Assembly: GCA_963766885.1 (NCBI GenBank)
Contig: CAVYBO010000002.1
Location: 365,521 to 429,520 of the forward strand
Length of the DNA: 64,000 nucleotides
Reading direction: 5' to 3'
Source of the DNA: an uncultured bacterium
Lineage (GTDB): Bacteria > Patescibacteriota > Minisyncoccia > Phycocordibacterales > CAIRYW01
Shown here: positions 1 to 64,000 of the stretch, piece after piece
How positions within the stretch are numbered: position 1 is the stretch's first letter
Layout of the letters: every line of letters begins with the position of its first letter
Translations under genes and position numbers: made by a program
Notes under the pieces: model-generated
The model's database searches: none
What the model was told of the DNA's origin: nothing
The model's input: the letters and a program-made list of their open reading frames with translations, nothing else

Positions 1-923
<923 letters not shown>

Positions 924-927
924 AGAT

Positions 928-1860
928 CTATTTTAGCATTTTCAAAATTTCTTTGGCATCAGCAATCATAGACAAAGCTGTCGGTTCTGGACCTGCTCCA
1001 GGACCAGAAACACTATACAAACTTTCACCTTCTTTTATATAAAGCACATTATTTACTCCTTCTGGAAAATCCAGAACAAAATTTTTAATATTAAAAATTC
1101 CTGCATATATAAACCAGTCCTTAATTTGATATTTTAATCCATCTATAAAATCACCATTCTCAACTTTAGCCATTAAAAACAAAAATCTATACTCTTTTGG
1201 ATTTGAAATGGCTTTTTCGATTATTTGATGTGATATCTCTTTTGGATTTTCAAATTTTATCCAAAGATTAGCGGTATTTGCAATAATGATTGCTTTTCTA
1301 TATAAATCAGAAAGTTCGGTATTTATAATCTCAGTAAACGTTTTTGCATCTGGTTCAGAATATTTATTTTCTAAAATATCTTTTATTACAAGTTCTTTTG
1401 TGGCTCCTTCTGATAATCTTGAAAAGATATAATTAAGCGTGCCGTTTACAACTCCTGTGACACTTGAAATATTTTCTTTATTTCTGCTGTTTAGATACTT
1501 AAGCATCCTAGTGCCTCCGCCAACTGTTGCATTATAGCCGATACTTTTAAGATTAGACTGGAGTTTCTCAAAATATTCTGAAAGAGCACCTTTTTCACAT
1601 GTCACAACTGGAATATTTTTCTCTACACAATATCTAATATACTCAAAAGAAATATCAGCTAAAGATGTTGGAACAGCAATAAAAACAATATCAGCGGCAA
1701 TATATTTTTTCCATTCTGAAATGGAATTTACTCTTTTGCCTTCTCTATCCAAAATATCTTTACTGGTGAGTACAAAATCCACAGACCAGCCAATTCTCTT
1801 TATCTGCTTTTGAAGCTCTTTGCCTATTGAACCATTTCCAATAACTATTGTTTTTATCAC
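928..1860 (-). CDS. homoserine dehydrogenase-like NAD(P)-binding dehydrogenase
   Basis: The N-terminus has the Rossmann motif VIGNGSIG, and the C-terminus has a GPGAGPEPTA motif typical of homoserine dehydrogenase. Confidence 0.55.
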   Translation of the reverse strand: MIKTIVIGNGSIGKELQKQIKRIGWSVDFVLTSKDILDREGKRVNSISEWKKYIAADIVFIAVPTSLADISFEYIRYCVEKNIPVVTCEKGALSEYFEKLQSNLKSIGYNATVGGGTRMLKYLNSRNKENISSVTGVVNGTLNYIFSRLSEGATKELVIKDILENKYSEPDAKTFTEIINTELSDLYRKAIIIANTANLWIKFENPKEISHQIIEKAISNPKEYRFLFLMAKVENGDFIDGLKYQIKDWFIYAGIFNIKNFVLDFPEGVNNVLYIKEGESLYSVSGPGAGPEPTALSMIADAKEILKMLK

Positions 1861-1899
1861 AAAAAAATTATAACAAAGAGTATTTTAATACCTCAGGCA

Positions 1900-2925
1900 T
1901 TATTCAGCGGCAGGAGTTTCCTTTTTTTCTTCAGGCTGCTTTTTTTGGCTATGAGTATGTCCGTCCACTTCGTAGTTCGTGTTTTGAGCTTCAAAAAAGT
2001 TAACTAGCTCAAATACATCTGTTGCTGTGGACATCCATTTGGCCGGGTTGGTTGCATTGTAATATTTTTGGAGCCCCAATTCTTCAAGTCGTCTATCTGC
2101 CACATATTGAACGTATTGATTAACATAATCGGCATTTAATCCGAGAATCCCATTTGGAAAAAGATCTTTATTATATGCTGTTTCCTTGTCTACGCCTTCA
2201 ATGATTAAGTCTCTAATCTCATTTGCAAATTCTTCTGTCAAAAGCTCGCTATTTTCTTCAAGAATATTGTGAACAAGGTTGATTCCAAACTTTAGGTGAA
2301 GCGATTCATCGCGAAGCACCCAGTTGATCATTGAGCCAAAATTCCGAAGCTGGTTTCGCTGACGGAAAGAAAGCGCCACCATAAATCCTGAATAAAACCA
2401 GGTTCCTTCCATGACAATGTTTACTGCAACTAAGTTTCGGATGAATTCTTTTTTGCCTTCAGTGCTTTCAATATCAAGTTTGGTGCTTGTCATCTTTTTG
2501 AAATGCCTCATTATGTACTCTTCCTTTGCCTGCATTGAAGGAGTTTCAAGATGGATTTTGTAGACAGAGTCCCTGTCAAAAGGAAAAGTCTCCAAAACAT
2601 ACTCGAAAGCCACGCAATGATTGGCTTCTTCCCACATCTGCTTGGCAAGATAAAGATGGCATTCCGGAGATTTCAGATATGGATAAACTCCCAAGGCAAG
2701 CACGCGGTTTACAATAAGCTCTGCGGGATTAAAAAAAGCCATAACAAACTTTACAGCGTGTTTTTCATCTTCAGTCATCTTGGTCCAGTCTTCTAAGTCT
2801 TCTTTTAGAGCAATTTCGTGTGGAAACCAGGTGTTTCGAACAGCCTGGTTATACAAATCATAAGCCCACTGATAGCGGATTGGATGCAAATTTACGTCCT
2901 CTGGTTCGGCTTTTCCTAAAAGCAT
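1900..2925 (-). CDS. nrdB: ribonucleotide reductase class I beta subunit
   Basis: It has the R2 ferritin-like di-iron ligand region (EEANHCVAFEY, VNIVMEGTWFYSGF) and is immediately downstream of nrdA. Confidence 0.9.
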   Translation of the reverse strand: MLLGKAEPEDVNLHPIRYQWAYDLYNQAVRNTWFPHEIALKEDLEDWTKMTEDEKHAVKFVMAFFNPAELIVNRVLALGVYPYLKSPECHLYLAKQMWEEANHCVAFEYVLETFPFDRDSVYKIHLETPSMQAKEEYIMRHFKKMTSTKLDIESTEGKKEFIRNLVAVNIVMEGTWFYSGFMVALSFRQRNQLRNFGSMINWVLRDESLHLKFGINLVHNILEENSELLTEEFANEIRDLIIEGVDKETAYNKDLFPNGILGLNADYVNQYVQYVADRRLEELGLQKYYNATNPAKWMSTATDVFELVNFFEAQNTNYEVDGHTHSQKKQPEEKKETPAAE

Positions 2926-2963
2926 ATTTTCTAAAACTATTTAATTTGTAATGAATTGTTATT

Positions 2964-5624
2964 CTACTGGCAAGAATCGCATTGGGCAAGTTCTGCGGGA
3001 TCTGTTGGACAAGTCTTTGAATCGGTCATAATAACATTTGGTCTTGAAGGCATTGCGGCCTGCACTGGCACTGCAACTTTTTCTTTCTGTTTCTCTTTTG
3101 GATTTTCTTTCTCTGGTTTTATTTGAGCCTCTAAAGATTCCGAAGAAATTTTAGCCTTAGATTCTTTTTCTGGTTCTATGTCAAGACTCTTTTGAAGCGG
3201 CATATTGAAAGACTGCGGCGCTATATCGCTTTTGAATCTGACCGCTGCAAATCCCACTCGGCCCATTTGCTTTGACTTATTGACAGCAACAGTAGACTGC
3301 TCGGCGGTGTGTCTTGGTTTCATGTGCAGATAATACGTAGACTTGAGTCCTTTCTCCCAAGCTGTTGAATAAATACTCATCGCCTCATCAATATCCCTGC
3401 TTTGAAGGTACATATTTCTGGAAATCGCCTGATCCATCCATTTTTGAGCGCGCGCGGCAACTTCAATGAACGCATAAGGAGAAGTGGTAAAAGAAGTTTT
3501 GTAAATATTTTTTATGTGGTCTGGAATTCCTTCTATGGCCGAAATATCACCTTGATTTTCAATAATCAAATCTCTTGTCTCTTCCCAAATTCCCATGTTC
3601 TTTAAGTCTCGCACAAGATTATGATTGATATCAAGATATTTTCCTGAAATTTTATTTCTAGAAAAAGCTTGGGTAAATCTAGGATCAATTCCCGGAGTTG
3701 TTCCTGCCACAAGTCCTATATTTGCATTCGGCGCAATTGCCATAAGAGTTGCATTTCGGATGCCTCTTTTCACTTTCGCTCGAAGCACATCCCAGTTGAG
3801 CCCTTTATGCTTGCTTTCTCGAGAAACCGTTATTTTTTCATCTCTATCTTTTTCTAATTTGGCGATTGAATCAAAAGGTACCAAGCCTTTGGACCATTCC
3901 GAGCCTTTAAAATTATTATAAGCACCTCGATCTTGCGCCAGGTTTGCGCTCTCATCAATTGCCATGTAGCTTATGAATTCAAAAATCCTGTCTGCAAAGT
4001 CATAAGCGTATTCGCTATCATACGCCAAGCCGAGCCTCTCTATAGAATCAGCAAAGCCCATCACTCCAAGCCCTACCGCTCGATTTTGTTTGTCAGAGCG
4101 GTCCGCTTCGGGAATCGGAGATTTATTGATATCAATCAGGTTATCTAGCTGATGAACTGCCAAACGCACGCTTTCTTCCAGTTTGCCCCAGTTTATCTCT
4201 TTGTCCTTTATATGTGCTGGCAGGTTGATAGAAGTAAGGTTGCAAACCGCTACATTGTCTTTATCTTGTGGAAGGCAGATTTCAGTACAAAGATTAGACA
4301 TGTGAATAGTCCCAGTATTGTTATTTAGAGCCCTTAAATTGATGGTGTCCTTCCATACAATCCAAGGATGGGATGTTGTTTGAAGTGCAACCAGTATTTG
4401 CCTATATTGCTCTTGGGCTGGCACTTTTTTGAAAGTGCGCATTTTGCCCGCATCAGCAAGTTCTGCATACTCTTTGTATCTTTTGCTAAAAGCTGCGCCA
4501 TAAAGTTCGTTTAGGTCAGGAACATCTGCCGGATCAAACATGTACCAGGAATCGCCGCTTTTCACTCTCTTCATAAACTCATCAGAAACATAAGCGGCAG
4601 TATTTGCAGTTCTCATTCTAAGATAATCGTCTCCAGCATTGTGCTTCCAGTCAATGAATTCTGGAAAATCCAAGTGCCAGTTTTCCATATAGAAACAAAG
4701 CGCGCCCTTTTTCTTTCCACCTCTTTGAATTGCGCGAATTGCGGTATCAATAACTTTTGCAAAAGTTGTCGGTCCGGTTGAAACTCCGCCGAAGTTTGAT
4801 TTGAGCGGTGAACCTGATGCGCGAAGTTTTGTGATTGATGCGCCAAGTCCGCCAGAACCTTTTGACAAAAGCATCACATCAGAAACTGATTTGGCGATAT
4901 GCTCCATATTGTCGTGAATCTCCAAAAGAAAACAATTTGAAAGCGCCGGACGCGTTGTGCCTGCGCCAAGATTTGTTGATCCTGCCGCAATATATTCAAG
5001 CTTGGACATTTTGTTGTAAAACTTGATTGCCCACAAAGTCGGATCTTTTTCGTGGTAAGCAAGTCCCATCGCAACTCTCATAAAAAGAAATTGTGGAGTT
5101 TCAATTGTGCCTTGCTTCATATCCCGAATTGAATATCTGTTCATCAATCCATCAAGACCAGAATAAATAAACAGTTCGTCGCGCTCGGGCTTCAGCGCGT
5201 CTGCAATCTTTTCCAGATTATATTTATCGGCCATATCAGGATGAAGCCTTTTGTCCTTTATGCCGTCCTTTATATAAGAAAGAAAAGCCGCGCGGTGCTT
5301 TTGTTTGAAATCATCAAAGTCATCTTTGTCATATTCGCCGATAACCTTTCTATATACTGTTTTTAATAAGAGTCGTGTAGCAACTTTATCGTATTCTATG
5401 TCCTCTTTGATGTTTTGGATTGCGGTATTGATAGTCGCTTTGTCCAATTCGTCAGTAGTAATGCCATCATACAGAGTCAGTTGTGTTTCGGTAGCAATTT
5501 GAGTAACCATTGAGATTGGATCGAGCATCCCCTGGCACGCGCGTTCTATTGATCGGTTGATTTTATCTGCGTTGAAAGGCACTTTTGTGCCGTCGTGCTT
5601 GGTGATTGAGATTCCATTACTCAT
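2964..5624 (-). CDS. nrdA: ribonucleotide reductase class I alpha subunit, with ATP cone
   Basis: It has an N-terminal ATP cone (ITKHDGTKVPFNADKINRSIERAC), the active-site motif SNLCTEI and C-terminal redox cysteines (CPTDPAELAQCDSC). A K/E/P-rich linker of about 60 aa precedes the C-terminal cysteines. Confidence 0.9.
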   Translation of the reverse strand: MSNGISITKHDGTKVPFNADKINRSIERACQGMLDPISMVTQIATETQLTLYDGITTDELDKATINTAIQNIKEDIEYDKVATRLLLKTVYRKVIGEYDKDDFDDFKQKHRAAFLSYIKDGIKDKRLHPDMADKYNLEKIADALKPERDELFIYSGLDGLMNRYSIRDMKQGTIETPQFLFMRVAMGLAYHEKDPTLWAIKFYNKMSKLEYIAAGSTNLGAGTTRPALSNCFLLEIHDNMEHIAKSVSDVMLLSKGSGGLGASITKLRASGSPLKSNFGGVSTGPTTFAKVIDTAIRAIQRGGKKKGALCFYMENWHLDFPEFIDWKHNAGDDYLRMRTANTAAYVSDEFMKRVKSGDSWYMFDPADVPDLNELYGAAFSKRYKEYAELADAGKMRTFKKVPAQEQYRQILVALQTTSHPWIVWKDTINLRALNNNTGTIHMSNLCTEICLPQDKDNVAVCNLTSINLPAHIKDKEINWGKLEESVRLAVHQLDNLIDINKSPIPEADRSDKQNRAVGLGVMGFADSIERLGLAYDSEYAYDFADRIFEFISYMAIDESANLAQDRGAYNNFKGSEWSKGLVPFDSIAKLEKDRDEKITVSRESKHKGLNWDVLRAKVKRGIRNATLMAIAPNANIGLVAGTTPGIDPRFTQAFSRNKISGKYLDINHNLVRDLKNMGIWEETRDLIIENQGDISAIEGIPDHIKNIYKTSFTTSPYAFIEVAARAQKWMDQAISRNMYLQSRDIDEAMSIYSTAWEKGLKSTYYLHMKPRHTAEQSTVAVNKSKQMGRVGFAAVRFKSDIAPQSFNMPLQKSLDIEPEKESKAKISSESLEAQIKPEKENPKEKQKEKVAVPVQAAMPSRPNVIMTDSKTCPTDPAELAQCDSCQ

Positions 5625-5875
5625 AGTTTTTATAATATTTATTTTTTAAGCTTTCTAAAATATGAAATTAAATTTACACCAGTAATTTTACACCTTTTTA
5701 AAAAGCAAAACAGGTGGAAAAGTGTTTTCTAAGAGCTTGAAAACAAAATTATCGAAATGTGAATAGCTAGTTTTTTTGACTGCATTTTAAAGCCAAAATT
5801 TAAAGACATTTTAGCTATTTTTCTTTTGATGAGTCATCAGTTTACTGCCGTCTATATTGAGAAAAGCTATTCTTA

Positions 5876-6199
5876 TTATATTGTCGCACCCTCTTCTGTG
5901 AATTCCTTGGGTTTCTTTGCTACAAGAGTAAAGAATTCTGAGTTATTATCCGCACCTTGAAATCCTGACCATGTGCCGATTACTTTTTCATCTGGTTTAA
6001 GATTAATTGCCGCATCCATTCGTGTGTCATCAATTGAACCCGCATATTTAGCCACCCTAAATTCAGTCGTTCCTTCATTCAAAGAATCCTGAATCTTAGA
6101 TCTCATTTTTTCTACGTCCTTAGGATCTGCGTCACCGCAATATTCAGCCACTATATCGTCTACAGTTATCTCTCCTGGATTTTCAAATTGATTTGCCAT
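5876..6199 (-). CDS. hypothetical protein
   Basis: It is a 107-aa ORF with coding-like composition and no recognisable motif. Confidence 0.35.
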   Translation of the reverse strand: MANQFENPGEITVDDIVAEYCGDADPKDVEKMRSKIQDSLNEGTTEFRVAKYAGSIDDTRMDAAINLKPDEKVIGTWSGFQGADNNSEFFTLVAKKPKEFTEEGATI

Positions 6200-6258
6200 A
6201 TATTTTTATTACCTTTTTAATACTTTAATAATAAGCTTGGTATTAAATATGTCAAAGG

Positions 6259-6627
6259 TTAGCTTAGTCTCTCTTTGACTCTCTCCACCATTTCTTTGAG
6301 CTTGATATCGGATTTGATTATGTATTCGCTTGCTCCGTATTCGGCCGCTTCAGCGATTTTATCCATGTTGTTTACATTTGTCAGAATAATGACTTTTACG
6401 GTTGACCCCCAAAAATCTTCTCTAAGTTTTTTTAGAGTGGTAGTGCCGTCCATAACCGGCATCAAAAGATCGAGAAGAATAATATCGGGATGTTTTTCCA
6501 GAGCAAGCTTAAGAGCTTGTTCTCCGTCCGCTGCTTCCATGACCTCAAATCCTTCTTCCTGAAACTTGATTGCGAGCGGCTTTCGGATTGTGAACTCGTC
6601 TTCGACAATAAGAATAGTTTTATTCAT
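6259..6627 (-). CDS. response regulator, receiver domain only
   Basis: It has CheY-like receiver signatures: ILIVEDE, DIILLDLLMP, and a conserved K near the C-terminus. Confidence 0.8.
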   Translation of the reverse strand: MNKTILIVEDEFTIRKPLAIKFQEEGFEVMEAADGEQALKLALEKHPDIILLDLLMPVMDGTTTLKKLREDFWGSTVKVIILTNVNNMDKIAEAAEYGASEYIIKSDIKLKEMVERVKERLS

Positions 6628-6636
6628 GATAATAGA

Positions 6637-7581
6637 TTAACTTAATAAATTACCCTCCTTTTTAACCGAATTTCTTATTGGAATTATAGCATAAAAGGTA
6701 GTGCCCACGTTTTCAGTAGATTCAAAGCGGATTTCACCGCCAATGGCCTGCAAAACAGAATGTGTAAGATAAAGCCCCAGACCGTTTCCATCCGATGACA
6801 GGTTGAGGGCGTTTTTGGCGCGATACATTTTGCTGAAAATTTTTGACATTTCCTCTTTTGGAATTCCGATTCCCGTATCGCTTACGGCAATGCATATTGT
6901 TTTGCTGTCTAGGACAGAAAATGAAACCGTAACCTTGCCTTTGCGGTTGGTATATTTCAGGGCATTTGAAATAAGGTTCTGGACAACTATTCTAAGCAAT
7001 TCCGGATCCACAAGCGCAATAGGCAGTTTTTCCTTTTCCTGAAATGATATGGCAATTTCCTTTTCCACCGCTTGCGGGCGAAAGTCTTCAGCAATTTTTT
7101 TACAAAGGACCTCTATATCAGTTTCCTTGGGTTTGATAGCCAGCTTGCCAAGCTCAACCCGCGAGACATTGAGCAATGAATTGACTAGCTTGATCATTCT
7201 TTCATTGGCTTCATAAATGGACTGCGCATATTGATCCCTTGATTCTGAATAAAGATTTTTCGAATCCAAGAGAAGCTCTGTATACCATTTGACCGCAGTT
7301 GCCGGAGTCCGCAATTGGTGAGAAGCAATTGAGACGAATTCTGTTTGCGATTTCTCAATCTCTTCCATATCTATTTTGTTTTGGCGGATTCTTTTGGAAA
7401 TTAAATAAATTATTATCAAAAAAAGAATTATTACGACACTTGCTAGTTGTACTATTATGTCCAAAGGATCAGCGCCCTTGTACATAACCATCACAATCGA
7501 AGCGTAAGCAGAAACTGCAGCAAGTAAAATAGCAACTGCCGCAAGTTTTCTAATATATGAAAAAATCGACGAAGAGTTCAT
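6637..7581 (-). CDS. sensor histidine kinase
   Basis: It has N-terminal transmembrane helices, an H-box (SHQLRTPATAV), a G1 box (DTGIGIP) and a G2 box (GNGLGLYL). Confidence 0.85.
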   Translation of the reverse strand: MNSSSIFSYIRKLAAVAILLAAVSAYASIVMVMYKGADPLDIIVQLASVVIILFLIIIYLISKRIRQNKIDMEEIEKSQTEFVSIASHQLRTPATAVKWYTELLLDSKNLYSESRDQYAQSIYEANERMIKLVNSLLNVSRVELGKLAIKPKETDIEVLCKKIAEDFRPQAVEKEIAISFQEKEKLPIALVDPELLRIVVQNLISNALKYTNRKGKVTVSFSVLDSKTICIAVSDTGIGIPKEEMSKIFSKMYRAKNALNLSSDGNGLGLYLTHSVLQAIGGEIRFESTENVGTTFYAIIPIRNSVKKEGNLLS

Positions 7582-7621
7582 GAAATAATTGTATCATTTA
7601 GATACCTCAAGAATAAATAAT

Positions 7622-7695
7622 GCGCGCCCTCGTGGACGCTGTTGGAACCAGAATAAGAGAACACAACGGGTATATTTTCATTGCAGACCTGAAAG
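7622..7695. repeat. 74-nt intergenic repeat, copy A (diverged at a few positions)
   Basis: It reads gcgcgccctcgtggacgctgttggaaccagaataagagaac...cattgcaga and is shared with 8779-8852 and 9935-10008. Confidence 0.9.
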
Positions 7696-7711
7696 AAAAA
7701 ATAATTCTAAA

Positions 7712-8080
7712 CTAAAAAATGTCGGTCACTCGAGACATTGCGGTTTGGTCCATCTCCGCATCATTATAATTATCAATGTGGGTCCCGATGCACAGCAACA
7801 CAATAACGGTTCCTTTTACAGCAAACCACATTCTGGGAAACTGGTTTGGACGTAATCCAGAATTAGGTACCACAAGCTCAATCTTCCACATTGTCCAAAT
7901 AGCATTCTGTGTTATACGATGTAATTTTGCAGGAGCAATAACTTGTTTAGGGTTTGTGGGATTAAATTGCACTTCGCACAATCGTTGAAATATAGATATA
8001 CCATCATCAATTTGTGAAAACCGCCGCTTAAATGCGGCGATTTCTTTTTGAATACCGTCGTGATAGATAAACTCGATCAT
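7712..8080 (-). CDS. hypothetical protein, possible toxin partner of the upstream Panacea-domain protein
   Basis: It is a 122-aa ORF overlapping the upstream gene by 4 nt. There is no motif match, so the toxin role is inferred from context only. Confidence 0.4.
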   Translation of the reverse strand: MIEFIYHDGIQKEIAAFKRRFSQIDDGISIFQRLCEVQFNPTNPKQVIAPAKLHRITQNAIWTMWKIELVVPNSGLRPNQFPRMWFAVKGTVIVLLCIGTHIDNYNDAEMDQTAMSRVTDIF

Positions 8081-8577
8081 AAATCACTAAAATCAGTACC
8101 ACGATAGAAAGCAAGTTCATACGGGATTTCTTCTCTTAACTCTGTTCCAATGTAAGGAGCTTCGGCGTGAGATAATTCCTCTAACTGTTTACCGTTGAGA
8201 TGACCATACCTCAAAACAATTCTGTCGAGCATTTTTTTTTCTTCTTCATCAAGAGATGATGGTCCCGCGTCTTCAACACAACGATAAACTTCCGTAGGAT
8301 TATATCCTTGGCTACCATCAACCCTTTCAACAGTAATGGTTTTTTTCTTTGCCATATCAGCAGTTACTTCATCAAGCGCAATTGGGAACGGCCCCATTGG
8401 AAGCGCGCGATATACATCTCCAGTTATTGATTTCTGGTTTTTTTCATAAAAATCAAAATCAGCAAAATATAACAATTTCGCTAATTTTTTCTTGCCTCGC
8501 ACTTCACCACCTAATTTTTTACACAAATAAGCAATGGTACTCTGATACTTTTTTTGATTTGAAGTAGATATCACCAT
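8077..8577 (-). CDS. Panacea (DUF4065) domain protein, antitoxin-like
   Basis: KLAKLLYFADFDFYEKNQKSITGDVYRALPMGPFP matches the Panacea/SocA-type core (KLxKLLYFAD...GP). Confidence 0.55.
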   Translation of the reverse strand: MVISTSNQKKYQSTIAYLCKKLGGEVRGKKKLAKLLYFADFDFYEKNQKSITGDVYRALPMGPFPIALDEVTADMAKKKTITVERVDGSQGYNPTEVYRCVEDAGPSSLDEEEKKMLDRIVLRYGHLNGKQLEELSHAEAPYIGTELREEIPYELAFYRGTDFSDL

Positions 8578-8778
8578 ATATATAATTATTATAACAGATT
8601 GGGGAGCACATCAATAAAGACGCTATCCCCACCCTTATTATTACGATAAAACAAGGATATTTGATGCTAAAAACGAAAAACACCCATATAGGATGTCTTT
8701 CACGTTTAGTATACATATTTTATAGAGAAAACTGGCTATATGTCAATTTGAAAGGTACCCCTTTCGGGGCTTTTTCTT

Positions 8779-8852
8779 GCGCGCCCTCGTGGACGCTGTT
8801 GGAACCAGAATAAGAGAACATAACGGTTATATTTTCATTGCAGATTTGAAGG
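8779..8852. repeat. 74-nt intergenic repeat, copy B
   Basis: It is identical to copy C over about 74 nt and is preceded by a cccctttcgggg hairpin. Confidence 0.9.
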
Positions 8853-8967
8853 AAAAGATAAATGAAAATATAAATACCAGATTTTAAAGACGAAAGGCAC
8901 CCATTTAGGATGCCTCTCACGTTTAGTACAGAATATTATATATGAAACTTTTGATAACTAAAGTGGA

Positions 8968-9882
8968 TTAAGAACTAACACCACCTCCAGTGATTGTGAA
9001 ATTAACCGAATTGCTGGTTGTGCCGTTGCTTGTTACAGAAACCTGATAGACACCAGAAGCAGAATTACCAACAAAAATATTTGAGAGAGTGAAGATAAGT
9101 TGGTTGCTATCAACTATTGGTTGACCAACGAGCCATCCTACTACTTTGCCATTTTGACTAAAGTTCACGGTACTGTTTGTGCTAAAGCCACTACCATAAA
9201 TTGTTACCTTTGTACCAGAAGTCCCAGAAGTTGTTGACAGGGAGGATATAGATGGTTGAGTTGAAACTGAATTACCTACAACTTTTAATGAATAAGAAGC
9301 ACTCGTACCTAAACTGTTTGTAATATAGAGATTATAATTTCCAGCAAGTAGGGCTGGGCTATCTGGTACAGCAAGATTTAAAGATGTTCCATTTGCACTT
9401 GCCCACTCTAGATAAGATGTATTTCCCGAGCTAGAAACAAGATACACGTTAACTATATTGCTTAAGTTTTGTCCATACACATTATCAGTAGATGTTGCAC
9501 CGAATGTATTTGATAGGGATGTAATAACTGGTATAGAAGAGGACGTAGTTTGTGTTGAGCCAGAACCCAATACCCCATCTGCATTACAATGAGGAGGATT
9601 GGTTGCACCGTTATAACAAGCCGCTGGAGTTGAACCCTGCTGTGCAAGTAAAGTTTGCAACTCTGCTTCAAGCTGTTGGAGAAGTTGTGTAATGAGCTGA
9701 ATAATTTGCTGTTTTGTAGAAGCCGCAGTAGAAGCACTTACACTTTGTGCAAACACAGGAGAGAAAACTGCTAAAGACAGAAGTCCGACACCCAAGAAAG
9801 AAATATATTTTTTCATATTTGATAATAATTTAGTAATGTAGTAATTATACACTACTGCCCTACAAAACATATCTCGGTTCAA
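8968..9882 (-). CDS. secreted Ser/Thr-rich surface protein
   Basis: It has a signal peptide (MKKYISFLGVGLLSLAVFSPVFA), a Q/L-rich helical segment and an S/T/N-rich low-complexity region. Its 5' ~190 nt are nearly identical to those of 13306-14865. Confidence 0.6.
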   Translation of the reverse strand: MNRDMFCRAVVYNYYITKLLSNMKKYISFLGVGLLSLAVFSPVFAQSVSASTAASTKQQIIQLITQLLQQLEAELQTLLAQQGSTPAACYNGATNPPHCNADGVLGSGSTQTTSSSIPVITSLSNTFGATSTDNVYGQNLSNIVNVYLVSSSGNTSYLEWASANGTSLNLAVPDSPALLAGNYNLYITNSLGTSASYSLKVVGNSVSTQPSISSLSTTSGTSGTKVTIYGSGFSTNSTVNFSQNGKVVGWLVGQPIVDSNQLIFTLSNIFVGNSASGVYQVSVTSNGTTSNSVNFTITGGGVSS

Positions 9883-9934
9883 GTCCCTAAATGGTGTGAA
9901 CTTTTTATCCTTATTTTACTTAACAAAAACCGAT

Positions 9935-10008
9935 GCGCGCCCTCGTGGACGCTGTTGGAACCAGAATAAGAGAACATAACGGTTATATTTTCATTGCAGA
10001 TTTGAAGA
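9935..10008. repeat. 74-nt intergenic repeat, copy C
   Basis: It is identical to copy B and is preceded by caaaaaccgatgcgcg, a junction also found at 14931-14950. Confidence 0.9.
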
Positions 10009-10037
10009 ATAAGTGTGAAGCGATTACAATGTAGTAT

Positions 10038-10664
10038 ATGAAAACTTTTGCTTTTATTGATGCATCAAACTTATTTTATGGAGGAGAGAAAAGTCTCGGC
10101 TGGAAAATTGATTACAAGAAACTTTTGGAATACTTGAAAGAAAAATATAGTGCAGAGAAAGTTTTTTACTTCGGTGGCGTTGAGATACACGACTTTCCAT
10201 ACGACTACCAGACAGAAGATACGGTGCCGATAGAAAAGCTGGACAAGCATCTTGCAGATTTGCTGAAAAACAAAGGAGAAGAACTTGATGAAGCAACTAT
10301 CTTGCTCATTGGCAGACATCTGAAGAGGGTGCAGTTTTACAGAAAGCTCCAAGAGTTCGGTTATACCCTATTTCTTAAACCAGTAAAGCTATACGACCAA
10401 GATGATGGAACCACAAAAAGAAAAGCTAACTGCGATGTTGATATGGCTTTCCACTTGATGAAAGAAAAACATAATTTTACCAGAGCCGTTGTTCTATCGG
10501 GAGATGGAGACTTTCTGCCAGTGCTGAAACACCTCAAGGAAGTTGGCAAAGATGTCTTGATATTAGGCAGAGGTCCAAGAACAGCAAAAGAAATAAAACA
10601 ATTTGCAGGAGATAAGTTTTTAGACTTCACTCGTCTTCAGCACAAGCTATTTTTTAATAAATAA
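10038..10664 (+). CDS. NYN-domain (LabA-like) protein, putative RNase
   Basis: It has an AFIDASNL N-terminus and a conserved acidic core (VVLSGDGDF), typical of NYN/PIN-like domains. Confidence 0.65.
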   Translation: MKTFAFIDASNLFYGGEKSLGWKIDYKKLLEYLKEKYSAEKVFYFGGVEIHDFPYDYQTEDTVPIEKLDKHLADLLKNKGEELDEATILLIGRHLKRVQFYRKLQEFGYTLFLKPVKLYDQDDGTTKRKANCDVDMAFHLMKEKHNFTRAVVLSGDGDFLPVLKHLKEVGKDVLILGRGPRTAKEIKQFAGDKFLDFTRLQHKLFFNK

Positions 10665-10743
10665 AACAGACGGCACCTGCGAAAGATGCCAGTCCACGTT
10701 TAGTGCATTTAGTATATACGATATTTGGCGTATGTAAAGTGCA

Positions 10744-11432
10744 TTAAAACTCCTGGACCATAGGTATATCGCTTACAAAATTCTCAACCTTTTTGGTTAC
10801 CGTTTTTGTATTACCATGCTTTAAAAGCCCAATGTAATATTGCACCGTCTCGGGCTTCCCTGCTTTGTTTTTGATATTTCTAAACATTCTTTTTTTGGTG
10901 ACTGTTCTAATAATCCTGTTGTCCGGAAAATGCACCCACCCCAGAAAATCAATACCACTTCTGGATGAACATCTAACGACTCGTCAATTTTAATGCCGAT
11001 TTGTTTTGCCATTTCTTTAGTAAATTTTTTACCAATCTCGCTATGAAAATAGCCGAGCGTACGACAAATATCAATTCTTTCTGTTTCCGAAAGAGATTCC
11101 CATACGTCCATCATCATATCGCCCTCAATATATTCATACCCATACATTTTTGGTTTTTCGGAAACAAAAATTACACGAGGTATAGGAACAGAAAGACCTA
11201 TTTTATACAGTTGTTGAATAACGACAGCTTCTATCGCCAAATCATTTTGTTCTTGCAACTCTTTGTCGTTTCCTTGTTCTTTGACAATATACTTACTCTT
11301 GTCAGAAGTTTCTATATAATAAGCATTGTTACAATAGCCTTTGCCTTTTAATACAAACTTTGTAATTGCTTTACGTAAAAGTTCTTGAATTTTAACTTTG
11401 AGTTCATCTTCAGTGGCTGAATTATTTTCCAT
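10744..11432 (-). pseudogene. aminoglycoside/choline-kinase-like phosphotransferase, frameshifted
   Basis: It has a kinase N-lobe (KGKGYCNNAYYIETSDKSKYIVKE) and a Brenner-like DVHPEVVLI motif. The reading frame breaks near 10935-10960 and continues as IDFLGWVHFPDN in another frame (ORFs 10821-11432 and 10744-10935). Confidence 0.4.
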
Positions 11433-11444
11433 ACTAAAAATAGT

Positions 11445-11570
11445 ATCAGGTTAGAACTGAAAAGTCTAAGGGAAATAAGGATTTATTGAAGAAATCTACT
11501 GATGGGCGACGTAGTAGAGGATGTTAGAACTGTTTTTGAGAGGTTGAATGATATGAGTATTTATATTCCT
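11445..11570. repeat. ~125-nt repeat, copy 1, abutting the start codon of the phosphotransferase pseudogene
   Basis: It shares two identical blocks with 13113-13245: tatcaggttagaactga (17 nt) and tgatgggcgacgtagtagaggatgttagaactgtttttgagagg (44 nt). Confidence 0.85.
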
Positions 11571-12112
11571 AACTTGTCAGCCATCAAAATATCGTAACCA
11601 ACCATAACCCTGTCTTCCTTTTTGATTCCAAATTTTTCTAGAAACGAGAAGAGTTCATTGAAGACAACTTCATCATCTTCATCAGACATTTTTTCCACTT
11701 CTATGAAATCTCCCAATCCTTCTACTTCATCAATACAGATTTCATAATTATTAAAATTTGCTTTTCTTCTTTTCTTGTTTAGCTCCATAGCTTTTTTATA
11801 ACCCATAAGTTCAATCATTTCAGAGGTAATTTTTGCATCACTAACCACAACTTCTTTTTCCAATTTTGATAGATTATTTTTCATTGAACCTTGTGGCTTT
11901 TTTACGGTAAAAAGAACTTTATCTTTCGTAACTCTAATCCTTGCAAACACAGCTCCATCTGGATAATCGGCATATTTTTCAGAATAGTTTATGAAGACAG
12001 AATCATTTTGTATGACTTCAATACCAAAAGGAATCCCCTCTTTTTCAAAGGTTTTAATGAGATTTTCCTTATCTTGAATTTTTGCTTTTACCTCTATTTC
12101 TTTTATTGGCAT
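11561..12112 (-). CDS. CYTH-domain protein (class IV adenylate cyclase / triphosphate tunnel metalloenzyme family)
   Basis: It has the N-terminal EIEVKAKI signature (ExExK), downstream R/K residues, and the expected ~180-aa size. Confidence 0.65.
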   Translation of the reverse strand: MPIKEIEVKAKIQDKENLIKTFEKEGIPFGIEVIQNDSVFINYSEKYADYPDGAVFARIRVTKDKVLFTVKKPQGSMKNNLSKLEKEVVVSDAKITSEMIELMGYKKAMELNKKRRKANFNNYEICIDEVEGLGDFIEVEKMSDEDDEVVFNELFSFLEKFGIKKEDRVMVGYDILMADKLGI

Positions 12113-12121
12113 AATAAATTT

Positions 12122-12667
12122 TTATTTTTTAATATCAACTAAAATAAATTTAACAACTTCTTCTGAAGAAAATTCTGTGGTATCAAATACTTTTCCTAGG
12201 TCATACCTGTTTTCTTTCCAAGTTTTCAGGTTATTTTCAATTCTTTCTTTTGTTAGGGGTATTTTTCCTGGAGTGTCTGGCCTGACGTGTGCCCTTTCCC
12301 TTAATACTTCTATTGGGGCTTCTAACTGATAGAAATGTAAATCTGTTCTAAATTCATTAGCTAGGTTTATATATGGCTCAACATATTCTTTTTTCCAGAA
12401 TCCCTGTTCTATTAGTACATTGCAACCCTGTTCAAGAAATGTTTTTGCCATTGAAAGCATTACTTTACTTATAAGACCATTATCTTCATTATTTCTCTCA
12501 AAATCAGAAAGAAACCATTTGATTTTATCCATACTGAGTAAAGCTGTTCTCGGAAGTTTTGGATGAAGTATAGAAGCGATTGTAGTTTTACCAGCACCCA
12601 TTGGTCCTTCTAGAATTATTACAAATTGCTTTTTCATATTAGCGGTTTTATATTTTCTCTTATCCAA
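12122..12667 (-). CDS. P-loop kinase (AAA_33 / zeta-toxin / chloramphenicol-phosphotransferase-like)
   Basis: It has a Walker A motif (GPMGAGKTT), is about 180 aa, and has a small lid region. Confidence 0.6.
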   Translation of the reverse strand: MDKRKYKTANMKKQFVIILEGPMGAGKTTIASILHPKLPRTALLSMDKIKWFLSDFERNNEDNGLISKVMLSMAKTFLEQGCNVLIEQGFWKKEYVEPYINLANEFRTDLHFYQLEAPIEVLRERAHVRPDTPGKIPLTKERIENNLKTWKENRYDLGKVFDTTEFSSEEVVKFILVDIKK

Positions 12668-13104
12668 GCACCTTTCTTTTCCTTGTATTCTTCGCGACTC
12701 AAGCCAGAAAGACCTCTTTTAAATTCTTCGTATCTTTTTCTTAATTCTTCATTTCCACGAAGCACTTCAATAATTCCCCTATGCTTATCTATATTATTAT
12801 TTTCTGGAGACATTATTTGAACGGCTACCTCAACATTTTCTACCATTATTTTTAAGAAAGAAGTTTCATCCACTACAGGACCTTGTCTGTATCCGTGTTG
12901 CACAAGAATTTGAGAATCTTCTTCAATATGTTCACTTATGACCATTATGTCTAGTTCAGGTCTACCAGTCATAGGTACAGCCATAGCTCCAACAGCTTCA
13001 ACGTGTGAATCTGGAAGTAGAGCTTTTATTTCTTCTAATTTTTCTTGCTGTATGCGAAAAATTTCTTCAGATGGTTCTACTATCGTTTCAATTCTATTTT
13101 TCAT
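12634..13104 (-). CDS. GrpB (UPF0157) family nucleotidyltransferase-fold protein
   Basis: VEAVGAMAVPMTGRPELDIMV matches the GrpB core (HIGSTAVPGLAAKPIIDI). Confidence 0.6.
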   Translation of the reverse strand: MKNRIETIVEPSEEIFRIQQEKLEEIKALLPDSHVEAVGAMAVPMTGRPELDIMVISEHIEEDSQILVQHGYRQGPVVDETSFLKIMVENVEVAVQIMSPENNNIDKHRGIIEVLRGNEELRKRYEEFKRGLSGLSREEYKEKKGAWIRENIKPLI

Positions 13105-13112
13105 ACCAAAAG

Positions 13113-13245
13113 TATATCAGGTTAGAACTGATTTTACAGCCTAAATAAAGGGTATTATTTATGAAATTCTTTGATGGGCGACGTAGTAGAGGATGTTAGA
13201 ACTGTTTTTGAGAGGAGGAATGATGCGACAATCTATATTCCGACA
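13113..13245. repeat. ~125-nt repeat, copy 2, abutting the start codon of the GrpB gene
   Basis: See copy 1. The two copies are direct repeats flanking the CYTH / kinase / GrpB trio. Confidence 0.85.
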
Positions 13246-13305
13246 TTTTACCCTATACCTGAACTCACTAAATATTAGATATTAGAACCAATTTAAATAA
13301 TTAGA

Positions 13306-14865
13306 CTAACAGGAATACTTACATTGAGTAGGTGTTAAAACTGAAAGATAAAGCAAATTATTAATTGATACCCCATCATTACTTACTCCAACGCTTACAT
13401 TTCCGTAGCCATAGGAAGCCCCTAGATTAGAAACAGTAAAAGTTAAAGTGGTGCCATTACTAGACACTGATGTCGGTGTAATTTTTTGTCCAGTAAGACC
13501 ATTGATATATATCGCTGTTGAACCATTAAACCCAGAGCCGGTTATTGTAATGTTTGTTGACCCATTGAATGGAACCGTCGTTGTTGATAATGAATATATT
13601 GGAGGATTTGTTGAACTTTGATTTTGTCCTGGGTTGCTAATAGTAAAGTAATTATCACTGTAATCAAAAGGTCCTTCAGCCATCATACTTTGTGGAGGAT
13701 AACCCTCTATTAAAAATTTAAACTGATTTTGATTATCAACGTTTTTTAATGTATATGGACCTCCTGAATAGTTTTGAATATAAGCACTTAGCGATACATT
13801 TGGAATATTCCAGGTGTAGCTTCCAGTATTGTTTGTAGTCACACTTTGGTCAGGTATTACTGCTTGATCCTCATTACCAGCAACTAAGGTAATTCTGACT
13901 TGTGAATAAGCGGAGTTAAAAGCTGGAGATGCATTCCAAGTTATATTGTAAGTATTTCCTTTAATTAAGTTCTCGCCTCCATTAGGTGAAGTAATTGTAA
14001 TAGATGGGGTTTGATTTTGTGTTGAACCAGAAACTGTAAAAGGATACTGATTACTCTTTAATCCATAAATATTTTCAACCTCAACATTGTATTGTCCTGG
14101 GAGTGTGCTGTTTGGAACTGAAAATGAAAACTGGGTATCGCTTGTGGGTTCCCCAGAAGGATTATTTGTTGAAACGTCTGTAATAACAGCACCAGTAGAA
14201 GCATTTAACAAATGTATTTCAATTCCACCATTAACAGAAAATCCTGTTCCATAAACCGTTATAGAACTTCCCATACCAAACTTTGTGCTGTCAACATAGG
14301 CAGTATTTGGAGAGATTGAAGTTATCGTAGGTGCTACTGATGTAGGTGTTCCAGAAATTATTGAGAAAATGCCGCTTTGAGCGCCTACCTCTCCACCTGG
14401 ACTCAATGCTCCGCAATTTCCAACAGCAACAGAATAAGAACCACTTGGTATACTTGAATCAACTATCCAAGAATAATTACCACTGTTAGAAATAGCGTTT
14501 GCTATTGTTTTAACTGAAGTATTATTTGAAAGTAGATTGATTGAGATATTTGGACAAAGTAAATTAGAAGATGTCCATGTAATGTTGTATGTCTGGCCTG
14601 CTGTTAATTGACTTCCTGCAGTTGGACTAATAACAGTAATGGAAGGTTGGGTTGAAGTTGTTGTGGTTGTCGTCTGAGTTGAACCTTGCTGTCCCAACAA
14701 AGTCTGCAACTCCGCTTCAAGTTGTTGGAGAAGTTGAGTTATAAGCTGAATAATTTCTTGTTTAGTAGAAGCTGCAGTAGAAGCACTTACACTTTGAGCA
14801 AATACTGGAGAGATGACAACAAGAGAAAGCAAACCGACACCGAGAAGAGAAATATATTTTTTCAT
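13306..14865 (-). CDS. secreted Ser/Thr-rich surface protein, paralog of 8968-9882
   Basis: It has the same signal peptide and QQLEAELQTLL module. It has a long S/T/N-rich C-terminal region ending in CKYSC. Confidence 0.6.
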   Translation of the reverse strand: MKKYISLLGVGLLSLVVISPVFAQSVSASTAASTKQEIIQLITQLLQQLEAELQTLLGQQGSTQTTTTTTSTQPSITVISPTAGSQLTAGQTYNITWTSSNLLCPNISINLLSNNTSVKTIANAISNSGNYSWIVDSSIPSGSYSVAVGNCGALSPGGEVGAQSGIFSIISGTPTSVAPTITSISPNTAYVDSTKFGMGSSITVYGTGFSVNGGIEIHLLNASTGAVITDVSTNNPSGEPTSDTQFSFSVPNSTLPGQYNVEVENIYGLKSNQYPFTVSGSTQNQTPSITITSPNGGENLIKGNTYNITWNASPAFNSAYSQVRITLVAGNEDQAVIPDQSVTTNNTGSYTWNIPNVSLSAYIQNYSGGPYTLKNVDNQNQFKFLIEGYPPQSMMAEGPFDYSDNYFTISNPGQNQSSTNPPIYSLSTTTVPFNGSTNITITGSGFNGSTAIYINGLTGQKITPTSVSSNGTTLTFTVSNLGASYGYGNVSVGVSNDGVSINNLLYLSVLTPTQCKYSC

Positions 14866-14945
14866 TTATTTAATTTAATACCCGACTGATAATAGGTGTA
14901 TTATACCCCCCCGTTGTTATAAACAATAACAACAAAAACCGATGC

Positions 14946-14961
14946 GCGAGTGGCGGGAATC
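14946..14961. repeat. 16-nt duplicate of the tRNA-Asp 3' end (att-like scar)
   Basis: tgcgcgagtggcggga is identical to 15117-15132. Confidence 0.8.
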
Positions 14962-15118
14962 TTTCCCTCGACTAAAATTTTCTCGTCAGAAAATTTTGTC
15001 TGGGCACCGACTCGCGGTTTTGGCTACTGCCCAAACATCGCTCCGCCGTTCAAGTACCTAAAAAAGCTCCGCTTTTTTCACTCGTGCAAACCAAAAGCCC
15101 CTTTCGGGGCTTTGTCTG

Positions 15119-15192
15119 CGCGAGTGGCGGGACTTGAACCCGTAACCTCTGCCGTGACAGGGCAGCGCTCTAACCAGTTGAGCTACACCCGC
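15119..15192 (-). tRNA. tRNA-Asp (GTC)
   Basis: It folds as a cloverleaf with a 7-bp acceptor stem, anticodon loop CTGTCAC and T-loop TTCAAGT. Confidence 0.9.
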
Positions 15193-15271
15193 AATTTTGC
15201 AATTGCGTTTGATGATAATAGCAAAAATTTGAGAAAAATGAAGCTTTATCCAAAATCAAGCAAAAAAAATC

Positions 15272-15291
15272 GAGAGCATGTGCTCTCTTTT
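15272..15291 (-). terminator. intrinsic terminator
   Basis: A palindrome (gagagcatgtgctctc) followed by a T-run on the minus strand, just 3' of ORF 15296-15580. Confidence 0.6.
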
Positions 15292-15295
15292 GAAA

Positions 15296-15580
15296 TCAAT
15301 TCGTGGAATGGCCAGATAGCGCCAAAACAAACAATCCGATCACCATACCCAGCACAAGGATGATGACCAACACAACCGCGGCCCATTGCATTAGGGAAAA
15401 CCCGCAGAGATCTTCCTTCTTTTGACGTATGGACGAATCAGTTATGAATATGAAAGGTTTGTAATCATTACCGTCCTTCACAATGGGGTGATCATCGTGC
15501 GGGCATTTTCTCGCTGTTTCGGAAATATCAATCTTTCCCGTATCAATGCGGCTCCCTCTATTGCTAAATATTCTGTTCAT
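15296..15580 (-). CDS. small membrane protein, hypothetical
   Basis: It is 94 aa with a C-terminal transmembrane helix and its own terminator. Confidence 0.4.
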   Translation of the reverse strand: MNRIFSNRGSRIDTGKIDISETARKCPHDDHPIVKDGNDYKPFIFITDSSIRQKKEDLCGFSLMQWAAVVLVIILVLGMVIGLFVLALSGHSTN

Positions 15581-16046
15581 AAAAAACTCTTTACTTTAGA
15601 ATCTATAACCAGACGACGTCTTTGTCAACAAAAAATTACTTTATGTCCCACTCTAGTCTCAAAATTTATAGAACAAGACCCCATAAGGATTCTTGGGAGA
15701 TTTTTAGTATTTCAAACTGAAGGGTCTCGGTCTGGGGTTATTTTACAAAATTTGGAACAAAATGGAACACGCCATTGGCACTTAGAAGAAGTGATATGTA
15801 CCGCATGAAAGAGCAGATCAAAGCCGAGATGGAACGGCACAAGAAATTTGAGTCAAGTTTGCTTGGAGTGAAGAGCAAAGCGATAAAGGTGGCTAATATT
15901 GATATCCGAAATTATGCCAAGTACATACTGCGTGACGGATCAGCGTTTGAGAAACGACAACTGCTGTCGTGTTTGAGAAGTAGGATACAGATGAGTAATG
16001 GACGGATTCAAATGGAGTGATTAGTTTAGCGAACAATTAACAATTT

Positions 16047-17648
16047 TTATGCGTAGTTAATCGTTGGCTCACTATACTTACTTGGAGGTGAAAATCTGTT
16101 AAATTTTTCAACCGCCTGATCAAGTTCTCTTTTTATTACTTTATATCTATCGTAAAGCTCTTGATCATCTGGAGATAATTTTTCTTCTTCCTTTTCTTCC
16201 TCAAGAAGAAGTCTCATTTTCTCTATAAGATCTGCCACGGTCATTGTTCCAGCAATTTGAGAATGGTCTAAGTTTAAGGAATCCAAATCTGCTGCTTTGC
16301 CCAATTTCTTATAGATAAGATCTTTGGTTGACTCATCTCGTTTGTATCGCTCCTCTGCTTCTTTTTCTCCTCTTCTCAACTCATCGTGTTTTTCTCTAAT
16401 TTGAACGGTCAGAGCATCCACAGCTTCCTTAATTTCTTGAGCCTTTTTCTTTTTATTGAAAAACCCAGGCTCTTCTGAGAGTTTTTGTCTCCTCGCTTCT
16501 TCAAGTGCTGGGATTTCTTCCTCCTTTATCTTACGATTGGATTCATATATATTTTTTCTCTCTTCTTCAAGTTTTGGAATACTAATACTTAAATATTCCC
16601 CCTTACCACTTTTGGAAACATCAACCTTTATCTCAAGCTTAGCGTGAGCGTTATGATAAACCTGTGCAGAAATAATGTCGTGCTTTGCTTCCTCTCTGAG
16701 CTTTTTTCTTGCAGAAATAGCTTCCTCTGTCCTTTCTATTTCAGATATCTGTGGATTTGCATTTCTAAAATGCATTACTTTCAATGAAGACCAGTCCGCA
16801 TCAACTACTAAAGGTAAAGCTGTAAGTTGGCTATTGAGTTCTTTAGTATCTCTTCTCCAATGCCCCGGCGGGATGGTTGTTCCTTGTTCTTGTTCCAATT
16901 TTTGTTTTGTTATAATCCTTGTTCCTTGTTCCAATATTGCACTCTTTACAAAACTTTCATCACCAAAACGTTCAGCGTCATTGACATCTATTGGCTTAAC
17001 AGTAGATGGTCTGGGAGGATAAGCTACGTTATAGCGTACCGAAGCAGGATCAAATTTTTCTTCAATTCTTTTTTTAGTTTTTTCTTTATCTGCTGCTATA
17101 GCTTCAGGAGTTTGGCTAGTCAGTCTATCAATTTCTGATTGGAGCACCTCAACCCGTTTTTGAACTACAGCTACAAAATAGTCCAATTCGCTTTGGGAGT
17201 CTTCTTTACTAATCTCAGCTTCTTCATTTATGGTTTCAACTTCTTTTCTGGCTTTTCTTTTTGTTTCTTTTAGAGTGGCAACTTTTTCATGAGTTGCTAC
17301 TTTTGTTTGCTTATATTCAGCTATTTCTTTTTCATCAGAAAAATCCTCTGAAGAAAGAAAATCTTTCGGCTCATTTATACCCAAAGCCTGCAAGGTAGGA
17401 GCATACTTTACATGGAGTTCTTGAAAGAGTGCTCGTTTTTTTCTCTGATCAGCCACCGATTCTGACATAGATGCTTTTTGAGATTTCAAATCTCCAAGCA
17501 ATGCACCCAATCTTTCTTTTTCTAAAGTTAAGCTGCTTATCTGTTCCCGAAGTTTCCCCTCTGCTTCTCTTTCTTCTTTTTCCCTCTCCCTTTTCTGATC
17601 TTCTTCAAGAGCATGTCGCTTTCTTCTTAATGCATCCTCTAAAGCCAT
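16047..17648 (-). CDS. coiled-coil protein, E/K-rich, hypothetical
   Basis: It is 533 aa, highly charged and heptad-like throughout, with no enzymatic motif. Confidence 0.55.
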   Translation of the reverse strand: MALEDALRRKRHALEEDQKREREKEEREAEGKLREQISSLTLEKERLGALLGDLKSQKASMSESVADQRKKRALFQELHVKYAPTLQALGINEPKDFLSSEDFSDEKEIAEYKQTKVATHEKVATLKETKRKARKEVETINEEAEISKEDSQSELDYFVAVVQKRVEVLQSEIDRLTSQTPEAIAADKEKTKKRIEEKFDPASVRYNVAYPPRPSTVKPIDVNDAERFGDESFVKSAILEQGTRIITKQKLEQEQGTTIPPGHWRRDTKELNSQLTALPLVVDADWSSLKVMHFRNANPQISEIERTEEAISARKKLREEAKHDIISAQVYHNAHAKLEIKVDVSKSGKGEYLSISIPKLEEERKNIYESNRKIKEEEIPALEEARRQKLSEEPGFFNKKKKAQEIKEAVDALTVQIREKHDELRRGEKEAEERYKRDESTKDLIYKKLGKAADLDSLNLDHSQIAGTMTVADLIEKMRLLLEEEKEEEKLSPDDQELYDRYKVIKRELDQAVEKFNRFSPPSKYSEPTINYA

Positions 17649-17796
17649 AGTGATTTGATTAAGCTAATATATCTAAAGTATACTTTAGATAAGATAATTT
17701 TTAAAGCGAAAATATAGATAATTTTTTTCGATCCCTAAAAAGGTCGTGCTTGACAACCTCGAAAAAAGCCTGTGTTTAGGCTCTCCGATAGGTCTC

Positions 17797-17830
17797 ACTG
17801 TGTTGTGTTGGAGGTGGGGATCGAACCCAC
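17797..17830 (-). other. orphan tRNA 3' fragment (T-arm plus acceptor 3' strand)
   Basis: The reverse complement reads GTGGGTTCGATCCCCACCTCCAAC, 17 nt beyond the 3' end of tRNA-Met. There is no matching 5' half. Confidence 0.6.
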
Positions 17831-17847
17831 AACTTTCTTATTTTCTG

Positions 17848-17921
17848 TGCCGAAGGTGAGAGTTGAACTCACGACCTGGCGCTTATGAAACGCCCGCTCT
17901 AACCACCTGAGCTACCTCGGC
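17848..17921 (-). tRNA. tRNA-Met/Ile2 (CAT)
   Basis: It folds as a cloverleaf with acceptor GCCGAGG/CCTTCGGC, anticodon loop TTCATAA and T-loop TTCAACT. Confidence 0.85.
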
Positions 17922-18588
17922 AAATTATCGCACTAATTATACCTAAAATTTTATACTGATAATCTGAACTTCTTGATACGCTTAACCTCAACACACCATG
18001 ATAAGAATTGTGATTATCGTAAATCTTTTTACGCGATGTTTTAACATAATAAGTATTTCCAAATGAGCTAGTAGGTAATCCTAGCAAATCAGACCAAAAT
18101 TTCAAAACCAAACCAATCCTATATTTATGGATCTGATTGATTTGAACAACTGGCTTAATCCGCTTTTTTGGTATCAACAAAATTTTAATCAGATATGTAT
18201 AGATAATTTTTATCATTCTGGGATCAGAATTTACAAACATAAATCTGCTTTCCGTCTTAGCACCCTCCGCCCAATAAAGTGCAGCACTCACAAGCTCCAA
18301 CTCTCGTCTTGATATTTTTTTAAATTTATCCATTCCTTCTTTTTTAAAAAAATCAACCCTCTCTTGTTTTTTCTTTCTATTCCTGTCAGCCCCAATGATT
18401 CGTCCTCTATTTCTTCCGTCAATACTATTTTGAATTAAAATTTCTTTTTGCTTTTGAGTCAAAACAACCGAACGAGACCAGAGACTTACGGTACTTTTGG
18501 AAATATTCAAATGTTTTGCAATAGAAGGCATACTCATACCCTTTTGCCTGAGTTTCATAACTTTATTTTTTAATATAAAATTAGACAT
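17899..18588 (-). CDS. HTH-domain protein, possibly a degenerate LAGLIDADG-like homing-endonuclease fold
   Basis: It has an N-terminal HTH (MSMPSIAKHLNISKSTVSLW). The C-terminal half has a LYWAEGAK...FMFVNSDPRMIKIIYTYL pattern reminiscent of LAGLIDADG modules. Its 3' end overlaps tRNA-Met by about 22 nt. Confidence 0.35.
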   Translation of the reverse strand: MSNFILKNKVMKLRQKGMSMPSIAKHLNISKSTVSLWSRSVVLTQKQKEILIQNSIDGRNRGRIIGADRNRKKKQERVDFFKKEGMDKFKKISRRELELVSAALYWAEGAKTESRFMFVNSDPRMIKIIYTYLIKILLIPKKRIKPVVQINQIHKYRIGLVLKFWSDLLGLPTSSFGNTYYVKTSRKKIYDNHNSYHGVLRLSVSRSSDYQYKILGIISAIICRGSSGG

Positions 18589-18769
18589 TGTGCATATATT
18601 ACCATATATTGTAGGTATATTAATCTTGCAATATATAAAGAAATGTGGATAATATTAAGATTCTGAATAGGATTCAGAATTCACAGCGGGGTGGAGGAGC
18701 AGTACCTCGTCAGGCTCATAACCTGAAGGCCCGGGCGCACATCCCGGCCCCGCAACAAGTAAAAGATCG

Positions 18770-19453
18770 CTAGATAAAATAAAACTCCTGAAAAACTTTT
18801 TTGAAGTCGGTAATTGCCTTTTCCGCTTCTTCCTTTGAAAGTCTGAACGCGCTGCCTTCATGAGCAATTTTATTTCTGAGTTTGTGGGCGCTCCAAGCAT
18901 TATCCAAAGTATGAAAATCAGCCTTATCAATCTGTTTTAATTTTTCTGCAATCCCCTCACCCTCGTAGCCCATCTTTGTAAGCATTTCATCTAAAATTAT
19001 ATCAGCGTCAACAATAGCAAGCTTCCAATCGTTTGGTTCAAAAGAATTTATTTTTGATTCTATATCTTGCCATCTTTTATTTGGACCACGATTTACTATC
19101 TGAATCTCATTATGGCGCACATCAGTATTATGAGCATCCGTATCAGCATCTCCGTGTCCGCCGTGACTATACAAAAGTTCAGAAACTTTGACGCTAAAAT
19201 AAATCGCTCCGCCCAAAAACGCAAGTGATATAAAAACAGAAGCAATTTGAACTGAATTGAAAATGGTTTCAAATATGTCCGCAGCGCTTGGAAAATTGGA
19301 AAAATTTATGCCAGCACCATTTAAGAAGTTACCAATAAAGCCGATGCCAGCCAAAAGAAGAAGAACCCAGAAAAGCACTTCAAAGACCGCGTTGTTCCCA
19401 GCACCGGAGCTTTCACTCCCTCCTCCCCCTTCTGATTTTTTCTCTTCTGCCAT
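18770..19453 (-). CDS. membrane-anchored protein with a HEPN-like (Rx4-6H) C-terminal domain
   Basis: It has an N-terminal Gly-rich segment plus two transmembrane helices. The C-terminal AHKLRNKIAHEG fits the HEPN/DUF4145 Rx4HxG motif. Confidence 0.45.
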   Translation of the reverse strand: MAEEKKSEGGGGSESSGAGNNAVFEVLFWVLLLLAGIGFIGNFLNGAGINFSNFPSAADIFETIFNSVQIASVFISLAFLGGAIYFSVKVSELLYSHGGHGDADTDAHNTDVRHNEIQIVNRGPNKRWQDIESKINSFEPNDWKLAIVDADIILDEMLTKMGYEGEGIAEKLKQIDKADFHTLDNAWSAHKLRNKIAHEGSAFRLSKEEAEKAITDFKKVFQEFYFI

Positions 19454-19481
19454 ATTTGAATTTTAACACAATATGAAAGCT

Positions 19482-20904
19482 CTATGCAGAAAAATCTTTG
19501 CCGATTTCAAAAAGAATTTCATCCTGCATATACGGAGCAATCAACTGAATTGCAAGCGGCAAAGGCTTGTCAGCAGAAGAATTGGGCTCTGTAAATCCAG
19601 ATGGAATTGAAATTGCCGGAGAATAAATCAAATTCGCTGGCACAGTAAAAATATCTGCTAAATACATTTCTAGCGGGTCGCTTGTTTTTTCTCCAATTTT
19701 AAATGCTGGTGTTGGAGCTGTGGGCATCAAAACTGCATCTACTATTTCAAAAGCCTTGTCAAAATCCTGCTTGATTAGAGCGCGGACAATGTTTGCTTTG
19801 CCATAATATGCATCGTAATATCCGGCAGAAAGAACATATGTTCCCAAAAGAATTCTTCGGCGCACTTCTTTGCCAAGCAATTGGCCTCGCGTTTTCATAT
19901 AATCCTGGAGTAAATTATCGCCTTCAACTAATGAACCGTAGCGCACTCCGTCGAATCGCGCCATGTTTGAAGAAATCTCAGCAAAATTAATTATGTAATA
20001 AGCTGCCAAAGAATAACTTAGATTTTTTAATTTAATATCGACAATCTCATAACCAAGATTTTGAAACTTTGAAACTCCGCTATTAAAAGATTTTAATACT
20101 TCTGAATCGATACCGCCTTGATTCATAAAGTCATATGGAACGCCAATTTTTTTCTTTAAAATAATTTTCTCTCTTGGAGATTCTTTGGACAGTCGAATCC
20201 ATTTCATCAAAGCCTTCAATCGCCTTAAACAAAATTTCTGCATCCTCAACTGTTCTTGCAATAGGTCCAATTTGATCAAATGATGAAACCGCTGCCATAA
20301 GTCCGTAACGAGACACTCTACCGTATGAAGGCTTCATTCCAACCACTCCGCAAAAAGCTGACGGCTGCCTAATTGATCCACCAGTATCGGAACCCAAAGC
20401 AACTAGCGCCATTTCTGAAGCAACAGCTGAAGCTGATCCACCAGAAGTTCCTCCAGGCACTCTGCTTGTATCGTTAGGATTCTTTGTAGTAACATATGCA
20501 GACTTTTCTGTTGACCCACCCATAGCAAACTCATCCATATTTGTGCGTCCCAAAAATACAGCTCCAGATTTTTTTAATTTTTCAATGACTGTCGCGTCAT
20601 ATGTGGCAACATAGTTTTCCAAAATTTTTGAAGCGGCAGAAACTTTTCTGCCTTTTATCAAAATATTATCTTTGACTGCAAGCGGAATTCCAAGCAGTTC
20701 TCCCTTCTCACCATTTTTTATTTTTCGGTCAGCTTCTTCCGCTTGATTGATGACATCGTCATAAATTTCCAAGTAAGCATTCAAATCAGAATTTTTGGCC
20801 TTGATTGCCTCAAGATAACTTTGTGCAAGTTGTACTGCCGTGATTTCTCGTGCATCAAGTTTTTTGCGCGCCTCTTTGATTGTTAGATTTTTGAGATCAA
20901 TCAT
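19482..20904 (-). CDS. gatA: Glu-tRNA(Gln) amidotransferase subunit A, interrupted by a +1 frameshift in a 7-nt homopolymer (20147-20153)
   Basis: The N-terminal ORF 20131-20904 carries the amidase signature (GGSSGGSAAAVA-like GGTSGGSASAVAS). The C-terminal ORF 19482-20279 carries ADIFTVPANLIYSPAISIP. Removing one A/T from the run restores FKEKIGVPYDF. Confidence 0.8.
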
Positions 20905-21185
20905 TAGATTACTTTTTTGACTTTTACAAAATTATCATCGCGTTTCGGCGCCGAAGAAAGCAGTGTTTCTGTTTCCAAACATGATTCATTTGCTTTATCA
21001 TCCTCTTGCAAATTGTTATAAATTTCTGGACCAGGAATATTCTCATTGCCCGCAATCGCAGAATCGATGCTTCCCACATATTGAAGTATGGCTCCAATCT
21101 CATTAGCCACGCTTTCCAGCTCGGCATCCGTTACCTCCAATCGCGCCAAATTTAAAAGCTTTTTTACATCATCTTTTGAAATCAT
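20904..21185 (-). CDS. gatC: Glu-tRNA(Gln) amidotransferase subunit C
   Basis: ISKDDVKKLLNLARLEVTDAELE is the typical GatC N-terminus. Its stop overlaps the gatA start. Confidence 0.85.
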   Translation of the reverse strand: MISKDDVKKLLNLARLEVTDAELESVANEIGAILQYVGSIDSAIAGNENIPGPEIYNNLQEDDKANESCLETETLLSSAPKRDDNFVKVKKVI

Positions 21186-21208
21186 GGAAAGAGTATACCA
21201 AATATGGC

Positions 21209-23817
<2,609 letters not shown>

Positions 23818-23837
<20 letters not shown>

Positions 23838-24417
23838 ATAAAACTTCGCTAAGTGTAAATGTCCTTGTGCCGCTGTAAAGCTGTCCTCCAGACCAAGATA
23901 TTGTGGCTGTTACCAGCGCCTCATCATTGCTTCCATTGTATGGAGTTGTAACCGTTATAAGTCTGCTGAATTTTGACTGCGAAACGTCTAGATCGCCTGT
24001 AGACTCATAAGAATATAATCCTGTATCACTATTATAATTTAAATATCCGCAAGGATTACTGCTGCCAGAATTACCGCAAGCGGAGATGGGATCTACACGG
24101 CTACCTATGGATAATTGGTACAAATCAAGCTTACATCCCGGACTTTCTGCATCTGGATCATTGGCGCACATAGAAAACTCTGGCGGCCAGCCGCTAGTAT
24201 TATCGCCAAAATACATATCTCTTTTATTTCTTAAATATTCAATTCCTTCCTGCGCCAAATAATACGCCGTAATCTCATCTCTGGCATAAAAGGCTGCAAA
24301 AAGCGATTTGGCGGCAATCTGCATTGGGCCGACAATTGAAAGTAGGAGTATGGTAATTGCAACCATAACCTCTATCAAAGTAAACGCTTTTTTATTTTTT
24401 TTAAAAAAATTTTTCAT
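23818..24417 (-). CDS. minor pilin / pseudopilin (prepilin-type N-terminal methylation domain)
   Basis: It has the KGFTLIEVMVAITILLL class III signal. Confidence 0.75.
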
Positions 24418-24425
24418 TAAGATGA

Positions 24426-25052
24426 TTAAGATGTTGGCACATTTAGCTTTCTCTGGGAAATTAAAGTTTGGATGTTAAACTCCGATTGTTCTCCGCCATT
24501 TGTTGTAGACTTGGCCTGCAGAATCATAAGTATAAGCGGCTGCCGAGGTGGCTCACCACTTGACCAGGTTCCGGTATTTTGAATATAAAAATCTAGACGG
24601 TTTACTTTTATATTAGAAGAAGTCAGGTCCTGTGTAAGATCATTGTCCTCGTCAGTCTTTGTAATTACTCCGCGCGAAGTGTCTAGGGTATAAGTAATTT
24701 GATCTCCTGCTTGTGATGAAATTGTGGAAGTGAATGTTATTGATGTACAAGCATTTCCATCCGACACTCCCGCAGAACAAGAGTAGTTATATCCTGTTCT
24801 CAAATCCCTAACCATGCTTTCTACGGAAAAGTTCATGTTGTTTATAACATCATTAAGTGACTGAGCTTTTTTGTCCGCTCCCACTATAGCAACCACTGCT
24901 CCAATGGCAACCAAAACAACCAATGCAAAGATAGTAACAGCAACCATTATTTCAATCAGTGTAAAACCTTTTGTGTATTTTGTGTTTTTATTAAAAGTAA
25001 TCATATAAATTAAGAACCTGGGGAATAAGTGCCGTTTGTTCCTGCGCTGCAA
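24426..25052 (-). CDS. minor pilin / pseudopilin
   Basis: It has the KGFTLIEIMVAVTIFALVV signal. Confidence 0.75.
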   Translation of the reverse strand: MQRRNKRHLFPRFLIYMITFNKNTKYTKGFTLIEIMVAVTIFALVVLVAIGAVVAIVGADKKAQSLNDVINNMNFSVESMVRDLRTGYNYSCSAGVSDGNACTSITFTSTISSQAGDQITYTLDTSRGVITKTDEDNDLTQDLTSSNIKVNRLDFYIQNTGTWSSGEPPRQPLILMILQAKSTTNGGEQSEFNIQTLISQRKLNVPTS

Positions 25053-25831
25053 TCGTTTGCGCCGACAGGCTCAACAGCAATTTGTCCTATTTCATCAACC
25101 TTAACTACCCGGCATTTATCTCCAAGGGAAGACTGGATAACGATTATCGCACTGTCATAAGGGCTTGGTGAAACCGATGTGGTGTCAGGTGAGCTTATAT
25201 TTATGATTGCTTCAGGATCCGGCTTTAAAAATCCTATATTAAGCGAGCTATTAGGAGAGCCGATTTTTGCACTACCGACCCCATCGGAACATAAATACCC
25301 ACCACTTATTGTTGAATGAGCGCAAAATCTTCTTATTTTCTGTCCTTGATTTAAGGTAATGTTGTCTGTAATTGAATATTCGGAAAGATTTGGAGTATAA
25401 ACAAAAGGATAAAGTGTATTTCCATCTCCATCACTATATCCAATATCAGAGAATACATAAAAGCCGCTAATCATGGCGCCATTAGTGGTTGAAAAATTAG
25501 CGCCATAGCCAGAATCTCCAACCACAAGTCTATCCTTGGAAGCCGTCCCGTATACTTGAGCTTCTCTGATTGAAAGAGCCACCTCATAAGCTGCATCTGT
25601 TACCAGAATATCGCTTGAAAATTTGGACTGCTTGATCAAAACCACAGCCGTGATAATTACAACGATAGCCACCACCACAAGCATTTCAATCAGAGTAAAT
25701 CCTTTTTGTAAATTAAAAACATCTTTCCTCGAAAAGTACGGAAATCTTTTCTGCTGAAAAGTTTCCTCGTTCTCGCGCCGGCGCGCTGCGAAAGCCTTTT
25801 CTCGGAAATTGTTTTTAATTTTCTTTATCAT
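25010..25831 (-). CDS. minor pilin / pseudopilin (start codon uncertain)
   Basis: It has the KGFTLIEMLVVVAIVVI signal. The leader before the signal is unusually long, so a non-ATG start is likely. Confidence 0.65.
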   Translation of the reverse strand: MIKKIKNNFREKAFAARRRENEETFQQKRFPYFSRKDVFNLQKGFTLIEMLVVVAIVVIITAVVLIKQSKFSSDILVTDAAYEVALSIREAQVYGTASKDRLVVGDSGYGANFSTTNGAMISGFYVFSDIGYSDGDGNTLYPFVYTPNLSEYSITDNITLNQGQKIRRFCAHSTISGGYLCSDGVGSAKIGSPNSSLNIGFLKPDPEAIINISSPDTTSVSPSPYDSAIIVIQSSLGDKCRVVKVDEIGQIAVEPVGANDCSAGTNGTYSPGS

Positions 25832-26649
25832 ATAATCCCTTGAAAAATCAGAGTATTAAAATTGAAAATATCGGCATTAAACATAAAAGCGATATAAAAC
25901 CCCAAAATCATAAATGGGGCAAAGGATATCGCGCTGTTCATTTTGTATTTTTTTTCCATAATTCCGATTTTTTGGATTAAAAGCACAATAATTCCATAAA
26001 TCGCCCCCAACCAAAAAGCAAACGCTACGGCCGAAAAAGATCTGGCAATACCCAAAGCAAATCCCATTCCCAAAGCAAGCTTGCCGTCGCCAAACCCTAT
26101 CCACTTTCCGTTTGACATAATCCAAAGAGAAGAAAACCCAAAAAAAATAATTGGTCCTGCTAGGAGATTTAGAATCTGCGGATATGAAAAAATTGTTGAA
26201 ATATTGATAGTATAAATAAAATATAGAAAAGCTATAAAAGAAAAGGTGTATGACAGCGAATCCGGAATAATTTGATGCTTATAATCATAAACAGCGATTG
26301 CAATCAAAATAGAAAAAGCAAAATACCAAAAAGTTATGTCGAGAACATTTATGCTCGGCAGGTTATAAAACTTCAAAAATACAGAAACAAACGCAGCGCC
26401 CGCGATAAATTCCACAATTGGATACTGCGCGGATATTTTGGACCGGCAGCATCTGGACTTGCCCCCAAGAAACAGAAAACTTAAAATCGGAATCAGGTCG
26501 TAGCTTTTGATCTCCTTGCCGCAAGACATGCAAAACGATCTGCCCATAATTCCCTTGCCTGTGCCGATGCGCAAAATTACAACGTTAAGGAAACTGCCAA
26601 TGATAGTCCCTAGGGCGAAAACAATTATGCAAAGTAATAATTCCATCAA
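25828..26649 (-). CDS. pilD: prepilin peptidase (A24 family)
   Basis: It has an N-terminal CxxC...CC zinc motif, about 8 transmembrane helices, and a conserved GFGDGKL aspartate region. Confidence 0.8.
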   Translation of the reverse strand: MMELLLCIIVFALGTIIGSFLNVVILRIGTGKGIMGRSFCMSCGKEIKSYDLIPILSFLFLGGKSRCCRSKISAQYPIVEFIAGAAFVSVFLKFYNLPSINVLDITFWYFAFSILIAIAVYDYKHQIIPDSLSYTFSFIAFLYFIYTINISTIFSYPQILNLLAGPIIFFGFSSLWIMSNGKWIGFGDGKLALGMGFALGIARSFSAVAFAFWLGAIYGIIVLLIQKIGIMEKKYKMNSAISFAPFMILGFYIAFMFNADIFNFNTLIFQGII

Positions 26650-26812
26650 GAATAATTATACCACAGGGGTATTTCCAATTTCTAATTCGCTGCGCTCATA
26701 AGAAATTTAGGTTTAACACGAGGCTACTTCTTGTTCTCAGTAGTAACTGATACCCGAGAGCGGTACTAATTCACTATGTTTATAAGGAAACAAAGTCGTA
26801 CTATAAAAAATA

Positions 26813-27268
26813 TTATGGCCCTTCAACAGTGTATGTATCCTTTGGGTTGTTGGTTGTGCAAGGCAGATTGCTTGCCGTTACTTCCATAACTGCGCCAATA
26901 CAATAACTAGGCACCCCATTCGTAACAGTTAGCAAATAATCATAAGGTTGTTTGGTTGAAGGATCCGCTGGTACAGTTGGTGCACCCGAGCTAGTGTTAA
27001 AATAACTTTCAAATTTTGGATCATTATAAAGAGAATAGCCGGAAGCAATACTTCCGTCAGAATTTTCACTTGGAAACAGATAGTTATTATCTTGCCAATA
27101 ATTTTGAACTGCTTCGGACAGACTTTTCAAATCACCAAGTCTGTTTGAATCTCTGGCTTTGGCTTTTGAGCTTTCTAGAGATGTTAGAACCACAGCTGAT
27201 AAAATGCCAATGATTGCGATTACGACCATAATCTCTATTAATGTAAAACCTTTTTTATTCATTTTCAA
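26813..27268 (-). CDS. type IV pilin
   Basis: It has the KKGFTLIEIMVVIAIIGILSAVVL class III signal and N-terminal helix. Confidence 0.85.
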   Translation of the reverse strand: MKMNKKGFTLIEIMVVIAIIGILSAVVLTSLESSKAKARDSNRLGDLKSLSEAVQNYWQDNNYLFPSENSDGSIASGYSLYNDPKFESYFNTSSGAPTVPADPSTKQPYDYLLTVTNGVPSYCIGAVMEVTASNLPCTTNNPKDTYTVEGP

Positions 27269-27271
27269 ATT

Positions 27272-27664
27272 TTATTTGCAACTTGCCGTGTTAAAAGTGC
27301 AGGTGATTGTGTTTGATCCGTTGTTTGCAGCAAAGACATAATTTTCATTAGGAGCTAGCAATCCCGAAGTTCCAGAGGTGTAGTAGTAAAAAACAGTACT
27401 TGAAAGATTAGGCCAAGTACCAGGATCTCCCGCAAGACTGCAGATGCTGCCCCCTCCGATATTAACATTAGTCGGAGCTTGAACGGCCCCACCGTCAGCA
27501 TCGCAACTAACCAAAGTCGGCATTACACCTTCCATATCAGACATTGCTGCCGCTCTTTTTGCTTTTGCTGTTGCGCTTGTAAGAGATGTAAGCACGATAG
27601 CTGACAAAATACCGATAATTGCGATTACCACTAGAAGTTCGATAAGAGTGAATCCTTCTTTCAT
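27272..27664 (-). CDS. type IV pilin
   Basis: It has the KEGFTLIELLVVIAIIGILSAIVLTSLTSATAKA signal. Its 5' ~100 nt are nearly identical to the pilin at 29615-30028. Confidence 0.85.
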   Translation of the reverse strand: MKEGFTLIELLVVIAIIGILSAIVLTSLTSATAKAKRAAAMSDMEGVMPTLVSCDADGGAVQAPTNVNIGGGSICSLAGDPGTWPNLSSTVFYYYTSGTSGLLAPNENYVFAANNGSNTITCTFNTASCK

Positions 27665-27747
27665 ATTCCGTAATTATAGACTGGCTAAACTTAAAAACAA
27701 AATGTGAATAAAGTGCCATACATTACGTAATCTGCTAAACTAATGCG

Positions 27748-29568
27748 GTGGAAGAATCGGTTTTAAAGAAATATCTTTTATGGTTGGGACCTATAATAAT
27801 TATAGTTACTTTTGTATCCTTAGCACATTTTACATGGAATACCTGGGCTGACCCTGTGGTTGATTTTGGACGAGAGGTGTATGTGCCTTGGCAGCTTAGC
27901 CAAGGAGCCGTCCTTTACAAAGACATTGCATATTTTAACGGTCCTATTTCTCCATATTTTAATGCATTAATTTTCAAAATATTCGGACCAAGCCTCCGAA
28001 CACTATTTATTACAAATCTTACACTTCTTGCAGTCTTTATTGTATTAGTCTGGAATCTTCTAAAATCTTTAGCCAACCGATTGACTGCATTTATTGGAAT
28101 AATGGTGACACTTTGTATTTTCTCTTTCGGTCAAGCGCTTGGAATAAGTAACTACAATTTTATCGCTCCATATTCCCATGAGATAACACACGGAATAATT
28201 TTATGCGTTGCAATGATTCTTTTGCTTCAAAAATGGCAAGCCAAAATGCAGGACAAATGGCTTATAGCAGCAGGTTTTTTTGCAGGCTTAGCATTTCTAA
28301 CTAAACCGGAAATAGCCTTATCAGCTCTGGTTGTGGGGGTTTGTTCAATTTTTCTCGCCTATTTTGTAAACAAAAAAGCAAAATCAGAAATTTTGCGATA
28401 CTTTGGAATATTTTTTGGTGCAGCGTTGGTACCAATTGTTATCTCCGCTCTCATTCTCTCAACACAAATGCCTTTTGTTGATGCTATCAGTGGAGTTTTA
28501 AATCCGTGGACTGGATTATTTCAATATAAAGTTTCGTCTCTTGTCTTTTATCAAGATAAAATCGGATTAAACGACCCAGTTGGAAATATCTGGACAATGG
28601 TGATAGAAACATTTAAGTGGATACTCATATTTCTACCAGCCTTTGCGTTATCTCTAATATCAAAATATGAAGATTTCATATCGCAAAATAAATCAGGTAA
28701 ATTATTTATAAAATATTCTGTGTTGATTGCCGCTGTAATATATATATTGTTATTTTATTTTATAACAAAGGATATAAACTGGTTTGAAATCGCAAGACCT
28801 CTTCCATTTTTATTAATCGCAATTTTGATATGGCTTTTTGTTTGCCTGCAAAATCCCAATAAAAGAGACTACTCCTTAAAAATGATTCCTTTTGTTTTAT
28901 TTGCTTTATTTATGATCTCAAAAATAATCCTTAATGCCGATTTAACTGATTACGGATTTACTCTAGCTCTTCCAGCAACTCTGGTTTTTATAATTACGTT
29001 TACATATTTGATCCCAAATGAGTTAGAAATGCATTCAATGAATAAAAACATATTAATTGCTACTACTTCGGTTATTTTAATATTCACTTGTTGTGTTTAT
29101 ATCTACATAACAGCTACACACATTTCTCAAAAAAAATATATTGTTGGGGAAGGGGTAAATTCTTTTAGAGCAGATTACAGAGGAGCTTTTGTAGAAGCAG
29201 CTAGAAAAAAAATCCTTGATCTAGATAACTCAACTTCAACACTCGCCGTTTTACCTGAGGGAGTAATGCTTAATTTTCTAACTGGCGAAAAGAATTCAAC
29301 ACCTTATGTTACTCTTATGCCACCAGAGATGATACTTTTTGGAGAAAATAATATACTAAATTCATTTGAGAAAAACCCTCCAGACAAAATATTATTAATT
29401 CATATTGATACTAGCGAATATGGATATCCGTTTTTTGGGCAAGAGTATTACGGAGTAGGAATAATGGATTGGATAAAATCAACTTATAATCCACTAGGAA
29501 CTTTTGGCGATAAGCCTTTGGTTAGCGGATCGACTTTTGGGATAGAAATTTTACAAAAGAAAAATTAA
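27748..29568 (+). CDS. polytopic membrane protein, GT-C-like glycosyltransferase candidate (ArnT/PMT-like)
   Basis: It has about 12 transmembrane helices and a C-terminal soluble domain. The first loop motif DPVVDFGREVY resembles the DE(G)RY acidic motif of GT-C enzymes. Confidence 0.45.
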   Translation: MEESVLKKYLLWLGPIIIIVTFVSLAHFTWNTWADPVVDFGREVYVPWQLSQGAVLYKDIAYFNGPISPYFNALIFKIFGPSLRTLFITNLTLLAVFIVLVWNLLKSLANRLTAFIGIMVTLCIFSFGQALGISNYNFIAPYSHEITHGIILCVAMILLLQKWQAKMQDKWLIAAGFFAGLAFLTKPEIALSALVVGVCSIFLAYFVNKKAKSEILRYFGIFFGAALVPIVISALILSTQMPFVDAISGVLNPWTGLFQYKVSSLVFYQDKIGLNDPVGNIWTMVIETFKWILIFLPAFALSLISKYEDFISQNKSGKLFIKYSVLIAAVIYILLFYFITKDINWFEIARPLPFLLIAILIWLFVCLQNPNKRDYSLKMIPFVLFALFMISKIILNADLTDYGFTLALPATLVFIITFTYLIPNELEMHSMNKNILIATTSVILIFTCCVYIYITATHISQKKYIVGEGVNSFRADYRGAFVEAARKKILDLDNSTSTLAVLPEGVMLNFLTGEKNSTPYVTLMPPEMILFGENNILNSFEKNPPDKILLIHIDTSEYGYPFFGQEYYGVGIMDWIKSTYNPLGTFGDKPLVSGSTFGIEILQKKN

Positions 29569-29595
29569 AAAGCCCCTATTAAGGGGCTTTTTAAT
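29567..29595. terminator. bidirectional intrinsic terminator
   Basis: aaaagcccctattaaggggcttttt sits between convergent genes. Confidence 0.75.
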
Positions 29596-29614
29596 TTTTG
29601 AGCAATTTTTAAAT

Positions 29615-30028
29615 TTAACTACAAACCGTAGTGTTGAAGTTACAAACAATATTGGTCTGTCCACTTGGTCCCACAGCATTGAACTGATAATTTCCATTTT
29701 GGATACTAAGACCTCCTGAGTAACCATTATAACTCCAACCAGTTGTAAGAGCTGGCCAAGTTGCAGTATGACCAGGAGCAAGAGTAGTATTAGCAGAGCC
29801 TTGCGTGCAAATATTACCACTAACAGTAGGGGCTGCATTGTTGACTACATACATACTATCACCATCACAACTTTCTAACTCAGGCATTACACCTTCCATT
29901 GTAGAAAGTGCTGCGGCTCTTCTAGCTTTTGCTGTTGCGCTTGTAAGAGATGTAAGCACGATAGCTGACAAAATACCGATAATTGCGATTACCACGAGAA
30001 GTTCGATGAGTGTAAAACCTTTTTTCAT
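29615..30028 (-). CDS. type IV pilin
   Basis: It has the KKGFTLIELLVVIAIIGILSAIVLTSLTSATAKA signal. Confidence 0.85.
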   Translation of the reverse strand: MKKGFTLIELLVVIAIIGILSAIVLTSLTSATAKARRAAALSTMEGVMPELESCDGDSMYVVNNAAPTVSGNICTQGSANTTLAPGHTATWPALTTGWSYNGYSGGLSIQNGNYQFNAVGPSGQTNIVCNFNTTVCS

Positions 30029-30120
30029 ATAAATGCGATCTAAAAACTTAATAATGATTAACTTGCTTATAATTATACACTAATTGAAAGAATACAATGT
30101 TTGATTGTGGATAACTAAAA

Positions 30121-31890
30121 TCAGCTTTTGATTTCATAGATATAGTAATAGCCGCTTTCCGTATAGACTTTTTTAAATTCTCCGCTTAAATCCAAAACAT
30201 CATTTAAAGCCAGATAATCTTTTGATGTGACAATGTATTTTGACTTAAAATCATCCTCCAAAACTTTTTTGATTTGCTTGCCTTCGTTCACAAAATAGCT
30301 TTTGTTTTTTAATGGATTGTTCAAAGCCAGTTCGGAAGCATCATCCTCACTTGGGCAATTTTCTGTGGAGCAAACATATCCATTGCTTCCAATATGAATC
30401 CACAGCCAATAAAGCTTTGGACTGTAGTTGTATAAAAATCTCGGCTCTAATCCTGCAATGTAATTGTTGTATGGATCGTTGTAATAGAGCTGCGGAAACC
30501 AATCCCAAGTGACATTAAAAATTATATCCCCTTTATTTGTATGAGTCTCAAGCCAATTTCCGATTTCTGAAAAAGTATAAGGGGGCGCTCCAGACGCAAG
30601 CATCTGATCCAAACTTACAAAATTGGCAACAAAAAGATAAATCGAAACGCATATTATGGCTGCAAACTGGCTTTGTTTGATATATTTTTTTGTTATTGAA
30701 ATATAAGAAAGTGTGTAATCAAACACCAAGACAACATAAAGACCGACAAAGAACACGAAGAAGTCATTAAACCTTGTGCTGGCTGCAATTGTCCCCAAAA
30801 AAAACAAGAGCGTCAGAGTAAAAAGCGTGCCCCTCAAGACATTTCTGTTATCCTTTGCCGATAAAGCCGCCTCATCCAGATCTTCATTGCCTCTTAAATA
30901 TAAATACTGCCCTATTTCAATAAATACGGCTATTATCATAAATACAAACATAAACGCATTGTCTTTAATAAAATCAAAAAAATTCATAGGGTAAAGTTCG
31001 CTTCCTTCCTGAATATTCACTTTCTTCCCCAAAATAGTATCTACATAAATTTTAAAAATATTGTCGTACGAATAAAGCAAGAAATTTGATCCTGCCAGAT
31101 AGCAGACCGCAATTGCCAGAGCTGTGCCTCCAAGCATCGCCCAAAGCAGAGAAAACTGAGGTTTATTTTTATAAAACGCTTCAAAAACCAGGTAGACAGG
31201 CACAATAATTATTGGAAAGAAAAACGTTGCGCTGTGCCAGAGAACATAAACGAAACTCAATACAAAAACCCAAAGCCACTTTTTCTTGTGGCACGCCAAA
31301 AGCATAAGCATCAGTATTGCGGGAGCCAAAGCGTAAGGACGAGAGAGTAGAAATCTCCAAATGCTTGAATATCCGGTAAAAGCAAATACAAACAGAGTCC
31401 AAAGAAATGCGTATTTGATTGAAAATTTTTTTATACACCAATACAAAACCGCAAAAATCAGTGACGCCGCAAAAACGGCATAAAGTTTTATTCCCAAAAA
31501 CAATGGCTGAATATACGTAAACGGAATAATAGCCAAATAAAAAAGAAAATTATGATAAAGGAAGTAGCTTTTATTTATGACAATCTTTGAAAAGTAAATT
31601 GCTGTAAAATTTTTAAAGGCGTTAATCAACCCATCGTCTCGAACCACTTGGGCAAAGCGAAAATGGAAAAAATGGTCATCGCTTGTGACCAAAGTAACCA
31701 CTGAAAAATATACAACATCGAAACAAATAAAAAATAAGCTGAAAACAAGTAGAAATTGAATATACGGATGGTCAAGAAGAAACTGGTAGGATCTTTTTAA
31801 AAAAGTTTTTAGGTCTTCATAAATGTCTCTGCTCATATTGCCCAAATACTGTTTATTGAATATTTTATTCATTGATACAAAATTTACCAT
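30121..31890 (-). CDS. polytopic membrane protein, second GT-C-like glycosyltransferase candidate
   Basis: It has about 13 transmembrane helices, an acidic first-loop motif (SDDHFFHFRFAQ) and a C-terminal soluble domain of about 150 aa. Confidence 0.4.
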   Translation of the reverse strand: MVNFVSMNKIFNKQYLGNMSRDIYEDLKTFLKRSYQFLLDHPYIQFLLVFSLFFICFDVVYFSVVTLVTSDDHFFHFRFAQVVRDDGLINAFKNFTAIYFSKIVINKSYFLYHNFLFYLAIIPFTYIQPLFLGIKLYAVFAASLIFAVLYWCIKKFSIKYAFLWTLFVFAFTGYSSIWRFLLSRPYALAPAILMLMLLACHKKKWLWVFVLSFVYVLWHSATFFFPIIIVPVYLVFEAFYKNKPQFSLLWAMLGGTALAIAVCYLAGSNFLLYSYDNIFKIYVDTILGKKVNIQEGSELYPMNFFDFIKDNAFMFVFMIIAVFIEIGQYLYLRGNEDLDEAALSAKDNRNVLRGTLFTLTLLFFLGTIAASTRFNDFFVFFVGLYVVLVFDYTLSYISITKKYIKQSQFAAIICVSIYLFVANFVSLDQMLASGAPPYTFSEIGNWLETHTNKGDIIFNVTWDWFPQLYYNDPYNNYIAGLEPRFLYNYSPKLYWLWIHIGSNGYVCSTENCPSEDDASELALNNPLKNKSYFVNEGKQIKKVLEDDFKSKYIVTSKDYLALNDVLDLSGEFKKVYTESGYYYIYEIKS

Positions 31891-31956
31891 ACATCCATAA
31901 AAACAGAAAACCCTCCGCCTGGGCGAAGGGTTTTGGTTTTAAAATCTATAAAAGAT

Positions 31957-32325
31957 TTAGCAAGGGTTAGTGTAAGTTACGCCAGACTGTGTGACATATC
32001 CAGTACCGCAAGCGCTAATGACATCACTAGCAAGAGCGTTGAATCCTACGTTGAACGTCTGATTTCCTGTTGAACCGCAATCTTGAGTCACTATATTTCC
32101 ATTATCATGAGTTGGAGTGCTTGGAACATCAGTGTTAGCAATGTTTGCTGAATCGCAAACTGTGATAAGAGATGGCTGAACTGATGAAAGTTCGCTTTTA
32201 AAAGCAGCAATTTTTGCCTTTGATCTTGCGCCGTTTAGAGAAGTAAGGACAACAGCAGACAAGATACCGATGATTGCAATCACAACTAGAAGTTCGATAA
32301 GTGTAAAACCTTTATTTTTTGACAT
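31957..32325 (-). CDS. type IV pilin
   Basis: It has the NKGFTLIELLVVIAIIGILSAVVLTSL signal. Confidence 0.85.
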   Translation of the reverse strand: MSKNKGFTLIELLVVIAIIGILSAVVLTSLNGARSKAKIAAFKSELSSVQPSLITVCDSANIANTDVPSTPTHDNGNIVTQDCGSTGNQTFNVGFNALASDVISACGTGYVTQSGVTYTNPC

Positions 32326-32467
32326 TTTCTTATAATAAATTCTTTTAATATGTGCCGCTTAGTTCGACGAAGCGGTTGTTTTCTTTGACCCTCGATTTTT
32401 CAAGGTATTAATAATTATATCAGTAAATTAATATTTAAAAGCCCGGGGTGTGGAAAAGTCCCAATAT

Positions 32468-33671
32468 TTATATTGACGAAGAAAGGTTGTAAATTGGAAT
32501 CAAAACCGAAGCCAAAAGAAAAGCTACGCCGAATCCCAAAACAACAATCATCACAGGCTCAATCAAATCCACCAAAGTATCCACCGAGTTGACGACTTCT
32601 CTTTCATAAAATCTGGCTAAGGTCTCAAGCATTCTGCCAAGTTCTCCTGTTTCTTCTCCGACTTTCACCATTTGGATGATAATGCCAGGCATTTCCGGAT
32701 GCAATGCAAAAGCATCAGAAAGGGTGCTGCCGGACTTTACCCTTTCAAGAGCATCAAGTAAAACCGTCCTATACACCTTACTGTCCACCACTTCGGCTGT
32801 AAGCTCTAACACTCTAATCATCGGCACGCCGGCAGAAAGGAGTGTGTTCATGTTGTCAGAAATTCTGGATAAATAAAGTTTCTTGTAGAGATTGCCGATA
32901 TACGGCGTGTTGATTTGGAATTCAGAAATGGCCATACTTCCACTTTCTGTCTTGTTGTATCTGTCTATAACATAAATCAATATAATGACAGCGATCAAAA
33001 TAAATAGACCATAATCTCTTACAACATTACTTATATCAATCACAATCTGGGTATATACAGGTATCGGTTGGCCAGAATCAGTGATTATAGAAGTAATTTT
33101 TGGAATAACTACCGTAAGCATTATGCTCATAACCAAAATACAGGTAAAGATGACAAACGCCGGATATATCAATGCGTTTTTTGCTTTTGAAGAAATTGCA
33201 TAGCTTCTATCCAAATAGTCTGCCAAATAAGTGAAAGTCTGATCAAGCTTGCCGCTTTCTTCTCCGGCGCGCACCATGTTTATATAAAAAGTGCTGAAAA
33301 CTTTTGGGTGCTTGGACATAGCTTTGGAAATTGACGTTCCACCCTGGATATCACTAGCAACTTCAGCCAAAACATCTCCCAAGGACTGCACTCTCGCTTT
33401 GTTCTGAAAGAATTCTAAAAACTCTGAGAGCTGAAACCTGAGCAGAAAAAAGAGTGGCTATCTGGCGGGAAACGATAACCAGGTCTCTGTTTTTAACATA
33501 GCTAAAAATGTTGAATTTTTTGTTTAGAAAACCAGAATTTGCTTCCTTGATCGTTGCAATAACTAATCCGCGCTTTTGAAGCGAAGTTATGGCAATATCC
33601 ACAGAAGAAGCGTCAATTGACCCCTCGCTTTCTTGGCCGTCTTTGTCTATGACTTTATATTTGAAAAGCAT
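32468..33671 (-). CDS. pilC: type IV pilus inner-membrane platform protein (GspF family), interrupted by a 1-nt frameshift near 33388-33393
   Basis: The N-terminal piece (33363-33671, RQIATLFSAQVSALRVFRIL) plus the C-terminal piece (32468-33391, two T2SSF repeats) sum to about 409 aa. The frames join at SEQSE|QSLGDV. Confidence 0.8.
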
Positions 33672-33692
33672 TTTAAATCAGTTATATTAAGA

Positions 33693-34754
33693 TTAAATCA
33701 TTCTTTCAAGCGCTTTAGGCTTAAAGGCAAACTTGTACGCATTTTCTATGCTGATTTCTCCGGCGCGCACCAAATCAGCAAGGCATCTGTTCATGTCAAC
33801 CATTCCCTGCTCCATGCTTGTTTCAATAACAGTATCTATTTCGTGAACTCTTTTTTCTCGTATCAAATTGGCCACAGCATCGTTTGCAATCATAAGCTCA
33901 TAAGCGGGAATTCTTCCTCCTGAAACTCTCGGCACAAGCCTCTGAGAAAACACCGCTAAAAGCGAACTGGCAAGTTGAATTCTGATTTGTTCCTGCTGAT
34001 CAGAAGGAAAAGAGTCAATGATTCTATCAATTGTTTGAGCCGCGTTGTTGGTATGAAGGGTCGAAAGCACAAGATGTCCTGTTTCCGCGGCGGTGACAGC
34101 AGCAGACATTGTTTCTGGATCGCGCATTTCTCCAACCACAATAACGTTTACATCTTCCCGAAGAGTGGAAATCAAAGCGCTATGAAAATTATTGGTGTCT
34201 ATTTTGACTTCTCTTTGATCTATAATGGATTTTTTCTGCTCAAAAGTGTATTCGATTGGATCTTCAATTGTCACAATATGTTCTGCTCTTTCTTGATTTA
34301 TTAATTCTGTCATTGAAGCAAGAGTTGTTGTTTTGCCCTGCCCGACCGGTCCCACTACCAAGAAAAATCCCTGTTTTCTTCTGGCAAAATCGCCGATAGC
34401 GCTTGGAATTTTAAGATCTTCGAGGGTTTTTATTACTTTTGGAATGAGCCTTAGGGCGATTGAGATGTGTCCCTGTTGAAAGAAGGCGTTGCCCCTAAAC
34501 CTTGCCGAGTTTTTGTATTCGTAAGAAAAATCAATTTCTTTGTTTTTTTGAAACATATCATAGAATTCCGCTGAAATAAGTTGTTTTAGAATTCCTCTGG
34601 TATCATCGCCGGAAAGCATTTCTTTTTTAAGAAGCGGAACAAGGGCTCCAGAAATTCTTATCATCGGATGCCTTCTTTCAGATACGTGCAAATCGGAGGC
34701 GTTTTCCCTTATGACTGTTTCTATTAAATCTTCTAGTTCTTTGTTGTAATCCAT
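33693..34754 (-). CDS. pilT: twitching-motility ATPase
   Basis: It has Walker A (GPVGQGKTTTLASM), Asp-box and His-box motifs and is about 350 aa. Confidence 0.85.
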   Translation of the reverse strand: MDYNKELEDLIETVIRENASDLHVSERRHPMIRISGALVPLLKKEMLSGDDTRGILKQLISAEFYDMFQKNKEIDFSYEYKNSARFRGNAFFQQGHISIALRLIPKVIKTLEDLKIPSAIGDFARRKQGFFLVVGPVGQGKTTTLASMTELINQERAEHIVTIEDPIEYTFEQKKSIIDQREVKIDTNNFHSALISTLREDVNVIVVGEMRDPETMSAAVTAAETGHLVLSTLHTNNAAQTIDRIIDSFPSDQQEQIRIQLASSLLAVFSQRLVPRVSGGRIPAYELMIANDAVANLIREKRVHEIDTVIETSMEQGMVDMNRCLADLVRAGEISIENAYKFAFKPKALERMI

Positions 34755-34759
34755 TTGTA

Positions 34760-35167
34760 TTATTTTTTATCTTTTTCTTCAGTAATCCTAAGAACCTCTT
34801 TTAAAACTTCTGACGGTATCGTAGTCGCTTTGACTATAAATCCGTCAACATTCAGCTTTTGCGCCCTATCAATATCGCTTGGCTGACCTTGGTTGGAAAG
34901 AATAATGACTGTGGTATTGGGTATAAGATTTTCTTTGCGAATTGTTTCCAAAAGCTCCATACCGTCCATTCCAGGCATCACAACATCTAAAAGCAAAATA
35001 TCTGGGCTCAATCCTGTACGAAATTTGTCTAGAGCTTCCTCAGCAGATTGAATAGCTTGAACTCCCATTCCTTCTTTGGTGAATTTCATTGAATACATAT
35101 TTAAAAGGAACTTATCATCATCCACCAAAACTATTGAATATTTATTCTTTACTTTGTTATCGTCCAT
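34760..35167 (-). CDS. response regulator, receiver domain only (PilH-like, within the pilus operon)
   Basis: It has VLVDDD, ILLLDVVMPGMDG and a conserved K. Confidence 0.75.
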   Translation of the reverse strand: MDDNKVKNKYSIVLVDDDKFLLNMYSMKFTKEGMGVQAIQSAEEALDKFRTGLSPDILLLDVVMPGMDGMELLETIRKENLIPNTTVIILSNQGQPSDIDRAQKLNVDGFIVKATTIPSEVLKEVLRITEEKDKK

Positions 35168-35202
35168 TACTATTTAATTATAACATCAAATTTATGCAAA
35201 TT

Positions 35203-36926
35203 TTATGCCAGAGTGCTTATTTCTTCAAAAGGAATTTGATGATCAAGGGCTTTGATGATTGCGTCTTCTTTCATTGTGAGCATTCCCTCTTTTCTAACTA
35301 CTTTCCAAATTTCAGTTTCAACAGGACTTGCAAGAATAACACTTTCCAATTCTCTACTCATTTTAAAAACTTCAAAGACAGCTAGCCTTCCGTGAGTGCC
35401 CTTAGGACACTCAGTAGTGGGTGTCGCCTCAAGCACCGTTCTCTTTTTTGACAAATCGATTTTAGAATCTTGAGGTAAATCCACAAACTGTTTGTCTATC
35501 ATTACTTGAATACTTCCTTCTACAGGGATCTCTTTGGCACCTTCAGGACATATTTTTGCAACAAGACGCTGCGCCATAGATAAAATCAAAGTCGGAGCGA
35601 TAAGATATGGGTCGATGCCCATATCCACAAGTCTTGGAATTACGCCGATTGCATCGTTGGTGTGAATTGTCGAAAATACAAGGTGACCAGTAAGCGCGGC
35701 CTGGATTGCAAGAGCTGCGGTTTCCTTATCTCTGATTTCTCCAACCATGATTATATCCGGATCTTGACGAAGTGTGGTACGCAACCCATTGGCAAAGGTA
35801 TAGTCTATCTCCGGTCTGATTTGCGATTGGCTCATTCCTTCAATGCTGTATTCCACAGGATCTTCCAAAGAAAGCACGTTATTGGATTCTTTATCTACTT
35901 CTTCTATCATGGAATACAGCGTTGTGGTTTTTCCAGATCCCGTAGGCCCAGAAATCAAAATCAATCCGTAAGGCTTGTGAATGGCTTCTTTTACTAATTC
36001 CATATTTCTTGGCGATAAATCCAGATCCTTCAAAGATTTAACACCTCTTGAGTCTGGTCCAAAATTCTCATCACAACCTTTTCTCCATAATATGTTGGAA
36101 ATGTTGAAACACGAAAATCAATTTTTCTACCGTCAATTCTTGCGCTGAATCTGCCGTCTTGAGGCTTTCTTTTTTCATCAAGCTTCATATCAGATAGAAT
36201 TTTTATTCTTGCCACAACAGCATTGAGAACTTTTGCAGGTAAAATAAGCGATGTGTGCAAAACGCCGTCCAACCTGAATCTAACTCTGACCTTATCAGCC
36301 ATTGGCTCTACATGCACATCAGACGCTTCACCTTCGATGGCATAACGAAGAATTGTGGCAACAATTTTTTTAACTGGCGCATCTTCTATAATATTTACAG
36401 AATTTATTTTTTTGCCGACTTCCTCGTCCTTAATATTGACCATCTCTCTTTCTTCGTCTGAAAGATCATCTTCTAATTCAGAAAGAGCTTTTGTGACTTC
36501 TCCAGATAGACCTTTGTAAGAAAGCATGGCTTTTTCATAGTCCTCCTTTGAAATAAGGAAAATTTTATAAGGAACATTGTTTTTTGAGGTAATGAAGTTA
36601 ATCGCGTCGCGGGCATCCAGATTTTCCGGGTCTACTACTCCAACTTCGAGAGCGCCGGCTTTTAAGTCTAAGGGCAGTATTTTGTAATAGTTTGCAGAGT
36701 CTTCTGGAATAAACTTCAAAATTTCCATCGGTATATTAGGGCTAGACAAGACTCTGGTCGGCACACTCATATATTGACCTTTAGCTTCAAGAATGTCTTT
36801 ACTGCTTACTCCGTATGATTTTAAAATATCTTCAAGTTGTTGGGGTGAAGCGGCTTCTGATTGTGCTTTTTTTGCGTCTTCAGAGGTTATTACCCCCTTT
36901 TTTAAAAGAATAGTTAAAAAATCCAT
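35203..36926 (-). CDS. pilB: type IV pilus assembly ATPase (GspE family), interrupted by a 1-nt indel in an A/T run (36032-36034)
   Basis: The N-terminal ORF has the GSPII_E N-domain and ends in RILDQTQEVLNL. The C-terminal ORF has EAIHKPYGLILISGPTGSGKTTT. Adding one T restores EVLNLLKDLDLSPRN. Confidence 0.85.
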
Positions 36927-36928
36927 TG

Positions 36929-37327
36929 CTATTGATTAGTTTGCGAATTAAGAGAAGGTGTTGAAGTGCTAGAAACCGTCTCCTCTGAAAGTCCTAAGTC
37001 TTCAACTGTTGAAGATCCAGCATTCATACCCTCAACTGGAGCAAACGGATCATCTCTTTGCTTGTCCTCTGGAATAATCGTCTGACCAAAATCCTTAAGA
37101 GAAGCATACTCTTGGTCATCAAAAAATGTTGTATCGAATTGAATATTTTGCACCTGCAAAAGAAGTGGTAAAAAATCAGCTAGGTCTGGATTGTCTGTTG
37201 TTGTGGTAACTGAGACAGCATCCGTACTGCCGTTATTTTTGAAAAACATATTATAAAAAATGAAACCCACCGCTAAAATTGCGATAATAATTATGGGTAT
37301 TTTAAATTTTTGAAATAAGTCTTTCAT
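36929..37327 (-). CDS. pilus assembly accessory protein (PilP-like?), hypothetical
   Basis: It has an N-terminal transmembrane anchor and an S/T-rich tail. It sits between pilO and pilB. Confidence 0.4.
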   Translation of the reverse strand: MKDLFQKFKIPIIIIAILAVGFIFYNMFFKNNGSTDAVSVTTTTDNPDLADFLPLLLQVQNIQFDTTFFDDQEYASLKDFGQTIIPEDKQRDDPFAPVEGMNAGSSTVEDLGLSEETVSSTSTPSLNSQTNQ

Positions 37328-37328
37328 T

Positions 37329-37880
37329 TTATTTTAGCCAATATGTTCTTATGTTTACTAAATAATCATAAGCAGTCCCGGTATTAGGAGATTGAAAATC
37401 AACACCTATAACATCGACAACCCTGAGACTCTGCTCTAAATCCTCTAAAAATGCGACGAAGCTCTGGTAACTTCCGGTAACCTCAAAAGAAAGCACAAGG
37501 GATCCGACAGGGTCAGTATTTGGACCAAGAGTGGCTTGTCCGCTTATATTGTTGGAAACATCTTGATTCTGTATTTTTATATTTCGCAGTGACATTCCGT
37601 GATTCCTTGCGATGCCGTTCATATCAAGGGCCAGCTGAACGTTGTCAACATCATCAGGCAAAAGCTTAACTATTGCATCCAAATCTGCCGGACTAAAACT
37701 GTTGTATTCTGATTCCAACTGCTTTCTTTTATTAAGAATTTGTACAGATTTGTCCAGAGCAGCATTTAAACTACTGACTTGAGAACTGACACTTTTTATA
37801 GCCTGATACTGAGGATTTGTAACAGCCAGAAAAATCCCGATTGATGCAATTAAAATTAAAATTGGAACTATTGTTTTCAT
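37329..37880 (-). CDS. pilO: type IV pilus assembly protein PilO-like
   Basis: It has a single N-terminal transmembrane helix, a coiled segment and a periplasmic domain. The gene order pilM-pilN-pilO supports the call. Confidence 0.6.
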   Translation of the reverse strand: MKTIVPILILIASIGIFLAVTNPQYQAIKSVSSQVSSLNAALDKSVQILNKRKQLESEYNSFSPADLDAIVKLLPDDVDNVQLALDMNGIARNHGMSLRNIKIQNQDVSNNISGQATLGPNTDPVGSLVLSFEVTGSYQSFVAFLEDLEQSLRVVDVIGVDFQSPNTGTAYDYLVNIRTYWLK

Positions 37881-38608
37881 TGCGATTGGATTTGATTATT
37901 TGAAGAGCTGTTAGTGTCTGTTTGGCTCTGAGTGGTGCTTGAATCTGAATTTGTATCTGTACTTGAGACACTCTGACTTAAATCTGTAACTGTACTTGAA
38001 GCGTCCTGATTTTGATCAGTAGCATAAGCGCTTAGATTGTTTTTATACAACAAGAAACTTGGATCAATGTTGGCACTGAAATCAAAAACCACATTTCCTG
38101 ACTTATCAAGATTTAGATTGGAGAATACAACATTCCTAAAGGCTGGGTCGTTTGAAAATACTTTAGCCTGATATGCCAGAGAATTATAAGATGCTGCCAA
38201 GCCAGACATCTGGACAGCAATTGACCCTGTATTGTCAGTACCATATTTTAAGTTCAAAAACTGAACTGACTTCAAAGTGTCATTGTCCAGAAGATTAAAA
38301 AGGGCTGAAATTGATACATGATTTTCCAATAGAGAACTTGCATTAGTAAAACGGCTGTTTAGCCTTGCGTACTCCTTTATAGTGTCCGGCTCAAAAGCAT
38401 TTTCATTTTTTTCCAGATCATTTTGAATAGATGCCACTTCGCTCAAGAGATACTGGTGCCACGCATAAGTGCCCGCTGCCACTACCACGCTTAATATAAG
38501 GATAATAATTGAAATAAAACTAAGAAAGCTCCCTTCCCTGTGAGGGCCTGAGATTGGCTTATCAAGAGACGTCTTTGGTATAAAAGTATTTTGAAAATTT
38601 GTTTCCAC
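37877..38608 (-). CDS. pilN: type IV pilus assembly protein PilN-like
   Basis: It has a single transmembrane helix and a coiled segment, and is translationally coupled between pilM and pilO. Confidence 0.6.
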   Translation of the reverse strand: METNFQNTFIPKTSLDKPISGPHREGSFLSFISIIILILSVVVAAGTYAWHQYLLSEVASIQNDLEKNENAFEPDTIKEYARLNSRFTNASSLLENHVSISALFNLLDNDTLKSVQFLNLKYGTDNTGSIAVQMSGLAASYNSLAYQAKVFSNDPAFRNVVFSNLNLDKSGNVVFDFSANIDPSFLLYKNNLSAYATDQNQDASSTVTDLSQSVSSTDTNSDSSTTQSQTDTNSSSNNQIQSQ

Positions 38609-38691
38609 TTCTCTTATATTCTAACCCCTAATCAAAATTCTGTGTAGAGCAAACTGTGCACATCTTTAGAATTTAATAGTTTAAATTATGA

Positions 38692-39807
38692 TTACATAAA
38701 TTCCTGAAGCTTGCGCAAGGCAATACCGGCAGCAACGGCAAAATCCAAACCGCTTTCTTTGAGAATATCAGCAAGAAACGCCGGCACTTCAATTTTGCCA
38801 AAAGCATCCCCCATAACAACCTGTGTTTGGAACTTGGATTTTGCAAAATCTATAAAACCACTCATAGCAACTCCGCCGCCAGTTAGAAATACCTTTGATA
38901 CCGCTTTGTGGGTTTTTTTCTCATAAAAAAGCATAAAGCTTCCCGCTTCTGAAAAAACGTAATCTAGAGTGAGAGACACTATGTCATAAATGCTTTTTTC
39001 TTCTTCTTTGTTCAGAGTCCCCATGTTTCTTTTGATTTTTTCCGCCTTCTCCATGGAAACTTGGTAGCCTTGGGAAATGGCGGAAGTGATATCCTGAGAG
39101 CCTTTGTTTATTATGTGCGACTGCTTGACTATACCTCTTTCAACTATATAAAGTTTTGTTGCTGCGGCGCCCATGTCAAAAATCATAACTGTGTTTATTT
39201 CGTGCTCAATAATAGAACGGATTGTTGCAAACATTTCTATTTCAAAAAAACTTGTCGCAAGTCCCGCGCCTTTGACTACTGAATTATAATTGTTCAAAAC
39301 TTCATTATGGATTGAAACAATCAAAACTTCTGTTTTGTCTGATTTGATCGGCTCTTCGTCGCCCGGAGAAGCAAAGCTTCGAGGCTCCTCTTTTGGAATT
39401 ATCCACCAATCCATTGCAACTTCGCTTATCGGCACAGGAATATATTTTCTGGCTTCAAGCGGCACCATCTTGTTCAGTTCGTTTTGAGAAAGATTCGGCA
39501 TTTCAATTATTGAAACTAAGCTGGCGCGCAAAGGAATAGCGATACCGGCGTTTGCTGTAGTGACATTCGCTTCCTTCATCAAATCTCTTATGATCTCGCT
39601 TACCTTTTCCTGTGGAAGTGTTGCAGCTTGGCCAATTGTCACTCCGGCATAAGGACCTATAGCGAGACTTCCGTAAGTTTTTAGAATCGCTTTGCCTTTT
39701 GATTTGGCAACCTGGACGATTTTTATAGCCGAAGACCCAATGTCAACTCCGATTACGTTCGTGTCTGCGTGGTTGAACTTAAGTATGTTACTTAAAAAAT
39801 TATTCAT
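38692..39807 (-). CDS. pilM: type IV pilus assembly ATPase-fold protein PilM
   Basis: It has the actin-like fold signatures VIGVDIGSSAIKIV and FDMGAAATKL. Confidence 0.8.
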   Translation of the reverse strand: MNNFLSNILKFNHADTNVIGVDIGSSAIKIVQVAKSKGKAILKTYGSLAIGPYAGVTIGQAATLPQEKVSEIIRDLMKEANVTTANAGIAIPLRASLVSIIEMPNLSQNELNKMVPLEARKYIPVPISEVAMDWWIIPKEEPRSFASPGDEEPIKSDKTEVLIVSIHNEVLNNYNSVVKGAGLATSFFEIEMFATIRSIIEHEINTVMIFDMGAAATKLYIVERGIVKQSHIINKGSQDITSAISQGYQVSMEKAEKIKRNMGTLNKEEEKSIYDIVSLTLDYVFSEAGSFMLFYEKKTHKAVSKVFLTGGGVAMSGFIDFAKSKFQTQVVMGDAFGKIEVPAFLADILKESGLDFAVAAGIALRKLQEFM

Positions 39808-39834
39808 AAAATATAGTAATATAGAGATTATATC

Positions 39835-40518
39835 ATGATGGATCGGATCTTCTTTAAAATTCTATCATTTTTTCAGGATTGTTATGAAGAGTATCTTTTT
39901 CAAAAAAGCCCACTGGCAATCAGGCTTGAAAAATTCCAAAGCCAGGATTGGCTTGCTCTTCTTTCTCCCTTAGAAAAAAATAATGTCTTGAGTTTTTTTT
40001 CCTATGAAAACAAAGAAATACACGAGGCCATAAGAGAAATAAAATATTCCAGAAACAAAAAAATTCTTGTTTCTTTGGCTGATTTTTGCGCAGATATGCT
40101 TTTATCTTTTTTGGAAGATGATATAAATTTTGGTTCGGATTCAAAAATTGTTTTTGTTTCGGTGCCGAGCCATAAAAAAAGTTTGCAAGAAAAAGGATTC
40201 AACCAAGCAGAAGATCTGAGTAAAGAAATTTCCAAAAAATTTGCAATTCCATCGCAAATGAATAAAAATATTTTAAAGAAAATTAAGTACACCAAGCACC
40301 AGACAAATCTTTCCAGAAATGAAAGACTAAAAAATCTGCATCAGGCGTTCATCGCAGAAATTCCCGAAGAAATTAAGGTCGAAATCGACAAAACATTTTT
40401 TATCGTCATAGACGATGTCTCCACCACTGGAAGCACAATGCGCGAAAGCCGGCGCGTGCTTCGCCGCGCCGGCGCAAAACATATTCTTTGTTTTTCTATC
40501 GCCCGAAGCGGAGAGTAA
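39835..40518 (+). CDS. comF: ComF-family phosphoribosyltransferase-domain competence protein
   Basis: IVIDDVSTTGSTMRESRRVLRRAGAK is the PRTase motif typical of ComFC. It is adjacent to the pilus locus. Confidence 0.7.
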   Translation: MMDRIFFKILSFFQDCYEEYLFQKSPLAIRLEKFQSQDWLALLSPLEKNNVLSFFSYENKEIHEAIREIKYSRNKKILVSLADFCADMLLSFLEDDINFGSDSKIVFVSVPSHKKSLQEKGFNQAEDLSKEISKKFAIPSQMNKNILKKIKYTKHQTNLSRNERLKNLHQAFIAEIPEEIKVEIDKTFFIVIDDVSTTGSTMRESRRVLRRAGAKHILCFSIARSGE

Positions 40519-40845
40519 CTATTTAACTTCCTCCCACACCCCTCTTTCAGAGTTATAGACAGCAACTTTGTCACCACCTATAGCCATATCATTTTCATAA
40601 TAAACTTTGTGTATAGCAGTTTCTGAAGCTTGATTTTGATTTGGAAATCTTCCTTTTCTCATATATTCATATTGAGTAATTTCTCCAGGATTTTCTCCTT
40701 CAACTTTTGCTTCAAGTAAATAAAGCCCTCCTTCGTCAGATAATTCACGAACCAGAGTGGTGTTTTCTGCGAATAGTCCAATAGCTTCCATTACTTCTTC
40801 TTTTGTCGGAATACGTTCTGGTCCTTTTTCAATTGGGTTTTCCAT
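40519..40845 (-). CDS. hypothetical protein
   Basis: It is a 108-aa ORF with no recognisable motif. Confidence 0.35.
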   Translation of the reverse strand: MENPIEKGPERIPTKEEVMEAIGLFAENTTLVRELSDEGGLYLLEAKVEGENPGEITQYEYMRKGRFPNQNQASETAIHKVYYENDMAIGGDKVAVYNSERGVWEEVK

Positions 40846-40868
40846 TATTCTATTATAGCGCAGTTAAA

Positions 40869-41456
40869 TCACCCGTTATTATTCTTCAAAAACAATTTCA
40901 CAATCAGATAAATGGCAATAGCTACAATAACAATCCAGCCCAAAATTTCCAAAACGTCAGAATAGCTTTCTGAGAACACGCCGAGATAATATCCAAGGGT
41001 TATAAAAAATACGATGTTGATTATGTTTCCAACAATATCAATAAATACAAAAACTTTTGCCGGTACTTCAGTCAACCCCGCCAAGAAATTTATAACCACC
41101 CCAGGCGTGCCGGTAAAGCGAGTTAGGAAAATTGTCATCTTGGAATGAGCATTAAAAAAATCTTCAATCTTTGCCAGAATTGAAAATTTTCTCATACGCT
41201 CTTTGGTGATTATTTTATTTCCCCAAATTCTTGTGACAGAAAAAGCAGAAATATCTCCTAAACAATTGCTTATGAGTCCAACCACAAAAAGCGTCTCAAC
41301 ATTAAAGTATCCTTGGCTTGCAAACGTGCCAGCAGCCATAAATAAAGTGTTGGAAGGAAGCGGCAGTAGAAAACTAGAAAGCAAAATAACCACAAATACT
41401 GTTACATACTTGTACAGGAGCAGATATGAGAGCAGTGTTGTGACAATATAATCCAT
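40869..41456 (-). CDS. DedA/TVP38 family membrane protein
   Basis: It has an LPLPSNTLFMAAG-type motif and a ~190-aa multi-transmembrane profile. Confidence 0.6.
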   Translation of the reverse strand: MDYIVTTLLSYLLLYKYVTVFVVILLSSFLLPLPSNTLFMAAGTFASQGYFNVETLFVVGLISNCLGDISAFSVTRIWGNKIITKERMRKFSILAKIEDFFNAHSKMTIFLTRFTGTPGVVINFLAGLTEVPAKVFVFIDIVGNIINIVFFITLGYYLGVFSESYSDVLEILGWIVIVAIAIYLIVKLFLKNNNG

Positions 41457-41465
41457 CAGCAGTAT

Positions 41466-41858
41466 TTAGGTTTTAGAAGAAAAATACTGCCTGACAGCTG
41501 CTCTTACCGTATTTGTAAATATGGTTCCTGTTTTGCCAATTGATTTTGCATATTTAACAATGACAATATTAGGATATTTTGGATTAGAAATATGCAAAGC
41601 ATTTTTCAAATAATTGTTTGGCAATTTGAAAGAGATATTTATGTAATTGAATGTCATCCATGGCTCAATATAAATGACATCTGCTGCATTAAGGGGTTTT
41701 TGGCTCGCTAAGTTTTGCAGCTGCAATTTTTCGGTGTTTATTATTCCCTGATTTCTTATCTCAAAATATTGTTCAGCTAATAATCCAAAAAGAATAATAA
41801 GCACAAGAAGCAGAATCAAAAGCAGCGCTTTGGCAATCTGTTTTGGTCGGATATTCAT
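41466..41858 (-). CDS. membrane-anchored hypothetical protein
   Basis: It is 130 aa with an N-terminal transmembrane helix. Confidence 0.4.
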   Translation of the reverse strand: MNIRPKQIAKALLLILLLVLIILFGLLAEQYFEIRNQGIINTEKLQLQNLASQKPLNAADVIYIEPWMTFNYINISFKLPNNYLKNALHISNPKYPNIVIVKYAKSIGKTGTIFTNTVRAAVRQYFSSKT

Positions 41859-41924
41859 AATGTCTAATTATAACATTATGAAAATAGAAAAAGATGAGGT
41901 TTTATGATAATCTGTCAAAACCTT

Positions 41925-42013
41925 GGAGACGTGTCAGAGCGGTCGAATGTGCATCTTTGCTAAAGATGTAGGGGCTTCAAAACCCCTCGCGGGTTCGAAT
42001 CCCGCCGTCTCCG
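41925..42013 (+). tRNA. tRNA-Ser (GCT), class II
   Basis: It has acceptor GGAGACG/CGTCTCC, anticodon loop TTGCTAA, a long variable arm, T-loop TTCGAAT and discriminator G. Confidence 0.85.
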
Positions 42014-42155
42014 AAAAGACTGATTCTGATATATTTTATATCAGAATCTGGCTTTGGGACGCCGATTCGAAAGACGCAGACGCGACGGCGTCGAGCCGGG
42101 GTCGCAGAAATTTTCAGCAGAAAATCATCTGTGACCGAATCCCACTGTGATTATT

Positions 42156-42245
42156 GGAGAGATGGATGAGTGGTTTAAATCAGCAGTTTACTAAACTGCC
42201 GAGCCTTAACAGGCTCCGAGGGTTCGAATCCCTCTCTCTCCGCCA
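42156..42245 (+). tRNA. class II Ser-like tRNA with an unusual anticodon loop (TTACTAA, nominal anticodon ACT); CCA is encoded
   Basis: It has acceptor GGAGAGA/TCTCTCC, D-loop GAGTGGTTTAA, anticodon stem GCAGT/ACTGC, a long variable arm, T-loop TTCGAAT and discriminator G followed by CCA. Confidence 0.65.
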
Positions 42246-42250
42246 AGCCT

Positions 42251-43939
42251 TTATTTTATATACTTGTACTTCTGTTGCATCAAAAGAGCCCAAGATCCTA
42301 TTTGATTTATAAGATTTAGATTTTGAGAGATTGACCATCCAGAATAATGACCGTTGTTTGAACAGCTATTTGTAGTTACAGGATTATAATTAAGCCAAGG
42401 CTGGAATATTATACCGTCTGATACTCCGTTGCCTGTGCCCGTGGCGTTACTTGTCGCGTTGTACGGACCGCTTTTATCTCCCCACCAGTTGTTAGAAAGA
42501 TTATATGATGATCCCGGATTTGCAATTGCTCCCATTCCATTAAACTCAATGCTGTTGTTAGATACTGCAAGAGTTGTATTATCGATCGGATATATTCCAA
42601 AAGCACTGTTTGTTATCTGGCTGTACTGCAGATTAATACTATTGTTTGAGTAGCTGCTATCGCCGAAACTAGTAATTCCGCCGAGCGAACAGTTTTCAAT
42701 CGTGATGTTCTTTGCTGTTACCGCCGCTTGATTAAAAGCCACAATTCCGTATCCTCCGGTATTGATTGTTGTCGATTGAATAGTTGTAGAAGCGTTATCA
42801 AATATATTAATACCGCTATTTGAAGAACCGAAATTGCTTATAGTACTGTTTTTTATGTTTAGATTGCTGCTGTTGAAAGCATCAATAGCATCTCCAGAAA
42901 CAGCATTAATTGTGAGCGCGTTTGCATTGAGCGCACTATTGTCCCACACCTGTAACGCAGTGCTTCCATTTACGATGTTTTCTATTTCCGTGTTTGTCAG
43001 ATTAACGCTTGCGTTATTAAATGCCTGAAGAGAAACTCCGTTAAATACAGTATTCTGGTTTGTTCCGTAACCTAAACTCGCCGCGGTAGAAAGCGTACCG
43101 CCGTCGATGGTAATAAAGTTGCCGCCTGAAGATCCTTGGATGGTTACACCTGGATTAATGGTTAATGTTTTTCCAGATGATACTGTTGGATTTGAAAGAA
43201 GAATATAAGGGCCATCTCCGGATGCAAAAGAATAATTAATGCCATAGACATCACCAGTTAAACCAATACCGTTGTTTGTGTTATTAGAAAAACTGTTTGA
43301 GCTATGGGTAAATTGCGTGGAATAGTTGACCATCGCAGGCTGATTGTTGTTTGAGAAGCTGTTGCTATTCAACTGTAAGCTGCCACCGCTTGCAGAAATA
43401 CTAGTGCTGTCATTAGGAAAATTAGAATTGTTCACTGAAAGCGATGCATTTGATGATGATAACGCAGAATTAGCATAGCGCATTTCTACGCCATTGAATG
43501 CGCCGCTTGACTGATTTTCAAAAACAATACCTTTATATGATCCAATATTAGGAGTGCTCGTTGAATTTACTCCATTTGAAGCGAGCGTAGAGTCTTCTAT
43601 GGAAGTAAAGTATGTCTTTGTGCATAGTCCAATATTCAGTATGCTGCAAGTTAGAATATTTAATAAATTATTACTGCTGCCTGCAACAACCGAGCCGTAT
43701 ACATCAATCTCTGTCCCGTCACCAAACTGTACAACCACTCCGGGATTGATAGTGAGTTTCGCATTATTCGCAACTTGAATAGTGTTGGAGATAATATAAG
43801 GGCTTCCATTATTCGTCCAAGCAGTATTGCTTGTAATGTTACTCGAGACAATTGTTGACGCCTGCGAATAAAAAAAGGGAAACATGATAAATGAAACTGC
43901 GAAAATAAATTTTGCTGCTTTTTGATTTTTATATTTCAT
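42251..43939 (-). CDS. secreted right-handed beta-helix repeat protein (pectate-lyase-like fold)
   Basis: It has a signal peptide and many N-x-x-(I/V/L) and G/S/N-rich parallel beta-helix repeats. Confidence 0.6.
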   Translation of the reverse strand: MKYKNQKAAKFIFAVSFIMFPFFYSQASTIVSSNITSNTAWTNNGSPYIISNTIQVANNAKLTINPGVVVQFGDGTEIDVYGSVVAGSSNNLLNILTCSILNIGLCTKTYFTSIEDSTLASNGVNSTSTPNIGSYKGIVFENQSSGAFNGVEMRYANSALSSSNASLSVNNSNFPNDSTSISASGGSLQLNSNSFSNNNQPAMVNYSTQFTHSSNSFSNNTNNGIGLTGDVYGINYSFASGDGPYILLSNPTVSSGKTLTINPGVTIQGSSGGNFITIDGGTLSTAASLGYGTNQNTVFNGVSLQAFNNASVNLTNTEIENIVNGSTALQVWDNSALNANALTINAVSGDAIDAFNSSNLNIKNSTISNFGSSNSGINIFDNASTTIQSTTINTGGYGIVAFNQAAVTAKNITIENCSLGGITSFGDSSYSNNSINLQYSQITNSAFGIYPIDNTTLAVSNNSIEFNGMGAIANPGSSYNLSNNWWGDKSGPYNATSNATGTGNGVSDGIIFQPWLNYNPVTTNSCSNNGHYSGWSISQNLNLINQIGSWALLMQQKYKYIK

Positions 43940-44029
43940 ATAAAGTAATTATACACTCCTAATTTTTGGGCGCAAAACTACAATAACAAACAAAAAATCC
44001 AACTTAAAATAAGTTGGATTTTTTCGATC

Positions 44030-44140
44030 TCTCACAAGGCAACAGCGCCGGCGAGATCGGAACGCCGGCGGTGTTGCATTACGAGCTATCGAGGGTCGCC
44101 TTGAAAACCAAGATAATTCGCCTGCCCTTAGATACGGTAC
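44030..44140 (+). other. GC-rich structured element, candidate cis-regulatory RNA or ncRNA
   Basis: caacagcgccggcg...cgccggcggtgttg forms a 14-bp stem. Local GC is far above the genome background. It is upstream of the operon starting at 44229. Confidence 0.35.
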
Positions 44141-44228
44141 CTATTTTAATCTTGGTGCACAATTTCAGTAGAATCTAGTATTACGATTTCAATTTCTTCA
44201 ATTGCGTATGTCTATTCTATAATGAAGC

Positions 44229-45635
44229 ATGCTTCTTGAGCAAGCCAAAAAAATAGTGTTTGAAAAAAGGCCAGCTTTTGGCCAAATTTACACAAAATAC
44301 AAGGACAAAAAGTGGGTTGAGTATATCAAACAAAACCACATACGAAACTCACAATTAAAAAATGAGCCTGAATTTAGGGCTATTTTTAATAAAATAGTTT
44401 CAGATTTGCTTGGTAAAGATAAGGCGGATAGAGCTTGGAACAGCCTTAAAAAAACAGGGTTTGCCTCTACTGCAGACCACCACGGACTGCTTTGCCATCC
44501 CTTTTTTTCAAATATGGCAATCGCCAGATCAAGTCCGCTTGTTTCAGACAAAGCCGATTTTCAAATCACCTTTAGTGTCGGCGGGGTTTCTCCTACCAAT
44601 TCTTCATTCCCACGCTCCGTATTTTTTCATAACAAAAATCTAGAATTGGAAAAAATACATTTAATATCACTCGCACACAGACAAAGACCGCTTTATGGAA
44701 TTCCGGCGATATCTAAAAATGATTTGGTAAAGATAAAAGATCATATTTTCTTGGAAAATATTTCCAAATCCGGCAAAACAAGATTTATAAATTTTATAGA
44801 AAAATCATTGTGTGACAAAAATATATGGAAGCAGAAAAGATTTTGCGAACAGCTAACAATTATAAACAATATTTGGTGGCAGGAAATTTTTGGACAGGAA
44901 CGTGGAGAGCTTTTGTATCTTGAAGCGGAAGAAATTATAAAAAGTGTTTTGATCGAACATATAAGCAAAAAAGAAATTCTTTCGGAAATATTTTTTGATA
45001 AAGAGAGAAGAGACTTGTATATTCAAAATTTTGAGAATATTTCAGGAGCGCATAATTCCAATGACAAAACAGGTTCAGTACTTTTTTGGCTAATTGACCA
45101 AAAAAAAAACAAAAGAAAGGTATTATTTTTAAATGGAGAGCTCTTGGAAACTTTGGATGGAGAAAAAATAGAGCTTTCGCCAGAAAAAATTTTGGAAGGA
45201 TTAGAAAATTATTCATTGATGCCAAGCATGGCGCTTTGTTATTCTATACTCGCCTTCTACTATGGAATTACACTTGGCGGAGGATTCTCCCAAATCCAAT
45301 ATTTGGCAGAGATGAAAAAATCCTGGAATAAGGTGTTTCCTGAGTTTCAGAATAATACAGAAAATGTGCGGACGGATGTTTTTTCTGGCGAAGTTGTAAT
45401 TGCCGGCAGCTTTTCAAATGAAGAAAGCAGACCCGCAACATTGGCTGATTTTTTGGTCCACACAAAAAATGCCGAGGAAGCAAATCTGCTCGCCGAAAAA
45501 GCCTTAGACAAAACTACAATCGGAGAAAGCATTGATGCTATGATGTATGAACTTTTGGAAATTATCTCCGGAGAATACGTAGAAATTGATAATCTGCCAA
45601 AAGCTCACAAAACCTTAAATGTCTCTCAAAATTAA
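44229..45635 (+). CDS. hypothetical protein (468 aa)
   Basis: It is a long ORF with coding composition, and its stop overlaps the next gene's start. Confidence 0.5.
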   Translation: MLLEQAKKIVFEKRPAFGQIYTKYKDKKWVEYIKQNHIRNSQLKNEPEFRAIFNKIVSDLLGKDKADRAWNSLKKTGFASTADHHGLLCHPFFSNMAIARSSPLVSDKADFQITFSVGGVSPTNSSFPRSVFFHNKNLELEKIHLISLAHRQRPLYGIPAISKNDLVKIKDHIFLENISKSGKTRFINFIEKSLCDKNIWKQKRFCEQLTIINNIWWQEIFGQERGELLYLEAEEIIKSVLIEHISKKEILSEIFFDKERRDLYIQNFENISGAHNSNDKTGSVLFWLIDQKKNKRKVLFLNGELLETLDGEKIELSPEKILEGLENYSLMPSMALCYSILAFYYGITLGGGFSQIQYLAEMKKSWNKVFPEFQNNTENVRTDVFSGEVVIAGSFSNEESRPATLADFLVHTKNAEEANLLAEKALDKTTIGESIDAMMYELLEIISGEYVEIDNLPKAHKTLNVSQN

Positions 45636-46815
45636 AACTGAAAATCTAGATAAAAAAAAGTGTCTTTATTGCGGCAATAATCCCGTCAATCATGATTATG
45701 TTTTTTGGGCGCAGACTATGGATGTGTTCTTTTCTCCGATTACAAACTTTACTGCTTTTCTTCAAAACGCCCTGACGTTCAAGATCGCCAAAACAATAGC
45801 CACCCCTTACGTATTTTTATTTAATACCGTCGGAATGCTCAAATTTAATAAAGATCGGACAAAAGCAAACACTGAAAGATCCCAGGTCATCTGGAAAGAA
45901 GCAGATGCGCGAGGCATACGGATGGAGCAATTTGTTATTTTAGGCAAGAGTGTTGAGCAATACAGGGCAAAAATAAATAACGAATGGTTTTATTTTGAAA
46001 GCCTGCCTATCCCTCCGCAAATGCATTCTAAAAGTTATGCTTGGATGGATGACAAAGGTGTTTTAAAAAAGAAACTGCTCAAGGCTGGAATCTCTACGCC
46101 AAAAGGCGGACGGGTCACAAATTTCAAAGATACTCTGAAAATTTTTGAGGAAATCCGAAAACCAGTAATCGTCAAACCTGTTGTCGGCTCGCGCGGCAGG
46201 CACACTACGACTTTTATTTACACTATCGATGATTTGAAGTACGGATTTTTTGTGGCCAAAGAACTTTGTTACTTTGTTGTTGTTGAAGAGCATTTGCTCG
46301 GCAGTGTCTATCGCGGCACGTATGTGGGAGGAGAAATCGTCGGAATCCTTCGCGGCGATCCGCCAAGAATTACCGGCGATGGCAAAAAAAATATCGCGGA
46401 ACTTATTGAAGAAAAAAATAAAAACAAACACGAAAAAGTTAAAGATGTTTTAATAGACAAAAAAACTGAAGCGTTTTTAAAAAGGCAAAACCTAAATCTT
46501 GATTCTGTTTTGCCTCAAGGAAAGACTATTGATCTCTCGGAAAAAATCGGGCTTTCTTATGGAGGCAACGCTGTGGAAATGATAAACAAAACTCATCCAA
46601 AAATTCTTGAGGAACTAAAGCGCGCCGGAGATCTGCTTGGCGCGCCCATTGTAGGCTTTGATTTTATTGTTGATGACCCAACCACAGACCCAACTGGTAA
46701 GCATTGGGGAATAATTGAAGCCAATTCCCTGCCGTTTATAAACCTGCATCATTTTCCTCTTGAAGGAGAGCCTCAAAACGTAGCTGGCAAAGTATGGGAT
46801 TTGTGGAAGAAATAA
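45619..46815 (+). CDS. ATP-grasp family ligase (cyanophycin-synthetase/RimK-like)
   Basis: PVIVKPVVGSRGRHTTTFIYTIDDL and GAPIVGFDFIVDD...GIIEANSLP are ATP-grasp core motifs. Confidence 0.6.
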   Translation: MSLKIKTENLDKKKCLYCGNNPVNHDYVFWAQTMDVFFSPITNFTAFLQNALTFKIAKTIATPYVFLFNTVGMLKFNKDRTKANTERSQVIWKEADARGIRMEQFVILGKSVEQYRAKINNEWFYFESLPIPPQMHSKSYAWMDDKGVLKKKLLKAGISTPKGGRVTNFKDTLKIFEEIRKPVIVKPVVGSRGRHTTTFIYTIDDLKYGFFVAKELCYFVVVEEHLLGSVYRGTYVGGEIVGILRGDPPRITGDGKKNIAELIEEKNKNKHEKVKDVLIDKKTEAFLKRQNLNLDSVLPQGKTIDLSEKIGLSYGGNAVEMINKTHPKILEELKRAGDLLGAPIVGFDFIVDDPTTDPTGKHWGIIEANSLPFINLHHFPLEGEPQNVAGKVWDLWKK

Positions 46816-46826
46816 AATATAGAAAA

Positions 46827-47156
46827 TTAATACGCCCTTGAGTGCAGATTCCATTTTATGGTACGCGCCAAGTCAAACATCACAGAAACTAAAACTGCAA
46901 CAAAAACCAACAGAGCGATTTGAACCACAAAGCGAGTATGGATAAAAGCCACAGAAATGTAATTTGCGTAATAAACAGGATCTCTAAAAGTAGAAAACAT
47001 ATTTTCAAAAACATTTTTTATTGAAACGAGTAAAGTGATTGCGGCAAAGCTGAAGATAAGCACAAAAACTTTAATTCCTGTCGGGCTCAAAACCTCCTGC
47101 ACAAAATGAAGTATTTTCACCCGAAACATTATTTTGTTTTTCATTTCTTCATTCAT
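46827..47156 (-). CDS. small membrane protein, putative anti-sigma factor
   Basis: It has two transmembrane helices and lies immediately downstream of the ECF sigma gene. Confidence 0.35.
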   Translation of the reverse strand: MNEEMKNKIMFRVKILHFVQEVLSPTGIKVFVLIFSFAAITLLVSIKNVFENMFSTFRDPVYYANYISVAFIHTRFVVQIALLVFVAVLVSVMFDLARTIKWNLHSRAY

Positions 47157-47161
47157 AATTT

Positions 47162-47749
47162 TTATTCTAAATTGCCTTCAGAAGCAATTACGCTTCTAAG
47201 CATTGTTTTGGCGCGATGAATCCGCACTCGCACAGCACCTTCGGAAATTCCCTCTTTTTTTGCAATTTCTTTGTGTGATATTCCAAACAGAAAATGCCTC
47301 TCCAATACATTCCTAAACTTTATTGGCAATTTTGAAAGACGAACCAAAAACTCCTCCATTACATAATGCTTTTCTATTTCCTCTTCGCCTTTATGGTCGC
47401 GGAGCACGGACTCCATTTCTTCAGAAATCAGCATCGTGTTCGCTCTGCGTTTTTTGTTTTTCTGATAAAGAGTAAAGCAGTGATTAATCAAAATTTTGTA
47501 CGCCCATGATGAAAAGCTGGCGCCTTCCTGCCTTTTGAATCTTTTGGCAGCCACATAAATTTTGACAAACGCGTCCTGAACAGCGTCTATGGCATCATCA
47601 GAATTTCTCAAGACCGAAACGGCCTTTCTCAAAAACTGCATCTCGTAGCGATCAATTAGCAAAGCAAAGACATCCGGCTCACTTTGAGAGAGCAAAAGCA
47701 GCTCTTCGTCTTTTAGATTATTCAGAGTTGATTCGTCCAACATATTCAT
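47162..47749 (-). CDS. RNA polymerase sigma-70 family (ECF-type) sigma factor
   Basis: It has region 2 (DAFVKIYVAAKRFKRQEGASFSSWAYKILINH) and a region 4 HTH (ISHKEIAKKEGISEGAVRVRIHRAK). Confidence 0.75.
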   Translation of the reverse strand: MNMLDESTLNNLKDEELLLLSQSEPDVFALLIDRYEMQFLRKAVSVLRNSDDAIDAVQDAFVKIYVAAKRFKRQEGASFSSWAYKILINHCFTLYQKNKKRRANTMLISEEMESVLRDHKGEEEIEKHYVMEEFLVRLSKLPIKFRNVLERHFLFGISHKEIAKKEGISEGAVRVRIHRAKTMLRSVIASEGNLE

Positions 47750-47809
47750 CGTTTCATATTATAACTCCAAAAAAGATAAGTTGTTACAAAAATAAGGAGT
47801 ACTGACTCC

Positions 47810-48751
47810 TTAGCGAATTATTTTTGCAAGCCTAGCATACGCATTTGCGCGGAATAGATTATGTTCCCTTCTGGATGAAAACAATTTCTTGTCCCATCCA
47901 AAATAAAGATCTTCAAAGTAATCTATTAAAAATCTTCCCGCAAGCTCGTAGGTTATCAGAGAAGTTGCTTTAATGGCAGTATCCCTAGATATAACATTTT
48001 CAGCTCGGAGGTTGTATGCCGAAAGAGCAATATCGAACTTCTTGGAATCAAAACCGTAATCTGCTGTTTTTGACCAACTTCGTAATGCGTCGCCCAAATC
48101 GGTTAAAACATTTCCTAACATCACCGTATCCAGATCTATGATTGCTATGACAAGTCCATTTTGATTAAACAAGAAGTTGTTCCACTTTGGATCTCCGTGT
48201 ATAAGTTGGAGATTAAATGATCCAAGATCAATTCCCATTATTCCTACAGATATTGTTTTACCCAGTCCAGCTATATTCGTTTCGCGAACATAATCATCGA
48301 CTTTATTTGCAACAAAAAAGGCATCATGGAAATGATCCGTAACGATGGCCTTTGGAACAAATTTATGTGATGCCAAAGCTTTGTGGAACTCAGCAAGAAA
48401 TCCCGCTGCACTCTCTAAGCTCGCTTTTGACTGTCTTGCTTCCAAATTTGGAATATAATAAATCATTCTCCATCTTTGGTCGGTGTCCAAAAAAGAAAGT
48501 TCATCATCTTCGGTACGCTTGATGGATGGCACGAGTAAGCCTTTTGCATTGCAAACTTTAGATACTTCTACCCATGTTTCTAAAACTGCTGGATTAATGC
48601 TTGCATTCATACTTTGCAAGATGAATAGCGGCCGATGATTTTTTAGAATCAGATAAGTTGAGTTCACTATTCCACCCGAAATCGGTTTGATCTCATAGAG
48701 TCCGCTAGTGATGCCGAAAGCTTTTAGTACGTTTGAAAGGTTCTTATTCAT
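47810..48751 (-). CDS. phosphotransferase (APH/choline-kinase family)
   Basis: It has a Brenner motif (LIHGDPKWNNFLF) and an IIDLD motif. Confidence 0.7.
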   Translation of the reverse strand: MNKNLSNVLKAFGITSGLYEIKPISGGIVNSTYLILKNHRPLFILQSMNASINPAVLETWVEVSKVCNAKGLLVPSIKRTEDDELSFLDTDQRWRMIYYIPNLEARQSKASLESAAGFLAEFHKALASHKFVPKAIVTDHFHDAFFVANKVDDYVRETNIAGLGKTISVGIMGIDLGSFNLQLIHGDPKWNNFLFNQNGLVIAIIDLDTVMLGNVLTDLGDALRSWSKTADYGFDSKKFDIALSAYNLRAENVISRDTAIKATSLITYELAGRFLIDYFEDLYFGWDKKLFSSRREHNLFRANAYARLAKIIR

Positions 48752-48828
48752 TTCTACTTATATAACCAAAAGAAGTCGAAAATATTACAAAGATTTTACT
48801 TATTAAAAATATCGTTTATAATATTTTC

Positions 48829-49227
48829 ATGTCTAAAGAAAAAAAATACCTAATCGGCGGAGGGGTAGCAGTTCTTATAATTGTCGTTGGATTATTTTTT
48901 CTTCAAAACGCCAGCCAACCAGGACCAAGCAAACTAGACAGCTTTGCAAAGTGTATTGCAAATAGCGGTGCCAAATTCTACGGCGCATTCTGGTGTCCTC
49001 ATTGTGCCGCTCAAAAAAGCGAGTTCGGCAGCGCGGTGCAGTATCTACCTTATATTGAATGTTCAAACCCTGACGGCCTCTCGCAGGATAAAACCTGCAA
49101 CGCTGTTGGAATCCAATCCTATCCAACATGGGTCATTAAAGGCGCTACCACAACTGGTGTGCAAACTTTAGATCAGCTCTCAGAAGAAACCGGCTGTCAA
49201 CTTCCTTCAACGGCAGCTCAGCAATAA
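48829..49227 (+). CDS. membrane-anchored thioredoxin-fold thiol-disulfide oxidoreductase
   Basis: It has an N-terminal transmembrane helix and a WCPHC active site. Confidence 0.7.
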   Translation: MSKEKKYLIGGGVAVLIIVVGLFFLQNASQPGPSKLDSFAKCIANSGAKFYGAFWCPHCAAQKSEFGSAVQYLPYIECSNPDGLSQDKTCNAVGIQSYPTWVIKGATTTGVQTLDQLSEETGCQLPSTAAQQ

Positions 49228-49270
49228 TATTATTTGACAGCCGTTTCTTTTGCCTGTATTTTGATTTTGT

Positions 49271-49693
49271 ATGTACAATTTACCTGTTATTTTACAATAT
49301 CTGTGGGCGTTGTTTTGGTCCAAGTTTCTGGGTCCTTATCAAACTGACGAAGAAAAAATTCAGACGACTCTACGCGAGCTTCTTCTTGAGCTGGTCAGAC
49401 TGAAGGAAATTGATATTGGCGATGCTTCCCCTGAAGGAGACTCAATAGCCAAGGAACATTTCAAACATTTGGTGGAACTGCAACTCCAAAGCCACAGAAC
49501 GTGCCACCTTTTGTGCGAGAAGCTTTACAAGCTTCTCGACGAAGAGGTGATTCCCACAACTGGCGGTTGCAGGCTAGATACGTGGCTTCTGTGCCACTTC
49601 AAAGAAAACCCCGAGGATTTACCCACCCAGAGAATGGTGAAAGTAGCCAAAGACCATTGGCAACCAGAATTTCATCATGCTGCCACCGTTTAA
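49271..49693 (+). CDS. hypothetical protein
   Basis: It is a 140-aa ORF with no motif. Confidence 0.35.
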   Translation: MYNLPVILQYLWALFWSKFLGPYQTDEEKIQTTLRELLLELVRLKEIDIGDASPEGDSIAKEHFKHLVELQLQSHRTCHLLCEKLYKLLDEEVIPTTGGCRLDTWLLCHFKENPEDLPTQRMVKVAKDHWQPEFHHAATV

Positions 49694-49731
49694 TTACAGG
49701 TGGCAATTTTTTTATCTGTTAAAATATCCTG

Positions 49732-51999
49732 ATGGGACAAGATTTAATTTCTTTTTTTAAAAAACTAACAGACAACCAAAAGCAAGCGCTTCAAAAAATG
49801 CGGCTCAAAACTTTGCGCGATTTGCTCTATCACTTCCCCACAAGATACGGCGGCACAGAAAAAGCAGTATTGATTTCTGCACTTCAACCAAAAATGCAAG
49901 CCACGATTTTTGGCAAAATTTCTAAAATAAAAATCAAAAAAACTTTCCGCACTCGGATTCCAATGACTGAAGCGACAATTTCTGATGATACAGATTCTGT
50001 CAAGGCTGTTTGGTTTAATCAGACATACATCGGCAGAATGTTTCAGGAAGAGAGCTTGGTGAGAATCGAAGGAATTGTTTCCGAAAATAAATCAGGTTTG
50101 TTTTTCTCCAATCCGCATATAGAAAAAGTTTCCAAAATTCCAGAAATTGTTGGGGATTCGCTTTTTGGCGAAGACGGCGAAGAGCACTCGTTGTATCCAG
50201 TCTATCAGGAATCCAAAGGCATAACCTCAAACTGGATTTATCACGCGTTAAATAAAATTTTTGCTTCAGAATTTTTTCAAAAAATTGAAGATCCACTTCC
50301 TCAAGAAATACTTCAGAAATACAGCCTGCCTTCCCTCAAAACAGCGCTTGTTTGGATACACACACCAAAAAAATCAGACGATGCGCTGGCAGCCAGAAAA
50401 CGTTTTGCTTTTGAAGAAGTTTTTTTTATCCAGCTACAAAATGAGATAGAAAGGAAGAAACAGAAAAAAGAAAAGTCGTTTGTTATTGATACCAAAGCAA
50501 TCGAACCTGAAATAAAAGATTTTGTCCAAAGGTTTCCCTTTTCTTTGACGCTGGCGCAAGAAAAAACCACTGCAGAAATTTTGAAAGATTTATCAAAGCC
50601 ATATCCGATGTCTCGCCTGCTTGAAGGCGACGTTGGCAGCGGCAAAACAGCTGTGGCAGCTACTACGGCGTTTGCAATCGTCGAAGGAGGTAAACCGACG
50701 GTGTCACAGGCGACTTCGCCAACGGCGAACGAAGACTGTGATCCGGAGGTTATCAAGCCTCAGAGTTACGCGCTTCGTTTTGCTCCGCAAAAGTCGCGCG
50801 TAACGTCTTCGGCTTTCACCGGTCCGCTTCAAGTCGCATACATGGCACCCACAGAAATTTTGGCAAAGCAGCACTTTGAATCCTTTATAAAGCTTTTCAG
50901 GCACCTGCCGATTTCAATCGGACTTATCACAGGCTCAGGTTGCAGAAAATTCCCATCCAAAGTCTCACCAAACGGCTGGACAAATATTTCTCGCAATCAA
51001 TTCCTCAAATGGGTTTCAAACGGTGAGATTTCAATTATCATAGGCACCCACGCTTTGATTCAAGAATCTGTAAAATTCAGAAACCTGGCTCTTGCAATCA
51101 TAGACGAACAGCATCGCTTTGGCACCCGAAGCCGCCAAAAAATCACCAAAAAAGATCCTCGGATTCCCCACCTGCTTTCAATGACTGCCACTCCGATTCC
51201 CCGCACGCTTGCTTTGACGATTTACGGAGACCTAGATTTGTCGCTACTTGATGAACTGCCTGAAGGCAGGCAAAAAACCAAAACAGAAATTGTCTTGCCA
51301 AATGAGCGGGAAAAAGTTTACGAAAAAATAAAATCAGAAATAAATTCCGGCAGACAGGCTTATGTCATTTGTCCCAAAATCAACGCTCCGGAACTAGGGC
51401 AAGAAAACATCATCAATTCAAAATCAGTCAAAGAAGAAGCCAAAAGATTAAAGAAATTTATTTTTCCGGAATTTGAAATCGGCACAATGCACGGCAAAAT
51501 GACTCCAACCGAAAAAGATAAAACTATGGAGAAATTTGAAGCGGGCAAAATTGATATTTTAGTTGCCACGTCTGTAGTGGAAGTCGGAGTAAATGTGCCA
51601 AACGCCACAATGATAATTATTGAGGGCGCGGAGCGTTTTGGACTGGCGCAGCTTCACCAGCTGCGGGGACGCGTGCAAAGAAGCGAGAAAGAATCTTTTT
51701 GTTTTGTGTTTACCGAAAGTGAAAGTGAAAAGACACTTCAGCGTCTAAAAGCATTAGAGACAGCAAGAAACGGATTTGAACTTTCCGAACTTGATCTCAA
51801 ACTCCGCGGTGCAGGAGAACTCTCTGGCGGCAAACAATGGGGACTCTCCGACTTGGCGATGGAAGCGATAAAAAATATCAAAATGGTGGAAGCAGCCCGC
51901 TTGGAGGCCAAAGAAATTGTTGCCAAAAACAGCAATCTCAAAAACTATCCTTTTCTTGCAAAAGTGATAGAAAACAAAAAAGAAGTGCATTTTGAATAG
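49732..51999 (+). CDS. recG: ATP-dependent DNA helicase RecG, with a ~45-aa GC-rich in-frame insertion after Walker A
   Basis: It has the wedge domain (LRDLLYHFPTRYGG), Walker A (GDVGSGKTAVA), DEQHRFG and helicase C motifs. Confidence 0.85.
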   Translation: MGQDLISFFKKLTDNQKQALQKMRLKTLRDLLYHFPTRYGGTEKAVLISALQPKMQATIFGKISKIKIKKTFRTRIPMTEATISDDTDSVKAVWFNQTYIGRMFQEESLVRIEGIVSENKSGLFFSNPHIEKVSKIPEIVGDSLFGEDGEEHSLYPVYQESKGITSNWIYHALNKIFASEFFQKIEDPLPQEILQKYSLPSLKTALVWIHTPKKSDDALAARKRFAFEEVFFIQLQNEIERKKQKKEKSFVIDTKAIEPEIKDFVQRFPFSLTLAQEKTTAEILKDLSKPYPMSRLLEGDVGSGKTAVAATTAFAIVEGGKPTVSQATSPTANEDCDPEVIKPQSYALRFAPQKSRVTSSAFTGPLQVAYMAPTEILAKQHFESFIKLFRHLPISIGLITGSGCRKFPSKVSPNGWTNISRNQFLKWVSNGEISIIIGTHALIQESVKFRNLALAIIDEQHRFGTRSRQKITKKDPRIPHLLSMTATPIPRTLALTIYGDLDLSLLDELPEGRQKTKTEIVLPNEREKVYEKIKSEINSGRQAYVICPKINAPELGQENIINSKSVKEEAKRLKKFIFPEFEIGTMHGKMTPTEKDKTMEKFEAGKIDILVATSVVEVGVNVPNATMIIIEGAERFGLAQLHQLRGRVQRSEKESFCFVFTESESEKTLQRLKALETARNGFELSELDLKLRGAGELSGGKQWGLSDLAMEAIKNIKMVEAARLEAKEIVAKNSNLKNYPFLAKVIENKKEVHFE

Positions 52000-52043
52000 A
52001 TTTTTATTGTTCAAAAAAGTGTGCTATCTTACTTATTCTTGCA

Positions 52044-52889
52044 ATGAAAATATTAAGAAAAATATTTAAAATTTTAGTCTATATATTCGCCGCTTTGGGC
52101 TTTATTTTTGTGGCTGTTTATTTTGCAGTTAAGTTTCATCTCACAGACACCTCTGGAATTATAGACAATCAATTTATTCAAGGAGTTGGTTACGTGCTTC
52201 CTGGAAATACCGAAGCAAATTATTCTACAACCACTCCGCCTTGGGTAAATGATCCTGAATATCAAGCGCTCAAAGTTTCCATCTCCAAAGATGCAAATAT
52301 TATAACTGGCGTATCGGCAATCACTGGCGTGCCAGCGCGCCTTATTGTTATGCCACTTTTTGTAGAGCAAATGAGGCTTTATTATTCCGAACGCGAAACG
52401 TTCAAACAATTTTTCCAACCTTTGAACATTCTTGGCGCCCAATCTCAATTTTCTTGGGGAATTATGGGTTTCAAAGAAATGACAGCGGAAGAAATAGAAA
52501 ACGATCTCAAAAATCCTACTTCTCCAGACTATCTTGGTGTTCAATATGCGCATCTGCTTGATTTTGATTCTACAGATCCAATTAACATTAGTATTGACCG
52601 CTTCCAGCGTCTAACCAGCAGCACCGATCATTATTACAGCTATCTTTATGCTGCTTTGTATATAAAAGAAATAGAAACCCAGTGGAAAGCTGCTGGATTT
52701 GATATTTCAAAGAGACCAGAAATTATAGCAACGCTCTACAACATCGGCTTTGATCATTCCAAACCAAACGCCAATCCGCAAGTCGGCGGCGCAGAAATTG
52801 ATATTGATGCATTCAAATACAGCTTCGGCGGCCTCGGCGGCCAATTCTACTATTCAAACGAGCTTACGAATCTGTTTCCGAAAACTTAA
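52044..52889 (+). CDS. membrane-anchored hypothetical protein
   Basis: It is 281 aa with an N-terminal transmembrane helix. Confidence 0.45.
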   Translation: MKILRKIFKILVYIFAALGFIFVAVYFAVKFHLTDTSGIIDNQFIQGVGYVLPGNTEANYSTTTPPWVNDPEYQALKVSISKDANIITGVSAITGVPARLIVMPLFVEQMRLYYSERETFKQFFQPLNILGAQSQFSWGIMGFKEMTAEEIENDLKNPTSPDYLGVQYAHLLDFDSTDPINISIDRFQRLTSSTDHYYSYLYAALYIKEIETQWKAAGFDISKRPEIIATLYNIGFDHSKPNANPQVGGAEIDIDAFKYSFGGLGGQFYYSNELTNLFPKT

Positions 52890-52926
52890 ACCAGAATAGC
52901 CTTATAAAATAAGCTCTTTTTCATAT

Positions 52927-52954
52927 TTGACATTTCCCCTAAAAGTGATATAAT
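52927..52954 (+). promoter_or_regulatory. near-consensus sigma70 promoter
   Basis: TTGACA, a 16-nt spacer, then TATAAT, followed by a GAGGA Shine-Dalgarno ahead of ATG 53017. Confidence 0.6.
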
Positions 52955-53016
52955 ATTACTCGAACGGTGGGGAATGACTCTTCACCAAAAAACCAAGATC
53001 TTTGAGGAACAAACCT

Positions 53017-53382
53017 ATGAATGAAAACCTGTACGCCATTGTCGCCCTGCTCATTCTGAGCCTGGTGATCACCCTGATCCGTTTGCCGTTTAGCGAAGAA
53101 AAGCGCGGGCGGCTGAAATGCTATGGCATCGGGGTACTGCTCGTATCCCTGGTCATAGGCATGTACTACTTCGCTGGATGGTTCACCCATCTGTCGTGGG
53201 TAGAACATTTCATGCCCGACCATATCGCAAGCATCATCGACGGCATCTGCGCGATTGTTGGCATATTTGCGGCGCTTCTGTACTTCGTCTGTATGTTCGG
53301 ATGGATCATCGGCGCCGGAATGTGCATCTTCTTCGCGCCGCTGGCTGACGACTTCAGCATCTGGAGTGAATTCAGCAGGTAG
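53017..53382 (+). CDS. small 4-transmembrane protein encoded in GC-rich, enterobacterial-style codons (foreign cassette)
   Basis: It has CTG-rich codon usage and GC around 52% against a background near 33%. It has a GAGGA Shine-Dalgarno and an intrinsic terminator. Confidence 0.55.
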   Translation: MNENLYAIVALLILSLVITLIRLPFSEEKRGRLKCYGIGVLLVSLVIGMYYFAGWFTHLSWVEHFMPDHIASIIDGICAIVGIFAALLYFVCMFGWIIGAGMCIFFAPLADDFSIWSEFSR

Positions 53383-53419
53383 CTGACCGAACCGTTTGAA
53401 GGAGTTCCTAAACCTTCTT

Positions 53420-53456
53420 CCCCGTTTTGCATTACGCAAGCGGGGTGTTTTTTATT
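53420..53456 (+). terminator. intrinsic terminator
   Basis: ccccgttttgcattacgcaagcgggg followed by a T-run. Confidence 0.8.
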
Positions 53457-53476
53457 TTCAAATTATAAAACCCAAG

Positions 53477-53497
53477 CTATGCGTGTGGAGGGGCTCG
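53477..53497. repeat. 20-nt duplicate of the tRNA-Ile 3' end (att-like)
   Basis: tatgcgtgtggaggggctcg is identical to 53618-53638. Confidence 0.8.
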
Positions 53498-53619
53498 GTC
53501 ACAGATAAATTTCTGCTGAAATTTTCTTCGACCCCACCTCGCGCCGTCGCGCTCCGGCTTTCGAGCCGACTAACGCTTTGCTTCGCAAAGCTAGTCAGCG
53601 CATACTCGCTTCGCTCGTA

Positions 53620-53692
53620 TGCGTGTGGAGGGGCTCGAACCCCCGACCGGACGAGTATAAGTCGTCTGCTCTACCAACTGAGCTACACACGC
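53620..53692 (-). tRNA. tRNA-Ile (TAT)
   Basis: It has a perfect acceptor GCGTGTG/CACACGC, anticodon loop CTTATAC and T-loop TTCGAGC. Confidence 0.8.
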
Positions 53693-53737
53693 GCAAAAAG
53701 AATATTATAGCAAAATAGCTCTTTTATCAATTTAATA

Positions 53738-55669
53738 TTACGCCACAATGTCCGCAGCTGCTGGATCAATCACCTTTTTCTTTTTGAGAGTTATTCCAAA
53801 AGGCACGATTATTTTTTCGTACTCTTCCATTTCGATCACTTCAACTTCAACAAGCTTTTTGGCAAGGACATCCAAGAGAGTTTTGTATTGATTCAAAATG
53901 TCTTGTGCTTGTTGCATAGCATTGTGCATTATTGCAGAAACTTCAGTGTCAATTTCATCGCCAACTTTTTCAGAATATTCTTTGTCGCTCACTCCCTGGC
54001 CAAAAAGCACTTTGCCTCCAGAGCCTTCAAGCGCCACAGGGCCAAGTTTGTCGCTCATTCCGTATTTGGTAACCATATCGCGAGCCAAAGCTGTAGATAC
54101 CTGCAAATCATTTGATGGGCCGGTTGTGATGTCTCCAAAAATCATTTTCTCTGCAACATATCCGCCCAAAGAAACCGCGATGTCATCAAGGAATTCTTTT
54201 TTGGATTGCATTCTTTTGTCTTCAATTGGAAGTTTGAGCATGTATCCTGCAGCGCGGCCTCGGGAAATAATTGAGATTTTGTGCACAGGATCAGAATATG
54301 GCAAGACACTGGCCAAGATTGCATGGCCTGCTTCGTGGTAGGCGGTGATTTCTTTTTCTTTCATTGAAAGAATATGACTTCGGCGTTCTGGACCAAGCAT
54401 TACCTTTTCAATTGATCTAATCAGATCAAACTGGGCAACCTTTTTGCGATTTTCACGCGCTGCCAGAATCGCCCCTTCGTTCATCAAAGAATACAAATCC
54501 GCTCCTGAAAATCCCGGCGTTCTCTCGGCAATCAATCCCAAATTTATATCTTCGCCAAAAGGCTTGCCTCTGGAATGAATCTTCAAAATATCTTCTCTGT
54601 CTTTTCTGTCTGGCAAATCAATCACCACTCTTCTATCAAATCTTCCTGGACGCAAAAGTGCAGGATCCAAAACATCAGGCCTGTTGGTGGCTGCCATGAT
54701 AATTACTTTTTCGTTTGGCTCAAAACCGTCCATCTCCACAAGAATTTGGTTTAGAGTCTGTTCTCTTTCATCGTTTCCTCCGCCAACTCCCGTGCCTCGC
54801 ACTCTTCCAACAGCGTCAATTTCATCAATAAATATAATTGCCGGGGCTGCAGTCTTGGCAAGTTTGAATAAATCTCGCACACGCGACGCGCCAACTCCCA
54901 CAAACATTTCCACAAATTCTGAACCGGAAATCGAGAAGAAAGAAACATTGGCTTCTCCGGCAACGGCTCGGGCAAGCAAAGTTTTGCCAGTTCCAGGCGC
55001 GCCCATCAAAAGAATTCCTTTGGGAATGCGCGCGCCGATTTCAATAAATTTTTTCGGATTTTTGAGAAAGTCTACAATTTCAAGCAGTTCTTCTTTGGCT
55101 TCCTTTGCTCCAGCAACATCGTTAAATGTTACGCGTTGTTTTTTGTCATCTGGATCAGTGATTCTGGCACGCGATTGTCCAAAAGAAAACGCCTGCATGC
55201 CGGCACCTTTGACTTGGCGAGAAAGATACCAGATTAAAAGCAGTGTAAAGACTAGCGGCAAAAGAATTGGCCCGATAATCGTTTCAAACCAATATGCAAA
55301 TCCGGAACCTGTGGTCACACTGATTGCCACTTTGGACATTTGATCTGCGGTAACACCAAACTTTGAAAGCGAATCCGTCAAAGAACTTTCGTCTTCTTTT
55401 TGGGAAGTTTTCTCAGTGCCATCTCTGTATGTCAAAATCAAGCCGCTGTCTGAAACGTCAACGCTTTTGATTTTTCCGCTTTCTATGTCAGTTGCCACTT
55501 GTGTCAGACTGATTTCGGTTTTTGGAGAATAATAGTCTGAGATATAAGAGTATGAAGCCACCAAAATGCCCAAAAAAAGGATTACAATTATAATATTGCG
55601 AAAAAACTCCCCTTTTACAGGCGGTAGATTCTTCTTTTTGTTATTTTTTGGACTTTTCTGATTATCCAT
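53738..55669 (-). CDS. ftsH: ATP-dependent zinc metalloprotease FtsH
   Basis: It has an N-terminal transmembrane region, an AAA module (GAPGTGKT) and the HEAGHA zinc motif. Confidence 0.9.
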
Positions 55670-55741
55670 TTATTACGCTCATTATATACATACTAGACGT
55701 TTAGTAAAGATTAATCTCTCAGAAATGCTAAAATAATATTT

Positions 55742-56185
55742 ATGGATTTGGTCAAAAACAAAAAAGCCTTTTTCAACTATGAAATTCTCCAGGAATTTGA
55801 AGCTGGAGTGGAACTTTTGGGCTTGGAAGCCAAATCCATCCGAGCCGGTCAAGGCAATCTTGAAGGAGCGTTTGTGACAGTGCGCGGAAGTGAGGTTTTT
55901 TTGATTGGCTCAGATATTCCCGCCTTTCAACCCAAGAACGCGCCTCCATCGTATGAAAGGACACGGAATCGCAAGCTTCTTTTGACAAAACAGGAGATCC
56001 AAAAGCTGTCTGTAGAATCAGAAAACAAAGGGTTGACAATAGTGCCTATTTCGTTTTATAATAAAGGACACAAATTGAAGCTTCGCTTGGCAATAGCCAA
56101 AGGAAAGAAAAAGTTTGATAAAAGACAGTCAATCAAAAAGCGAGATACTGACAAAGAAATTAGAAGAACTTTGAAAAATCAATAG
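55742..56185 (+). CDS. smpB: SsrA-binding protein
   Basis: FNYEILQEFEAGVELLGLEAKSIRAG is the canonical SmpB N-terminus. Confidence 0.85.
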   Translation: MDLVKNKKAFFNYEILQEFEAGVELLGLEAKSIRAGQGNLEGAFVTVRGSEVFLIGSDIPAFQPKNAPPSYERTRNRKLLLTKQEIQKLSVESENKGLTIVPISFYNKGHKLKLRLAIAKGKKKFDKRQSIKKRDTDKEIRRTLKNQ

Positions 56186-56207
56186 CATCCAAAGAAACAA
56201 ATGTTGT

Positions 56208-56245
56208 CCCCCGAAAATTTTGAAAGCTTTCAAAATTTTCGGGGG
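56208..56245 (+). terminator. perfect 19-bp-arm palindrome between smpB and ssrA
   Basis: cccccgaaaattttgaaagctttcaaaattttcggggg. Its 3' arm overlaps the tmRNA 5' end. Confidence 0.6.
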
Positions 56246-56636
56246 ATGCTTGGCATAGACATTTGAAATTTCTTTGCTGTGCGCAATAGAGAATTCTCGA
56301 AATCTCTTAAACTCTCGAGAAAACTCAAGTGCTAAAGCACAGAAAGTCGCTTCTCCATATTTTGGAGCAAACGATTTCGCATTCGCTTTTGCTAGAGCGT
56401 AAGCTCGCAAACCGGATGCCATCCTTCCAGTTCCCTTCTCTCGAATTGGACAGGGTGTTATAAGATGAGAATAAGCTTGCGGATTTCTTCGCCCGCAAGA
56501 CAAAAATCTTAGAAGATCGAAAATAATGCGTTTCGTTTTGCTTTGAGCATTATTTTTTAAATTTCAAGCAAAAACACATTGCGTAGAGTCATCAAAGAAA
56601 CTCATTTGCACGCGGGTTCGATTCCCGCCATCTCCA
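56242..56636 (+). ncRNA. ssrA: tmRNA (ssrA)
   Basis: The 5' GGGGATG pairs with the 3' CATCTCC. The 3' end is tRNA-like (T-arm GCGGGTTCGATTCCCGC). A candidate tag ORF reads GCA AAC GAT TTC GCA TTC GCT TTT GCT AGA GCG TAA (ANDFAFAFARA*). It lies directly downstream of smpB. Confidence 0.7.
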
Positions 56637-57334
56637 CACTACAGGAATATTTCTCCTCAAATTTAGTTTATACATTGGTAACAAATAGTTTCGAGAGGTT
56701 CTAACCGTCACTTTTAAGCCATAATCGAAAACTATACAGTTTATAGACCAATTCTAATTGGAGCTTATTCTGTCTGCTTTAAAGAGGTTCTAACCAAAAC
56801 AAAGTCATAATCAAATATATTGTGTATAACGGCACTTGACTAACTTATACAAAAAGTATAAGCTTAGTAGGTACTTTGAAAAATCAAGGCAACTGGATAG
56901 TCATTAAAGACGGTTATTTCAGGCAGAATAAAAACTGCCTCAACTTTCCTCTATAGGTACTAGTAGGAAAAGAAAATTCACCGGCACATCTGTGCATTAA
57001 TGTCTCTATTTACAAGGCTCATATATTTTTGGTCATAAGCTCAATTGATTCATGGCGTGTCAATGTCGTGTCATCTTTGCGAGTCAGGAATTTTTTTTGG
57101 TCAGAATTGGATGGGATAATTATAGAGATAGTTATATGGTAGGGGTTACTCAACGATCGAATGGTCAGTGAGTTTCACAACAAAACGCTACCACCGAAAC
57201 AAATGACCATTCAATCTGCGAGTCACCAATTAATAGAAAGAATTAATTCCCAAATAAACAAAATATGAAAAATTATTGGTATTCGTCACACAACAGTATT
57301 GCTTTGAGCGTTTTGTATGTAAGGGAGGCAAATT

Positions 57335-57412
57335 ATGGTAAGACAGCATCTAATCCGAATTCTCCAGATTTTAGTCTGGATTTTAAGGATTGTTCTGGAC
57401 ATCATAAGCTAG
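57335..57412 (+). CDS. small hydrophobic ORF (25 aa) with a strong Shine-Dalgarno; candidate leader or small peptide
   Basis: AAGGGAGG sits 6 nt before the ATG. The peptide is MVRQHLIRILQILVWILRIVLDIIS. The complement of the Shine-Dalgarno (gcctccctt) lies right at its stop. Confidence 0.3.
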   Translation: MVRQHLIRILQILVWILRIVLDIIS

Positions 57413-57437
57413 CCTCCCTTTAATCGTATTCTATATT

Positions 57438-57761
57438 ATGAACAACTTTCAAGATTTACTAAAAAAAATAAGAAATAAAGCTGACCTGACTCAAGAAGAT
57501 TTAGCAAAAGCTCTTGGAGTTTCAACTGTACTTATTTCTATGATTGAAACGGGACAAAAACAAGTTTCGAGAAATTTTATTGAAAACCTAGCTGAAAAAT
57601 TATCAGTTCATCCTAGTTCAATCACACCTTTCTCGTTTATTGAAAAAGATATGGATATCAAAAAGCTTTCAGCTCTTGAGCGAAACTTAATTAAAGCTGG
57701 AAGTAAATTCCAAGATTATTTAATTACTACGAAAGCGAAAAAACTAAGAGAGTATGTCTAA
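57438..57761 (+). CDS. XRE-family (Cro/C1-type) HTH transcriptional regulator
   Basis: It has the HTH LTQEDLAKALGVSTVLISMIETGQ. Its stop overlaps the RT start, indicating translational coupling. Confidence 0.75.
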   Translation: MNNFQDLLKKIRNKADLTQEDLAKALGVSTVLISMIETGQKQVSRNFIENLAEKLSVHPSSITPFSFIEKDMDIKKLSALERNLIKAGSKFQDYLITTKAKKLREYV

Positions 57762-58764
57762 CAACAAGCGCTACCCGAACATCTCTATACGAAGTAAAAA
57801 CGAAATTGCAAAACGTATTTCGTCATCCTCTTTTTCTAAAAATGAAGCGTTAGATTTAATTAATGATGTTATTAAAAATTTTGACAGCTATTGGTATGAC
57901 AGTAAACGTTCCGAACCTGAAAAAAATAAATATGTAAGAAGCGCTGCAAAATCTCCTAAACTTAAAAAGCTTCTTGAGCTTATAAATGCAAAAATCCTTA
58001 CTCCGTATGATTATTTAATACCAGAATTTATTTATGGAGGAATTTCAAGAAGGAATAATATTCAAGCCGCTTATCACTTACTCGGCAACCAGCGAAATCG
58101 CACATTACTTAAGTTAGACGTGCAAAGCTTTTTTGAACAGATTACAAAAGAAAGGGTTTTCCACTTCTTTAATAATAAATCTCAATGCACTGTCGAAGCA
58201 TCAAATTTACTTGCTAAGTTCTGTTGTGTACCACGTGGTCCTAAAAATTCAGGGTCAACTGATATTATTCTTGCACGTGGCTTCGCAACTTCTTCTAGAC
58301 TTGCTGTATGGTGTAATCTCGATACTTTCGAACATTTGAATTGGAAAATTAAAAAGAAACTAAAAGGACACGACGCGCAAGTAGCAATATATGTCGACGA
58401 CATAGGAATTAGTGCAAGCAAAGTAAGTATTGAACAAATGGAAACTGCAAAAGAATTGGCTATAAATATATTGGAGAAAAGTGATTATAATCAATCTTTA
58501 CCCGTACATAGAGATGCTCGGAAAAACAAGATTATTCAATTTAATAAAGGTGCTGAACACTTAGGAATAAAACTTGGTAGAACCAAGTTAACACTTGGTA
58601 ACAAATCACGATCAAAAATAGATAAAATCAAAGAAGCAATCAAAGAAGCGGAAACAGAAAATGAAAAAAATACTTTGAGAGAAAAATATAAAGCTCATCA
58701 TCGCTATAGACAACAAGTAAAGAATATCGCGGTTATTAAAGATATAAGAAAAAAATATGACTAA
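57754..58764 (+). CDS. reverse transcriptase (compact, retron/defense-RT-like)
   Basis: It has RT motifs: YGGISRRNNIQAAYHL (motif 2, NAxxH-like), LLKLDVQSFFEQI (motif A), VPRGPKNSGS (motif B region), IYVDDIGIS (motif C, YxDD) and HLGIKLG (motif 7). Confidence 0.75.
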   Translation: MSNNKRYPNISIRSKNEIAKRISSSSFSKNEALDLINDVIKNFDSYWYDSKRSEPEKNKYVRSAAKSPKLKKLLELINAKILTPYDYLIPEFIYGGISRRNNIQAAYHLLGNQRNRTLLKLDVQSFFEQITKERVFHFFNNKSQCTVEASNLLAKFCCVPRGPKNSGSTDIILARGFATSSRLAVWCNLDTFEHLNWKIKKKLKGHDAQVAIYVDDIGISASKVSIEQMETAKELAINILEKSDYNQSLPVHRDARKNKIIQFNKGAEHLGIKLGRTKLTLGNKSRSKIDKIKEAIKEAETENEKNTLREKYKAHHRYRQQVKNIAVIKDIRKKYD

Positions 58765-58822
58765 AAATATTATAAAAATACTTAGTGCGCTAGCATTGAT
58801 TAGTCTCATCTTTTTGTACACT

Positions 58823-59947
58823 GTACTTCCCCCATTTCATCAGACACTAACCTTGTTAGCTGAATTGTATTCTCGAGCCGACGAAAGTGCAAATTGCACG
58901 GGTGACATTTTGAGGGCGGTATGAATCCTGGTGTTGTTGTAAATGTAAATTGTTTGGTAAATAGCGAACACCAGCTCTCCCAATGTTTTGAATCGGGAAG
59001 AATCCCCAAGATCAATTTTGAATTTGTCGTAGAAAGATTCCTGGTACCCATTCTCCCACGGACAACCTGGAGCAGAACGAGAAATCAATACCCCGACGGT
59101 CTGCAGCGCCTGAATGAACACCTCCGAGTTGTATTCACTGCCGTTGTCAGAGTGGAAAATTTTTGGTCTGGGATTATTTTGAAGAGCCGACATGAATGAT
59201 GCTAAAACCAATTGAACAGCATGGGTGGTGTATACTGACAACCCAACAATTTTTCTGGTGAACAAATCTTCGACTGTAGCCACATAGATGGTTTTGTTTT
59301 CAAAGGGTATGCGGGTGAAGTCTGTCACCCAGATATGATTTTCATATTGGGTAAATAACTTTGATATTCTTCGATTTTTTCCATCTTCTACCACGTCTGC
59401 GATATGCCTTGATACCGAAAAGTTTCATCACTCGTTCAATCGGTTTGTGGTTTCTTTTGAGGGCAAGGGCGATGCGTGGAGAACCATATGAAGGATGCTC
59501 TCTGAGAACTTCTTCAATCTGACATTTTAGTTCCCAATCTTTGTCAGGTTTCTTTGGTTTGTAGTAGAGAGTGCTGCGGGAGATCCCAAGCTCTCTGGCC
59601 CGAAGAGTTTTGGGAGTCTCACTATTTTCTTTCAATTCTTTTTTTGGGTTTCTGAGAGCTTTAGAGTAATTTCTCCAACTAACTGAAGCAGTTGAGCATT
59701 TTCTCGCTTGAGTTTAATTACCTCTGAAAGAGTTGGCTGACCTTTGGTTTTCTTGGCTATCCACCCATATATGGTGACATCGCTGATGCCATGCTCTTTG
59801 GCTGCTTGGACTACACTGATACCATCATTCTTGATTCTGTTAATAATCTGCTCCTTTATTTCAGGGGCTATTTTTTGTCTTTTCATATGCTTGTATATTA
59901 GCTTCTAATTATACAAGGTTGGTGTATGAAATTTGGGGGGAGGGCCA
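58823..59947 (-). mobile_element. IS3-family insertion sequence with a degenerate orfB
   Basis: Its imperfect terminal inverted repeats are tgtacttcccccatttcat...ccttgt and acaagg...atgaaatttggggggagggcca. orfA (59632-59886) is an HTH transposase. orfB is split (59342-59635 and 58840-59394) and carries the DDE motifs HSDNGSEY and PWENG. Confidence 0.75.
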
Positions 59948-59972
59948 TTGCTTGATGATGGGTACATATTAC

Positions 59973-60428
59973 TTAGAAAGATTCAGTAAAGTCAGCAGGG
60001 TTAAAAATATCAGCAAAATCTTTTGTTTGTCCGCAGAGTTCTGTATTTTTTAGTTGTTCTTTTGAGAAAAACTCTAGCTTCTCACATTCTTCTGACGGAG
60101 TAAAATCAAGATTTTCTAATTCTATTCGGTAAGCCACCACAAAGGAATAATACCAACCTAATTTGCGCGCATTGTTCTCAAATCTGTGTGGCCACACGTA
60201 CACTGGGGAGTCTGATATTTTTGTAACTTTTAATCCCATCTCTTCTTTTATTTCTCTTTTGAAACCAGATTTTATGTCTTCACCAAAATCTAGACCTCCG
60301 CCCGGTAATTCCCATTTTCCGCCCAATTCTTTTGATTCAAGGGCTAAAAGAACCTTACCATCTCTAACGCAGAGACCTTTGATCGTAACTCTATAGAAAT
60401 TGTCTGGGAATCTTTCCGAGTGTTCCAT
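59973..60428 (-). CDS. NUDIX hydrolase
   Basis: It has a Nudix box: GGGLDFGEDIKSGFKREIKEEMGL. Confidence 0.7.
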   Translation of the reverse strand: MEHSERFPDNFYRVTIKGLCVRDGKVLLALESKELGGKWELPGGGLDFGEDIKSGFKREIKEEMGLKVTKISDSPVYVWPHRFENNARKLGWYYSFVVAYRIELENLDFTPSEECEKLEFFSKEQLKNTELCGQTKDFADIFNPADFTESF

Positions 60429-60678
60429 GTTAGTAGGATTAGTATACCAAAACCAATATTGTTTTATAGCTTTGCTCCTTTGTTTTTAGCGTATATACTT
60501 ATTTCACAACCAAATATTCCGAAGACCTAACCCTTGAAAACCTCAAGGCACGGTCACAAATCGACGTGAATAAAAAACCTATCATTAGGGCGTTCACGTC
60601 GTTATACAGGGAAACTTGTATAGGAGCTTCGGCTCCCCTAGTGGTAGGCTTTTTGTTTCTCCACTAGGACACACGATT

Positions 60679-61290
60679 ATGTATAACGATGTCTTAGAAC
60701 AAATAACTGAAGACTATTTCAAATCAAAGGGATATTTTACTTTGCATAATGTTCCGTATTCTCTTTCAAAACAAACTGCTTCAGATATTGATGTCATTGG
60801 CATTCACCCTACAAAGAAAGATATCTCAAAAGTCATTGTCGTCAGTTGCAAGTCTTGGGATTCAGGAGTCGATCTCAAAGCATTGTTAAATTTGATAAAG
60901 GCAGCGCCAGACAAAAAGATAAAAACAGGAGTGATGCGATTGGAGAGATTCAAAGAAGTGATAAACAAAGAGTGGATCACTGCTCTCAAAGCTAAAGTGT
61001 TTGAACTCACAGGACAGAAGAAATTTAAACTATATTTTTCTGCAACTAAATATAAAAATCTTGATTTAAAAAATCAGTTTATTGAATATTGCAAATCCAC
61101 ACTTACTGACTGCCCTGTCGAACTCATTTCTCTTGAAGAAATGTTGTTGGATATGCAAAAACAAATCAAAGACAATAAATCTAAAAGTCCTCTAAAGTCT
61201 TACTCTGCTCGTATTATTCAACTTATCAACCAGAGCGGAGGTGAAATTTTGTATTCAGGAGAGATTTACAAATCAAAAGGTCTGAGATAA
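60679..61290 (+). CDS. hypothetical protein, possible PD-(D/E)xK nuclease fold (Hjc/Mrr-like)
   Basis: SDIDVIGIHP...KVIVVSCKSW resembles the PD...(E/S)xK core. The start was chosen at the internal ATG at 60679. Confidence 0.35.
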   Translation: MYNDVLEQITEDYFKSKGYFTLHNVPYSLSKQTASDIDVIGIHPTKKDISKVIVVSCKSWDSGVDLKALLNLIKAAPDKKIKTGVMRLERFKEVINKEWITALKAKVFELTGQKKFKLYFSATKYKNLDLKNQFIEYCKSTLTDCPVELISLEEMLLDMQKQIKDNKSKSPLKSYSARIIQLINQSGGEILYSGEIYKSKGLR

Positions 61291-61324
61291 AAGTGTGATG
61301 TTTATAAGTTAATTTAAAAATCAT

Positions 61325-61516
61325 ATGAATGAATTAGGAGGAATATTAGTAGGAGTGATATTAATAGCAATCGTTGGATCTATATATTTTACTCCTACAA
61401 TCTATGCTTATCATGCCAATCATAAAAACAAAGAAGCTATTTTTATTCTAAATCTGCTTCTCGGTTGGACAGTTTTGGGGTGGATTGGAGCTTTGATCTG
61501 GTCTGCTACAAAATAA
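61325..61516 (+). CDS. superinfection-immunity (Imm-like) small membrane protein
   Basis: IFILNLLLGWTVLGWIGALIWS matches the conserved LNLFLGWTGIGWI..LIW core of T4 Imm-type proteins. It has two transmembrane helices. Confidence 0.55.
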   Translation: MNELGGILVGVILIAIVGSIYFTPTIYAYHANHKNKEAIFILNLLLGWTVLGWIGALIWSATK

Positions 61517-61563
61517 AAAACCCACTGGAGATCGGAGCCAGTGGATCTTTGTAATTATATATC

Positions 61564-62076
61564 TTACGCTATCTTTTTCAAATATTTTGGAAACACTTTA
61601 TAAAAATTCTCTGTTTCTGGGAGCATCCATTTAAAACAGTCTTGCCATTGTTCTTCATTATTTTGGAGAGGTTTCTTTTGAATAGTTAGAGTGGCTCTGC
61701 TTACCCACATACTTGGGATGTTTCTCCACTTTAATTTCTTTCCCAAATCTTTTTCAATATCTGCTCTGTGTTTTTTTAGTTTAAAGTAAAACTTTGGGTT
61801 CTCTGGAATAGACAGTTCTATTTCGCATATTCCTTTTCGCAGAAAGACTTTAGAAGCTATATGTGCTTCTTTTTTATTAAGCTTGATATTCATGAAGTGA
61901 TAGGGTTGGCTTTTTGGCAGTTTTAGCTTTGTTTTGTTTAACTTTGCGTATTTCTTGAAATCAGTCCAAAACTTAAGTTGTTTCTTTTTGTGTATTTCTC
62001 TTTCTTCTTTTGTGAATATCCTCCTTGCCATATATGGAGATATCTTAACATAGCGGTTTTGTGGAGTTATAAACAT
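61564..62076 (-). CDS. hypothetical protein (DUF4268-like?)
   Basis: It is 170 aa and K-rich. It has weak resemblance to proteins encoded near restriction-modification systems. Confidence 0.3.
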   Translation of the reverse strand: MFITPQNRYVKISPYMARRIFTKEEREIHKKKQLKFWTDFKKYAKLNKTKLKLPKSQPYHFMNIKLNKKEAHIASKVFLRKGICEIELSIPENPKFYFKLKKHRADIEKDLGKKLKWRNIPSMWVSRATLTIQKKPLQNNEEQWQDCFKWMLPETENFYKVFPKYLKKIA

Positions 62077-62125
62077 CTATTCTAACCAGAGATGCTAAAA
62101 GATTAATGATATAATTTAGACATCA

Positions 62126-63394
62126 ATGGTTGTTCAAATAAAGAAAAAAAGAGATAAATATCTAAGAAAAGATGACTTCTCTTGGGATTATCGTGGTGAG
62201 AAAACAAAATCATATACTCACGGAATTCATACCTACCCAGCTATGTTTATCCCTCAAGTTGCTAGGAGACTTTTAGAAAAATATAGTAAAGAAGGTGATA
62301 CTATCTGTGATATTTTTTGTGGTTCTGGAACTGCATTAGTTGAAAGTAAACTCTTAGGAAGAAATGCTTATGGCATTGATCTTAATCCTCTAGCAATTTT
62401 TTTAGCAAAAGCAAAAACAACACCAATCAATCCAATTGTCCTGAATCACACATATGCAAAATTATTAAAAAATATTTCAGAAATTGAGGAAAGTAATTTG
62501 ATAAAGCCAGATTTTAAAAACATAGATTTTTGGTTTAAAGAAAAAGTCATTACTCAATTATCAAAAATCAATAAAGCGATAGGACAGATTCACGATGAAA
62601 GTGTTCGTAACTTTATTACAGTTGGGTTTAGTGAAACTGTCAGACACTCATCAAACACTAAAACTCATGAGTTCAAGTTAGTAAGAAACAAAGGAGAGAA
62701 GTTAGAAAATCATGATCCTGATGTTCTGGGTATTTTCAAAAAGTTTACAGAAAGAAATATTGCGGGCATGACAGAATTTTATAGGGACACTAGCTCTAGT
62801 TGGATAAAAGCAATTTATGGGGACTCTTCTAAAGATAATGATATAAAATCTTCTTCTATTGATCTGATCATAACTTCTCCACCATATGGTGATAGCAGAA
62901 CAACTGTGGCATATGGACAATTCTCGAGACTATCATCACAATGGATTAACATATTTGAAAATCCAAATGACGCTTCTGGTGTAGATAACAAGTTACTTGG
63001 TGGTAAAGCGACAAAAACATTAATTCATTCTCTAGCCTCTAAGAAGTTAGCTGAGTCACTTGAAAAAATTGCGTCTCAAGATGAGACTCGGGCAAGAGAT
63101 GTTTTAAGTTTTAATATCGGCTTAAATGATTGCTTAAAACAAGCCCACAGAATTCTAAAACCAAAAAAGTATTTCTGTCTTGTTATAGGTAATAGACAAG
63201 TAAAACAAGTAAGAATCCCGACAGATTTCATTATTGTAGAATTAGCTCAAGCTATCGGCTTCTCGTGTGAAGAAATAATCGTGAGAAATATCCCCGGAAA
63301 AAGAATGCCTATGAAGAATTCTCCAACAAATAAGATTGGTGCACTTGAAGAGACAATGAACAAAGAAAGTATAGTGGTGCTGAAGAAAATCTAA
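62126..63394 (+). CDS. type II DNA methyltransferase (N6-adenine or N4-cytosine, alpha-class order)
   Basis: It has motif I (DIFCGSGTALVE) and motif IV (IITSPPYGD). Confidence 0.8.
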   Translation: MVVQIKKKRDKYLRKDDFSWDYRGEKTKSYTHGIHTYPAMFIPQVARRLLEKYSKEGDTICDIFCGSGTALVESKLLGRNAYGIDLNPLAIFLAKAKTTPINPIVLNHTYAKLLKNISEIEESNLIKPDFKNIDFWFKEKVITQLSKINKAIGQIHDESVRNFITVGFSETVRHSSNTKTHEFKLVRNKGEKLENHDPDVLGIFKKFTERNIAGMTEFYRDTSSSWIKAIYGDSSKDNDIKSSSIDLIITSPPYGDSRTTVAYGQFSRLSSQWINIFENPNDASGVDNKLLGGKATKTLIHSLASKKLAESLEKIASQDETRARDVLSFNIGLNDCLKQAHRILKPKKYFCLVIGNRQVKQVRIPTDFIIVELAQAIGFSCEEIIVRNIPGKRMPMKNSPTNKIGALEETMNKESIVVLKKI

Positions 63395-64000
63395 ATAATT
63401 TGACTATATTCATCAAATATATGAAGAAAGTCTCTTTTGCTAATTCTAAAACCCGTACCATGATCATGGTATTTTCCTTTATTCTTCCCGCTTCTGTATA
63501 CTCCAATTCTAATATCAATTTTTAGTTTATCTTCTTCAATAGCTTTCTTAAACTTTTTTATATTCAAACCTGACAGAAGAAATGCTTCGGTATAATGGAA
63601 TTCTTCATTCACCGATTTTTTCTCTCCCCTAGTTTCAGCAAAGACAAGTAGTATTTTATCCGATTTAGTTTTTAGAATGTCATTAAAAATACTTACTGGC
63701 CAACATGCTTCGATTTTATGATTATTTTCTAATATTAATTTATCATCAGTAAATTTAATTCTAAGGCCTTGATTATTCGTACGAGAACCGTACATAGTAG
63801 AGTGTAAATTATATTCACCATGAATATCTAAATATTTGTTTTTCTCAAAAAGTACCTTATTCACACCACGGGGCACAGGAGATTTTGTTGCTATGGTAAG
63901 CATACTATCGGATCCGATTCTTTTTGATTTTAACTCAATTTCACCAACATCAGGTACTTGAAGATTATTTTCCGGTATACCTAAGAGATCTTCGAGTGTT
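63391..64000 (-). CDS. type II restriction endonuclease, partial (continues beyond the window end)
   Basis: It is convergent with the methyltransferase and overlaps its 3' end by 4 nt. The upstream in-frame extension contains PDVGEIELK (PD...ExK). Confidence 0.5.
   Translation of the reverse strand, partial: TLEDLLGIPENNLQVPDVGEIELKSKRIGSDSMLTIATKSPVPRGVNKVLFEKNKYLDIHGEYNLHSTMYGSRTNNQGLRIKFTDDKLILENNHKIEACWPVSIFNDILKTKSDKILLVFAETRGEKKSVNEEFHYTEAFLLSGLNIKKFKKAIEEDKLKIDIRIGVYRSGKNKGKYHDHGTGFRISKRDFLHIFDEYSQII

Follow-up and report, generated by a model that had tools for sequence, protein, structure and literature searches.

Repeats between gene cassettes beside a Patescibacteria tRNA-Asp gene, read as attachment-site scars of large serine recombinases

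Near-identical direct repeats separate small gene cassettes in the window, the 64,000-nt stretch of DNA analyzed here, and we conclude that they are very probably attL-type junction scars of Patescibacteria integrative elements with a large serine recombinase that targets the 3′ end of tRNA-Asp(GTC). On its + strand, each copy encodes the peptide MRALVDAVGTRIREHNGYIFIADLK, and other Patescibacteria (CPR) contigs encode large serine recombinases that have a peptide of this type at their extreme C-terminus. A repeat copy read in this way, as a remnant of recombinase C-terminal coding sequence, is called a tail below. Tails are homologous to recombinase C-termini, islands elsewhere are bracketed by a tail and an int/tRNA-Asp junction, and tails and tRNA-Asp ends share a core and have half-sites that differ by a 5-bp shift. 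From these comparisons we infer that the copies in the window arose by integration, in the order of events set out below, and that they are now inert.

Results

Repeat copies and cargo in the window

A repeat search of the window returned one direct-repeat family, with copies at 7621-7711 (A), 8778-8868 (B) and 9934-10024 (C), spaced by 1157 bp (A to B) and 1156 bp (B to C); the first-pass annotation had described these three near-identical repeats and their spacing correctly, with coordinates one base late. The leading 43 nt are free of differences in all three copies. B and C are identical over 74 nt (8778-8851 and 9934-10007), and A differs from B at four positions in 74 nt and at five in the 75 nt of the first 25 codons, all five being synonymous in the + strand frame; homology reaches about 91 nt. 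Two 31-nt sub-patterns, allowed up to three mismatches each, matched the window only at A, B and C, and found no match in 100 dinucleotide-preserving shuffles. Two extra, divergent copies lie at 11502 (D) and 13174 (E), so that five tails start at 7620, 8777, 9933, 11502 and 13174, between a histidine-kinase operon and tRNA-Asp (15118-15192). The further spacings are 1569 and 1672 bp, and the constant spacing that had been put forward as a feature of the system does not hold, in the window or elsewhere. Nor is the repeat plain intergenic sequence, as first described, given its coding-like + strand.

Independent unitigs from run ERR11630394 (L002, L011 and L012) end about 30 nt into the repeats, presumably because the assembly graph breaks at the repeat boundaries, and reproduce those A, B and C junctions which they reach; these junctions support the cassette order, short of proving it by themselves. 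When window proteins were looked up in other assemblies, the only matches were unitigs of this same run.

Tail A (7620..7715, + strand) is read as an attL-type scar made up of the core TGCGCG, the P′ arm, the last 25 recombinase codons and a six-codon ending of its own (MRALVDAVGTRIREHNGYIFIADLKEKIILN, then a stop). Cargo 1 (7712..8577, − strand) follows, and comprises a gene for a 166-aa SocA/Panacea antitoxin-domain protein (8077-8577; SocA_Panacea match with E = 7.6e-21) and an overlapping gene for a 122-aa partner (7712-8080). Tail B (8777..8887, + strand; ending in (L/M)RALVDAVGTRIREHNGYIFIADLKEKINENINTRF and a stop), likewise read as an attL-type scar, has directly 5′ of it a hairpin with a T-run (8747..8776, + strand). 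The CCCCTTTCGGGGCTTT stem-loop of this hairpin matches that of the terminator adjoining the window's tRNA-Asp, and we read it as a displaced B arm; tails A and C have no hairpin before them. Cargo 2 (8968..9816, − strand) encodes a 282-aa putative surface protein, the N-terminus of which, MKKYISFLGVGLLSLAVFSPVFAQS, reads as a hydrophobic, signal-peptide-like start, and a terminator-like hairpin lies near it at about 8890-8928. The gene content of these two cassettes is as the first reading had it, and outside the repeat they share no homology in register.

Tail C (9933..10034, + strand; ending in MRALVDAVGTRIREHNGYIFIADLKNKCEAITM and a stop), a third attL-type scar, is the copy with 74 nt identical to B, and its left flank, aacaaaaaccgA, occurs again at 14922-14933. 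Cargo 3 (10038..10664, + strand), an NYN-domain (LabA-like) nuclease gene, starts 3 nt past the stop codon of tail C, and the same tail-then-NYN order was seen in locus L058. The divergent tails D (11502..11597, + strand; MGDVVEDVRTVFERLNDMSIYIPNLSAIKIS and a stop) and E (13174..13278, + strand; MGDVVEDVRTVFERRNDATIYIPTFYPIPELTKY and a stop) are 85% identical across 87 nt, and CYTH, AAA_33 kinase and GrpB genes lie in the D-E cargo (11561..13104, − strand). Beyond E, a − strand gene (13306..14865) encodes a 519-aa Ig-like/TIG surface protein, a paralogue of the cargo 2 protein. It is followed by a partial attB-like fragment (14933..14949, + strand), ATGCGCGAGTGGCGGGA, in which the tRNA-Asp 3′ end recurs in reverse complement over its first 16 nt, with the left flank of tail C before it. 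The tRNA-Asp(GTC) gene itself (15118..15192, − strand) would supply the B′ arm of the integration target with its 3′ end (TGCGCGAGTGGCGGGACTTGAACC on the + strand), and we take the terminator hairpin directly 3′ of it (15095..15117) for the B arm of an attB that is now empty. The array is flanked by tRNAs and by ORFs for a histidine kinase with a response regulator, and no IntI tyrosine recombinase with attI and Pc was found among these ORFs.

The repeat as a recombinase C-terminus

A profile of the window peptides, searched against 1.84 billion proteins, gave 120 matches, and in all predicted proteins matched, the motif lay at the C-terminal end or no more than about 40 residues from it. In the longer matches, the shared upstream region aligned to residues ~416-540 of full-length large serine recombinases (530-541 aa; PF00239, PF07508, PF13408). 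The recombinases of the related loci carry Resolvase (PF00239), Recombinase (PF07508) and Zn_ribbon_recom (PF13408) domains, a coiled-coil C-terminal region and a partial match to NCBIfam XisF. In P0007, P0015, P0030, P0068, P0088/L075, P0091 and P0124, a recombinase C-terminal region runs without a break into the tail, in both peptide and DNA, and the repeat is homologous to one side of attP. Every one of these attP-state examples is a fragment truncated at its N-terminus or a short contig, and on no contig examined did an intact tail continue a full-length recombinase. Tails D and E are those of another recombinase subfamily (..WG/AVVEDVRT..).

Of the six frames, only frame 0 of the + strand is open (59 of 64 tails). 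As most copies have stops in each of the remaining five, we rejected coding on the minus strand and the idea that the convergent genes are extended at the C-terminus. Within codons 10-25, substitutions fall mainly on third positions, and codons 1-9, the DNA-site part, show no periodicity. A Pfam search with the tail peptides gave only a sub-threshold match to DUF2415; a type I toxin was rejected as the peptide is not hydrophobic, and an idea built on what we took to be a likeness to the HicA N-terminus has been superseded. Gene callers mostly miss the 25-aa tail or label it a hypothetical small protein.

A structured non-coding RNA was rejected as well: no Rfam model matched at the gathering score, nor any relevant one at E ≤ 10, both strands of A, B and C folded no better than shuffles (the flanking terminator of B excepted), fold z-scores were not significant, and conservation shows codon periodicity. 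This periodicity also speaks against a promoter or leader module copied with its cargo, one of the readings first offered for the repeat, as does the placement of many copies elsewhere so close 3′ of a terminator hairpin that a promoter would not fit; the only promoter signal in the repeats was a weak −35 in copy C that would serve the NYN gene.

Core and half-sites shared with tRNA-Asp

Over its first 28 nt, the repeat looks like the reverse-complemented 3′ end of tRNA-Asp, a mimicry that the initial description of the repeat as not tRNA-like had missed. The core TGCGCG is common to tails, recombinase 3′ ends and the tRNA-Asp 3′ end. The consensus of the tails (n = 64), TGCGCGaCcTaGTGGACGaaGTtGGAAC, and that of the tRNA-Asp ends (n = 12), TGCGCGacCGAcgGGACTTGAACC, have the same core and both carry GGAC at 14-17, and the motif T[TG]GAAC occupies positions 23-28 in 53 of 64 tails vs. 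18-23 in all 12 tRNA-Asp ends, a shift of 5 bp. The distal (zinc-ribbon-domain) motif of serine integrases is known to lie 5 bp further from the centre in attP than in attB half-sites (Rutherford et al. 2013, PMC3783163), and the tails and tRNA-Asp ends follow this rule. T[TG]GAAC would then be the ZD contact. A mirror of the distal motif in the P arm was not found by eye in the aligned tail and tRNA-Asp sequences. All dinucleotides within GCGCG are palindromic, which at the crossover is unusual for a large serine recombinase, and we counted this against the attachment-site reading.

Many large serine recombinases, full-length or truncated, end in translated reverse-complement tRNA (..VRGRRDLNSQPPA or ..RGRPDLNR), and L068, L003, L071, L076 and L077 each have a recombinase ORF that extends up to, or into, the 3′ end of an opposite-strand tRNA-Asp. 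ORFs in the integrated state end in tRNA-antisense codons and those in the unintegrated state end in the tail, as expected of a site spanned by its own recombinase gene. At 12 loci, the window included, tRNA-Asp(GTC) lies downstream of the tail on the opposite strand. By reading, roughly half of 65 copies have a hairpin and T-run within a few nt 5′ of the tail, and the hairpin at L021, L030, L039, L048 and L057 is the one that L053 has as its tRNA-Asp terminator. Because the element begins with NTGCGCG immediately behind terminators, we considered the end of a group IIC intron or IS, and dropped it once the hairpin could be read as the tRNA's own terminator. A candidate site pair may be proposed from these alignments, in which attP consists of the recombinase 3′ end, TGCGCG and approximately the first 30 nt of the tail, and attB of the tRNA-Asp 3′ end and the sequence downstream of it.

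Related loci

The same element occurs in direct arrays at at least 11 unrelated metagenomic loci, which bears out the view, already present in the first-pass annotation, of recombination sites bounding gene cassettes, here read as relics; since further copies exist, a simple tandem duplication found only here can be set aside. The spacings in the other arrays range from 455 to 2825 bp, with no length regularity. Islands bracketed by a tail and int/tRNA-Asp were found at L003 (8016..11395), L076 (6458..11215) and L077 (3559..11131), and these hybrid-site brackets share the short core. The recombinase gene is full-length (541 aa) at L071 and truncated at L076, L077 and L034, and at L051 three tails are followed by the 5′ end of a recombinase gene (N-terminal part) at the contig end. 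An HTH_17 gene at L071 is a candidate for a recombination directionality factor. At both L048 and L057, in two contexts, the same 178-aa cassette lies between two tails.

No recombinase gene or remnant was detected in the 64-kb window (tblastn, 10 large serine recombinase queries, E ≤ 0.01), so that integration there is deduced from homology only. All-against-all ORF clustering of 60 loci returned ligA-gatC-gatA and tRNAs as recurrent neighbours; by this clustering, a recombinase within 6 kb was absent from most of the 60 loci and no tyrosine recombinase was among the recurrent neighbour families. In the window and at most loci, the present tRNA-Asp keeps its own terminator alongside (B/B′ intact), and the arrays therefore have the form B/P′-cargo-...-B/B′, not attL...attR. 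An exact 24-nt scan of GTDB genomes gave one match (L001), a scan of IMG/VR with the tail alignment gave none, and our literature searches found no paper covering serine recombinases of Patescibacteria.

Discussion

Proposed origin of the array

According to the reading that we favor, the recombinase gene would span its own attP, with the core TGCGCG about 25 codons before the stop, followed by the P′ arm (~28 nt mimicking the tRNA 3′ end) and then the remaining codons (..LVDAVGTRIREHNGYIFIxxL). Integration would fuse the gene body to the reverse complement of the tRNA, and the severed 25-codon tail would end up at the opposite end of the island, joined to what had followed the tRNA, in most cases the tRNA's terminator hairpin. 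Having five tails, of two recombinase subfamilies, but no gene for a recombinase, the 7.6-15.1 kb region would be a fossil, tandemly accreted island, in which repeated integrations with later loss of the integrase modules amounted to gene capture. Everything in this region (a toxin-antitoxin pair, surface proteins, an NYN nuclease and others) would thus be horizontally acquired cargo stacked by tRNA-Asp, with the repeats as its seams. A multi-tail array is not accounted for by this scheme, since canonical large serine recombinases do not recombine attP with attL or attR; canonical serine integrases are described as inactive on pairs other than attP × attB (PMC3783163).

Alternative explanations

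It is also conceivable, if unlikely, that the array is an active cassette system with its integrase in trans, supplied by another part of the genome or by a visiting element, so that units of tail, cargo and hairpin excise as circles between neighbouring hairpin/TGCGCG sites and re-insert at the tRNA-Asp attB, in a manner resembling CIME/ICE accretion or SCC composite islands. Such a reaction would give exactly the form B/P′-cargo-B/B′, and direct arrays at at least 11 loci, the 178-aa cassette shared by L048 and L057 and the 100% identity of B and C across 74 nt, suggestive of recent events, all agree with it. For the window genome, however, no circular form, empty site or recombinase was seen, the inactivity of canonical serine integrases beyond attP × attB (PMC3783163) applies here too, and many tails without a start codon or with insertions or truncations look like decaying scars; moreover, the two contexts of the 178-aa cassette may mean no more than that L048 and L057 are related genomes that differ by a rearrangement.

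We regard as rather improbable an origin by ordinary homologous recombination or duplication around one ancestral scar, through unequal crossing-over between the 75-nt repeats or between the surface-protein paralogues. The two spacings, equal within 1 bp, would then reflect a tandem duplication with a subsequently replaced interior, and the identity of B and C would fit, as would the paralogues' shared 5′ regions and flank (aacaaaaaccgA followed by TGCGCG, at 9922-9939 and 14922-14939). Cassettes 1 and 2, however, have only the repeat in register, the other arrays lack any length regularity, and tails D and E, coming from the other recombinase subfamily, would require at least two independent acquisitions.

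Highly improbable, in our estimation, is the notion that the micro-ORFs are genes themselves, multi-copy proteins of 25-48 aa that might regulate, or be antisense partners to, the convergent gene, their likeness to recombinases being an exaptation. The + frame is indeed open in 59/64 copies, about 63% have an ATG, TTG, GTG or CTG start, the A/B substitutions are all synonymous, and the NYN gene follows tail C after 3 nt in an order repeated at L058; in addition, the convergent gene's stop codon lies 0-30 nt from the tail, so that its transcript would be antisense to the tail. On the other hand, about 37% of the copies have no start codon, many begin 0-8 nt past a terminator without a promoter, and 5′-only fragments and frame-breaking 20-nt insertions occur. 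The codon periodicity would be fully explained if each scar were a recent sample of a functional recombinase gene, and the first nine codons evolve as a DNA site, not as codons.

To an integron or integron-like attC array, the logic first suggested for these ~1.1-kb cassettes bounded by conserved repeats and carrying a toxin-antitoxin pair and secreted proteins, as chromosomal integrons do, we give practically no credence: the repeat has no inverted arms, attC-type palindrome or significant fold (z-scores −2.6 to +0.7) and, by reading, no GTTRRRY/RYYYAAC pair, the linked enzyme in related loci is a serine and not a tyrosine (IntI) recombinase, at least one cassette has its own promoter- and terminator-like signals, and the cassettes are not all co-oriented.

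Implications and comparison with known systems

The interpretation as integrase scars leads us to propose, tentatively and with less than even confidence, a Patescibacteria family of large serine recombinases that departs from characterized serine integrases in two respects, by targeting a tRNA gene through a tRNA-mimicking P′ arm and by having attP within its own ORF, so that the last 25 residues are swapped for tRNA-antisense codons and the conserved tail is a built-in switch. If this were true, the episomal enzyme with its tail and the integrated one without it would not be alike in activity, stability or directionality. Once the switch was lost, elements would be trapped and genes would be captured step by step beside tRNA-Asp, which would make the tRNA-Asp site a main port of entry for accessory genes in these reduced genomes. 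For the serine-integrase family that the related loci define, a candidate site pair can be written out at the level of sequence, and the 25-aa tail motif could serve as a simple marker for island boundaries in CPR genomes.

Among known systems, SCCmec and other SCC elements (CcrAB large serine recombinases at orfX) also form tandem elements at one chromosomal site with short direct repeats between them, many without recombinase genes; unlike here, SCC elements target a protein-coding gene, and it is the 3′ end of this gene, not the gene for the recombinase, that gave rise to the repeats. Chromosomal integrons resemble the array in having small cassettes with conserved repeats between, and differ in their attC hairpin, IntI and common promoter logic, which the array lacks. 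The attB sites of myxophage Mx8 also lie in tRNA-Asp genes, and integration there replaces about 112 codons, vs. about 25 here.

In Mx8 (IntP/IntX), attP is internal to the coding sequence of int, which acquires a new 3′ end upon integration (PMC6070905; cited in PMC4383910), as we propose here; the Mx8 Int, however, is a tyrosine recombinase, and Mx8 is a proteobacterial phage, not a CPR element. The SSV-type "suicidal" archaeal integrases likewise have their site in the integrase gene, so that integration into a tRNA partitions it and int fragments mark trapped elements and captured genes (She et al. 2001; review PMC8371274). They share with the present system the integrase-internal site, the tRNA target, the remnant int fragments and gene capture, but are tyrosine recombinases that are split into large Int(N) and Int(C) halves and called exclusive to archaea (PMC8371274), whereas the bacterial serine recombinase here would lose just its last 25 residues and may stay active. 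No tyrosine catalytic fold (PF16795 or phage integrase family) was found in the present enzymes, which are serine recombinases. They belong to the same enzyme family as the large serine integrases A118/LI, Bxb1, phiC31, SPbeta SprA and XisF, with which they have in common a short core shared by attP and attB and the 5-bp distal shift (PMC3783163). In the literature that we consulted, tRNA targeting (PMC4383910) and an attP spanning the integrase's own gene (PMC8371274) are assigned to tyrosine integrases only; judging by its sequences, the serine-integrase family described here appears to combine the two.

The window repeats and their coding signature

A repeat search of the window returned one direct repeat family, with copies A (7621–7711), B (8778–8868) and C (9934–10024) spaced by 1157 and 1156 bp. 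The first 43 nt are the same in all three, B and C are identical over 74 nt, and A differs from B at 4 of those 74 positions. Two 31-nt sub-patterns, each with 3 mismatches allowed, matched at the A, B and C sites only (0 expected in shuffles), so that the three near-identical, constantly spaced repeats described in the first-pass annotation proved real, as did the genes it placed between them: a 122-aa protein paired with a SocA_Panacea protein (E = 7.6e-21) and, between B and C, a putative surface protein whose start resembles a signal peptide. The independent run ERR11630394 yielded unitigs (L002 of 1174 bp, L011 and L012) that end ~30 nt inside the repeats, probably through assembly-graph breaks at the repeat boundaries, and reproduce the A/B/C junctions they reach.

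From each copy a plus-strand micro-ORF runs to a stop codon, reading MRALVDAVGTRIREHNGYIFIADLKEKIILN in A, (L)RALVDAVGTRIREHNGYIFIADLKEKINENINTRF in B and MRALVDAVGTRIREHNGYIFIADLKNKCEAITM in C; the five positions at which A and B differ in the 25 shared codons all leave the amino acid unchanged. Scanning one genome from every GTDB species for an exact 24-nt match returned a single site, in the unrelated MAG L001, again reading ..RDLVDAVGTRIRE... Protein search and a metagenome scan supplied 55 further loci, from which an HMM then brought the collection to 65 distinct copies. Plus frame 0 alone was open (59/64 copies, against 7–18/64 for the other frames). Across 64 copies, substitutions at codon positions one, two and three numbered 4862, 2334 and 10303 in codons 10–19 and 5143, 3527 and 7259 in codons 20–25, while codons 1–9 lacked periodicity (7156, 5989 and 6486); the third-position excess was also seen in secondary copies, which were found without back-translated patterns. 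Because periodicity is absent from codons 1–9 and present in codons 10–25, the 3′ two-thirds of the repeat has evolved in the manner of protein-coding DNA, and the first 27 nt in some other capacity. The start codon is missing in ~37% of copies, a hairpin plus T-run precedes roughly half of them by a few nt (by reading of upstream sequences), and some copies are 5′-only fragments or carry 20-nt insertions, all of which speaks against a gene in its own right.

The peptide matches the C-terminal tail of serine recombinases

Among 1.84 billion representative proteins, a profile built from the window peptides matched 120, in all of which the motif lay at the C-terminal end or within ~40 residues of it. 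The longer matches have an upstream region in common (..NWL.HTE.VFNFA...EEKK.I...LG.N..IKD.KL.I...WLEPI......ELEK.......CP.LR/DLVDEVGT.IREHNGYIYIPNL, then stop), which aligns with a 309-aa ORF of L034, a related locus; this ORF matched PF13408 Zn_ribbon_recom above threshold, and also XisF model residues 263–426. Its full-length homologues, of 530–541 aa with PF00239, PF07508 and PF13408, are large serine recombinases; the database entry for one of them bears the name [quoted passage not shown]. Many homologues lack the tail and end instead in translated reverse-complement tRNA, e.g., ..VRGRRDLNSQPPA, ..RGRPDLNR and ..WLRGWDSNPRPIG; in none of the contigs examined did a full-length recombinase run on into its tail.

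Tail and recombinase at opposite ends of tRNA-Asp islands

In L068, a recombinase remnant (...GTTCTGCGCG/GCCGAGCGGACTTGAACC..) reads on directly into tRNA-Asp(GTC), whose gene lies on the other strand and is entered at its 3′ end; L003, L071, L076 and L077 show this junction as well. The tail lies at the opposite island end from the recombinase gene (int), in the same orientation: L003 has a tail at 8016, an int remnant at 11147–11392 and tRNA-Asp at 11395; L076 has a tail at 6458, int at 10001–11254 and tRNA-Asp at 11215, with cargo including a reverse transcriptase and bAvd; and L077 has a tail at 3559, int at 10001–11170 and tRNA-Asp at 11131. In L051 there are three tails and, after them at the edge of the contig, the 5′ end of a recombinase gene. 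At 12 loci, including the window (15118–15192), tRNA-Asp(GTC) lies downstream of a tail on the opposite strand. With the tail at the far island end and int joined to tRNA-Asp, the hairpin before the tails is accounted for, as it would be the terminator formerly behind the tRNA. In five loci tails come after the hairpin AAAGAACCATATTTCTATGG(C)TCTTTTT, which forms the tRNA-Asp terminator in L053, and the CCCCTTTCGGGGCTTT hairpin before window tail B matches that adjoining the window tRNA-Asp.

The RVT_1 reverse transcriptase beside bAvd lies at 6796–8385 within the tail...int/tRNA-Asp island of L076, a pairing typical of a diversity-generating retroelement. The L071 element with a full-length recombinase (377–5244) also has a ResIII helicase, an N6_N4 methyltransferase and a small HTH_17/MerR gene, possibly an excisionase or directionality factor. 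The same 178-aa cassette lies between two tails 651 bp apart in L048 (5350–6075) and L057 (6001–6726), with opposite array orientation relative to the ligA-gatC-gatA operon. The tRNA-Asp genes at L022 7862–7934 and L048 8239–8311 have an atypical T-arm (GGGTGCTGACCCC rather than GGACTTGAACC), with the anticodon at position 33.

Half-sites

The consensus of 64 tails, TGCGCGaCcTaGTGGACGaaGTtGGAAC, and that of 12 reverse-complemented tRNA-Asp 3′ ends, TGCGCGacCGAcgGGACTTGAACC, have in common the TGCGCG core and GGAC at 14–17, with a T[TG]GAAC block at positions 23–28 in tails versus 18–23 in tRNA ends. Exactly such a half-site relationship is reported for a serine integrase by Rutherford et al. 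(2013; PMC3783163), and by analogy the block may be the ZD contact here. In the recombinase 3′ ends of L003, L068 and L071 (n = 3), a mirrored GTCC lies left of TGCG/CG at the same distance as GGAC on the right, which places the dyad within the core, at a resolution that stops short of naming the crossover dinucleotide.

The tails at L039 8383, L058 853, L061 824, L046 3241 and L064 5977 carry a hairpin-forming insertion of ~20 nt (longer in L061), in the same place each time between GTGGAC and GTKGGAAC, which breaks the frame and keeps the 5′ nucleotides; it is similar across three different loci.

The putative island in the window

Two more, divergent tails, D (11502, MGDVVEDVRTVFERLNDMSIYIPNL..) and E (13174), match a second subfamily of the profile matches, ..WG/AVVEDVRTVFERRNDATIYIP... 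From the left, the region holds genes for a histidine kinase and its neighbouring response regulator (−), tail A, the Panacea toxin-antitoxin pair (−), the hairpin, tail B, the surface protein (−), tail C, an NYN nuclease (+), a 203-aa ORF (−), tail D, CYTH, AAA_33 kinase and GrpB genes (−), tail E, a 519-aa Ig-like surface protein (−), a 16-nt tRNA-Asp 3′ fragment at 14933 (flanked as tail C is), a terminator and tRNA-Asp (−). We detected no recombinase remnant in the 64-kb window, and we read the region as a probable fossil island of at least two recombinase lineages whose integrase modules were lost.

A partial extra copy of the tail 5′ part, AGTAT(AT)CAGGTTAGAACTG, lies ~60 nt upstream of D and E (11440–11460 and 13111–13135) and may be an older truncated scar. 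On the plus strand at 9876–9890, 45 nt upstream of tail C, is a tRNA T-arm-like string, GGTTCAAGTCCC, without an ARAGORN call. The surface-protein paralogues at 8968–9816 and 13306–14865 are nearly identical over the N-terminal ~60 aa (signal-peptide-like start and coiled QQLEAELQTLL segment), diverge completely thereafter, and have a partly common upstream flank. A second small repeat (8648–8711, 8865–8928 and 10670–10710), a short GGCAYCC..GGRTGCC-type hairpin followed by CACGTTTAGT, is terminator-like on the minus strand, with one copy between the toxin-antitoxin operon and the predicted promoter of that operon. Elsewhere in the window are a LOOT RNA (60524–60636; 72 bits versus a gathering score of 46), a tmRNA (56242–56639, tag AKAQKVASPYFGANDFAFAFARA) and ARAGORN calls for tRNA-Ser (ACT, 42156–42245) and tRNA-Ile (TAT, 53620–53692), anticodons unusual in bacteria.

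Array formation and comparison with known systems

The tRNA-Asp terminator still adjoins its gene in the window and most loci, so the arrays have the form B/P′-cargo-...-B/B′ (B, terminator side; B′, tRNA 3′ end; P′, tail side) rather than attL...attR. PMC3783163 describes canonical serine integrases as inactive on any other pair of sites. Possible routes to the arrays are relaxed-site accretion, trans-mobilised int-less units, or homologous exchange, the last possibly between strains and between paralogous surface-protein genes. The two window cassettes are equal in length within 1 bp despite unrelated contents, which the integrase model does not predict and which we treat as coincidence or a duplication trace; spacings in other arrays were 455–2825 bp.

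The first-pass suggestion of a recombination-site array thus held as to kind, these being apparent scars of site-specific integration, and failed as to type, since they are serine recombinase tails beside tRNA-Asp and not integron-like sites. Site-specific integration leaves such repeats as a matter of course; what deserves attention is the enzyme family that they indicate, a tRNA-targeting serine recombinase with attP in its own ORF. The literature searched, of incomplete coverage, linked Patescibacteria to serine recombinases in this sense nowhere, and a prior description elsewhere is possible. A comparable arrangement is that of Mx8, where, according to a myxophage review (PMC6070905), attP lies within int and a new 3′ end arises on integration.

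Follow-up and report, generated by a model that had tools for sequence, protein, structure and literature searches.

Within the 64,000-nucleotide stretch of DNA analyzed here (the window), two genes on the minus strand encode predicted secreted proteins with a common N-terminal module. Gene A (positions 8968 to 9816; ORF list, with the start taken from homologues) encodes a protein of 282 amino acids (aa), and gene B (13306 to 14865; ORF list and Pfam) encodes one of 519 aa. A longer span, 8968 to 9882, had originally been assigned to gene A, which corresponds to a mechanically called ORF with a TTG start; since every homologue begins with MKKY, the ATG at 9816 is most likely the actual start. 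The module comprises the first 63 codons of either gene (9628 to 9816 in gene A and 14677 to 14865 in gene B, both on the minus strand) and is part of a 190-nt direct repeat (9627 to 9816 versus 14676 to 14865). The length predicted for this repeat was accurate, while its identity, put at over 85%, amounts to 83% at the nucleotide level. In the protein, 58 of the 63 residues are identical; of the codons, 37 are the same in both genes, 21 show synonymous differences alone and 5 encode another amino acid. No more than two copies of the module are present in the window (tblastn, E about 1e-32), and identity drops to 34% (ungapped) over the 189 nt that follow it. With a dS of 0.82, a dN of 0.066 and a longest identical run of 23 nt, the sequence points to an old module that is under strong purifying selection; the dS and the short identical run further imply that it has not been exchanged recently.

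The module is more than a generic signal peptide, as its similarity extends into a conserved helix. By eye, it starts with MKK and a hydrophobic run ending in VFA or AFA followed by Q, an arrangement kept in 14 of 14 family members, none of which has a lipobox cysteine (as read from their sequences); it is thus predicted to be a Sec-type signal peptide with an AFA/VFA-Q end. A short spacer rich in Ser, Thr and Ala follows, then a coiled-coil helix of three heptads (a/d positions I39, I42, L46, L49, L53 and L56) and finally a variable array of Ig-like domains. The leader probably serves in export and as a common assembly or anchoring contact. In gene A, the layout is a signal peptide, a helix at residues 34 to 60, a disordered, cysteine-containing linker and two Ig-like beta-sandwich domains. 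Although the gene A protein has no Pfam match, its AF2 model (mean pLDDT, 74) shows the helix at 34 to 60 and two beta-sandwiches that resemble tandem Ig-like domains, the best Foldseek matches being of that type (E about 1e-7) and the best PDB matches including bacterial adhesin and S-layer domains. The gene B protein passes the Pfam thresholds for Kre9_KNH (PF10342, 2e-13), IPT/TIG (PF01833) and Big_7 (PF17957). Both thus resemble Ig-like surface proteins, from which they differ in their 63-aa leader: this part, coiled-coil helix included, has no Pfam match and is confined to 14 clusters.

In those 14 protein clusters or representatives, recovered from 1.84 billion, the module always spans residues 1 to about 63, the full proteins are 119 to 519 aa long, and each continues with a different, Ig-like C terminus. 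The expectation of paralogs with one conserved N-terminal module and differing C termini was thereby borne out, as was that of further members: besides genes A and B, there are P0003 (258 aa), apparently on the same 596-kb contig; P0002, from the same sample; and ten more distant members. A gene identical to gene B is carried by Logan contig L001, and one relative bears the NCBI name "Ser-Thr-rich GPI-anchored membrane family protein." Gene B and P0003 agree in 86% of the module and 80% of the last 100 aa but do not share the middle, and the gene A domains have counterparts toward the C termini of P0002, P0004 and P0015. It is therefore largely established that genes A and B belong to a small, lineage-specific family of predicted exported proteins, and largely so, judging from these alignments, that its members are mosaics whose heads diverged by domain shuffling inside the family. 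Since P0004 lies in core-gene surroundings without the D2 repeat described below, the family is not bound to D2 units.

Genes A and B are, on largely conclusive evidence, two complete genes with a promoter each. The gene A -10 box (TATAAT, 9844 to 9849, minus strand) was located by eye in an alignment with gene B and the corresponding regions of L002 and L003; the gene B promoter (14900 to 14926, minus strand) combines a TATAAT box with a G run and the palindrome TTGTTTATAACAA, a layout also found upstream of P0002 (L002) and P0004 (L003). On the 3' side of gene A lies a terminator-like module (8865 to 8928, minus strand), composed of ACTAAACGTG, a hairpin and a T run, with other copies at 8648 to 8711 and 10670 to 10705. 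Upstream of both promoters, the sequence CAAAAACCGATGCGCG occurs exactly at 9924 and 14933 (0 expected by chance). The full exact match, AACAAAAACCGATGCGCG, is 18 nt long and is here called J; its two copies, J2 (9922 to 9939) and J1 (14931 to 14948), are the only ones in the window, and it was not found outside this genome. A common upstream motif had indeed been predicted, at about 40 to 70 nt from each start; this distance is right for gene B (67 nt) and too short for gene A (106 nt). What follows the motif was also correctly described: the last 6 nt of J2 (TGCGCG) are also those with which D2 copy 3 opens (from about 9934, the other copies of this repeat starting at about 7621 and 8778), and the last 6 nt of J1 overlap a 16-nt copy of the tRNA-Asp 3' end (14943 to 14958).

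This 16-nt copy, exact with respect to 15117 to 15132 in tRNA-Asp (GTC; 15118 to 15192, minus strand), does not appear to be a scar. It forms the 3' end of a structured tRNA-trailer element (14944 to 15094, minus strand; covariance-model match, 144 bits), in which it supplies the 3' strand of the closing helix. The trailer, of about 150 nt, is conserved and covarying (by covariation counts), has a fold z-score of -5 and is found after several tRNA genes. The copy lies on the proximal, not the distal, side of the units described below. Between trailer and tRNA-Asp, just 3' of the latter, is a terminator-like hairpin flank, H1 (15098 to 15113), of which H2 (8758 to 8773; CCCCTTTCGGGGCTTT) is an exact 16-nt match; CCCCTTTCGGGG has two occurrences in the window and no more. 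Comparison of the window and of contigs L015 to L022 with Rfam 15 gave no match for the trailer or D2 that reached a gathering threshold, and at E values up to 10 only chance-level matches appeared.

D2, a repeat of about 75 nt, is present three times: copy 1 (7620 to 7711), 40 nt upstream of a histidine-kinase gene (6637 to 7581); copy 2 (8778 to 8868), adjoined by H2, the hairpin otherwise found after tRNA-Asp; and copy 3 (9933 to 10024), flanked by J2. Copies 2 and 3 are identical at 74 of 74 positions. At its sharp end, D2 has the start codon of a short, conserved plus-strand ORF (in copy 1, 31 codons; MRALVDAVGTRIREHNGYIFIADLKEKIILN), and this start could by itself account for the sharp boundary. 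The hairpin potential of D2 does not exceed that of shuffled controls on either strand (z-scores: minus strand, 0.0 to -1.1; plus strand, +1.1 to +1.4). Read along the minus strand, the locus thus begins with tRNA-Asp, a terminator and the structured trailer with its tRNA-Asp-like 3' end; it continues with J, a promoter, gene B, five cargo genes and D2, then with J, a promoter, gene A and D2, and ends with the hairpin, a toxin-antitoxin pair, D2 and the histidine-kinase gene. The cargo of the larger unit (10038 to 13104) comprises, by Pfam, an NYN gene on the plus strand and four minus-strand genes, which encode a 203-aa protein, CYTH, an AAA_33 kinase and GrpB; the third unit (7712 to 8577, minus strand) holds a SocA/Panacea antitoxin-like gene (Pfam) and one for a 122-aa partner. 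Two of the units measure just 1.16 kb, and the gene A and gene B units have in common only their ends, promoter and module.

All four combinations of flank and body are present, and all overlap in TGCGCG: hairpin with tRNA (15098 to 15132), J with the tRNA-like end (14931 to 14958), J with D2 (9922 to 10007) and hairpin with D2 (8758 to 8851). Each flank and each body sequence is limited to these sites within the 64 kb, and J (18/18) and D2 copies 2 and 3 (74/74) are identical next to genes in which half of the synonymous sites have changed. D2 also recurs in eight metagenome contigs, where it bounds one-gene units near tRNA-Asp. In L019, tRNA-Asp is followed by a 125-aa gene, D2, a NUDIX gene and D2; in L020, a NUDIX gene is followed by D2, a gene for a 213-aa membrane protein and D2; and in L018, a single membrane-protein gene and D2 stand between the trailer and tRNA-Thr. 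L022 has, after tRNA-Asp, 6.5 kb beginning with an intact serine recombinase gene, then D2 and a terminator plus the displaced trailer. The D2 core of L015 comes after core-type genes (ClpB-like and glyoxalase-type), with no obvious insertion. Joining D2 to the post-trailer sequence of L018 creates a perfect 10-bp inverted repeat, GGTTCCAACA and TGTTGGAACC separated by 28 nt, with the shared CGCGCA just 3' of its center; this symmetry is weak in the window (4 to 6 of 10 positions) and absent from L019 and L022. The short-read contigs matched by exact-protein look-ups, all from one sample and broken at the repeats, showed no empty site, no circular junction and no polymorphism between strains.

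No recombinase gene was found among the ORFs of the region from 7.6 to 15.1 kb. The sole trace nearby, outside the units, is a remnant encoding the C-terminal 74 aa of a large serine recombinase (15793 to 16014, plus strand; 85% identity by tblastn to the recombinase of L002), and positions 15674 to 15760 resemble the region upstream of intact copies (an 18-nt match to L010, the rest by eye). In L002, an intact copy of the same recombinase gene lies tail to tail with P0002. In L010 and L011, intact copies are positioned head to head with genes for Ig-like secreted proteins, and that of L011 also abuts the 3' end of tRNA-Val; D2 is absent from these two loci of the abundant recombinase family.

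We lean slightly toward a family of secreted proteins heading serially inserted, tRNA-linked units, a reading in which the protein part is largely established and the genomic arrangement is inferred. Circular units with a joined D2-J site would insert serially at the tRNA-like 3' end by a crossover within CGCGCA, so that the newest unit would be nearest the tRNA. Genes A and B would each stand at the head of a unit, and the two units would be neighbors; a serine recombinase acting in trans would be the leading candidate enzyme. The four combinations meeting at TGCGCG form the pattern expected from such site-specific insertion, and the minus-strand order of the units fits it as well, which would make the shared 18-nt motif the unit-proximal arm of the recombination site. 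The identical copies of J and of D2, the D2-bounded units of the other contigs, and the recombinase genes near this locus, P0002 and the Ig-like genes of L010 and L011 also speak for this reading. If each gene heads its own inserted unit, whole genes have moved and protein tails have not been swapped. Several observations count against serial insertion: the units contain no recombinase, L010 and L011 lack D2, the L022 recombinase beside tRNA-Asp has only 32% identity with the abundant family, the site symmetry is weak or absent outside L018, D2 ends at an ORF start, neither empty sites nor circular junctions nor strain polymorphism were seen, J was found in this genome alone, the D2 core of L015 lies by core-type genes, and P0004 has core-gene surroundings without D2.

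Could plain segmental duplication with subsequent divergence have produced the same layout? An unequal or microhomology crossover between the CGCGCA of the trailer end and that of the D2 end would have copied J, the promoter and the ancestral gene, after which the two copies would have drifted apart, with cargo gained or lost; neither a dedicated recombinase nor a mobile unit would be needed. Such a crossover at a 6-nt shared sequence would presumably yield the D2-J junction, and the absence of an integrase from the units, the possibility that D2 is an ordinary small gene and the presence of its core beside core-type genes in L015 are all in keeping with this explanation. However, if the duplication is as old as the genes (dS, 0.82), identical J (18/18) and D2 (74/74) copies are unexpected unless separately constrained, and units alike only at their ends, promoter and module are not what it predicts. 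It also leaves unexplained the hairpin-D2 chimera, the units of L018, L019 and L020 in which D2 bounds single, unrelated genes, and the recombinase-bearing insertion of L022 that ends in D2 with a displaced trailer. We consider duplication unlikely.

The original prediction went further, proposing that cassettes moved or exchanged at the common junction diversify a surface protein. Taken as programmed surface variation, this would make the 5' module and junction handles for swapping alternative C-terminal cassettes into an expression site, as in pilE/pilS- or vlsE-type systems. Its recombination boundary has the right appearance; the idea of C-terminal cassettes moving onto a fixed 5' module did not hold up. 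Similarity is lost abruptly after codon 63 of a conserved module, family members are mosaics, and a recombinase gene adjoins family members at other loci, but each gene comes with a promoter, start codon and signal peptide of its own, and the window contains no promoterless partial copy of either the module or the C-terminal domains. The junction lies 5' of each promoter rather than between the module and the variable part; C termini therefore cannot be swapped there, and recombination at this point would move whole expression units. With module copies that differ by 17% (dS, 0.82; run of 23 nt) and hence have not been homogenized, programmed surface variation is very improbable and largely refuted. 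Least probable of all is a classical integron array, with D2 as attC and the units as cassettes captured by an IntI tyrosine recombinase. It would account for mostly one-gene units, each with a near-identical repeat on its 3' side, and for the toxin-antitoxin unit; yet D2 lacks hairpin potential above that of shuffled controls, the units are equipped with promoters, the array is next to a tRNA-like end and not an attI/intI pair, and no tyrosine recombinase was apparent among the 63 window ORFs of at least 110 aa that were inspected or in Pfam searches of the ORFs from 5.9 to 18.6 kb.

Overall, we regard the modular paralog family as ordinary and the tRNA-linked cassette array that carries it as moderately unusual. 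Serial insertion might, as a tentative and on balance doubtful extension, reflect an undescribed, integron-like gene-capture platform in some small-genome (CPR-like) bacteria. Its units would be short, often with one gene and its own promoter and frequently encoding exported or membrane proteins; each would end in a conserved, 75-nt D2, and they would be stacked one after another at a tRNA 3' end or at a structured RNA mimicking such an end. Capture would be by a serine recombinase in trans, with the surface-protein paralogs as cargo and the 18-nt junction as a functional recombination arm.

Among known systems, the closest parallels are with tycheposons and Islander-type islands, in which insertions also occur on the 3' side of a tRNA gene (bioRxiv 10.1101/2020.12.28.424599). 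As in Prochlorococcus tycheposons, a minority of which use a large serine recombinase, later insertions at the same site would push older units deeper into the island, recombinase genes are scattered and degraded and accompanied by tRNA-like fragments, and the cargo is small and variable (bioRxiv 10.1101/2020.12.28.424599). Unlike tycheposons, the units described here contain no recombinase or replication genes, their presumed proximal target (except in L022) is a trailer mimicking the tRNA 3' end instead of the tRNA, their distal boundary is a D2 repeat with a short ORF instead of a displaced tRNA fragment, and the host is a small-genome bacterium that, by gene content, appears to be Patescibacteria/CPR-like. 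With integrons, the locus shares one-gene units stacked at a single site, a near-identical repeat ending each, a presumably newest unit nearest the insertion point and a toxin-antitoxin unit, such units being known from chromosomal integrons; IntI, an attC hairpin and attI are absent, and the units have promoters of their own. As in the attP/attB systems of large serine recombinases such as phiC31, Bxb1 and A118, the partner sites share little identity (here, 6 nt), the recombinase gene is found at the very end of the element by the junction (L022 and L011), and the site rebuilt from L018 would span about 48 bp with 10-bp inverted arms. In addition, the distance from GGTTC to the junction is 29 nt in D2 and 24 nt in tRNA-Asp, which may correspond to the 5-bp offset between attP and attB half-sites. 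In contrast to those systems, there is no intact recombinase in the window, and half-site symmetry is not evident in the window, L019 or L022. Finally, a multicopy surface protein with a conserved N-terminal part and a variable remainder is reminiscent of antigenic-variation cassette systems (pilE/pilS, vlsE and msp2), but here every copy is a complete expression unit, silent cassettes are absent, and the conserved parts have moved too far apart in sequence for conversion to be still at work.

The original prediction, which held that two genes for secreted surface proteins share a 5' module and an upstream junction at which cassettes with different C termini had moved or been exchanged, was right about the shared part: genes A and B have a 190-nt direct repeat in common, and 58 of their first 63 codons specify the same residue (37 identical codons and 21 with synonymous differences only, next to 5 residue changes). 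Identity was 83%, rather than the predicted >85%. Likewise, the coordinates of gene B (13306-14865, minus strand; 519 amino acids [aa], as in the ORF list) stood, but those of gene A (minus strand; 282 aa) did not; the interval 8968-9882 is a mechanical ORF opening with TTG and, since all homologues begin with MKKY, the start is most likely the ATG at 9816. Beyond codon 63, ungapped identity between A and B is 34%, with just weak domain-level similarity between the proteins. The module, of which the 64-kb window contains two copies, has a dS of 0.82 and a dN of 0.066 over 63 codons (Nei-Gojobori), with similar values in comparisons with P0002, a related protein encoded on metagenome contig L002, and the longest identical run is 23 nt. 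These values indicate that the module is old and strongly constrained and has undergone no recent exchange or homogenisation.

An exhaustive HMMER search with the 63-residue module against 1.84 billion representative proteins returned only 14 carriers, 119 to 519 aa in length and always with the module at the N terminus. Their alignment consists of a signal peptide ending in AFA or VFA and followed by Q, a short Ser/Thr/Ala spacer and a helix with a clean hydrophobic heptad (I39, I42, L46, L49, L53, and L56), the positions of which are the most conserved columns. Further family members do exist, then, and the shared part exceeds a signal peptide, as had been predicted. A profile search of genome contigs with a narrower module alignment yielded only Sphingobacterium signal peptides and no sister genome. 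Pfam recognizes Kre9_KNH, IPT/TIG, and Big_7 domains in gene B but nothing in gene A, the product of which was modeled with AlphaFold (mean pLDDT, 74) as a helix (residues 34 to 60) followed by a disordered linker (61 to 90) and two beta-sandwich domains. The PDB structures that match this model best consist of Ig-like domains in tandem, including those of bacterial adhesins and S-layers. The family is mosaic: P0003, a member apparently from the same genome as gene A, shares with gene B the module and, at 80%, the final 100 residues but differs in the middle, and the domains of gene A resemble the C-terminal parts of P0002, P0004, and P0015. We are highly confident that these exported Ig-like proteins belong to a modular family that is ordinary, although narrow in distribution, and has a conserved leader helix. 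The module probably serves in export and also provides a coiled-coil contact, common to the family, for assembly or anchoring, and paralogs with nearly identical helices could co-assemble.

Gene B, P0002, and P0004 (contig L003) have a common promoter layout, comprising the palindrome TTGTTnnnnAACAA, a G-rich run, and a TATAAT-like -10 box (TACAAT in L003), of which gene A has a degenerate form with the same spacing. Upstream of both genes lies junction motif J (AACAAAAACCGATGCGCG; 9922-9939 and 14931-14948), which was confirmed to be exact and unique to these two sites, its actual length being 18 nt. It was also confirmed that a repeat, D2, comes next at the former site (third copy) and that, at the latter, the next 16 nt duplicate the 3' end of tRNA-Asp. 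J precedes the -10 box by 27 nt in gene B and by 74 nt in gene A; it was therefore ruled out as a promoter element and is outside the expression unit. Reading the junction as a simple terminator U-tract would be possible for the trailer, a structured element between tRNA-Asp and the junction, yet would leave the reciprocal chimeras unaccounted for. Also upstream of gene A, a 13-nt stretch (9874-9886; minus strand, GGGACTTGAACCG) resembles both the trailer motif GGGACTTGAA and the complement of the tRNA-Asp T arm and may be a trailer or tRNA remnant within the gene A unit; the window contains one occurrence each of GGTTCAAGTCC and its complement.

D2, predicted as a 74-nt repeat, is present three times in the window (7620-7711, 8778-8868, and 9933-10024), with copies 2 and 3 being identical (74/74). 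All copies end sharply at ...GAGGGCGCGCA (minus strand), with complete divergence beyond. The idea that D2 might be a structured RNA or a piece of a tRNA was rejected, given that it has no acceptor pairing, folds no better than its shuffles, and has no Rfam match. Its variation pattern does fit a short plus-strand ORF, (M)RALVDAVGTRIREHNGYIFIADL..., of 31 to 40 aa with variable tails, starting at the ATG inside 'ccgATGcgcg' (window and contigs L015 to L022): in conserved codons, 5 of the 5 differences between copy 1 and copies 2 and 3 are synonymous, differences across contigs fall mainly at third codon positions, and conservation ends after ~25 codons. Pfam gave no match for the peptide, nor is it present in the protein collection searched. 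In copy 3, a single TAG separates the ORF from an in-frame NYN gene (10038). The start-to-start spacings of the copies, taken from starts at 7621, 8778, and 9934, are 1157 and 1156 nt, though the genes of the intervening units, a toxin-antitoxin pair and gene A, are unrelated. A D2 23-mer matched eight metagenome contigs, in four of which D2 lies near a tRNA-Met/tRNA-Asp cluster in the same orientation; a 28-mer had no match in viral contigs, and a profile search added second copies in L019 and L020. NUDIX genes often directly precede D2 in other contigs, and many contigs (L014, L015, L017, L019, L020, and L023) end inside it, which fits a multicopy repeat.

On the plus strand, left flanks are formed either by a hairpin (CCCCTTTCGGGGCTTT, found twice in the window; flank sequence also AGAAAAAGCCCCGAAAGGGG) or by J (AACAAAAACCGA), and bodies either by D2 or by the complement of the tRNA-Asp 3' end. 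Each of the four possible combinations is present, and they overlap in TGCGCG: hairpin and tRNA (15098-15132), J and tRNA-like end (14931-14958), J and D2 (9922-10007), and hairpin and D2 (8758-8851). Seen from the tRNA, the order is trailer joined to J, the gene B unit, D2 joined to J, the gene A unit, D2 joined to the hairpin, the toxin-antitoxin unit, and D2 joined to the chromosome. The J copies (18/18) and D2 copies 2 and 3 are identical, although the neighboring genes have changed at half of their synonymous sites; the ends are therefore younger or far more constrained than their cargo, a pattern typical of recombination sites. In the mechanism that we propose, circular units with a joined D2-J site would insert serially into the tRNA-like end, so that the newest unit would sit nearest to the tRNA. 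The best reading of J is that of a putative insertion-site arm, the proximal one, within an array of small units linked to a tRNA. The exchange of C-terminal cassettes at the junction had to be abandoned: whole genes would have moved instead, J being upstream of the expression unit.

The tRNA-Asp fragment following J, originally taken for a trace of recombination, turned out to be the 3' strand of the closing helix of the trailer (14944-15094, minus strand). The sequence separating tRNA-Asp from the junction has a much stronger fold than its shuffles (z = -5) and has homologues behind tRNA-Asp in L018 (6100-6250, minus strand) and beside a D2 copy in L022; these three trailers align with conserved blocks (GGGACTTGAAAGGCGCAGCG, GAGCCGGGGTCGCGA, and TGTGACCGAG) and covarying stems. 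A covariance model built from them found further matches directly after tRNA-Ile (53488-53593, minus strand), between two tRNA-Ser genes (42031-42143, plus strand; the weakest match), and after another tRNA in L022, where the two elements occupy 1853-2008 and 9564-9719 (minus strand). The family members, roughly 105 to 155 nt long, lie directly downstream of tRNA genes (Asp, Ile, and Ser) and, in the clear matches, end in a copy of the 3' end of the upstream tRNA (20 nt for tRNA-Ile and 16 nt for tRNA-Asp; a near-copy, one base shorter, for the L022 tRNA), the tRNA-Ser trailer sharing just ~8 nt (CGAATCCC). Across six sequences, 92.6% of pair cells are standard and both partners vary in 31 of the 51 pairs, counts that are biased towards the structure of the model, to which the alignment had been fitted; none of 500 shuffles matched these values, and slid controls were 35 to 45% paired. 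Being part of a conserved structured element, the fragment is not a leftover scar. Partial copies of other tRNA 3' ends were sought, and only those belonging to trailers were found, with none for the tRNA-Val beside the recombinase gene of contig L011. A group I intron-bearing tRNA (an idea from PMC13011429) was rejected, as the element measures ~150 nt, lacks an Intron_gpI match, and leaves tRNA-Asp intact. Its covariation and the lack of a match to any Rfam 15 family make the trailer a candidate new family, either of RNA or of folded DNA. Directly after the trailer-like element and a normal tRNA-Ser(GCT), ARAGORN reported an unusual tRNA-Ser with anticodon ACT (42156-42245, plus strand).

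Related arrangements were found in other metagenome contigs. L019 contains tRNA-Asp, a 125-aa gene, D2, a NUDIX gene, and D2, and L020 contains NUDIX, D2, a 213-aa membrane protein, and D2. In L018, tRNA-Asp, its terminator, and the trailer are followed by one membrane-protein gene, D2, and tRNA-Thr; joining this D2 to the post-trailer sequence gives a perfect 10-bp inverted repeat with 28-nt spacing and the shared CGCGCA just 3' of its center. In L022, tRNA-Asp is directly followed by a convergent, intact gene for a 542-aa serine recombinase, whose stop codon lies within the tRNA end, and then by 6.5 kb of cargo, D2, and the terminator and trailer that normally follow tRNA-Asp; from its layout, L022 looks like a complete insertion with D2 as the far end.

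No recombinase gene lies within 7.6 to 15.1 kb. Beyond tRNA-Asp, 15793-16014 (plus strand) is what remains of a gene for a large serine recombinase (last 74 residues). This remnant is 85% identical to the L002 recombinase, which is arranged tail to tail with P0002, and 15674-15760 resembles the region upstream of intact copies. Its family is very large (at least 8000 matches, the best 120 of which have 71 to 80% identity), and intact copies are found head to head with genes for secreted TIG or Kre9_KNH proteins; the L011 recombinase also abuts a tRNA 3' end, that of tRNA-Val. Two observations speak against a link between this family and the D2 sites: L010 and L011 lack D2, and the L022 enzyme is just 32% identical to the family. 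The distance from tRNA-Met to tRNA-Asp, 2.65 kb in the window and next to nothing in L018, suggests a second insertion between them. Between two tRNA-Met genes, an ORF (17899-18588, minus strand) overlapping the 5' part of one of them (17847-17921) encodes a 229-aa protein with an N-terminal resolvase/transposase-type HTH. Exact-protein look-up of strain variants (gene B, histidine kinase, SocA, and NYN) gave only short ERR11630394 contigs ending in repeats, and gene A and P0003 were not on record. Serial site-specific insertion, deduced from the junction anatomy and four to five related loci, is in our judgment evenly balanced between true and false, and the combined explanation, protein family plus serial insertion, is one that we favor slightly.

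Several other features of the window were recorded. Homologous stretches of ~130 nt (11437-11569 and 13108-13241; 53-nt core at 96%), each with CAGTTCTAAC twice, lie just upstream of a 203-aa gene and a GrpB gene (minus strand) and look like a shared promoter/operator or leader. A terminator-like module (minus-strand ACTAAACGTG, hairpin, and T run) occurs at 8648-8711, 8865-8928, and 10670-10705, the only places in the window with CACGTTTAGT. By eye, a 336-aa ORF (57754-58764) has a reverse-transcriptase-like N terminus and another ORF (58840-59193) resembles a DDE transposase/integrase-core fragment; a LOOT RNA (60524-60636; 72 bits) lies close to both.

Because organisms like this one have very small genomes and probably live attached to other cells, the way in which they vary their exported surface proteins is of real interest. 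From this locus, it seems that surface-protein genes are acquired entire, each with its own promoter, at a site linked to a tRNA, with the leader helix of the family staying fixed and the Ig-like heads differing. If D2 and the trailer are working recombination sites, they would constitute a compact gene-capture system with new site types and might supply new recombinase/site pairs; if the arrangement is a frozen relic, the locus would be a genomic island in decay that holds an ordinary family of paralogs. We found no description in the literature of such arrays, or of the remnant's recombinase family, in CPR or Patescibacteria. The closest described behavior is the tandem accretion of tRNA-targeted elements, of which tycheposons are an example (bioRxiv 10.1101/2020.12.28.424599), from which the present units differ in carrying no recombinase of their own and in having ends of new kinds, namely, D2 and a structured tRNA trailer.

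Follow-up and report, generated by a model that had tools for sequence, protein, structure and literature searches.

In integron arrays such as the Vibrio VCRs, small and mostly single-gene cassettes lie in one orientation, carry diverse and largely uncharacterised cargo, and end in near-identical attC sites. The conserved repeat between the cassettes is ~100 nt long and often contains the stop codon of the cargo gene. In the SSV1 type of integration in Archaea, the attP site is located inside the integrase gene, and insertion into a tRNA gene splits int. The SSV1 integrase is a tyrosine recombinase, and 44 bp of the tRNA are copied in the shared att site. For serine integrases, sites of ~50 bp with a 2-bp crossover are normally sufficient. 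A further system is provided by the tandem ssrA islands of Dehalococcoides, several of which follow a small RNA gene one after another; the 3' end of this gene recurs as a direct repeat at the boundaries of each island, along with conserved surroundings of ~85 bp (McMurdie et al. 2011, PMC3146451). DsiB, a large serine recombinase of the CcrB family, is located at the island edge beside the repeat, and some islands have no integrase and were read as cis-mobilizable elements gained by accretion (PMC3146451).

In this study, we analysed a 64-kb stretch of DNA, hereafter the window, which holds two direct repeats next to a CYTH gene, a P-loop kinase gene and a GrpB gene. Each repeat is probably a copy of a ~150-nt junction element that separates gene cassettes in Patescibacteria, and the window would then carry an integrase-less accretion array. 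The best reading of the genes is that GrpB, kinase and CYTH form one cassette, and that a truncated aminoglycoside-phosphotransferase (APH) gene belongs to the next. The features of the locus are as follows.

10821–11432, minus strand: truncated aminoglycoside-phosphotransferase-family pseudogene, read as the cargo of the next cassette
11433–11579: repeat copy A, comprising core A (plus strand) and left arm A (minus strand)
11433–11501, minus strand: left arm of copy A, with an extended -10 (TACTAT at 11440–11445, preceded by TG) 7 nt before the APH ATG
11502–11579, plus strand: junction core of copy A (nhmmer profile of the 78-nt core, E 5.6e-18)
11502–11597, plus strand: mini-ORF of core A, its 3' end diverged where it overlaps the CYTH gene
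11561–12112, minus strand: CYTH-domain gene (PF01928, E 5e-16)
12122–12637, minus strand: P-loop kinase gene (AAA_33, E 4e-13; weak CPT and Zeta-toxin matches)
12634–13104, minus strand: GrpB-family gene (PF04229, E 1.4e-13), first in the cassette operon
13105–13251: repeat copy B, comprising core B (plus strand) and left arm B (minus strand)
13105–13173, minus strand: left arm of copy B, with an extended -10 (TG at 13118–13119, TATACT at 13111–13116) 6 nt before the GrpB ATG
13174–13251, plus strand: junction core of copy B (nhmmer profile of the 78-nt core, E 3.7e-21)
13174–13278, plus strand: mini-ORF of core B from start to stop, MGDVVEDVRTVFERRNDATIYIPTFYPIPELTKY

The initial annotation had described two direct repeats with identical blocks of 17 and 44 nt and a diverged middle, and our analysis confirms them. 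The copies are ~145–150 nt long and lie 1672 nt apart from start to start. The perfect 44-nt block is located at 11500–11543 in copy A and at 13172–13215 in copy B. The other perfect block, TCAGTTCTAACCTGATA (17–19 nt), adjoins the ATG in both copies, and the spacer between the two blocks is ~55% identical from copy A to copy B. A 33-mer of the 44-nt block occurs twice in the window versus never in 100 shuffles. In addition, CAGTTCTAAC occurs four times in the window, each time within the repeats, where 0.09 occurrences are expected. Self-comparison of the window revealed no inverted repeat relating the two ends. MITE or insertion-sequence ends were rejected because the copies are direct and have no terminal inverted repeats.

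The claim that the repeats bracket the trio holds in that copies lie on both sides, but the bracketing is not symmetrical because the minus strand encodes all four genes. Copy B precedes the GrpB-kinase-CYTH operon, and copy A follows it, overlaps the CYTH gene over its last six codons and lies upstream of APH. These six codons and the stop (GGAATATAA) fall inside core copy A, and cargo genes of other arrays end inside the core as the CYTH gene does. Within the operon, the kinase start overlaps the GrpB stop (ATGA). HMM annotation upheld the assignment of the three genes as CYTH, zeta/AAA_33-like kinase and GrpB, with the E values listed above, and a protein homologue search found Patescibacteria homologues of the GrpB gene. 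The ORF at 10821–11432 by itself has no Pfam match. It aligns only to residues 1 to ~150 of the ~300-aa APH proteins of PF01636, with 54–71% identity. Since it spans only this N-terminal part, it is a truncated APH pseudogene, which bears out the earlier call.

Scanning metagenome contigs with an exact 22-nt piece of the 44-nt block yielded 95 contigs from Patescibacteria. The unit conserved across them is a 78-nt core with abrupt edges, and both window copies belong to this family. Two to five core copies are present in 22 of 97 loci, always in a single orientation (22/22), with a median spacing of 933 nt. The intervening genes are mostly single and highly diverse, with 117 clusters and 88 Pfam families among the 128 ORFs next to the element. 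They include kinases, methyltransferases, NUDIX, GNAT, APH and Fic proteins, pilins and many unknowns. The commonest family adjoining the element elsewhere is AAA_33, with 5 of the 128 ORFs.

Pairs of related loci differ by whole cassettes. L136 lacks a 2.39-kb cassette of L123, the GGGC overlap of this indel falling exactly on the core edge, and the differences between L140 and L160 and between L133 and L134 also break at this edge. The breakpoints of two polymorphisms lie within the core or on the far side of it, so homologous recombination between cores could explain shuffling. No circular or empty-site form was observed. The suggestion that the repeats are the ends of an inserted module was essentially right. 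More specifically, we read each repeat as one copy of a junction element by which the cassettes of arrays in many genomes are separated. No description of the element was found in the literature searched on integrons, serine recombinases and genomic islands in Patescibacteria. Viral contigs scanned with 20 nt of the 44-nt block gave no match. A two-box scan of genome contigs (CAGTTCTAAC-N55-75-CAGTTCTAAC) gave 63 matches in unrelated taxa, none related to the element; they lie, for example, in Flavobacterium coding regions and tandem repeats.

In our model, the element would have two parts. The first is the 78-nt core, whose edge (…GTCGCCCA, cargo strand) appears to copy the last nucleotides of tRNA-His and whose opposite strand would hold an open, codon-constrained frame of ~30 codons, usually without its own start codon. 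The second is a flanking arm of ~70 nt with a conserved box (GGTTAGAACTGAAAAG) and a predicted extended -10 promoter, which would fire a leaderless mRNA for the gene of the next cassette. In the window, one cassette would run from core edge to core edge, from 13174 down to 11503, and comprise arm B, GrpB, kinase, CYTH and core A. The next would comprise arm A and the truncated APH gene.

The arms of the window match those of other arrays. Arm B aligns in register with the arms of L134, L086 and L091, and arm A with those of L134, L102 and L151. The box GGTTAGAACTG is present in both, on the plus strand at 13120–13130 in copy B and at 11449–11459 in copy A. The promoters read TGnTATACT or TGnTACTAT and lie 6–7 nt before the ATG. 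The gap between the repeat end and the ATG of GrpB (13104) or of the APH-like ORF (11432) consists of the -10 hexamer plus 6–7 nt. The same -10 design is found at 27 of the 60 long ORFs of the window, with a Shine-Dalgarno-like motif at only 3 of 60. The source genome appears to have no Shine-Dalgarno signal, and its mRNAs look leaderless. Because an extended -10 lies 6–7 nt before each ATG, the repeat is located in and upstream of the promoter.

In eight contigs, a tRNA-His gene lies beyond the array end in the orientation of the cargo. In six of the eight, the 100 nt after tRNA-His align to element flanks in register (for example, 96% over 54 nt, 98.6% over 74 nt and 97% over 98 nt). The last 7 nt of tRNA-His equal the core edge exactly or with one mismatch, and a G/A variant co-varies within contigs. 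These alignments indicate that the 3' end of tRNA-His is equivalent to the core edge. Over its whole length, the core is no more similar to tRNA-His in global alignment than shuffled sequences are, and we therefore do not claim it as a tRNA pseudogene. The 64-kb window has no tRNA-His; its array lies downstream of a tRNA-Asp, 1.9 kb away.

Five loci, L171, L108, L109, L082 and L073, have a large serine recombinase gene that terminates, in the same orientation, at the core edge. The L171 recombinase (positions 209–1714 of L171, minus strand) is full length (phrog_95 integrase, E 1.7e-74) and out of frame with the core. The L108 and L109 genes contain Recombinase and/or Zn_ribbon_recom domains and share the reading frame of the core, and the L082 and L073 genes are remnants. 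In all, three of the five junctions keep recombinase and core in one frame, which is not better than chance. In L098 and L142, the core is followed after 9–9.6 kb by a recombinase gene running off the contig end, which is the geometry of an integrated element. The 64-kb window itself has no recombinase gene. From this sequence context, we infer that arrays may be extended by the large serine recombinase that abuts the edge in some contigs, which would insert new units site-specifically at a core edge or at the 3' end of tRNA-His. Most cassettes would have no integrase of their own and be passengers, as in tandem accretion. The length of the element, 150 nt, counts against a serine integrase, given that ~50-bp sites are normally enough.

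Like the Dehalococcoides ssrA islands, the units described here lie in tandem, in eight contigs near an RNA gene, with direct boundary repeats, in some loci a serine recombinase at the edge, and integrase-less units. Unlike in Dehalococcoides, the Patescibacteria element would target tRNA-His, copying only ~7 nt of it, and the repeat is a 78-nt codon-constrained unit with a promoter-bearing arm. In addition, the units are mostly single genes of 0.5–1.5 kb, whereas the Dehalococcoides islands span 10–30 kb. Fewer than 10% of the units here have a recombinase abutting the core, and the host belongs to Patescibacteria, with a genome of ~0.6 Mb.

The conservation of the core follows codons. Its column entropy has a period of 3; for instance, the positions of a Pro codon have 0.24, 0.24 and 1.91 bits. 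The pN/pS ratio is 0.42 in the core frame, on the strand opposite the cargo, versus 0.67–1.14 in the other five frames. This frame is open for 25–36 codons in most of 100 distinct copies; seven are longer and five stop within five codons. The cargo-strand frame with the same third positions was rejected as coding (pN/pS 0.67, with a stop in 68 of 77 copies). The core may be the 3'-terminal coding piece of a recombinase gene that spans the attachment site, and its codon constraint would then arise because it is the coding end of that gene. Like SSV1, the element may thus have its attachment site within a recombinase coding region, leaving a short, start-less C-terminal fragment beside tRNA-like sequence. 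Unlike in SSV1, the recombinase is of the serine type, and the in-frame link is present in only three of the five junctions. No recombinase-length protein carries the core peptide among 89 HMMER matches. One candidate, P0122 (842 aa), was rejected as an unrelated repeat protein. A homologue search with the recombinase tail plus the core peptide returned three short proteins only.

It is tentatively possible, though on balance doubtful, that Patescibacteria carry an integron-like system of gene capture. In such a system, cassettes that express themselves and mostly hold a single gene would be placed by a large serine recombinase at the 3' end of tRNA-His and at cassette ends that mimic the tRNA. 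The final ~30 codons of the recombinase gene would also serve as the attachment arm, so that integration and excision would switch the C-terminus of the enzyme and possibly its directionality. If the recombinase link is true, the system would be an independent serine-recombinase counterpart of the integron, and also a source of natural att sites and integrases. The genomes of bacteria of the candidate phyla radiation are tiny, and how these bacteria exchange genes is poorly understood. Abundant cassette arrays would provide a main path for the movement of accessory genes within this large share of bacterial diversity, and with the conserved 78-nt core as a simple probe, such cassettes can be collected from metagenomes.

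Alternatively, the core could be a real, independently expressed gene for a small protein of ~33 aa, with arrays arising by homologous recombination between copies. Such a gene would form a divergent or convergent pair with each accessory gene and might encode a regulator, an antitoxin or a recombination directionality factor. The codon-level constraint and the open frame in most copies agree with this, as does the ATG at the start of both window cores. The peptide also occurs in 89 short predicted proteins among 1.84 billion (HMMER), nearly always at the C-terminal end. However, the edge codon is a canonical start (ATG, GTG or TTG) in only 44 of 100 copies; it is CTG in 21, TGG in 15 and a non-start codon in others. 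A -10-like hexamer lies at the right distance for the core frame in only 19 of 100 copies, and Pfam and PHROGs searched with the core peptide gave no family. In L108 and L109, moreover, the frame runs on from the upstream recombinase genes. We therefore consider a separate small protein rather unlikely.

The repeats could also be a duplicated promoter or operator, in which a transcription factor bound to two GTTAGAACTG boxes co-regulates the GrpB operon and APH. Each copy does have two such boxes, 73–74 bp apart (seven helical turns). Box 2 adjoins the extended -10 of both promoters and is perfectly kept while the spacer has diverged, and ~17 of 97 other copies have the box equally far from the edge. 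Because the arm carries the promoter, this regulation is compatible with the cassette explanation. As an account of the repeats it is improbable, since it explains neither the period-3 conservation of the 44-nt block nor the recurrence of this block downstream of unrelated genes in 97 contigs, and it leaves the oriented arrays and the tRNA-His equivalence aside. Furthermore, the box is inverted or absent in other arm classes, and a regulator gene is not linked to it.

A classical integron with attC sites and an IntI tyrosine recombinase is very improbable, despite the shared architecture of oriented arrays of small, mostly single-gene cassettes with very diverse cargo, a conserved repeat between them and cargo stops inside this repeat. 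The box GTTAGAA/TTCTAAC also matches 6 of 7 positions of the core-site consensus GTTRRRY/RYYYAAC known from integrons. However, an IntI-like gene is absent. A scan for tyrosine-recombinase motifs in all ~100 loci and the window found a single ORF, which is Xer-like, and no integrase family is among the Pfam families listed for the loci. Unlike integrons, the arrays have no attC hairpin, as folds and RNAalifold detected neither hairpin nor dyad symmetry, and the two boxes of the window are direct, not inverted. The cassettes bring their own leaderless promoters and do not depend on Pc. In addition, arrays in eight contigs are anchored at a tRNA gene, not an attI site, and the repeat is codon-constrained.

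A shared structured 5' leader or riboswitch controlling both transcription units, as the initial annotation had proposed from the position of a perfectly conserved block directly upstream of each start codon, can hardly be maintained, because the repeat lies upstream of the likely transcription start with the -10 box 6–7 nt from the ATG in what appears to be a leaderless genome, because folding z-scores are ~0 on both strands (MFE z -0.49 to +1.52), RNAalifold predicts 0 base pairs for 50 diverse homologues and an Rfam 15 scan of 10500–14000 at E up to 10 gives only chance snoRNA and miRNA matches, and because codons of the opposite strand set the period-3 pattern of conservation.

The junction-element reading also bears on the idea that the three genes form a signalling or modification island, which we could not support. 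GrpB homologues with 69–77% identity occur without the trio or the repeats, a conserved trio was not found in the contexts of GrpB and APH homologues, and cargo elsewhere is extremely diverse. For the window, the CYTH-kinase-GrpB trio is best taken as the cargo of one cassette and not as a demonstrated signalling pathway. The same contexts of GrpB and APH homologues led to L071 and L073, both of which carry partial copies of the element.

The repeats that the initial annotation had described as perfect blocks around a diverged middle were recovered when the sequences upstream of the GrpB and aminoglycoside-phosphotransferase (APH)-like ATGs were aligned on the minus strand. Two blocks match perfectly between copy A (11433-11579) and copy B (13105-13251), one of 44 nt and one of 17-19 nt adjoining the ATG. 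The spacer between them is ~40 nt with only ~55% identity, and moderate similarity extends ~30 nt more on the far side. A 33-mer from the 44-nt block occurs twice in the window and in none of 100 shuffles. The decamer CAGTTCTAAC is found four times in the window, two per repeat and 73 and 74 nt apart, against an expectation of 0.09. Perfect blocks amid a diverged background favour constraint over recent duplication. The earlier gene calls (CYTH, P-loop kinase, GrpB and a phosphotransferase pseudogene) also hold on annotation:

12634-13104, minus strand, GrpB
12122-12637, minus strand, AAA_33 kinase, its start overlapping the GrpB stop
11561-12112, minus strand, CYTH
10821-11432, minus strand, truncated APH-family pseudogene

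Since all four genes lie on the minus strand, copy B is upstream of the GrpB-kinase-CYTH operon, and copy A is downstream of it and upstream of the APH-family ORF. Copy A contains the CYTH stop codon and the final six CYTH codons. The ORF at 10821-11432 corresponds to the first half of a ~300-aa APH-family protein and is therefore a truncated pseudogene. We found no support for a dedicated signalling pathway behind the three operon genes; relatives of GrpB are found in the absence of the kinase and CYTH genes.

Following GrpB and APH homologues at the protein level led to two contigs: L071, whose two partial repeat copies lie downstream of an APH and an MFS gene, and L073, in which an APH homologue is preceded by the promoter-proximal block. 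When the metagenome collection was scanned with a 22-nt pattern that the window and L071 have in common, 95 contigs matched. Common to these is a unit of ~78 nt with abrupt edges, hereafter the core, beyond which all flanks differ. Over 75 distinct copies, column entropy is strictly period three on the window plus strand, opposite the cargo genes that lie between cores (0.24/0.24/1.91 bits at the codon positions of a proline, 0.90/0.10/1.54 bits at those of an isoleucine). By Nei-Gojobori counts, pN/pS is 0.42 for this frame, against 0.67-1.14 for the remaining five. The encoded peptide reads x-G-[AD]-[VI]-V-E-D-V-R-T-V-F-E-[RK]-x-[NG]-D-[AT]-[TS]-I-Y-I-P-x-F plus a short variable tail, and lies in two small ORFs of the window:

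11502-11597, plus strand, small ORF of the core peptide
13174-13278, plus strand, small ORF of the core peptide

Among 100 distinct copies, the frame mostly remains open for 25-36 codons (seven are longer, five stop within five codons), and the codon at the edge, the core boundary facing the flank towards the next gene, is ATG, GTG or TTG in only 44 of the 100, CTG in 21 and TGG in 15. Exhaustive searching with HMMER turned up 89 predicted proteins that carry the peptide, nearly all of 29-184 aa with the peptide C-terminal, and the peptide matched no Pfam or PHROGs family. One of the library entries (P0111, 184 aa, representative library) fuses it in frame to ~150 upstream residues that, by eye only, resemble a phage terminase nuclease domain, a further case in which an unrelated ORF reads into the element.

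The alternative that the repeats are a shared leader or riboswitch was not borne out. An Rfam scan of 10500-14000 that allowed E-values up to 10 gave no match; minimum-free-energy folds on either strand were no better than those of shuffles; and RNAalifold predicted no base pair on the cargo strand of 50 diverse copies. Given the period-three conservation and the lack of predicted base pairing, the 44-nt block belongs to a start-less coding module under codon constraint rather than to a structured RNA. In addition, the GrpB ATG is preceded by TGATATACT and 6 nt, and the APH ATG by TGATACTAT and 7 nt; GrpB homologues in other contigs have an identical promoter-ATG design without the repeat. With this layout the two mRNAs are most likely leaderless, and the repeat would lie within and upstream of the promoter. 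A -10-like hexamer stands 5-11 nt before the ATG of 27 of the 60 long window ORFs, compared with 9.6% of random positions, and a Shine-Dalgarno-like motif precedes only 3 of the 60, which is the random rate. This suggests that leaderless mRNAs are widespread in this genome, which, judged from the window ORFs, is apparently without Shine-Dalgarno sites.

By nucleotide profile, 22 of 97 loci have two to five core copies, always in uniform orientation. Spacing between cores has a median of 933 nt (33 of 39 between 0.5 and 1.5 kb). Neighbouring cores usually enclose one gene, most often antisense to the core's reading frame, and the cargo stop codon often lies inside the core, as with CYTH in the window. 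The 128 core-adjacent ORFs form 117 BLAST clusters and 88 Pfam families, led by AAA_33 kinases, methyltransferases, pilin-like proteins, Zeta toxin, Fic, NYN, NUDIX and APH. The arms, the ~70-nt flanks towards the next gene's start, fall into a few classes. The window class, with the box AGAACTGAAAA ~50 nt from the edge, then a -10 and then the next gene's ATG, was found in ~17 copies; arms of this class align with the window arms in register. Contig L102 (~830-5400, cores oriented forward) carries four successive cassettes with paralogous 310-318-aa genes co-directional with the core, a pattern that, unlike most arrays, suggests cassette duplication within the array.

ARAGORN placed a tRNA-His beyond the array end in eight contigs, oriented as the cargo genes. 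Its last seven nucleotides are identical to the core edge in three of the eight and one base off in five; the heptamers are GTCGCCC, GCCGCCC and GCCACCC, and the G/A variant co-varies within contigs. The 100 nt after tRNA-His match element flanks at equal junction distance in six of the eight (L140 against L114, 96% over 54 nt; against a copy in the same contig, 98.6% over 74 nt in L089 and 97% over 98 nt in L153). Because these flanks match in register, the tRNA-His 3' end and the core edge are interchangeable partners of the same flanks, which, at the level of sequence, reads as the signature of recombination at that point. Beyond the heptamer and the T-loop-like GTTCGAA/GTTCTAA, similarity between core and tRNA-His is not significant. 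The tRNA-His reverse complement (e.g. L124, 3260-3331) reads …KPGFYH-stop in the core's frame, and many cores end …IPxFY(H/P)…; taken with patches such as GGTAGAA and GTTCGAA, these endings hint that the whole ~105-nt element may be a much-diverged tRNA-His copy, a similarity that is not statistically supported. After tRNA-His in L124, L080, L089 and L153, and in many element flanks, a terminator hairpin precedes an inverted tRNA 3'-end copy that is split by a hairpin (GGGCGGCTA…CCGGAATCGAAC), and this unit flanks real tRNA-His genes and element copies alike.

Polymorphisms also fall at the core. A 2.39-kb three-gene segment of L123 is absent from L136, with junctions that overlap by GGGC exactly at the core edge. 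L140 and L160 have the core and right side in common and differ in their arms, the break lying at the edge; L133 and L134 likewise have different arms and break at the edge. Of two further pairs, one breaks after GAACTGTGTTTGA within the core and one at the far edge. Five events are too few to distinguish cleanly between site-specific and homologous recombination. In five contigs a large serine recombinase gene, co-oriented with the core, ends at its edge:

L171, full length, 502 aa, YIRVSTKRQ active-site region, phrog_95 integrase (E 1.7e-74)
L108, Recombinase and Zn_ribbon_recom domains
L109, Zn_ribbon_recom domain
L082 and L073, 3' remnants only

Contigs L098 and L142 each have a core and, 9-9.6 kb further on, a large serine recombinase gene cut off by the contig end. 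Such an arrangement is what an integrated element would show if its two ends were marked by the core and the recombinase gene. Across all loci there is only one tyrosine-recombinase motif, which is Xer-like. To account for the codon constraint, our preferred guess, on thin evidence, is that the core may be a recombinase gene's 3' coding end across the attachment site, by analogy with SSV1-type split integrases. L108, L109 and, bar one stop, L073 have a recombinase frame that runs on into the core, and L171 and L082 do not; three of five is not evidence.

Tandem accretion is the best-supported picture. Small integrative units, most without their own integrase, would pile up where there is a tRNA-His gene or a core edge that mimics it, every unit carrying a leaderless promoter for its own cargo. 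The window unit would run from 13174 to 11503 (arm B, GrpB, kinase, CYTH and core A), and the next would comprise arm A and the APH pseudogene. An integron is excluded because IntI and attC structure are missing. Among described systems, the tandem ssrA islands of Dehalococcoides come nearest: a large serine recombinase lies beside the repeat, and some members are integrase-less (PMC3146451). The present units differ in their single-gene scale, promoter-bearing arm, codon-constrained 78-nt core and host clade. A literature search found no description of this element, which is not proof of absence.

In the window, neither a tRNA-His nor a recombinase gene is present; the array sits 1.9 kb downstream of a tRNA-Asp, between two paralogous surface-protein genes. 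These genes (8968-9882 and 13306-14865, minus strand) encode secreted proteins with Ig-like or TIG repeats and a near-identical ~57-aa N-terminal stretch. The pair encloses the region of the NYN gene, the APH pseudogene and the cassette and is thus a possible substrate for rearrangement. The NYN-domain gene (10038-10664, plus strand) is convergent with the truncated APH gene and, since NYN genes are element-adjacent cargo in other contigs too, may share the accessory region. The last 15 nt of the tRNA-Asp (15118-15192, minus strand), CCCGCCACTCGCGCA, are repeated ~160 nt downstream (copies at 15131-15117 and 14957-14943), with a terminator hairpin between the copies along with an inverted 3' piece of a pseudo-tRNA that carries an inserted hairpin; 14943-15192 looks like a putative att scar of another integrative element. 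Elsewhere in the window are a LOOT RNA (Rfam RF03000, 72 bits; 60524-60636, plus strand), a tmRNA (56242-56639, plus strand) whose tag ends …FAFARA, and ARAGORN calls for tRNA-Ser with anticodon ACT (42156-42245) and tRNA-Ile with anticodon TAT (53620-53692), both anticodons being unusual in bacteria.

What the first reader, a model, noticed from the sequence alone, without database searches (positions are those of the whole stretch)
14946..15192. tRNA genes followed by a short GC-richer spacer and a duplicate of their own 3' end (two instances)
Two tRNAs show the same architecture:
- tRNA-Asp: a 16-nt 3'-end copy lies 155 nt downstream.
- tRNA-Ile (53477-53692): a 20-nt 3'-end copy lies 120 nt downstream.

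The spacers are unusually GC-rich and share short motifs (cgctccg(c)cg(t)ttc, cgagccgac). These look like att scars of integrated or excised elements, or very small tRNA-targeting mobile elements.
Basis: seen in the sequence. Interest (0 to 1): 0.5.

Follow-up and report, generated by a model that had tools for sequence, protein, structure and literature searches.

The report
Small structured inserts behind tRNA genes
The two duplicated tRNA ends mark copies of a widespread, apparently uncatalogued family of about 100-200-base non-coding structured elements that sit just behind tRNA and tmRNA genes in Patescibacteria (CPR bacteria), each carrying both a copy and a complement of the end of the gene it follows.

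Summary
Exact 16-nt (tRNA-Asp) and 20-nt (tRNA-Ile) copies of the T-loop-to-3'-end segment lie 158 and 120 nt downstream, across spacers of 47-54% GC in a 38% GC window.

The spacers are not random scars. Both share one architecture:
- a hairpin;
- X', a stretch complementary to the tRNA 3' end;
- a conserved core;
- X, the tRNA 3'-end copy. X' and X pair to close a three-way junction.

The core (P2, P3, GGG linker, long P4 ending GUGAC) is supported by covariation.

The window holds four copies.

The family is common in Patescibacteria: about one copy per 17 kb in 80 related genomes, and at least 120 metagenome hits. It follows more than 20 tRNA species and tmRNA, and rarely a 5S rRNA fragment or the rplL terminator. 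Copies also occur nested or in tandem.

Orthologous sites are polymorphic. At two tmRNA loci, two copies bracket a one-gene cargo.

It has no Rfam, phage, plasmid or IMG/VR match, and I found no paper describing it.

Best reading: a small non-autonomous integrative element that works as a folded single strand. The mechanism and the enzyme are unknown.

The parts
15118..15192 (-). tRNA-Asp(GUC), host gene of element 1; no encoded CCA
   Evidence: ARAGORN; Rfam tRNA 65.5 bits
15117..15132 (-). X(up): the 3' part of tRNA-Asp plus 2 nt of trailer; this is the segment that is duplicated
   Evidence: repeat family D8
15094..15113 (-). Hairpin AAAGCCCC-GAAA-GGGGCTTT followed by TGGTTT. It looks like a terminator but the simple terminator scan did not call it
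   Evidence: sequence; fold; scan
15049..15087 (-). X' of element 1. GCACGAGTG is the complement of the acceptor 3' strand plus trailer. It is followed by an inserted hairpin (15060-15078) and then AGGTACTTGAA, the complement of the T-loop and T-stem
   Evidence: sequence; the MFE fold pairs 15079-15087 with the 3' copy, z = -5.5
14959..15048 (-). Core of element 1, a divergent subtype: P2 is CGGC/GUCG, with a GGA...GA loop, the P3 hairpin, a GUG linker and a long AU-rich P4
   Evidence: CM R1 scores only 15.2 bits, E = 0.14. It is 64% identical overall, and near-identical in the core, to the element after tRNA-Glu in L132
14943..14958 (-). X(down): the 16-nt copy of the tRNA-Asp 3' end, forming the 3' strand of the closing helix P1
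53620..53692 (-). tRNA-Ile(UAU), host gene of element 2
53562..53619 (-). Linker and X' of element 2. It holds a hairpin that pairs the tRNA end with GTATGCG (53596-53605, the complement of the acceptor end plus trailer), an inserted hairpin (53569-53595) and CGGCTCG (53562-53568, the complement of the T-loop and T-stem)
   Evidence: sequence; CM alignment
53498..53561 (-). Canonical core of element 2: AAA / GCC / GGA / GCGC-GACG-GCGC / GA / GGU / GGG / P4 GUCGAAGAAAAUUUC-AGCA-GAAAUUUAUCUGUGAC
   Evidence: CM R1 82.9 bits, E = 5e-18; covariation
53478..53497 (-). X(down): the 20-nt copy of the tRNA-Ile 3' end (C56 to discriminator +2)
42015..42150 (+). Its parts are a hairpin at 42022-42048, X' GGGACGCCGATTCG at 42056-42069, the core at 42070-42135, and a decayed copy CGAATCCCactgtg at 42136-42149
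   Evidence: exact pattern hit; sequence; CM R1 72.1 bits, E = 2e-15
25729..25803 (-). Element 4, a degenerate core with its own closing helix (GAAAAG/CUUUUC). It lies between a prepilin-peptidase-like gene and a pilin gene and is not next to a tRNA
   Evidence: CM R1 34.4 bits, E = 3e-6; context

Best explanation
Each duplicated tRNA end is the outer edge of one copy of a family of small (about 100-200 nt), non-coding, structured insertion elements of Patescibacteria.

Anatomy, which is shown directly:
- the host gene's 3' end (X);
- a hairpin, often terminator-like, which travels with the element;
- X', a stretch complementary to X that includes a few trailer bases and is often interrupted by a small hairpin at the T-stem/acceptor boundary;
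- a core made of a 3-bp P2, a GGA/GA internal loop, the P3 hairpin, a GGG linker and a long AU-rich P4 ending in GUGAC;
- a direct copy of X.

X' pairs with the copy of X and closes a three-way junction. In the main class X runs from C56 of the T-loop to 0-3 nt past the discriminator. In a second class X is only the last 4-8 nt (CACAA or GACAA).

Inferred working: the element is a non-autonomous integrative module that acts as a folded single strand of the tRNA-sense strand, most likely DNA. The X':X helix matches the target by base complementarity, insertion duplicates the target segment, and a recombinase or nuclease encoded elsewhere (not identified) does the chemistry.

The conserved T-loop sequence shared by all tRNAs and tmRNA would explain the target preference. 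Because the element is flanked on both sides by tRNA sequence, it could also spread between strains by transformation and homologous recombination. That last step is speculative.
For: Family and structure:
- Covariation: 87% of cells paired against 74% in shuffles; covariation score 0.368 against 0.129; 0 of 500 shuffles reach it; slid controls fall to 37-46%. The middle pair of P2 occurs as C-G 23, A-U 13, G-C 7, U-A 5.
- RNAalifold independently recovers P2, P3 and P4.
- One P4 pair is G.U in 47 of 50 sequences, so the fold is specific to the tRNA-sense strand.

X' goes with X:
- Among tRNAs where my simple pattern found no core, a complement of at least 8 nt is present in 14 of 24 that have a downstream 3'-end copy, but in only 15 of 112 that have none.

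Target range:
- More than 20 tRNA species and tmRNA.
- The rplL stop codon plus terminator, with an 18-nt copy and a 10-nt complement (L150).
- A 5S rRNA fragment.

Turnover:
- Only about 12 of 70 orthologous tRNA-Ile(UAU) genes in the ftsH loci carry a copy.
- L106 (filled) against L069 (empty).
- Tandem and nested copies.

Hairpin is part of the unit, and cargo exists:
- In L035 and L022 two near-identical copies of hairpin-X'-core, each followed by X, bracket 420-640 nt holding one ORF, downstream of tmRNA.

No adjacent recombinase in the window.

A terminator-like hairpin often sits directly before X' (L150, L035, L166, window Asp). This argues that the core is not mainly a read-through RNA.
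Against: - No movement has been observed. No excised form, donor/recipient pair within one population, or enzyme has been identified.
- Copies at different tRNAs within one genome or contig (window; L109, L170) have diverged, with compensatory changes. There is no sign of a recent burst, which is also what a host-selected RNA would look like.
- X' is often much more diverged than the downstream copy. In L203 the X copy is 29/29 identical while the best ungapped match of the X' complement is 11 of the first 18 positions; in L111 the X copy is 22/22 while X' matches 11 of 18. Simple one-step generation of both does not explain this.
- How X' could be re-set for a new target such as rplL is unexplained.
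- G.U pairs and covariation fit RNA as well as single-stranded DNA.
- Enrichment of DNA-favoured GAA-triloop hairpins in the linkers is weak (2.6-fold).
- One copy (25729-25803) sits in an operon 5' UTR, where an RNA role is plausible.
Confidence: 0.55

Rival explanations
1. A host-useful structured RNA made from the 3' trailers of tRNA, tmRNA or rRNA transcripts. It could be a 3'-ETS-type small RNA, or a processing, termination or stabilising element. X':X would simply be its closing stem, and X' would transiently pair with the pre-tRNA 3' end.
For: - Strong structural covariation and a sense-strand-specific G.U pair.
- Always co-oriented with, and just 3' of, highly expressed stable-RNA genes.
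- Within-genome copies have diverged like old paralogues.
- Window tRNA-Ile has no terminator between the tRNA and the element.
- One copy lies in a pilin 5' UTR.
Against: - Occupancy of a given orthologous site is only about 15-25%.
- Strong terminators often precede X' and move with the unit.
- Tandem, nested and cargo-flanking arrangements are common.
- Several unrelated core types share the same X'/X logic.
- The closing stem pairs across the discriminator and trailer, so it does not mimic a tRNA acceptor end.
- Nothing explains why the stem must copy the neighbouring gene.
Confidence: 0.2
2. Ordinary att scars. On this view the small spacers are what is left, next to attL or attR, after deletion of integrase-carrying islands or prophages that integrated at the T-loop sublocation of tRNA genes.
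For: - The identity block runs from the T-loop to the tRNA 3' end, the elements lie downstream of the gene, arrays are tandem, and tmRNA is also a target. From established knowledge of tRNA/tmRNA-integrating elements, these are their classic features.
- Cargo-bearing forms exist.
- A large serine recombinase lies within about 1 kb of a copy in L098, L167 and L191, and occurs in 6 of 120 loci overall.
- An 18-nt direct repeat brackets 5 kb of accessory genes beside the Asp copy.
Against: - No integrase adjoins any window copy.
- The core is conserved with compensatory changes across very many genomes, which decaying scars would not be.
- X' has no counterpart in tyrosine-integrase att sites.
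- There are no hits in 2.9 M IMG/VR contigs with two patterns, nor in the phage and plasmid collections.
- Non-tRNA targets exist.
Confidence: 0.1
3. A guide RNA for a nuclease or recombinase encoded elsewhere, in the manner of a TnpB omega-RNA or an IS110 bridge RNA. The conserved scaffold would be followed by a 3' guide (X), and/or X' would read the tRNA gene.
For: - The conserved scaffold ends in an invariant GUGAC and is followed by a variable 5-29-nt segment identical to the neighbouring target.
- The complement X' could read the other strand. TIGR-Tas shows that dual-strand guides exist in CPR-associated systems (PMC12045711).
Against: - X and X' pair with each other, so neither is free.
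- No TnpB, IscB, IS110 or Tas gene was seen among the window ORFs scanned or as a recurrent neighbour.
- A guide against the cell's own intact tRNA gene would be self-targeting.
- Terminators often precede the scaffold.
Confidence: 0.1

Closest known systems
Integrative islands and prophages at the tRNA/tmRNA 'T-loop' sublocation (attL/attR identity blocks)
   Same: The direct repeat equals the tRNA 3' part from the T-loop to the end. The insert lies 3' of an intact gene. Tandem occupancy occurs, and tmRNA is also used.
   Different: - The insert is 100-200 nt with no integrase.
- It has a conserved folded core with covariation.
- It carries an internal complement (X') of the repeat.
- It also uses non-tRNA sites.
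- It is absent from viral and plasmid collections.
Bacterial MITEs and REP/BIME-type repeats (for example Correia elements, REPINs)
   Same: Small, non-coding, multi-copy, intergenic, foldable and mosaic/modular, with a flanking duplication and no transposase of its own.
   Different: - The 'inverted repeat' (X'/X) is taken from the target and differs at every site, instead of being a fixed terminal repeat.
- The duplication is up to 29 nt and its ends are set by tRNA landmarks.
- No parent IS or RAYT is known.
Integron attC sites and gene cassettes; folded single-strand attP of CTX-type IMEX elements
   Same: - Structure rather than sequence is conserved.
- The fold is strand-specific.
- The helix imitates or pairs the target.
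- No recombinase gene is carried.
- One-gene cargos are bracketed by the sites (L035, L022).
- Arrays occur at a fixed chromosomal site.
   Different: - There are no R''/R' (RYYYAAC/GTTRRRY) boxes; the conserved junction is GUGAC.
- No IntI or dif site is involved.
- The fold is a three-way junction, not a bulged hairpin.
- The target is a tRNA-like 3' end.
- The recombinase is unknown.
IS200/IS605 ends and PATEs, where internal guide bases pair with the cleavage sites
   Same: Single-strand hairpins, with an internal stretch that base-pairs with the sequences marking both element boundaries. The topology guide-hairpin-cleavage site matches X'-core-X.
   Different: - IS608-type guides are 4 nt and give no duplication; here pairing is 5-25 nt with duplication.
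- No Y1 transposase or TnpB was found in the window.
tRNA-like structures (tmRNA tRNA-like domain, viral TLS, minihelices)
   Same: The closing helix reproduces the acceptor and T-stem base pairs of the neighbouring tRNA. A small hairpin often emerges at the position of the D/anticodon domain.
   Different: - Pairing continues through the T-loop bases, the discriminator and the trailer.
- There is no free NCCA end.
- The T-loop is replaced by the core.
- It is not detected by tRNA models.

Membership tests
Any Rfam 15 RNA family | Match to a curated covariance model at or near the gathering score | tested here: not met
   Only tRNA, tmRNA, rRNA and LOOT were found. Nothing covers the spacers even at E <= 10 in the window, nor in 14 other element-bearing loci (E <= 5).
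tRNA-integrating genomic island or prophage (att scar) | Direct repeat made of the 3' part of the tRNA gene | tested here: met
   16-nt and 20-nt exact repeats starting in the T-loop region.
tRNA-integrating genomic island or prophage (att scar) | Integrase gene and kb-scale cargo between the repeats, or a demonstrable remnant of them | tested here: not met
   Only 120-158 nt of non-coding DNA lies between the repeats. No recombinase was found among flanking ORFs. Cargo forms in L035 and L022 carry one small ORF and no integrase.
tRNA-integrating genomic island or prophage (att scar) | The same sequence present as attP on a phage or plasmid | tested here: not met
   No true hit in IMG/VR with two core patterns. 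No BLAST hit in 50,697 phage or 72,556 plasmid records.
MITE | Fixed terminal inverted repeats shared by all copies | tested here: not met
   The paired ends X'/X differ at every site and follow the host gene.
MITE | Short, non-coding, multi-copy, with a target-site duplication | tested here: met
   Four copies in 64 kb and about one per 17 kb in relatives. Flanking duplications are 4-29 nt.
Integron attC / gene cassette | R''/R' core sites (RYYYAAC ... GTTRRRY) and a bulged hairpin | tested here: not met
   The junction bases are AAA/AAG on the 5' side and GUGAC on the 3' side, and the fold is a three-way junction.
Integron attC / gene cassette | An IntI integrase and an attI platform | tested here: not met
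   No tyrosine recombinase appears among the window ORFs scanned. Whole genomes could not be searched.
TnpB/IscB omega-RNA or IS110 bridge RNA | Encoded within or next to the effector gene; guide segments unpaired | tested here: not met
   No such gene is adjacent in the window or recurrent in 120 loci. X and X' pair with each other.
Known self-cleaving ribozymes (hammerhead, twister, pistol, hatchet, hairpin, HDV-like) | Match to the family model or core motifs | tested here: not met
   No Rfam hit. The junction sequences (RRA / GGG / none) differ from the hammerhead core. Catalysis itself cannot be tested here.
Group I intron (reported in Patescibacteria tRNAs, PMC13011429) | Interrupts the tRNA (anticodon loop) and has the P3-P9 catalytic core | tested here: not met
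   The host tRNAs are intact. The insert is 3' of the gene, about 75 nt of core, with no Intron_gpI hit.

The most novel reading that the evidence does not exclude
The elements may be a new class of base-pairing-guided mobile element. On this reading a protein-less unit of about 100-200 nt carries a conserved three-way-junction core. That core acts either as a handle for a still-unknown host-encoded or trans-encoded enzyme, or as a catalytic RNA or DNA. The internal guide (X') selects the 3' end of tRNA-like genes by complementarity, and insertion duplicates exactly the paired target segment. This would make it a programmable homing system distinct from group II introns, IS200/IS605, IS110 bridge RNAs and integrons.
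Probability: 0.2. Interest if true: 0.9.

Novelty: new variant of a known kind. Interest (0 to 1): 0.7.

Why it matters
- Scale. If the description holds, Patescibacteria genomes of about 1 Mb carry dozens of copies of an uncatalogued structured element (about one per 17 kb) at the ends of their tRNA, tmRNA and some other genes.
- Annotation. It explains GC-rich 'spacers', partial tRNA copies and false 'att sites' in CPR genomes, and it should be added to RNA and repeat libraries.
- Mechanism. An element that carries both a copy and a complement of its target, with a duplication whose ends are set by tRNA landmarks, has no exact counterpart among known mobile elements. It points to an unknown single-strand recombination, or RNA-guided, mechanism in organisms with very few recognisable recombinases.
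- Genome evolution. The cargo-bracketing forms suggest a cassette-like route for gene gain in reduced genomes.

Tried and rejected
- Hammerhead or other known ribozymes. A GAUGAG...CGA tandem-GA junction occurs in a subgroup of elements, but the core motifs and Rfam models do not match.
- Strict tRNA mimic (a minihelix processed by RNase P/Z and CCA-adding enzyme). Rejected because X' pairs through the discriminator and trailer, and short-X forms (CACAA) cannot mimic a tRNA.
- Derivation from a tandem tRNA gene copy. Rejected because X' is complementary to the T-loop bases, which a tRNA 5' half is not.
- X' inherited from a previous host tRNA. Rejected for L111, where X' includes the complement of the local non-tRNA trailer.
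- Excess of G.U over A.C mismatches in X':X as a test of strand or RNA. Inconclusive (105 versus 85, a noisy alignment).
- GAA-triloop enrichment as a test for single-stranded DNA. Only 2.6-fold, so weak.
- IMES-2 (Rfam). A 14-bit hit over the Asp element is chance (E = 0.25, not seen elsewhere).
- TIGR-Tas arrays. The 36-nt unit architecture is different.
- Search for a partner protein among 120 loci. This found only housekeeping genes, a large serine recombinase (6 loci) and an HTH+LAGLIDADG-like gene (5 loci). Neither is consistently linked to the elements.
- Literature. Four searches found no description.

Full report
OBSERVATION

ARAGORN finds tRNA-Asp(GUC) at 15118-15192(-) and tRNA-Ile(UAU) at 53620-53692(-). 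A k-mer scan and the repeat finder confirm two exact copies of the tRNA 3' ends:
- TCCCGCCACTCGCGCA (16 nt) at 15117-15132 and again at 14943-14958.
- CGAGCCCCTCCACACGCATA (20 nt) at 53618-53637 and again at 53478-53497.

Both copies lie on the tRNA strand and downstream of the gene. Both start in the T-loop region and end 2 nt past the discriminator. Chance expectation is about 1e-8 or less. The spacers are 47.5% and 54.1% GC in a 37.8% GC window. Folded as single strands they are more stable than shuffles (z = -5.5 and -3.1).

ANATOMY

Read on the tRNA strand, both spacers have the same order of parts:
1. A hairpin directly after the tRNA. In the Asp element it looks like a terminator.
2. 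X', a stretch complementary to the tRNA's own 3' end. It is split by a small inserted hairpin into a part complementary to the acceptor 3' strand plus trailer (Asp GCACGAGUG; Ile GUAUGCG) and a part complementary to the T-stem and T-loop (Asp ..ACUUGAA; Ile GGCUCGAA).
3. A GC-rich core.
4. X, the tRNA 3'-end copy.

X' pairs with X and closes a three-way junction. The core consensus, parsed from 95 family members, is:

J12 (AAA/AAG) - P2 (3 bp) - GGA - P3 hairpin - GA - P2' - GGG - P4 (GUCGCGGAAUUUUUC-AGCA-GAAAAAU-A-UCCGUGAC), then X with no linker.

The second motif falls in non-equivalent positions of the two elements.

A REAL, CONSERVED FOLD

On a 50-sequence alignment (A2) the proposed helices behave as follows:
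- 87% of cells form standard pairs, against 74% in shuffles.
- The covariation score is 0.368 against 0.129, and 0 of 500 shuffles reach it.
- Sliding the 3' partners drops pairing to 37-46%.
- The middle pair of P2 occurs as C-G (23), A-U (13), G-C (7) and U-A (5). Four P4 pairs show many double changes.
- One P4 pair is G.U in 47 of 50 sequences, so only the tRNA-sense strand folds well.

RNAalifold, run independently, recovers P2, P3 and P4. The upper part of P4 was fixed by the search pattern, so that part is not evidence.

THE WINDOW HOLDS FOUR COPIES

The pattern TTTCAGCAGAAANNNANNNGTGAC hits the Ile element and a second site at 42112-42135(+). That site is a complete element between tRNA-Ser(GCU) and the next tRNA.

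A covariance model (R1) scores as follows:

| Element | Bits | E-value |
|---|---|---|
| Ile | 82.9 | 5e-18 |
| Ser | 72.1 | 2e-15 |
| Fourth copy, 25729-25803(-) | 34.4 | 3e-6 |
| Asp | 15.2 | 0.14 |

The fourth copy is degenerate and lies between a prepilin-peptidase-like gene and a pilin gene.

The Asp element is a divergent subtype: a 4-bp P2, a GUG linker and a different P4. Its nearest relative is the element after tRNA-Glu in L132, which is near-identical from GAAC(G/A)GCGGAGC to GAGUCG(A/C)GGG. So the two spacers are related, but as different subtypes of one superfamily.

DISTRIBUTION

FtsH relatives place the window in Parcubacteria/Paceibacteria-like Patescibacteria.
- In those 80 loci (677 kb) R1 finds 40 copies. 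Many lie just downstream of tmRNA.
- About 12 of 70 orthologous tRNA-Ile(UAU) genes carry a 3'-end copy 100-200 nt downstream, and the rest do not.
R1 finds 98 copies in 72 of them.

Hosts include tRNAs for Asn, Arg, Ala, Val, Ser, Leu, Glu, Gly, Lys, Thr, Trp, Tyr, Ile, Pro, Gln, His and others.

In the main class X begins at C56 and ends 0-3 nt after the discriminator. In a second class X is only CACAA or GACAA at the very end of the tRNA, with a matching UUGUG or UUGUC as X'.

Non-tRNA sites exist:
- The last 18 nt of rplL plus its terminator, followed by a 10-nt complement, the core and an 18-nt copy (L150).
- A 5' fragment of 5S rRNA in the 23S-5S spacer (L117/L094).
- Insertions inside other elements (L164, L155, L124).

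Other core types share the same X'/X logic: family B with GUACUGA plus a CUGUAAG hairpin, and a GAAAGACUUUUC type. Among tRNAs where my simple pattern found no core, a complement of the 3' end is present in 14 of 24 that have a downstream copy, but in only 15 of 112 that have none.

TURNOVER AND CARGO

- Tandem units occur in L085, L038, L076, L009, L132 and L194.
- L106 (filled) and L069 (empty) are orthologous tRNA-Ile sites that differ by the element and a 4-5-nt GACA duplication. Their flanks are only about 78% identical.
- In L035 and L022 the order is tmRNA - hairpin-X'-core - X - 420-640 nt with one ORF - partial X - a near-identical hairpin-X'-core - X.

The last arrangement shows that the hairpin belongs to the repeated unit, and that the units can bracket a one-gene cargo. 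The L035 ORF has no Pfam match.

WHAT IT IS NOT

- No Rfam family matches.
- There are no hits in phage or plasmid records. IMG/VR gave none either; the three pattern hits there are one coding sequence.
- No recombinase flanks the window copies. The neighbours are FtsH, RecG, SmpB, pilus genes and similar.
- The window does contain an rve fragment and a small reverse transcriptase, but both lie in a defence-type island behind tmRNA, far from the elements.
- Four literature searches found no description. The closest papers concern group I introns at position 35/36 of Patescibacteria tRNAs (PMC13011429) and TIGR-Tas dual guides (PMC12045711). Both are different things.

MECHANISM

Shown:
- The architecture.
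- The strand-specific conserved fold.
- The dependence of X' and X on the host gene.
- The preference for tRNA-like 3' ends.
- Polymorphic occupancy.
- Tandem, nested and cargo forms.

Inferred: a non-autonomous integrative module. Its folded single strand presents an X':X helix that matches the target, and its insertion duplicates the paired target segment. The enzyme would be supplied in trans.

The terminator-like hairpin that travels with the unit and sits in front of X' suggests that the core is not mainly a read-through RNA, which favours single-stranded DNA. The nearest analogies are integron attC sites, CTX-type folded attP, and the guide/cleavage-site pairing of IS200/IS605 ends. The T-loop sequence shared by all tRNAs and tmRNA gives a natural seed for target choice.

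Unexplained:
- X' is often far more diverged than the downstream copy (L203, L111).
- How X' would be re-set for new targets.
- The absence of near-identical copies at different sites within one genome.

These points keep a host-RNA reading alive at about 0.2. Classic att scars and a guide-RNA reading each get about 0.1.

VERDICT

The family appears to be undescribed, and its logic has no exact known counterpart. Mobility, the active strand chemistry and the enzyme remain to be shown.

Noticed in passing
window 17806-17830 (-): Sixteen nt after tRNA-Met (17847-17921) lies a T-arm plus acceptor 3' fragment of a different tRNA (GTGGGTTCGATCCCCACCTCCAACA). No core accompanies it. It is a bare tRNA 3' remnant, like those after tRNA-Ile in L010, L020 and L072.
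   Followed up: partly
window 17899-18588 (-): A 229-aa ORF with an N-terminal HTH and a LAGLIDADG-like motif (LYWAEGAK) abuts or overlaps the 5' end of tRNA-Met. A homologue gives a weak PF14528 hit. Homologues sit directly upstream of tRNA-Ile or tRNA-Gly in L074, L016, L192 and L125. This may be a free-standing homing-endonuclease family that lodges next to tRNA genes.
   Followed up: partly
window 42156-42245 (+): This tRNA-Ser has anticodon ACU (A34) and an encoded CCA end, unlike the other tRNAs examined here. It lies directly after the element that follows tRNA-Ser(GCU).
   Followed up: no
window 9627-9939 and 14676-14948: An 18-nt perfect direct repeat (AACAAAAACCGATGCGCG; on the tRNA strand it spans the last bases of the Asp copy plus the flank) and an adjoining 190-nt repeat of 83% identity bracket about 5 kb of accessory genes: NYN, CYTH, an AAA_33/zeta-like kinase, GrpB and an Ig-like secreted protein. 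This is either a larger island inserted at the same tRNA-Asp end or a segmental duplication.
   Followed up: partly
window 56638-63903: Behind tmRNA lie about 800 nt of non-coding DNA, then an XRE-type HTH gene and a 336-aa reverse transcriptase (57754-58764), an rve integrase fragment, NUDIX, a LOOT RNA (60524-60636), an Mrr-like nuclease, DUF4268, a DNA methylase and an MvaI/BcnI-type endonuclease. It looks like a defence island at the tmRNA 3' end.
   Followed up: no
window 35203-36926 (-): A PilB-type T2SSE ATPase is split into two overlapping ORFs (36030-36926 and 35203-36033) within a type IV pilus/competence cluster.
   Followed up: no
L117 700-880 (identical in L094): In the 23S-5S spacer an element with a 5' hairpin interrupts a duplicated 5' fragment of 5S rRNA just upstream of the intact 5S gene. 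There is no copy/complement pair of the target here.
   Followed up: partly
L035 2100-2880 (-) and L022 1990-2960 (-): Two near-identical element copies downstream of tmRNA bracket a 420-640-nt segment holding one small ORF. In L035 it is 84 aa with no Pfam match. In L022, read from the sequence and not scanned, it is a roughly 160-aa ORF on the opposite strand.
   Followed up: partly
L011, L031, L038, L076; L090, L160, L147: Other core types occupy the same position and have the same copy/complement ends. Family B has a long stem, then GUACUGA and a hairpin with a CUGUAAG loop. Another type has GAAAGACUUUUC...GAAAAGUACC.
   Followed up: partly
L098, L167, L191 (also L088, L118, L181): A large serine recombinase gene occurs in 6 of 120 pattern-selected loci. 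In three of them it lies about 1 kb from a copy and is divergently oriented.
   Followed up: partly
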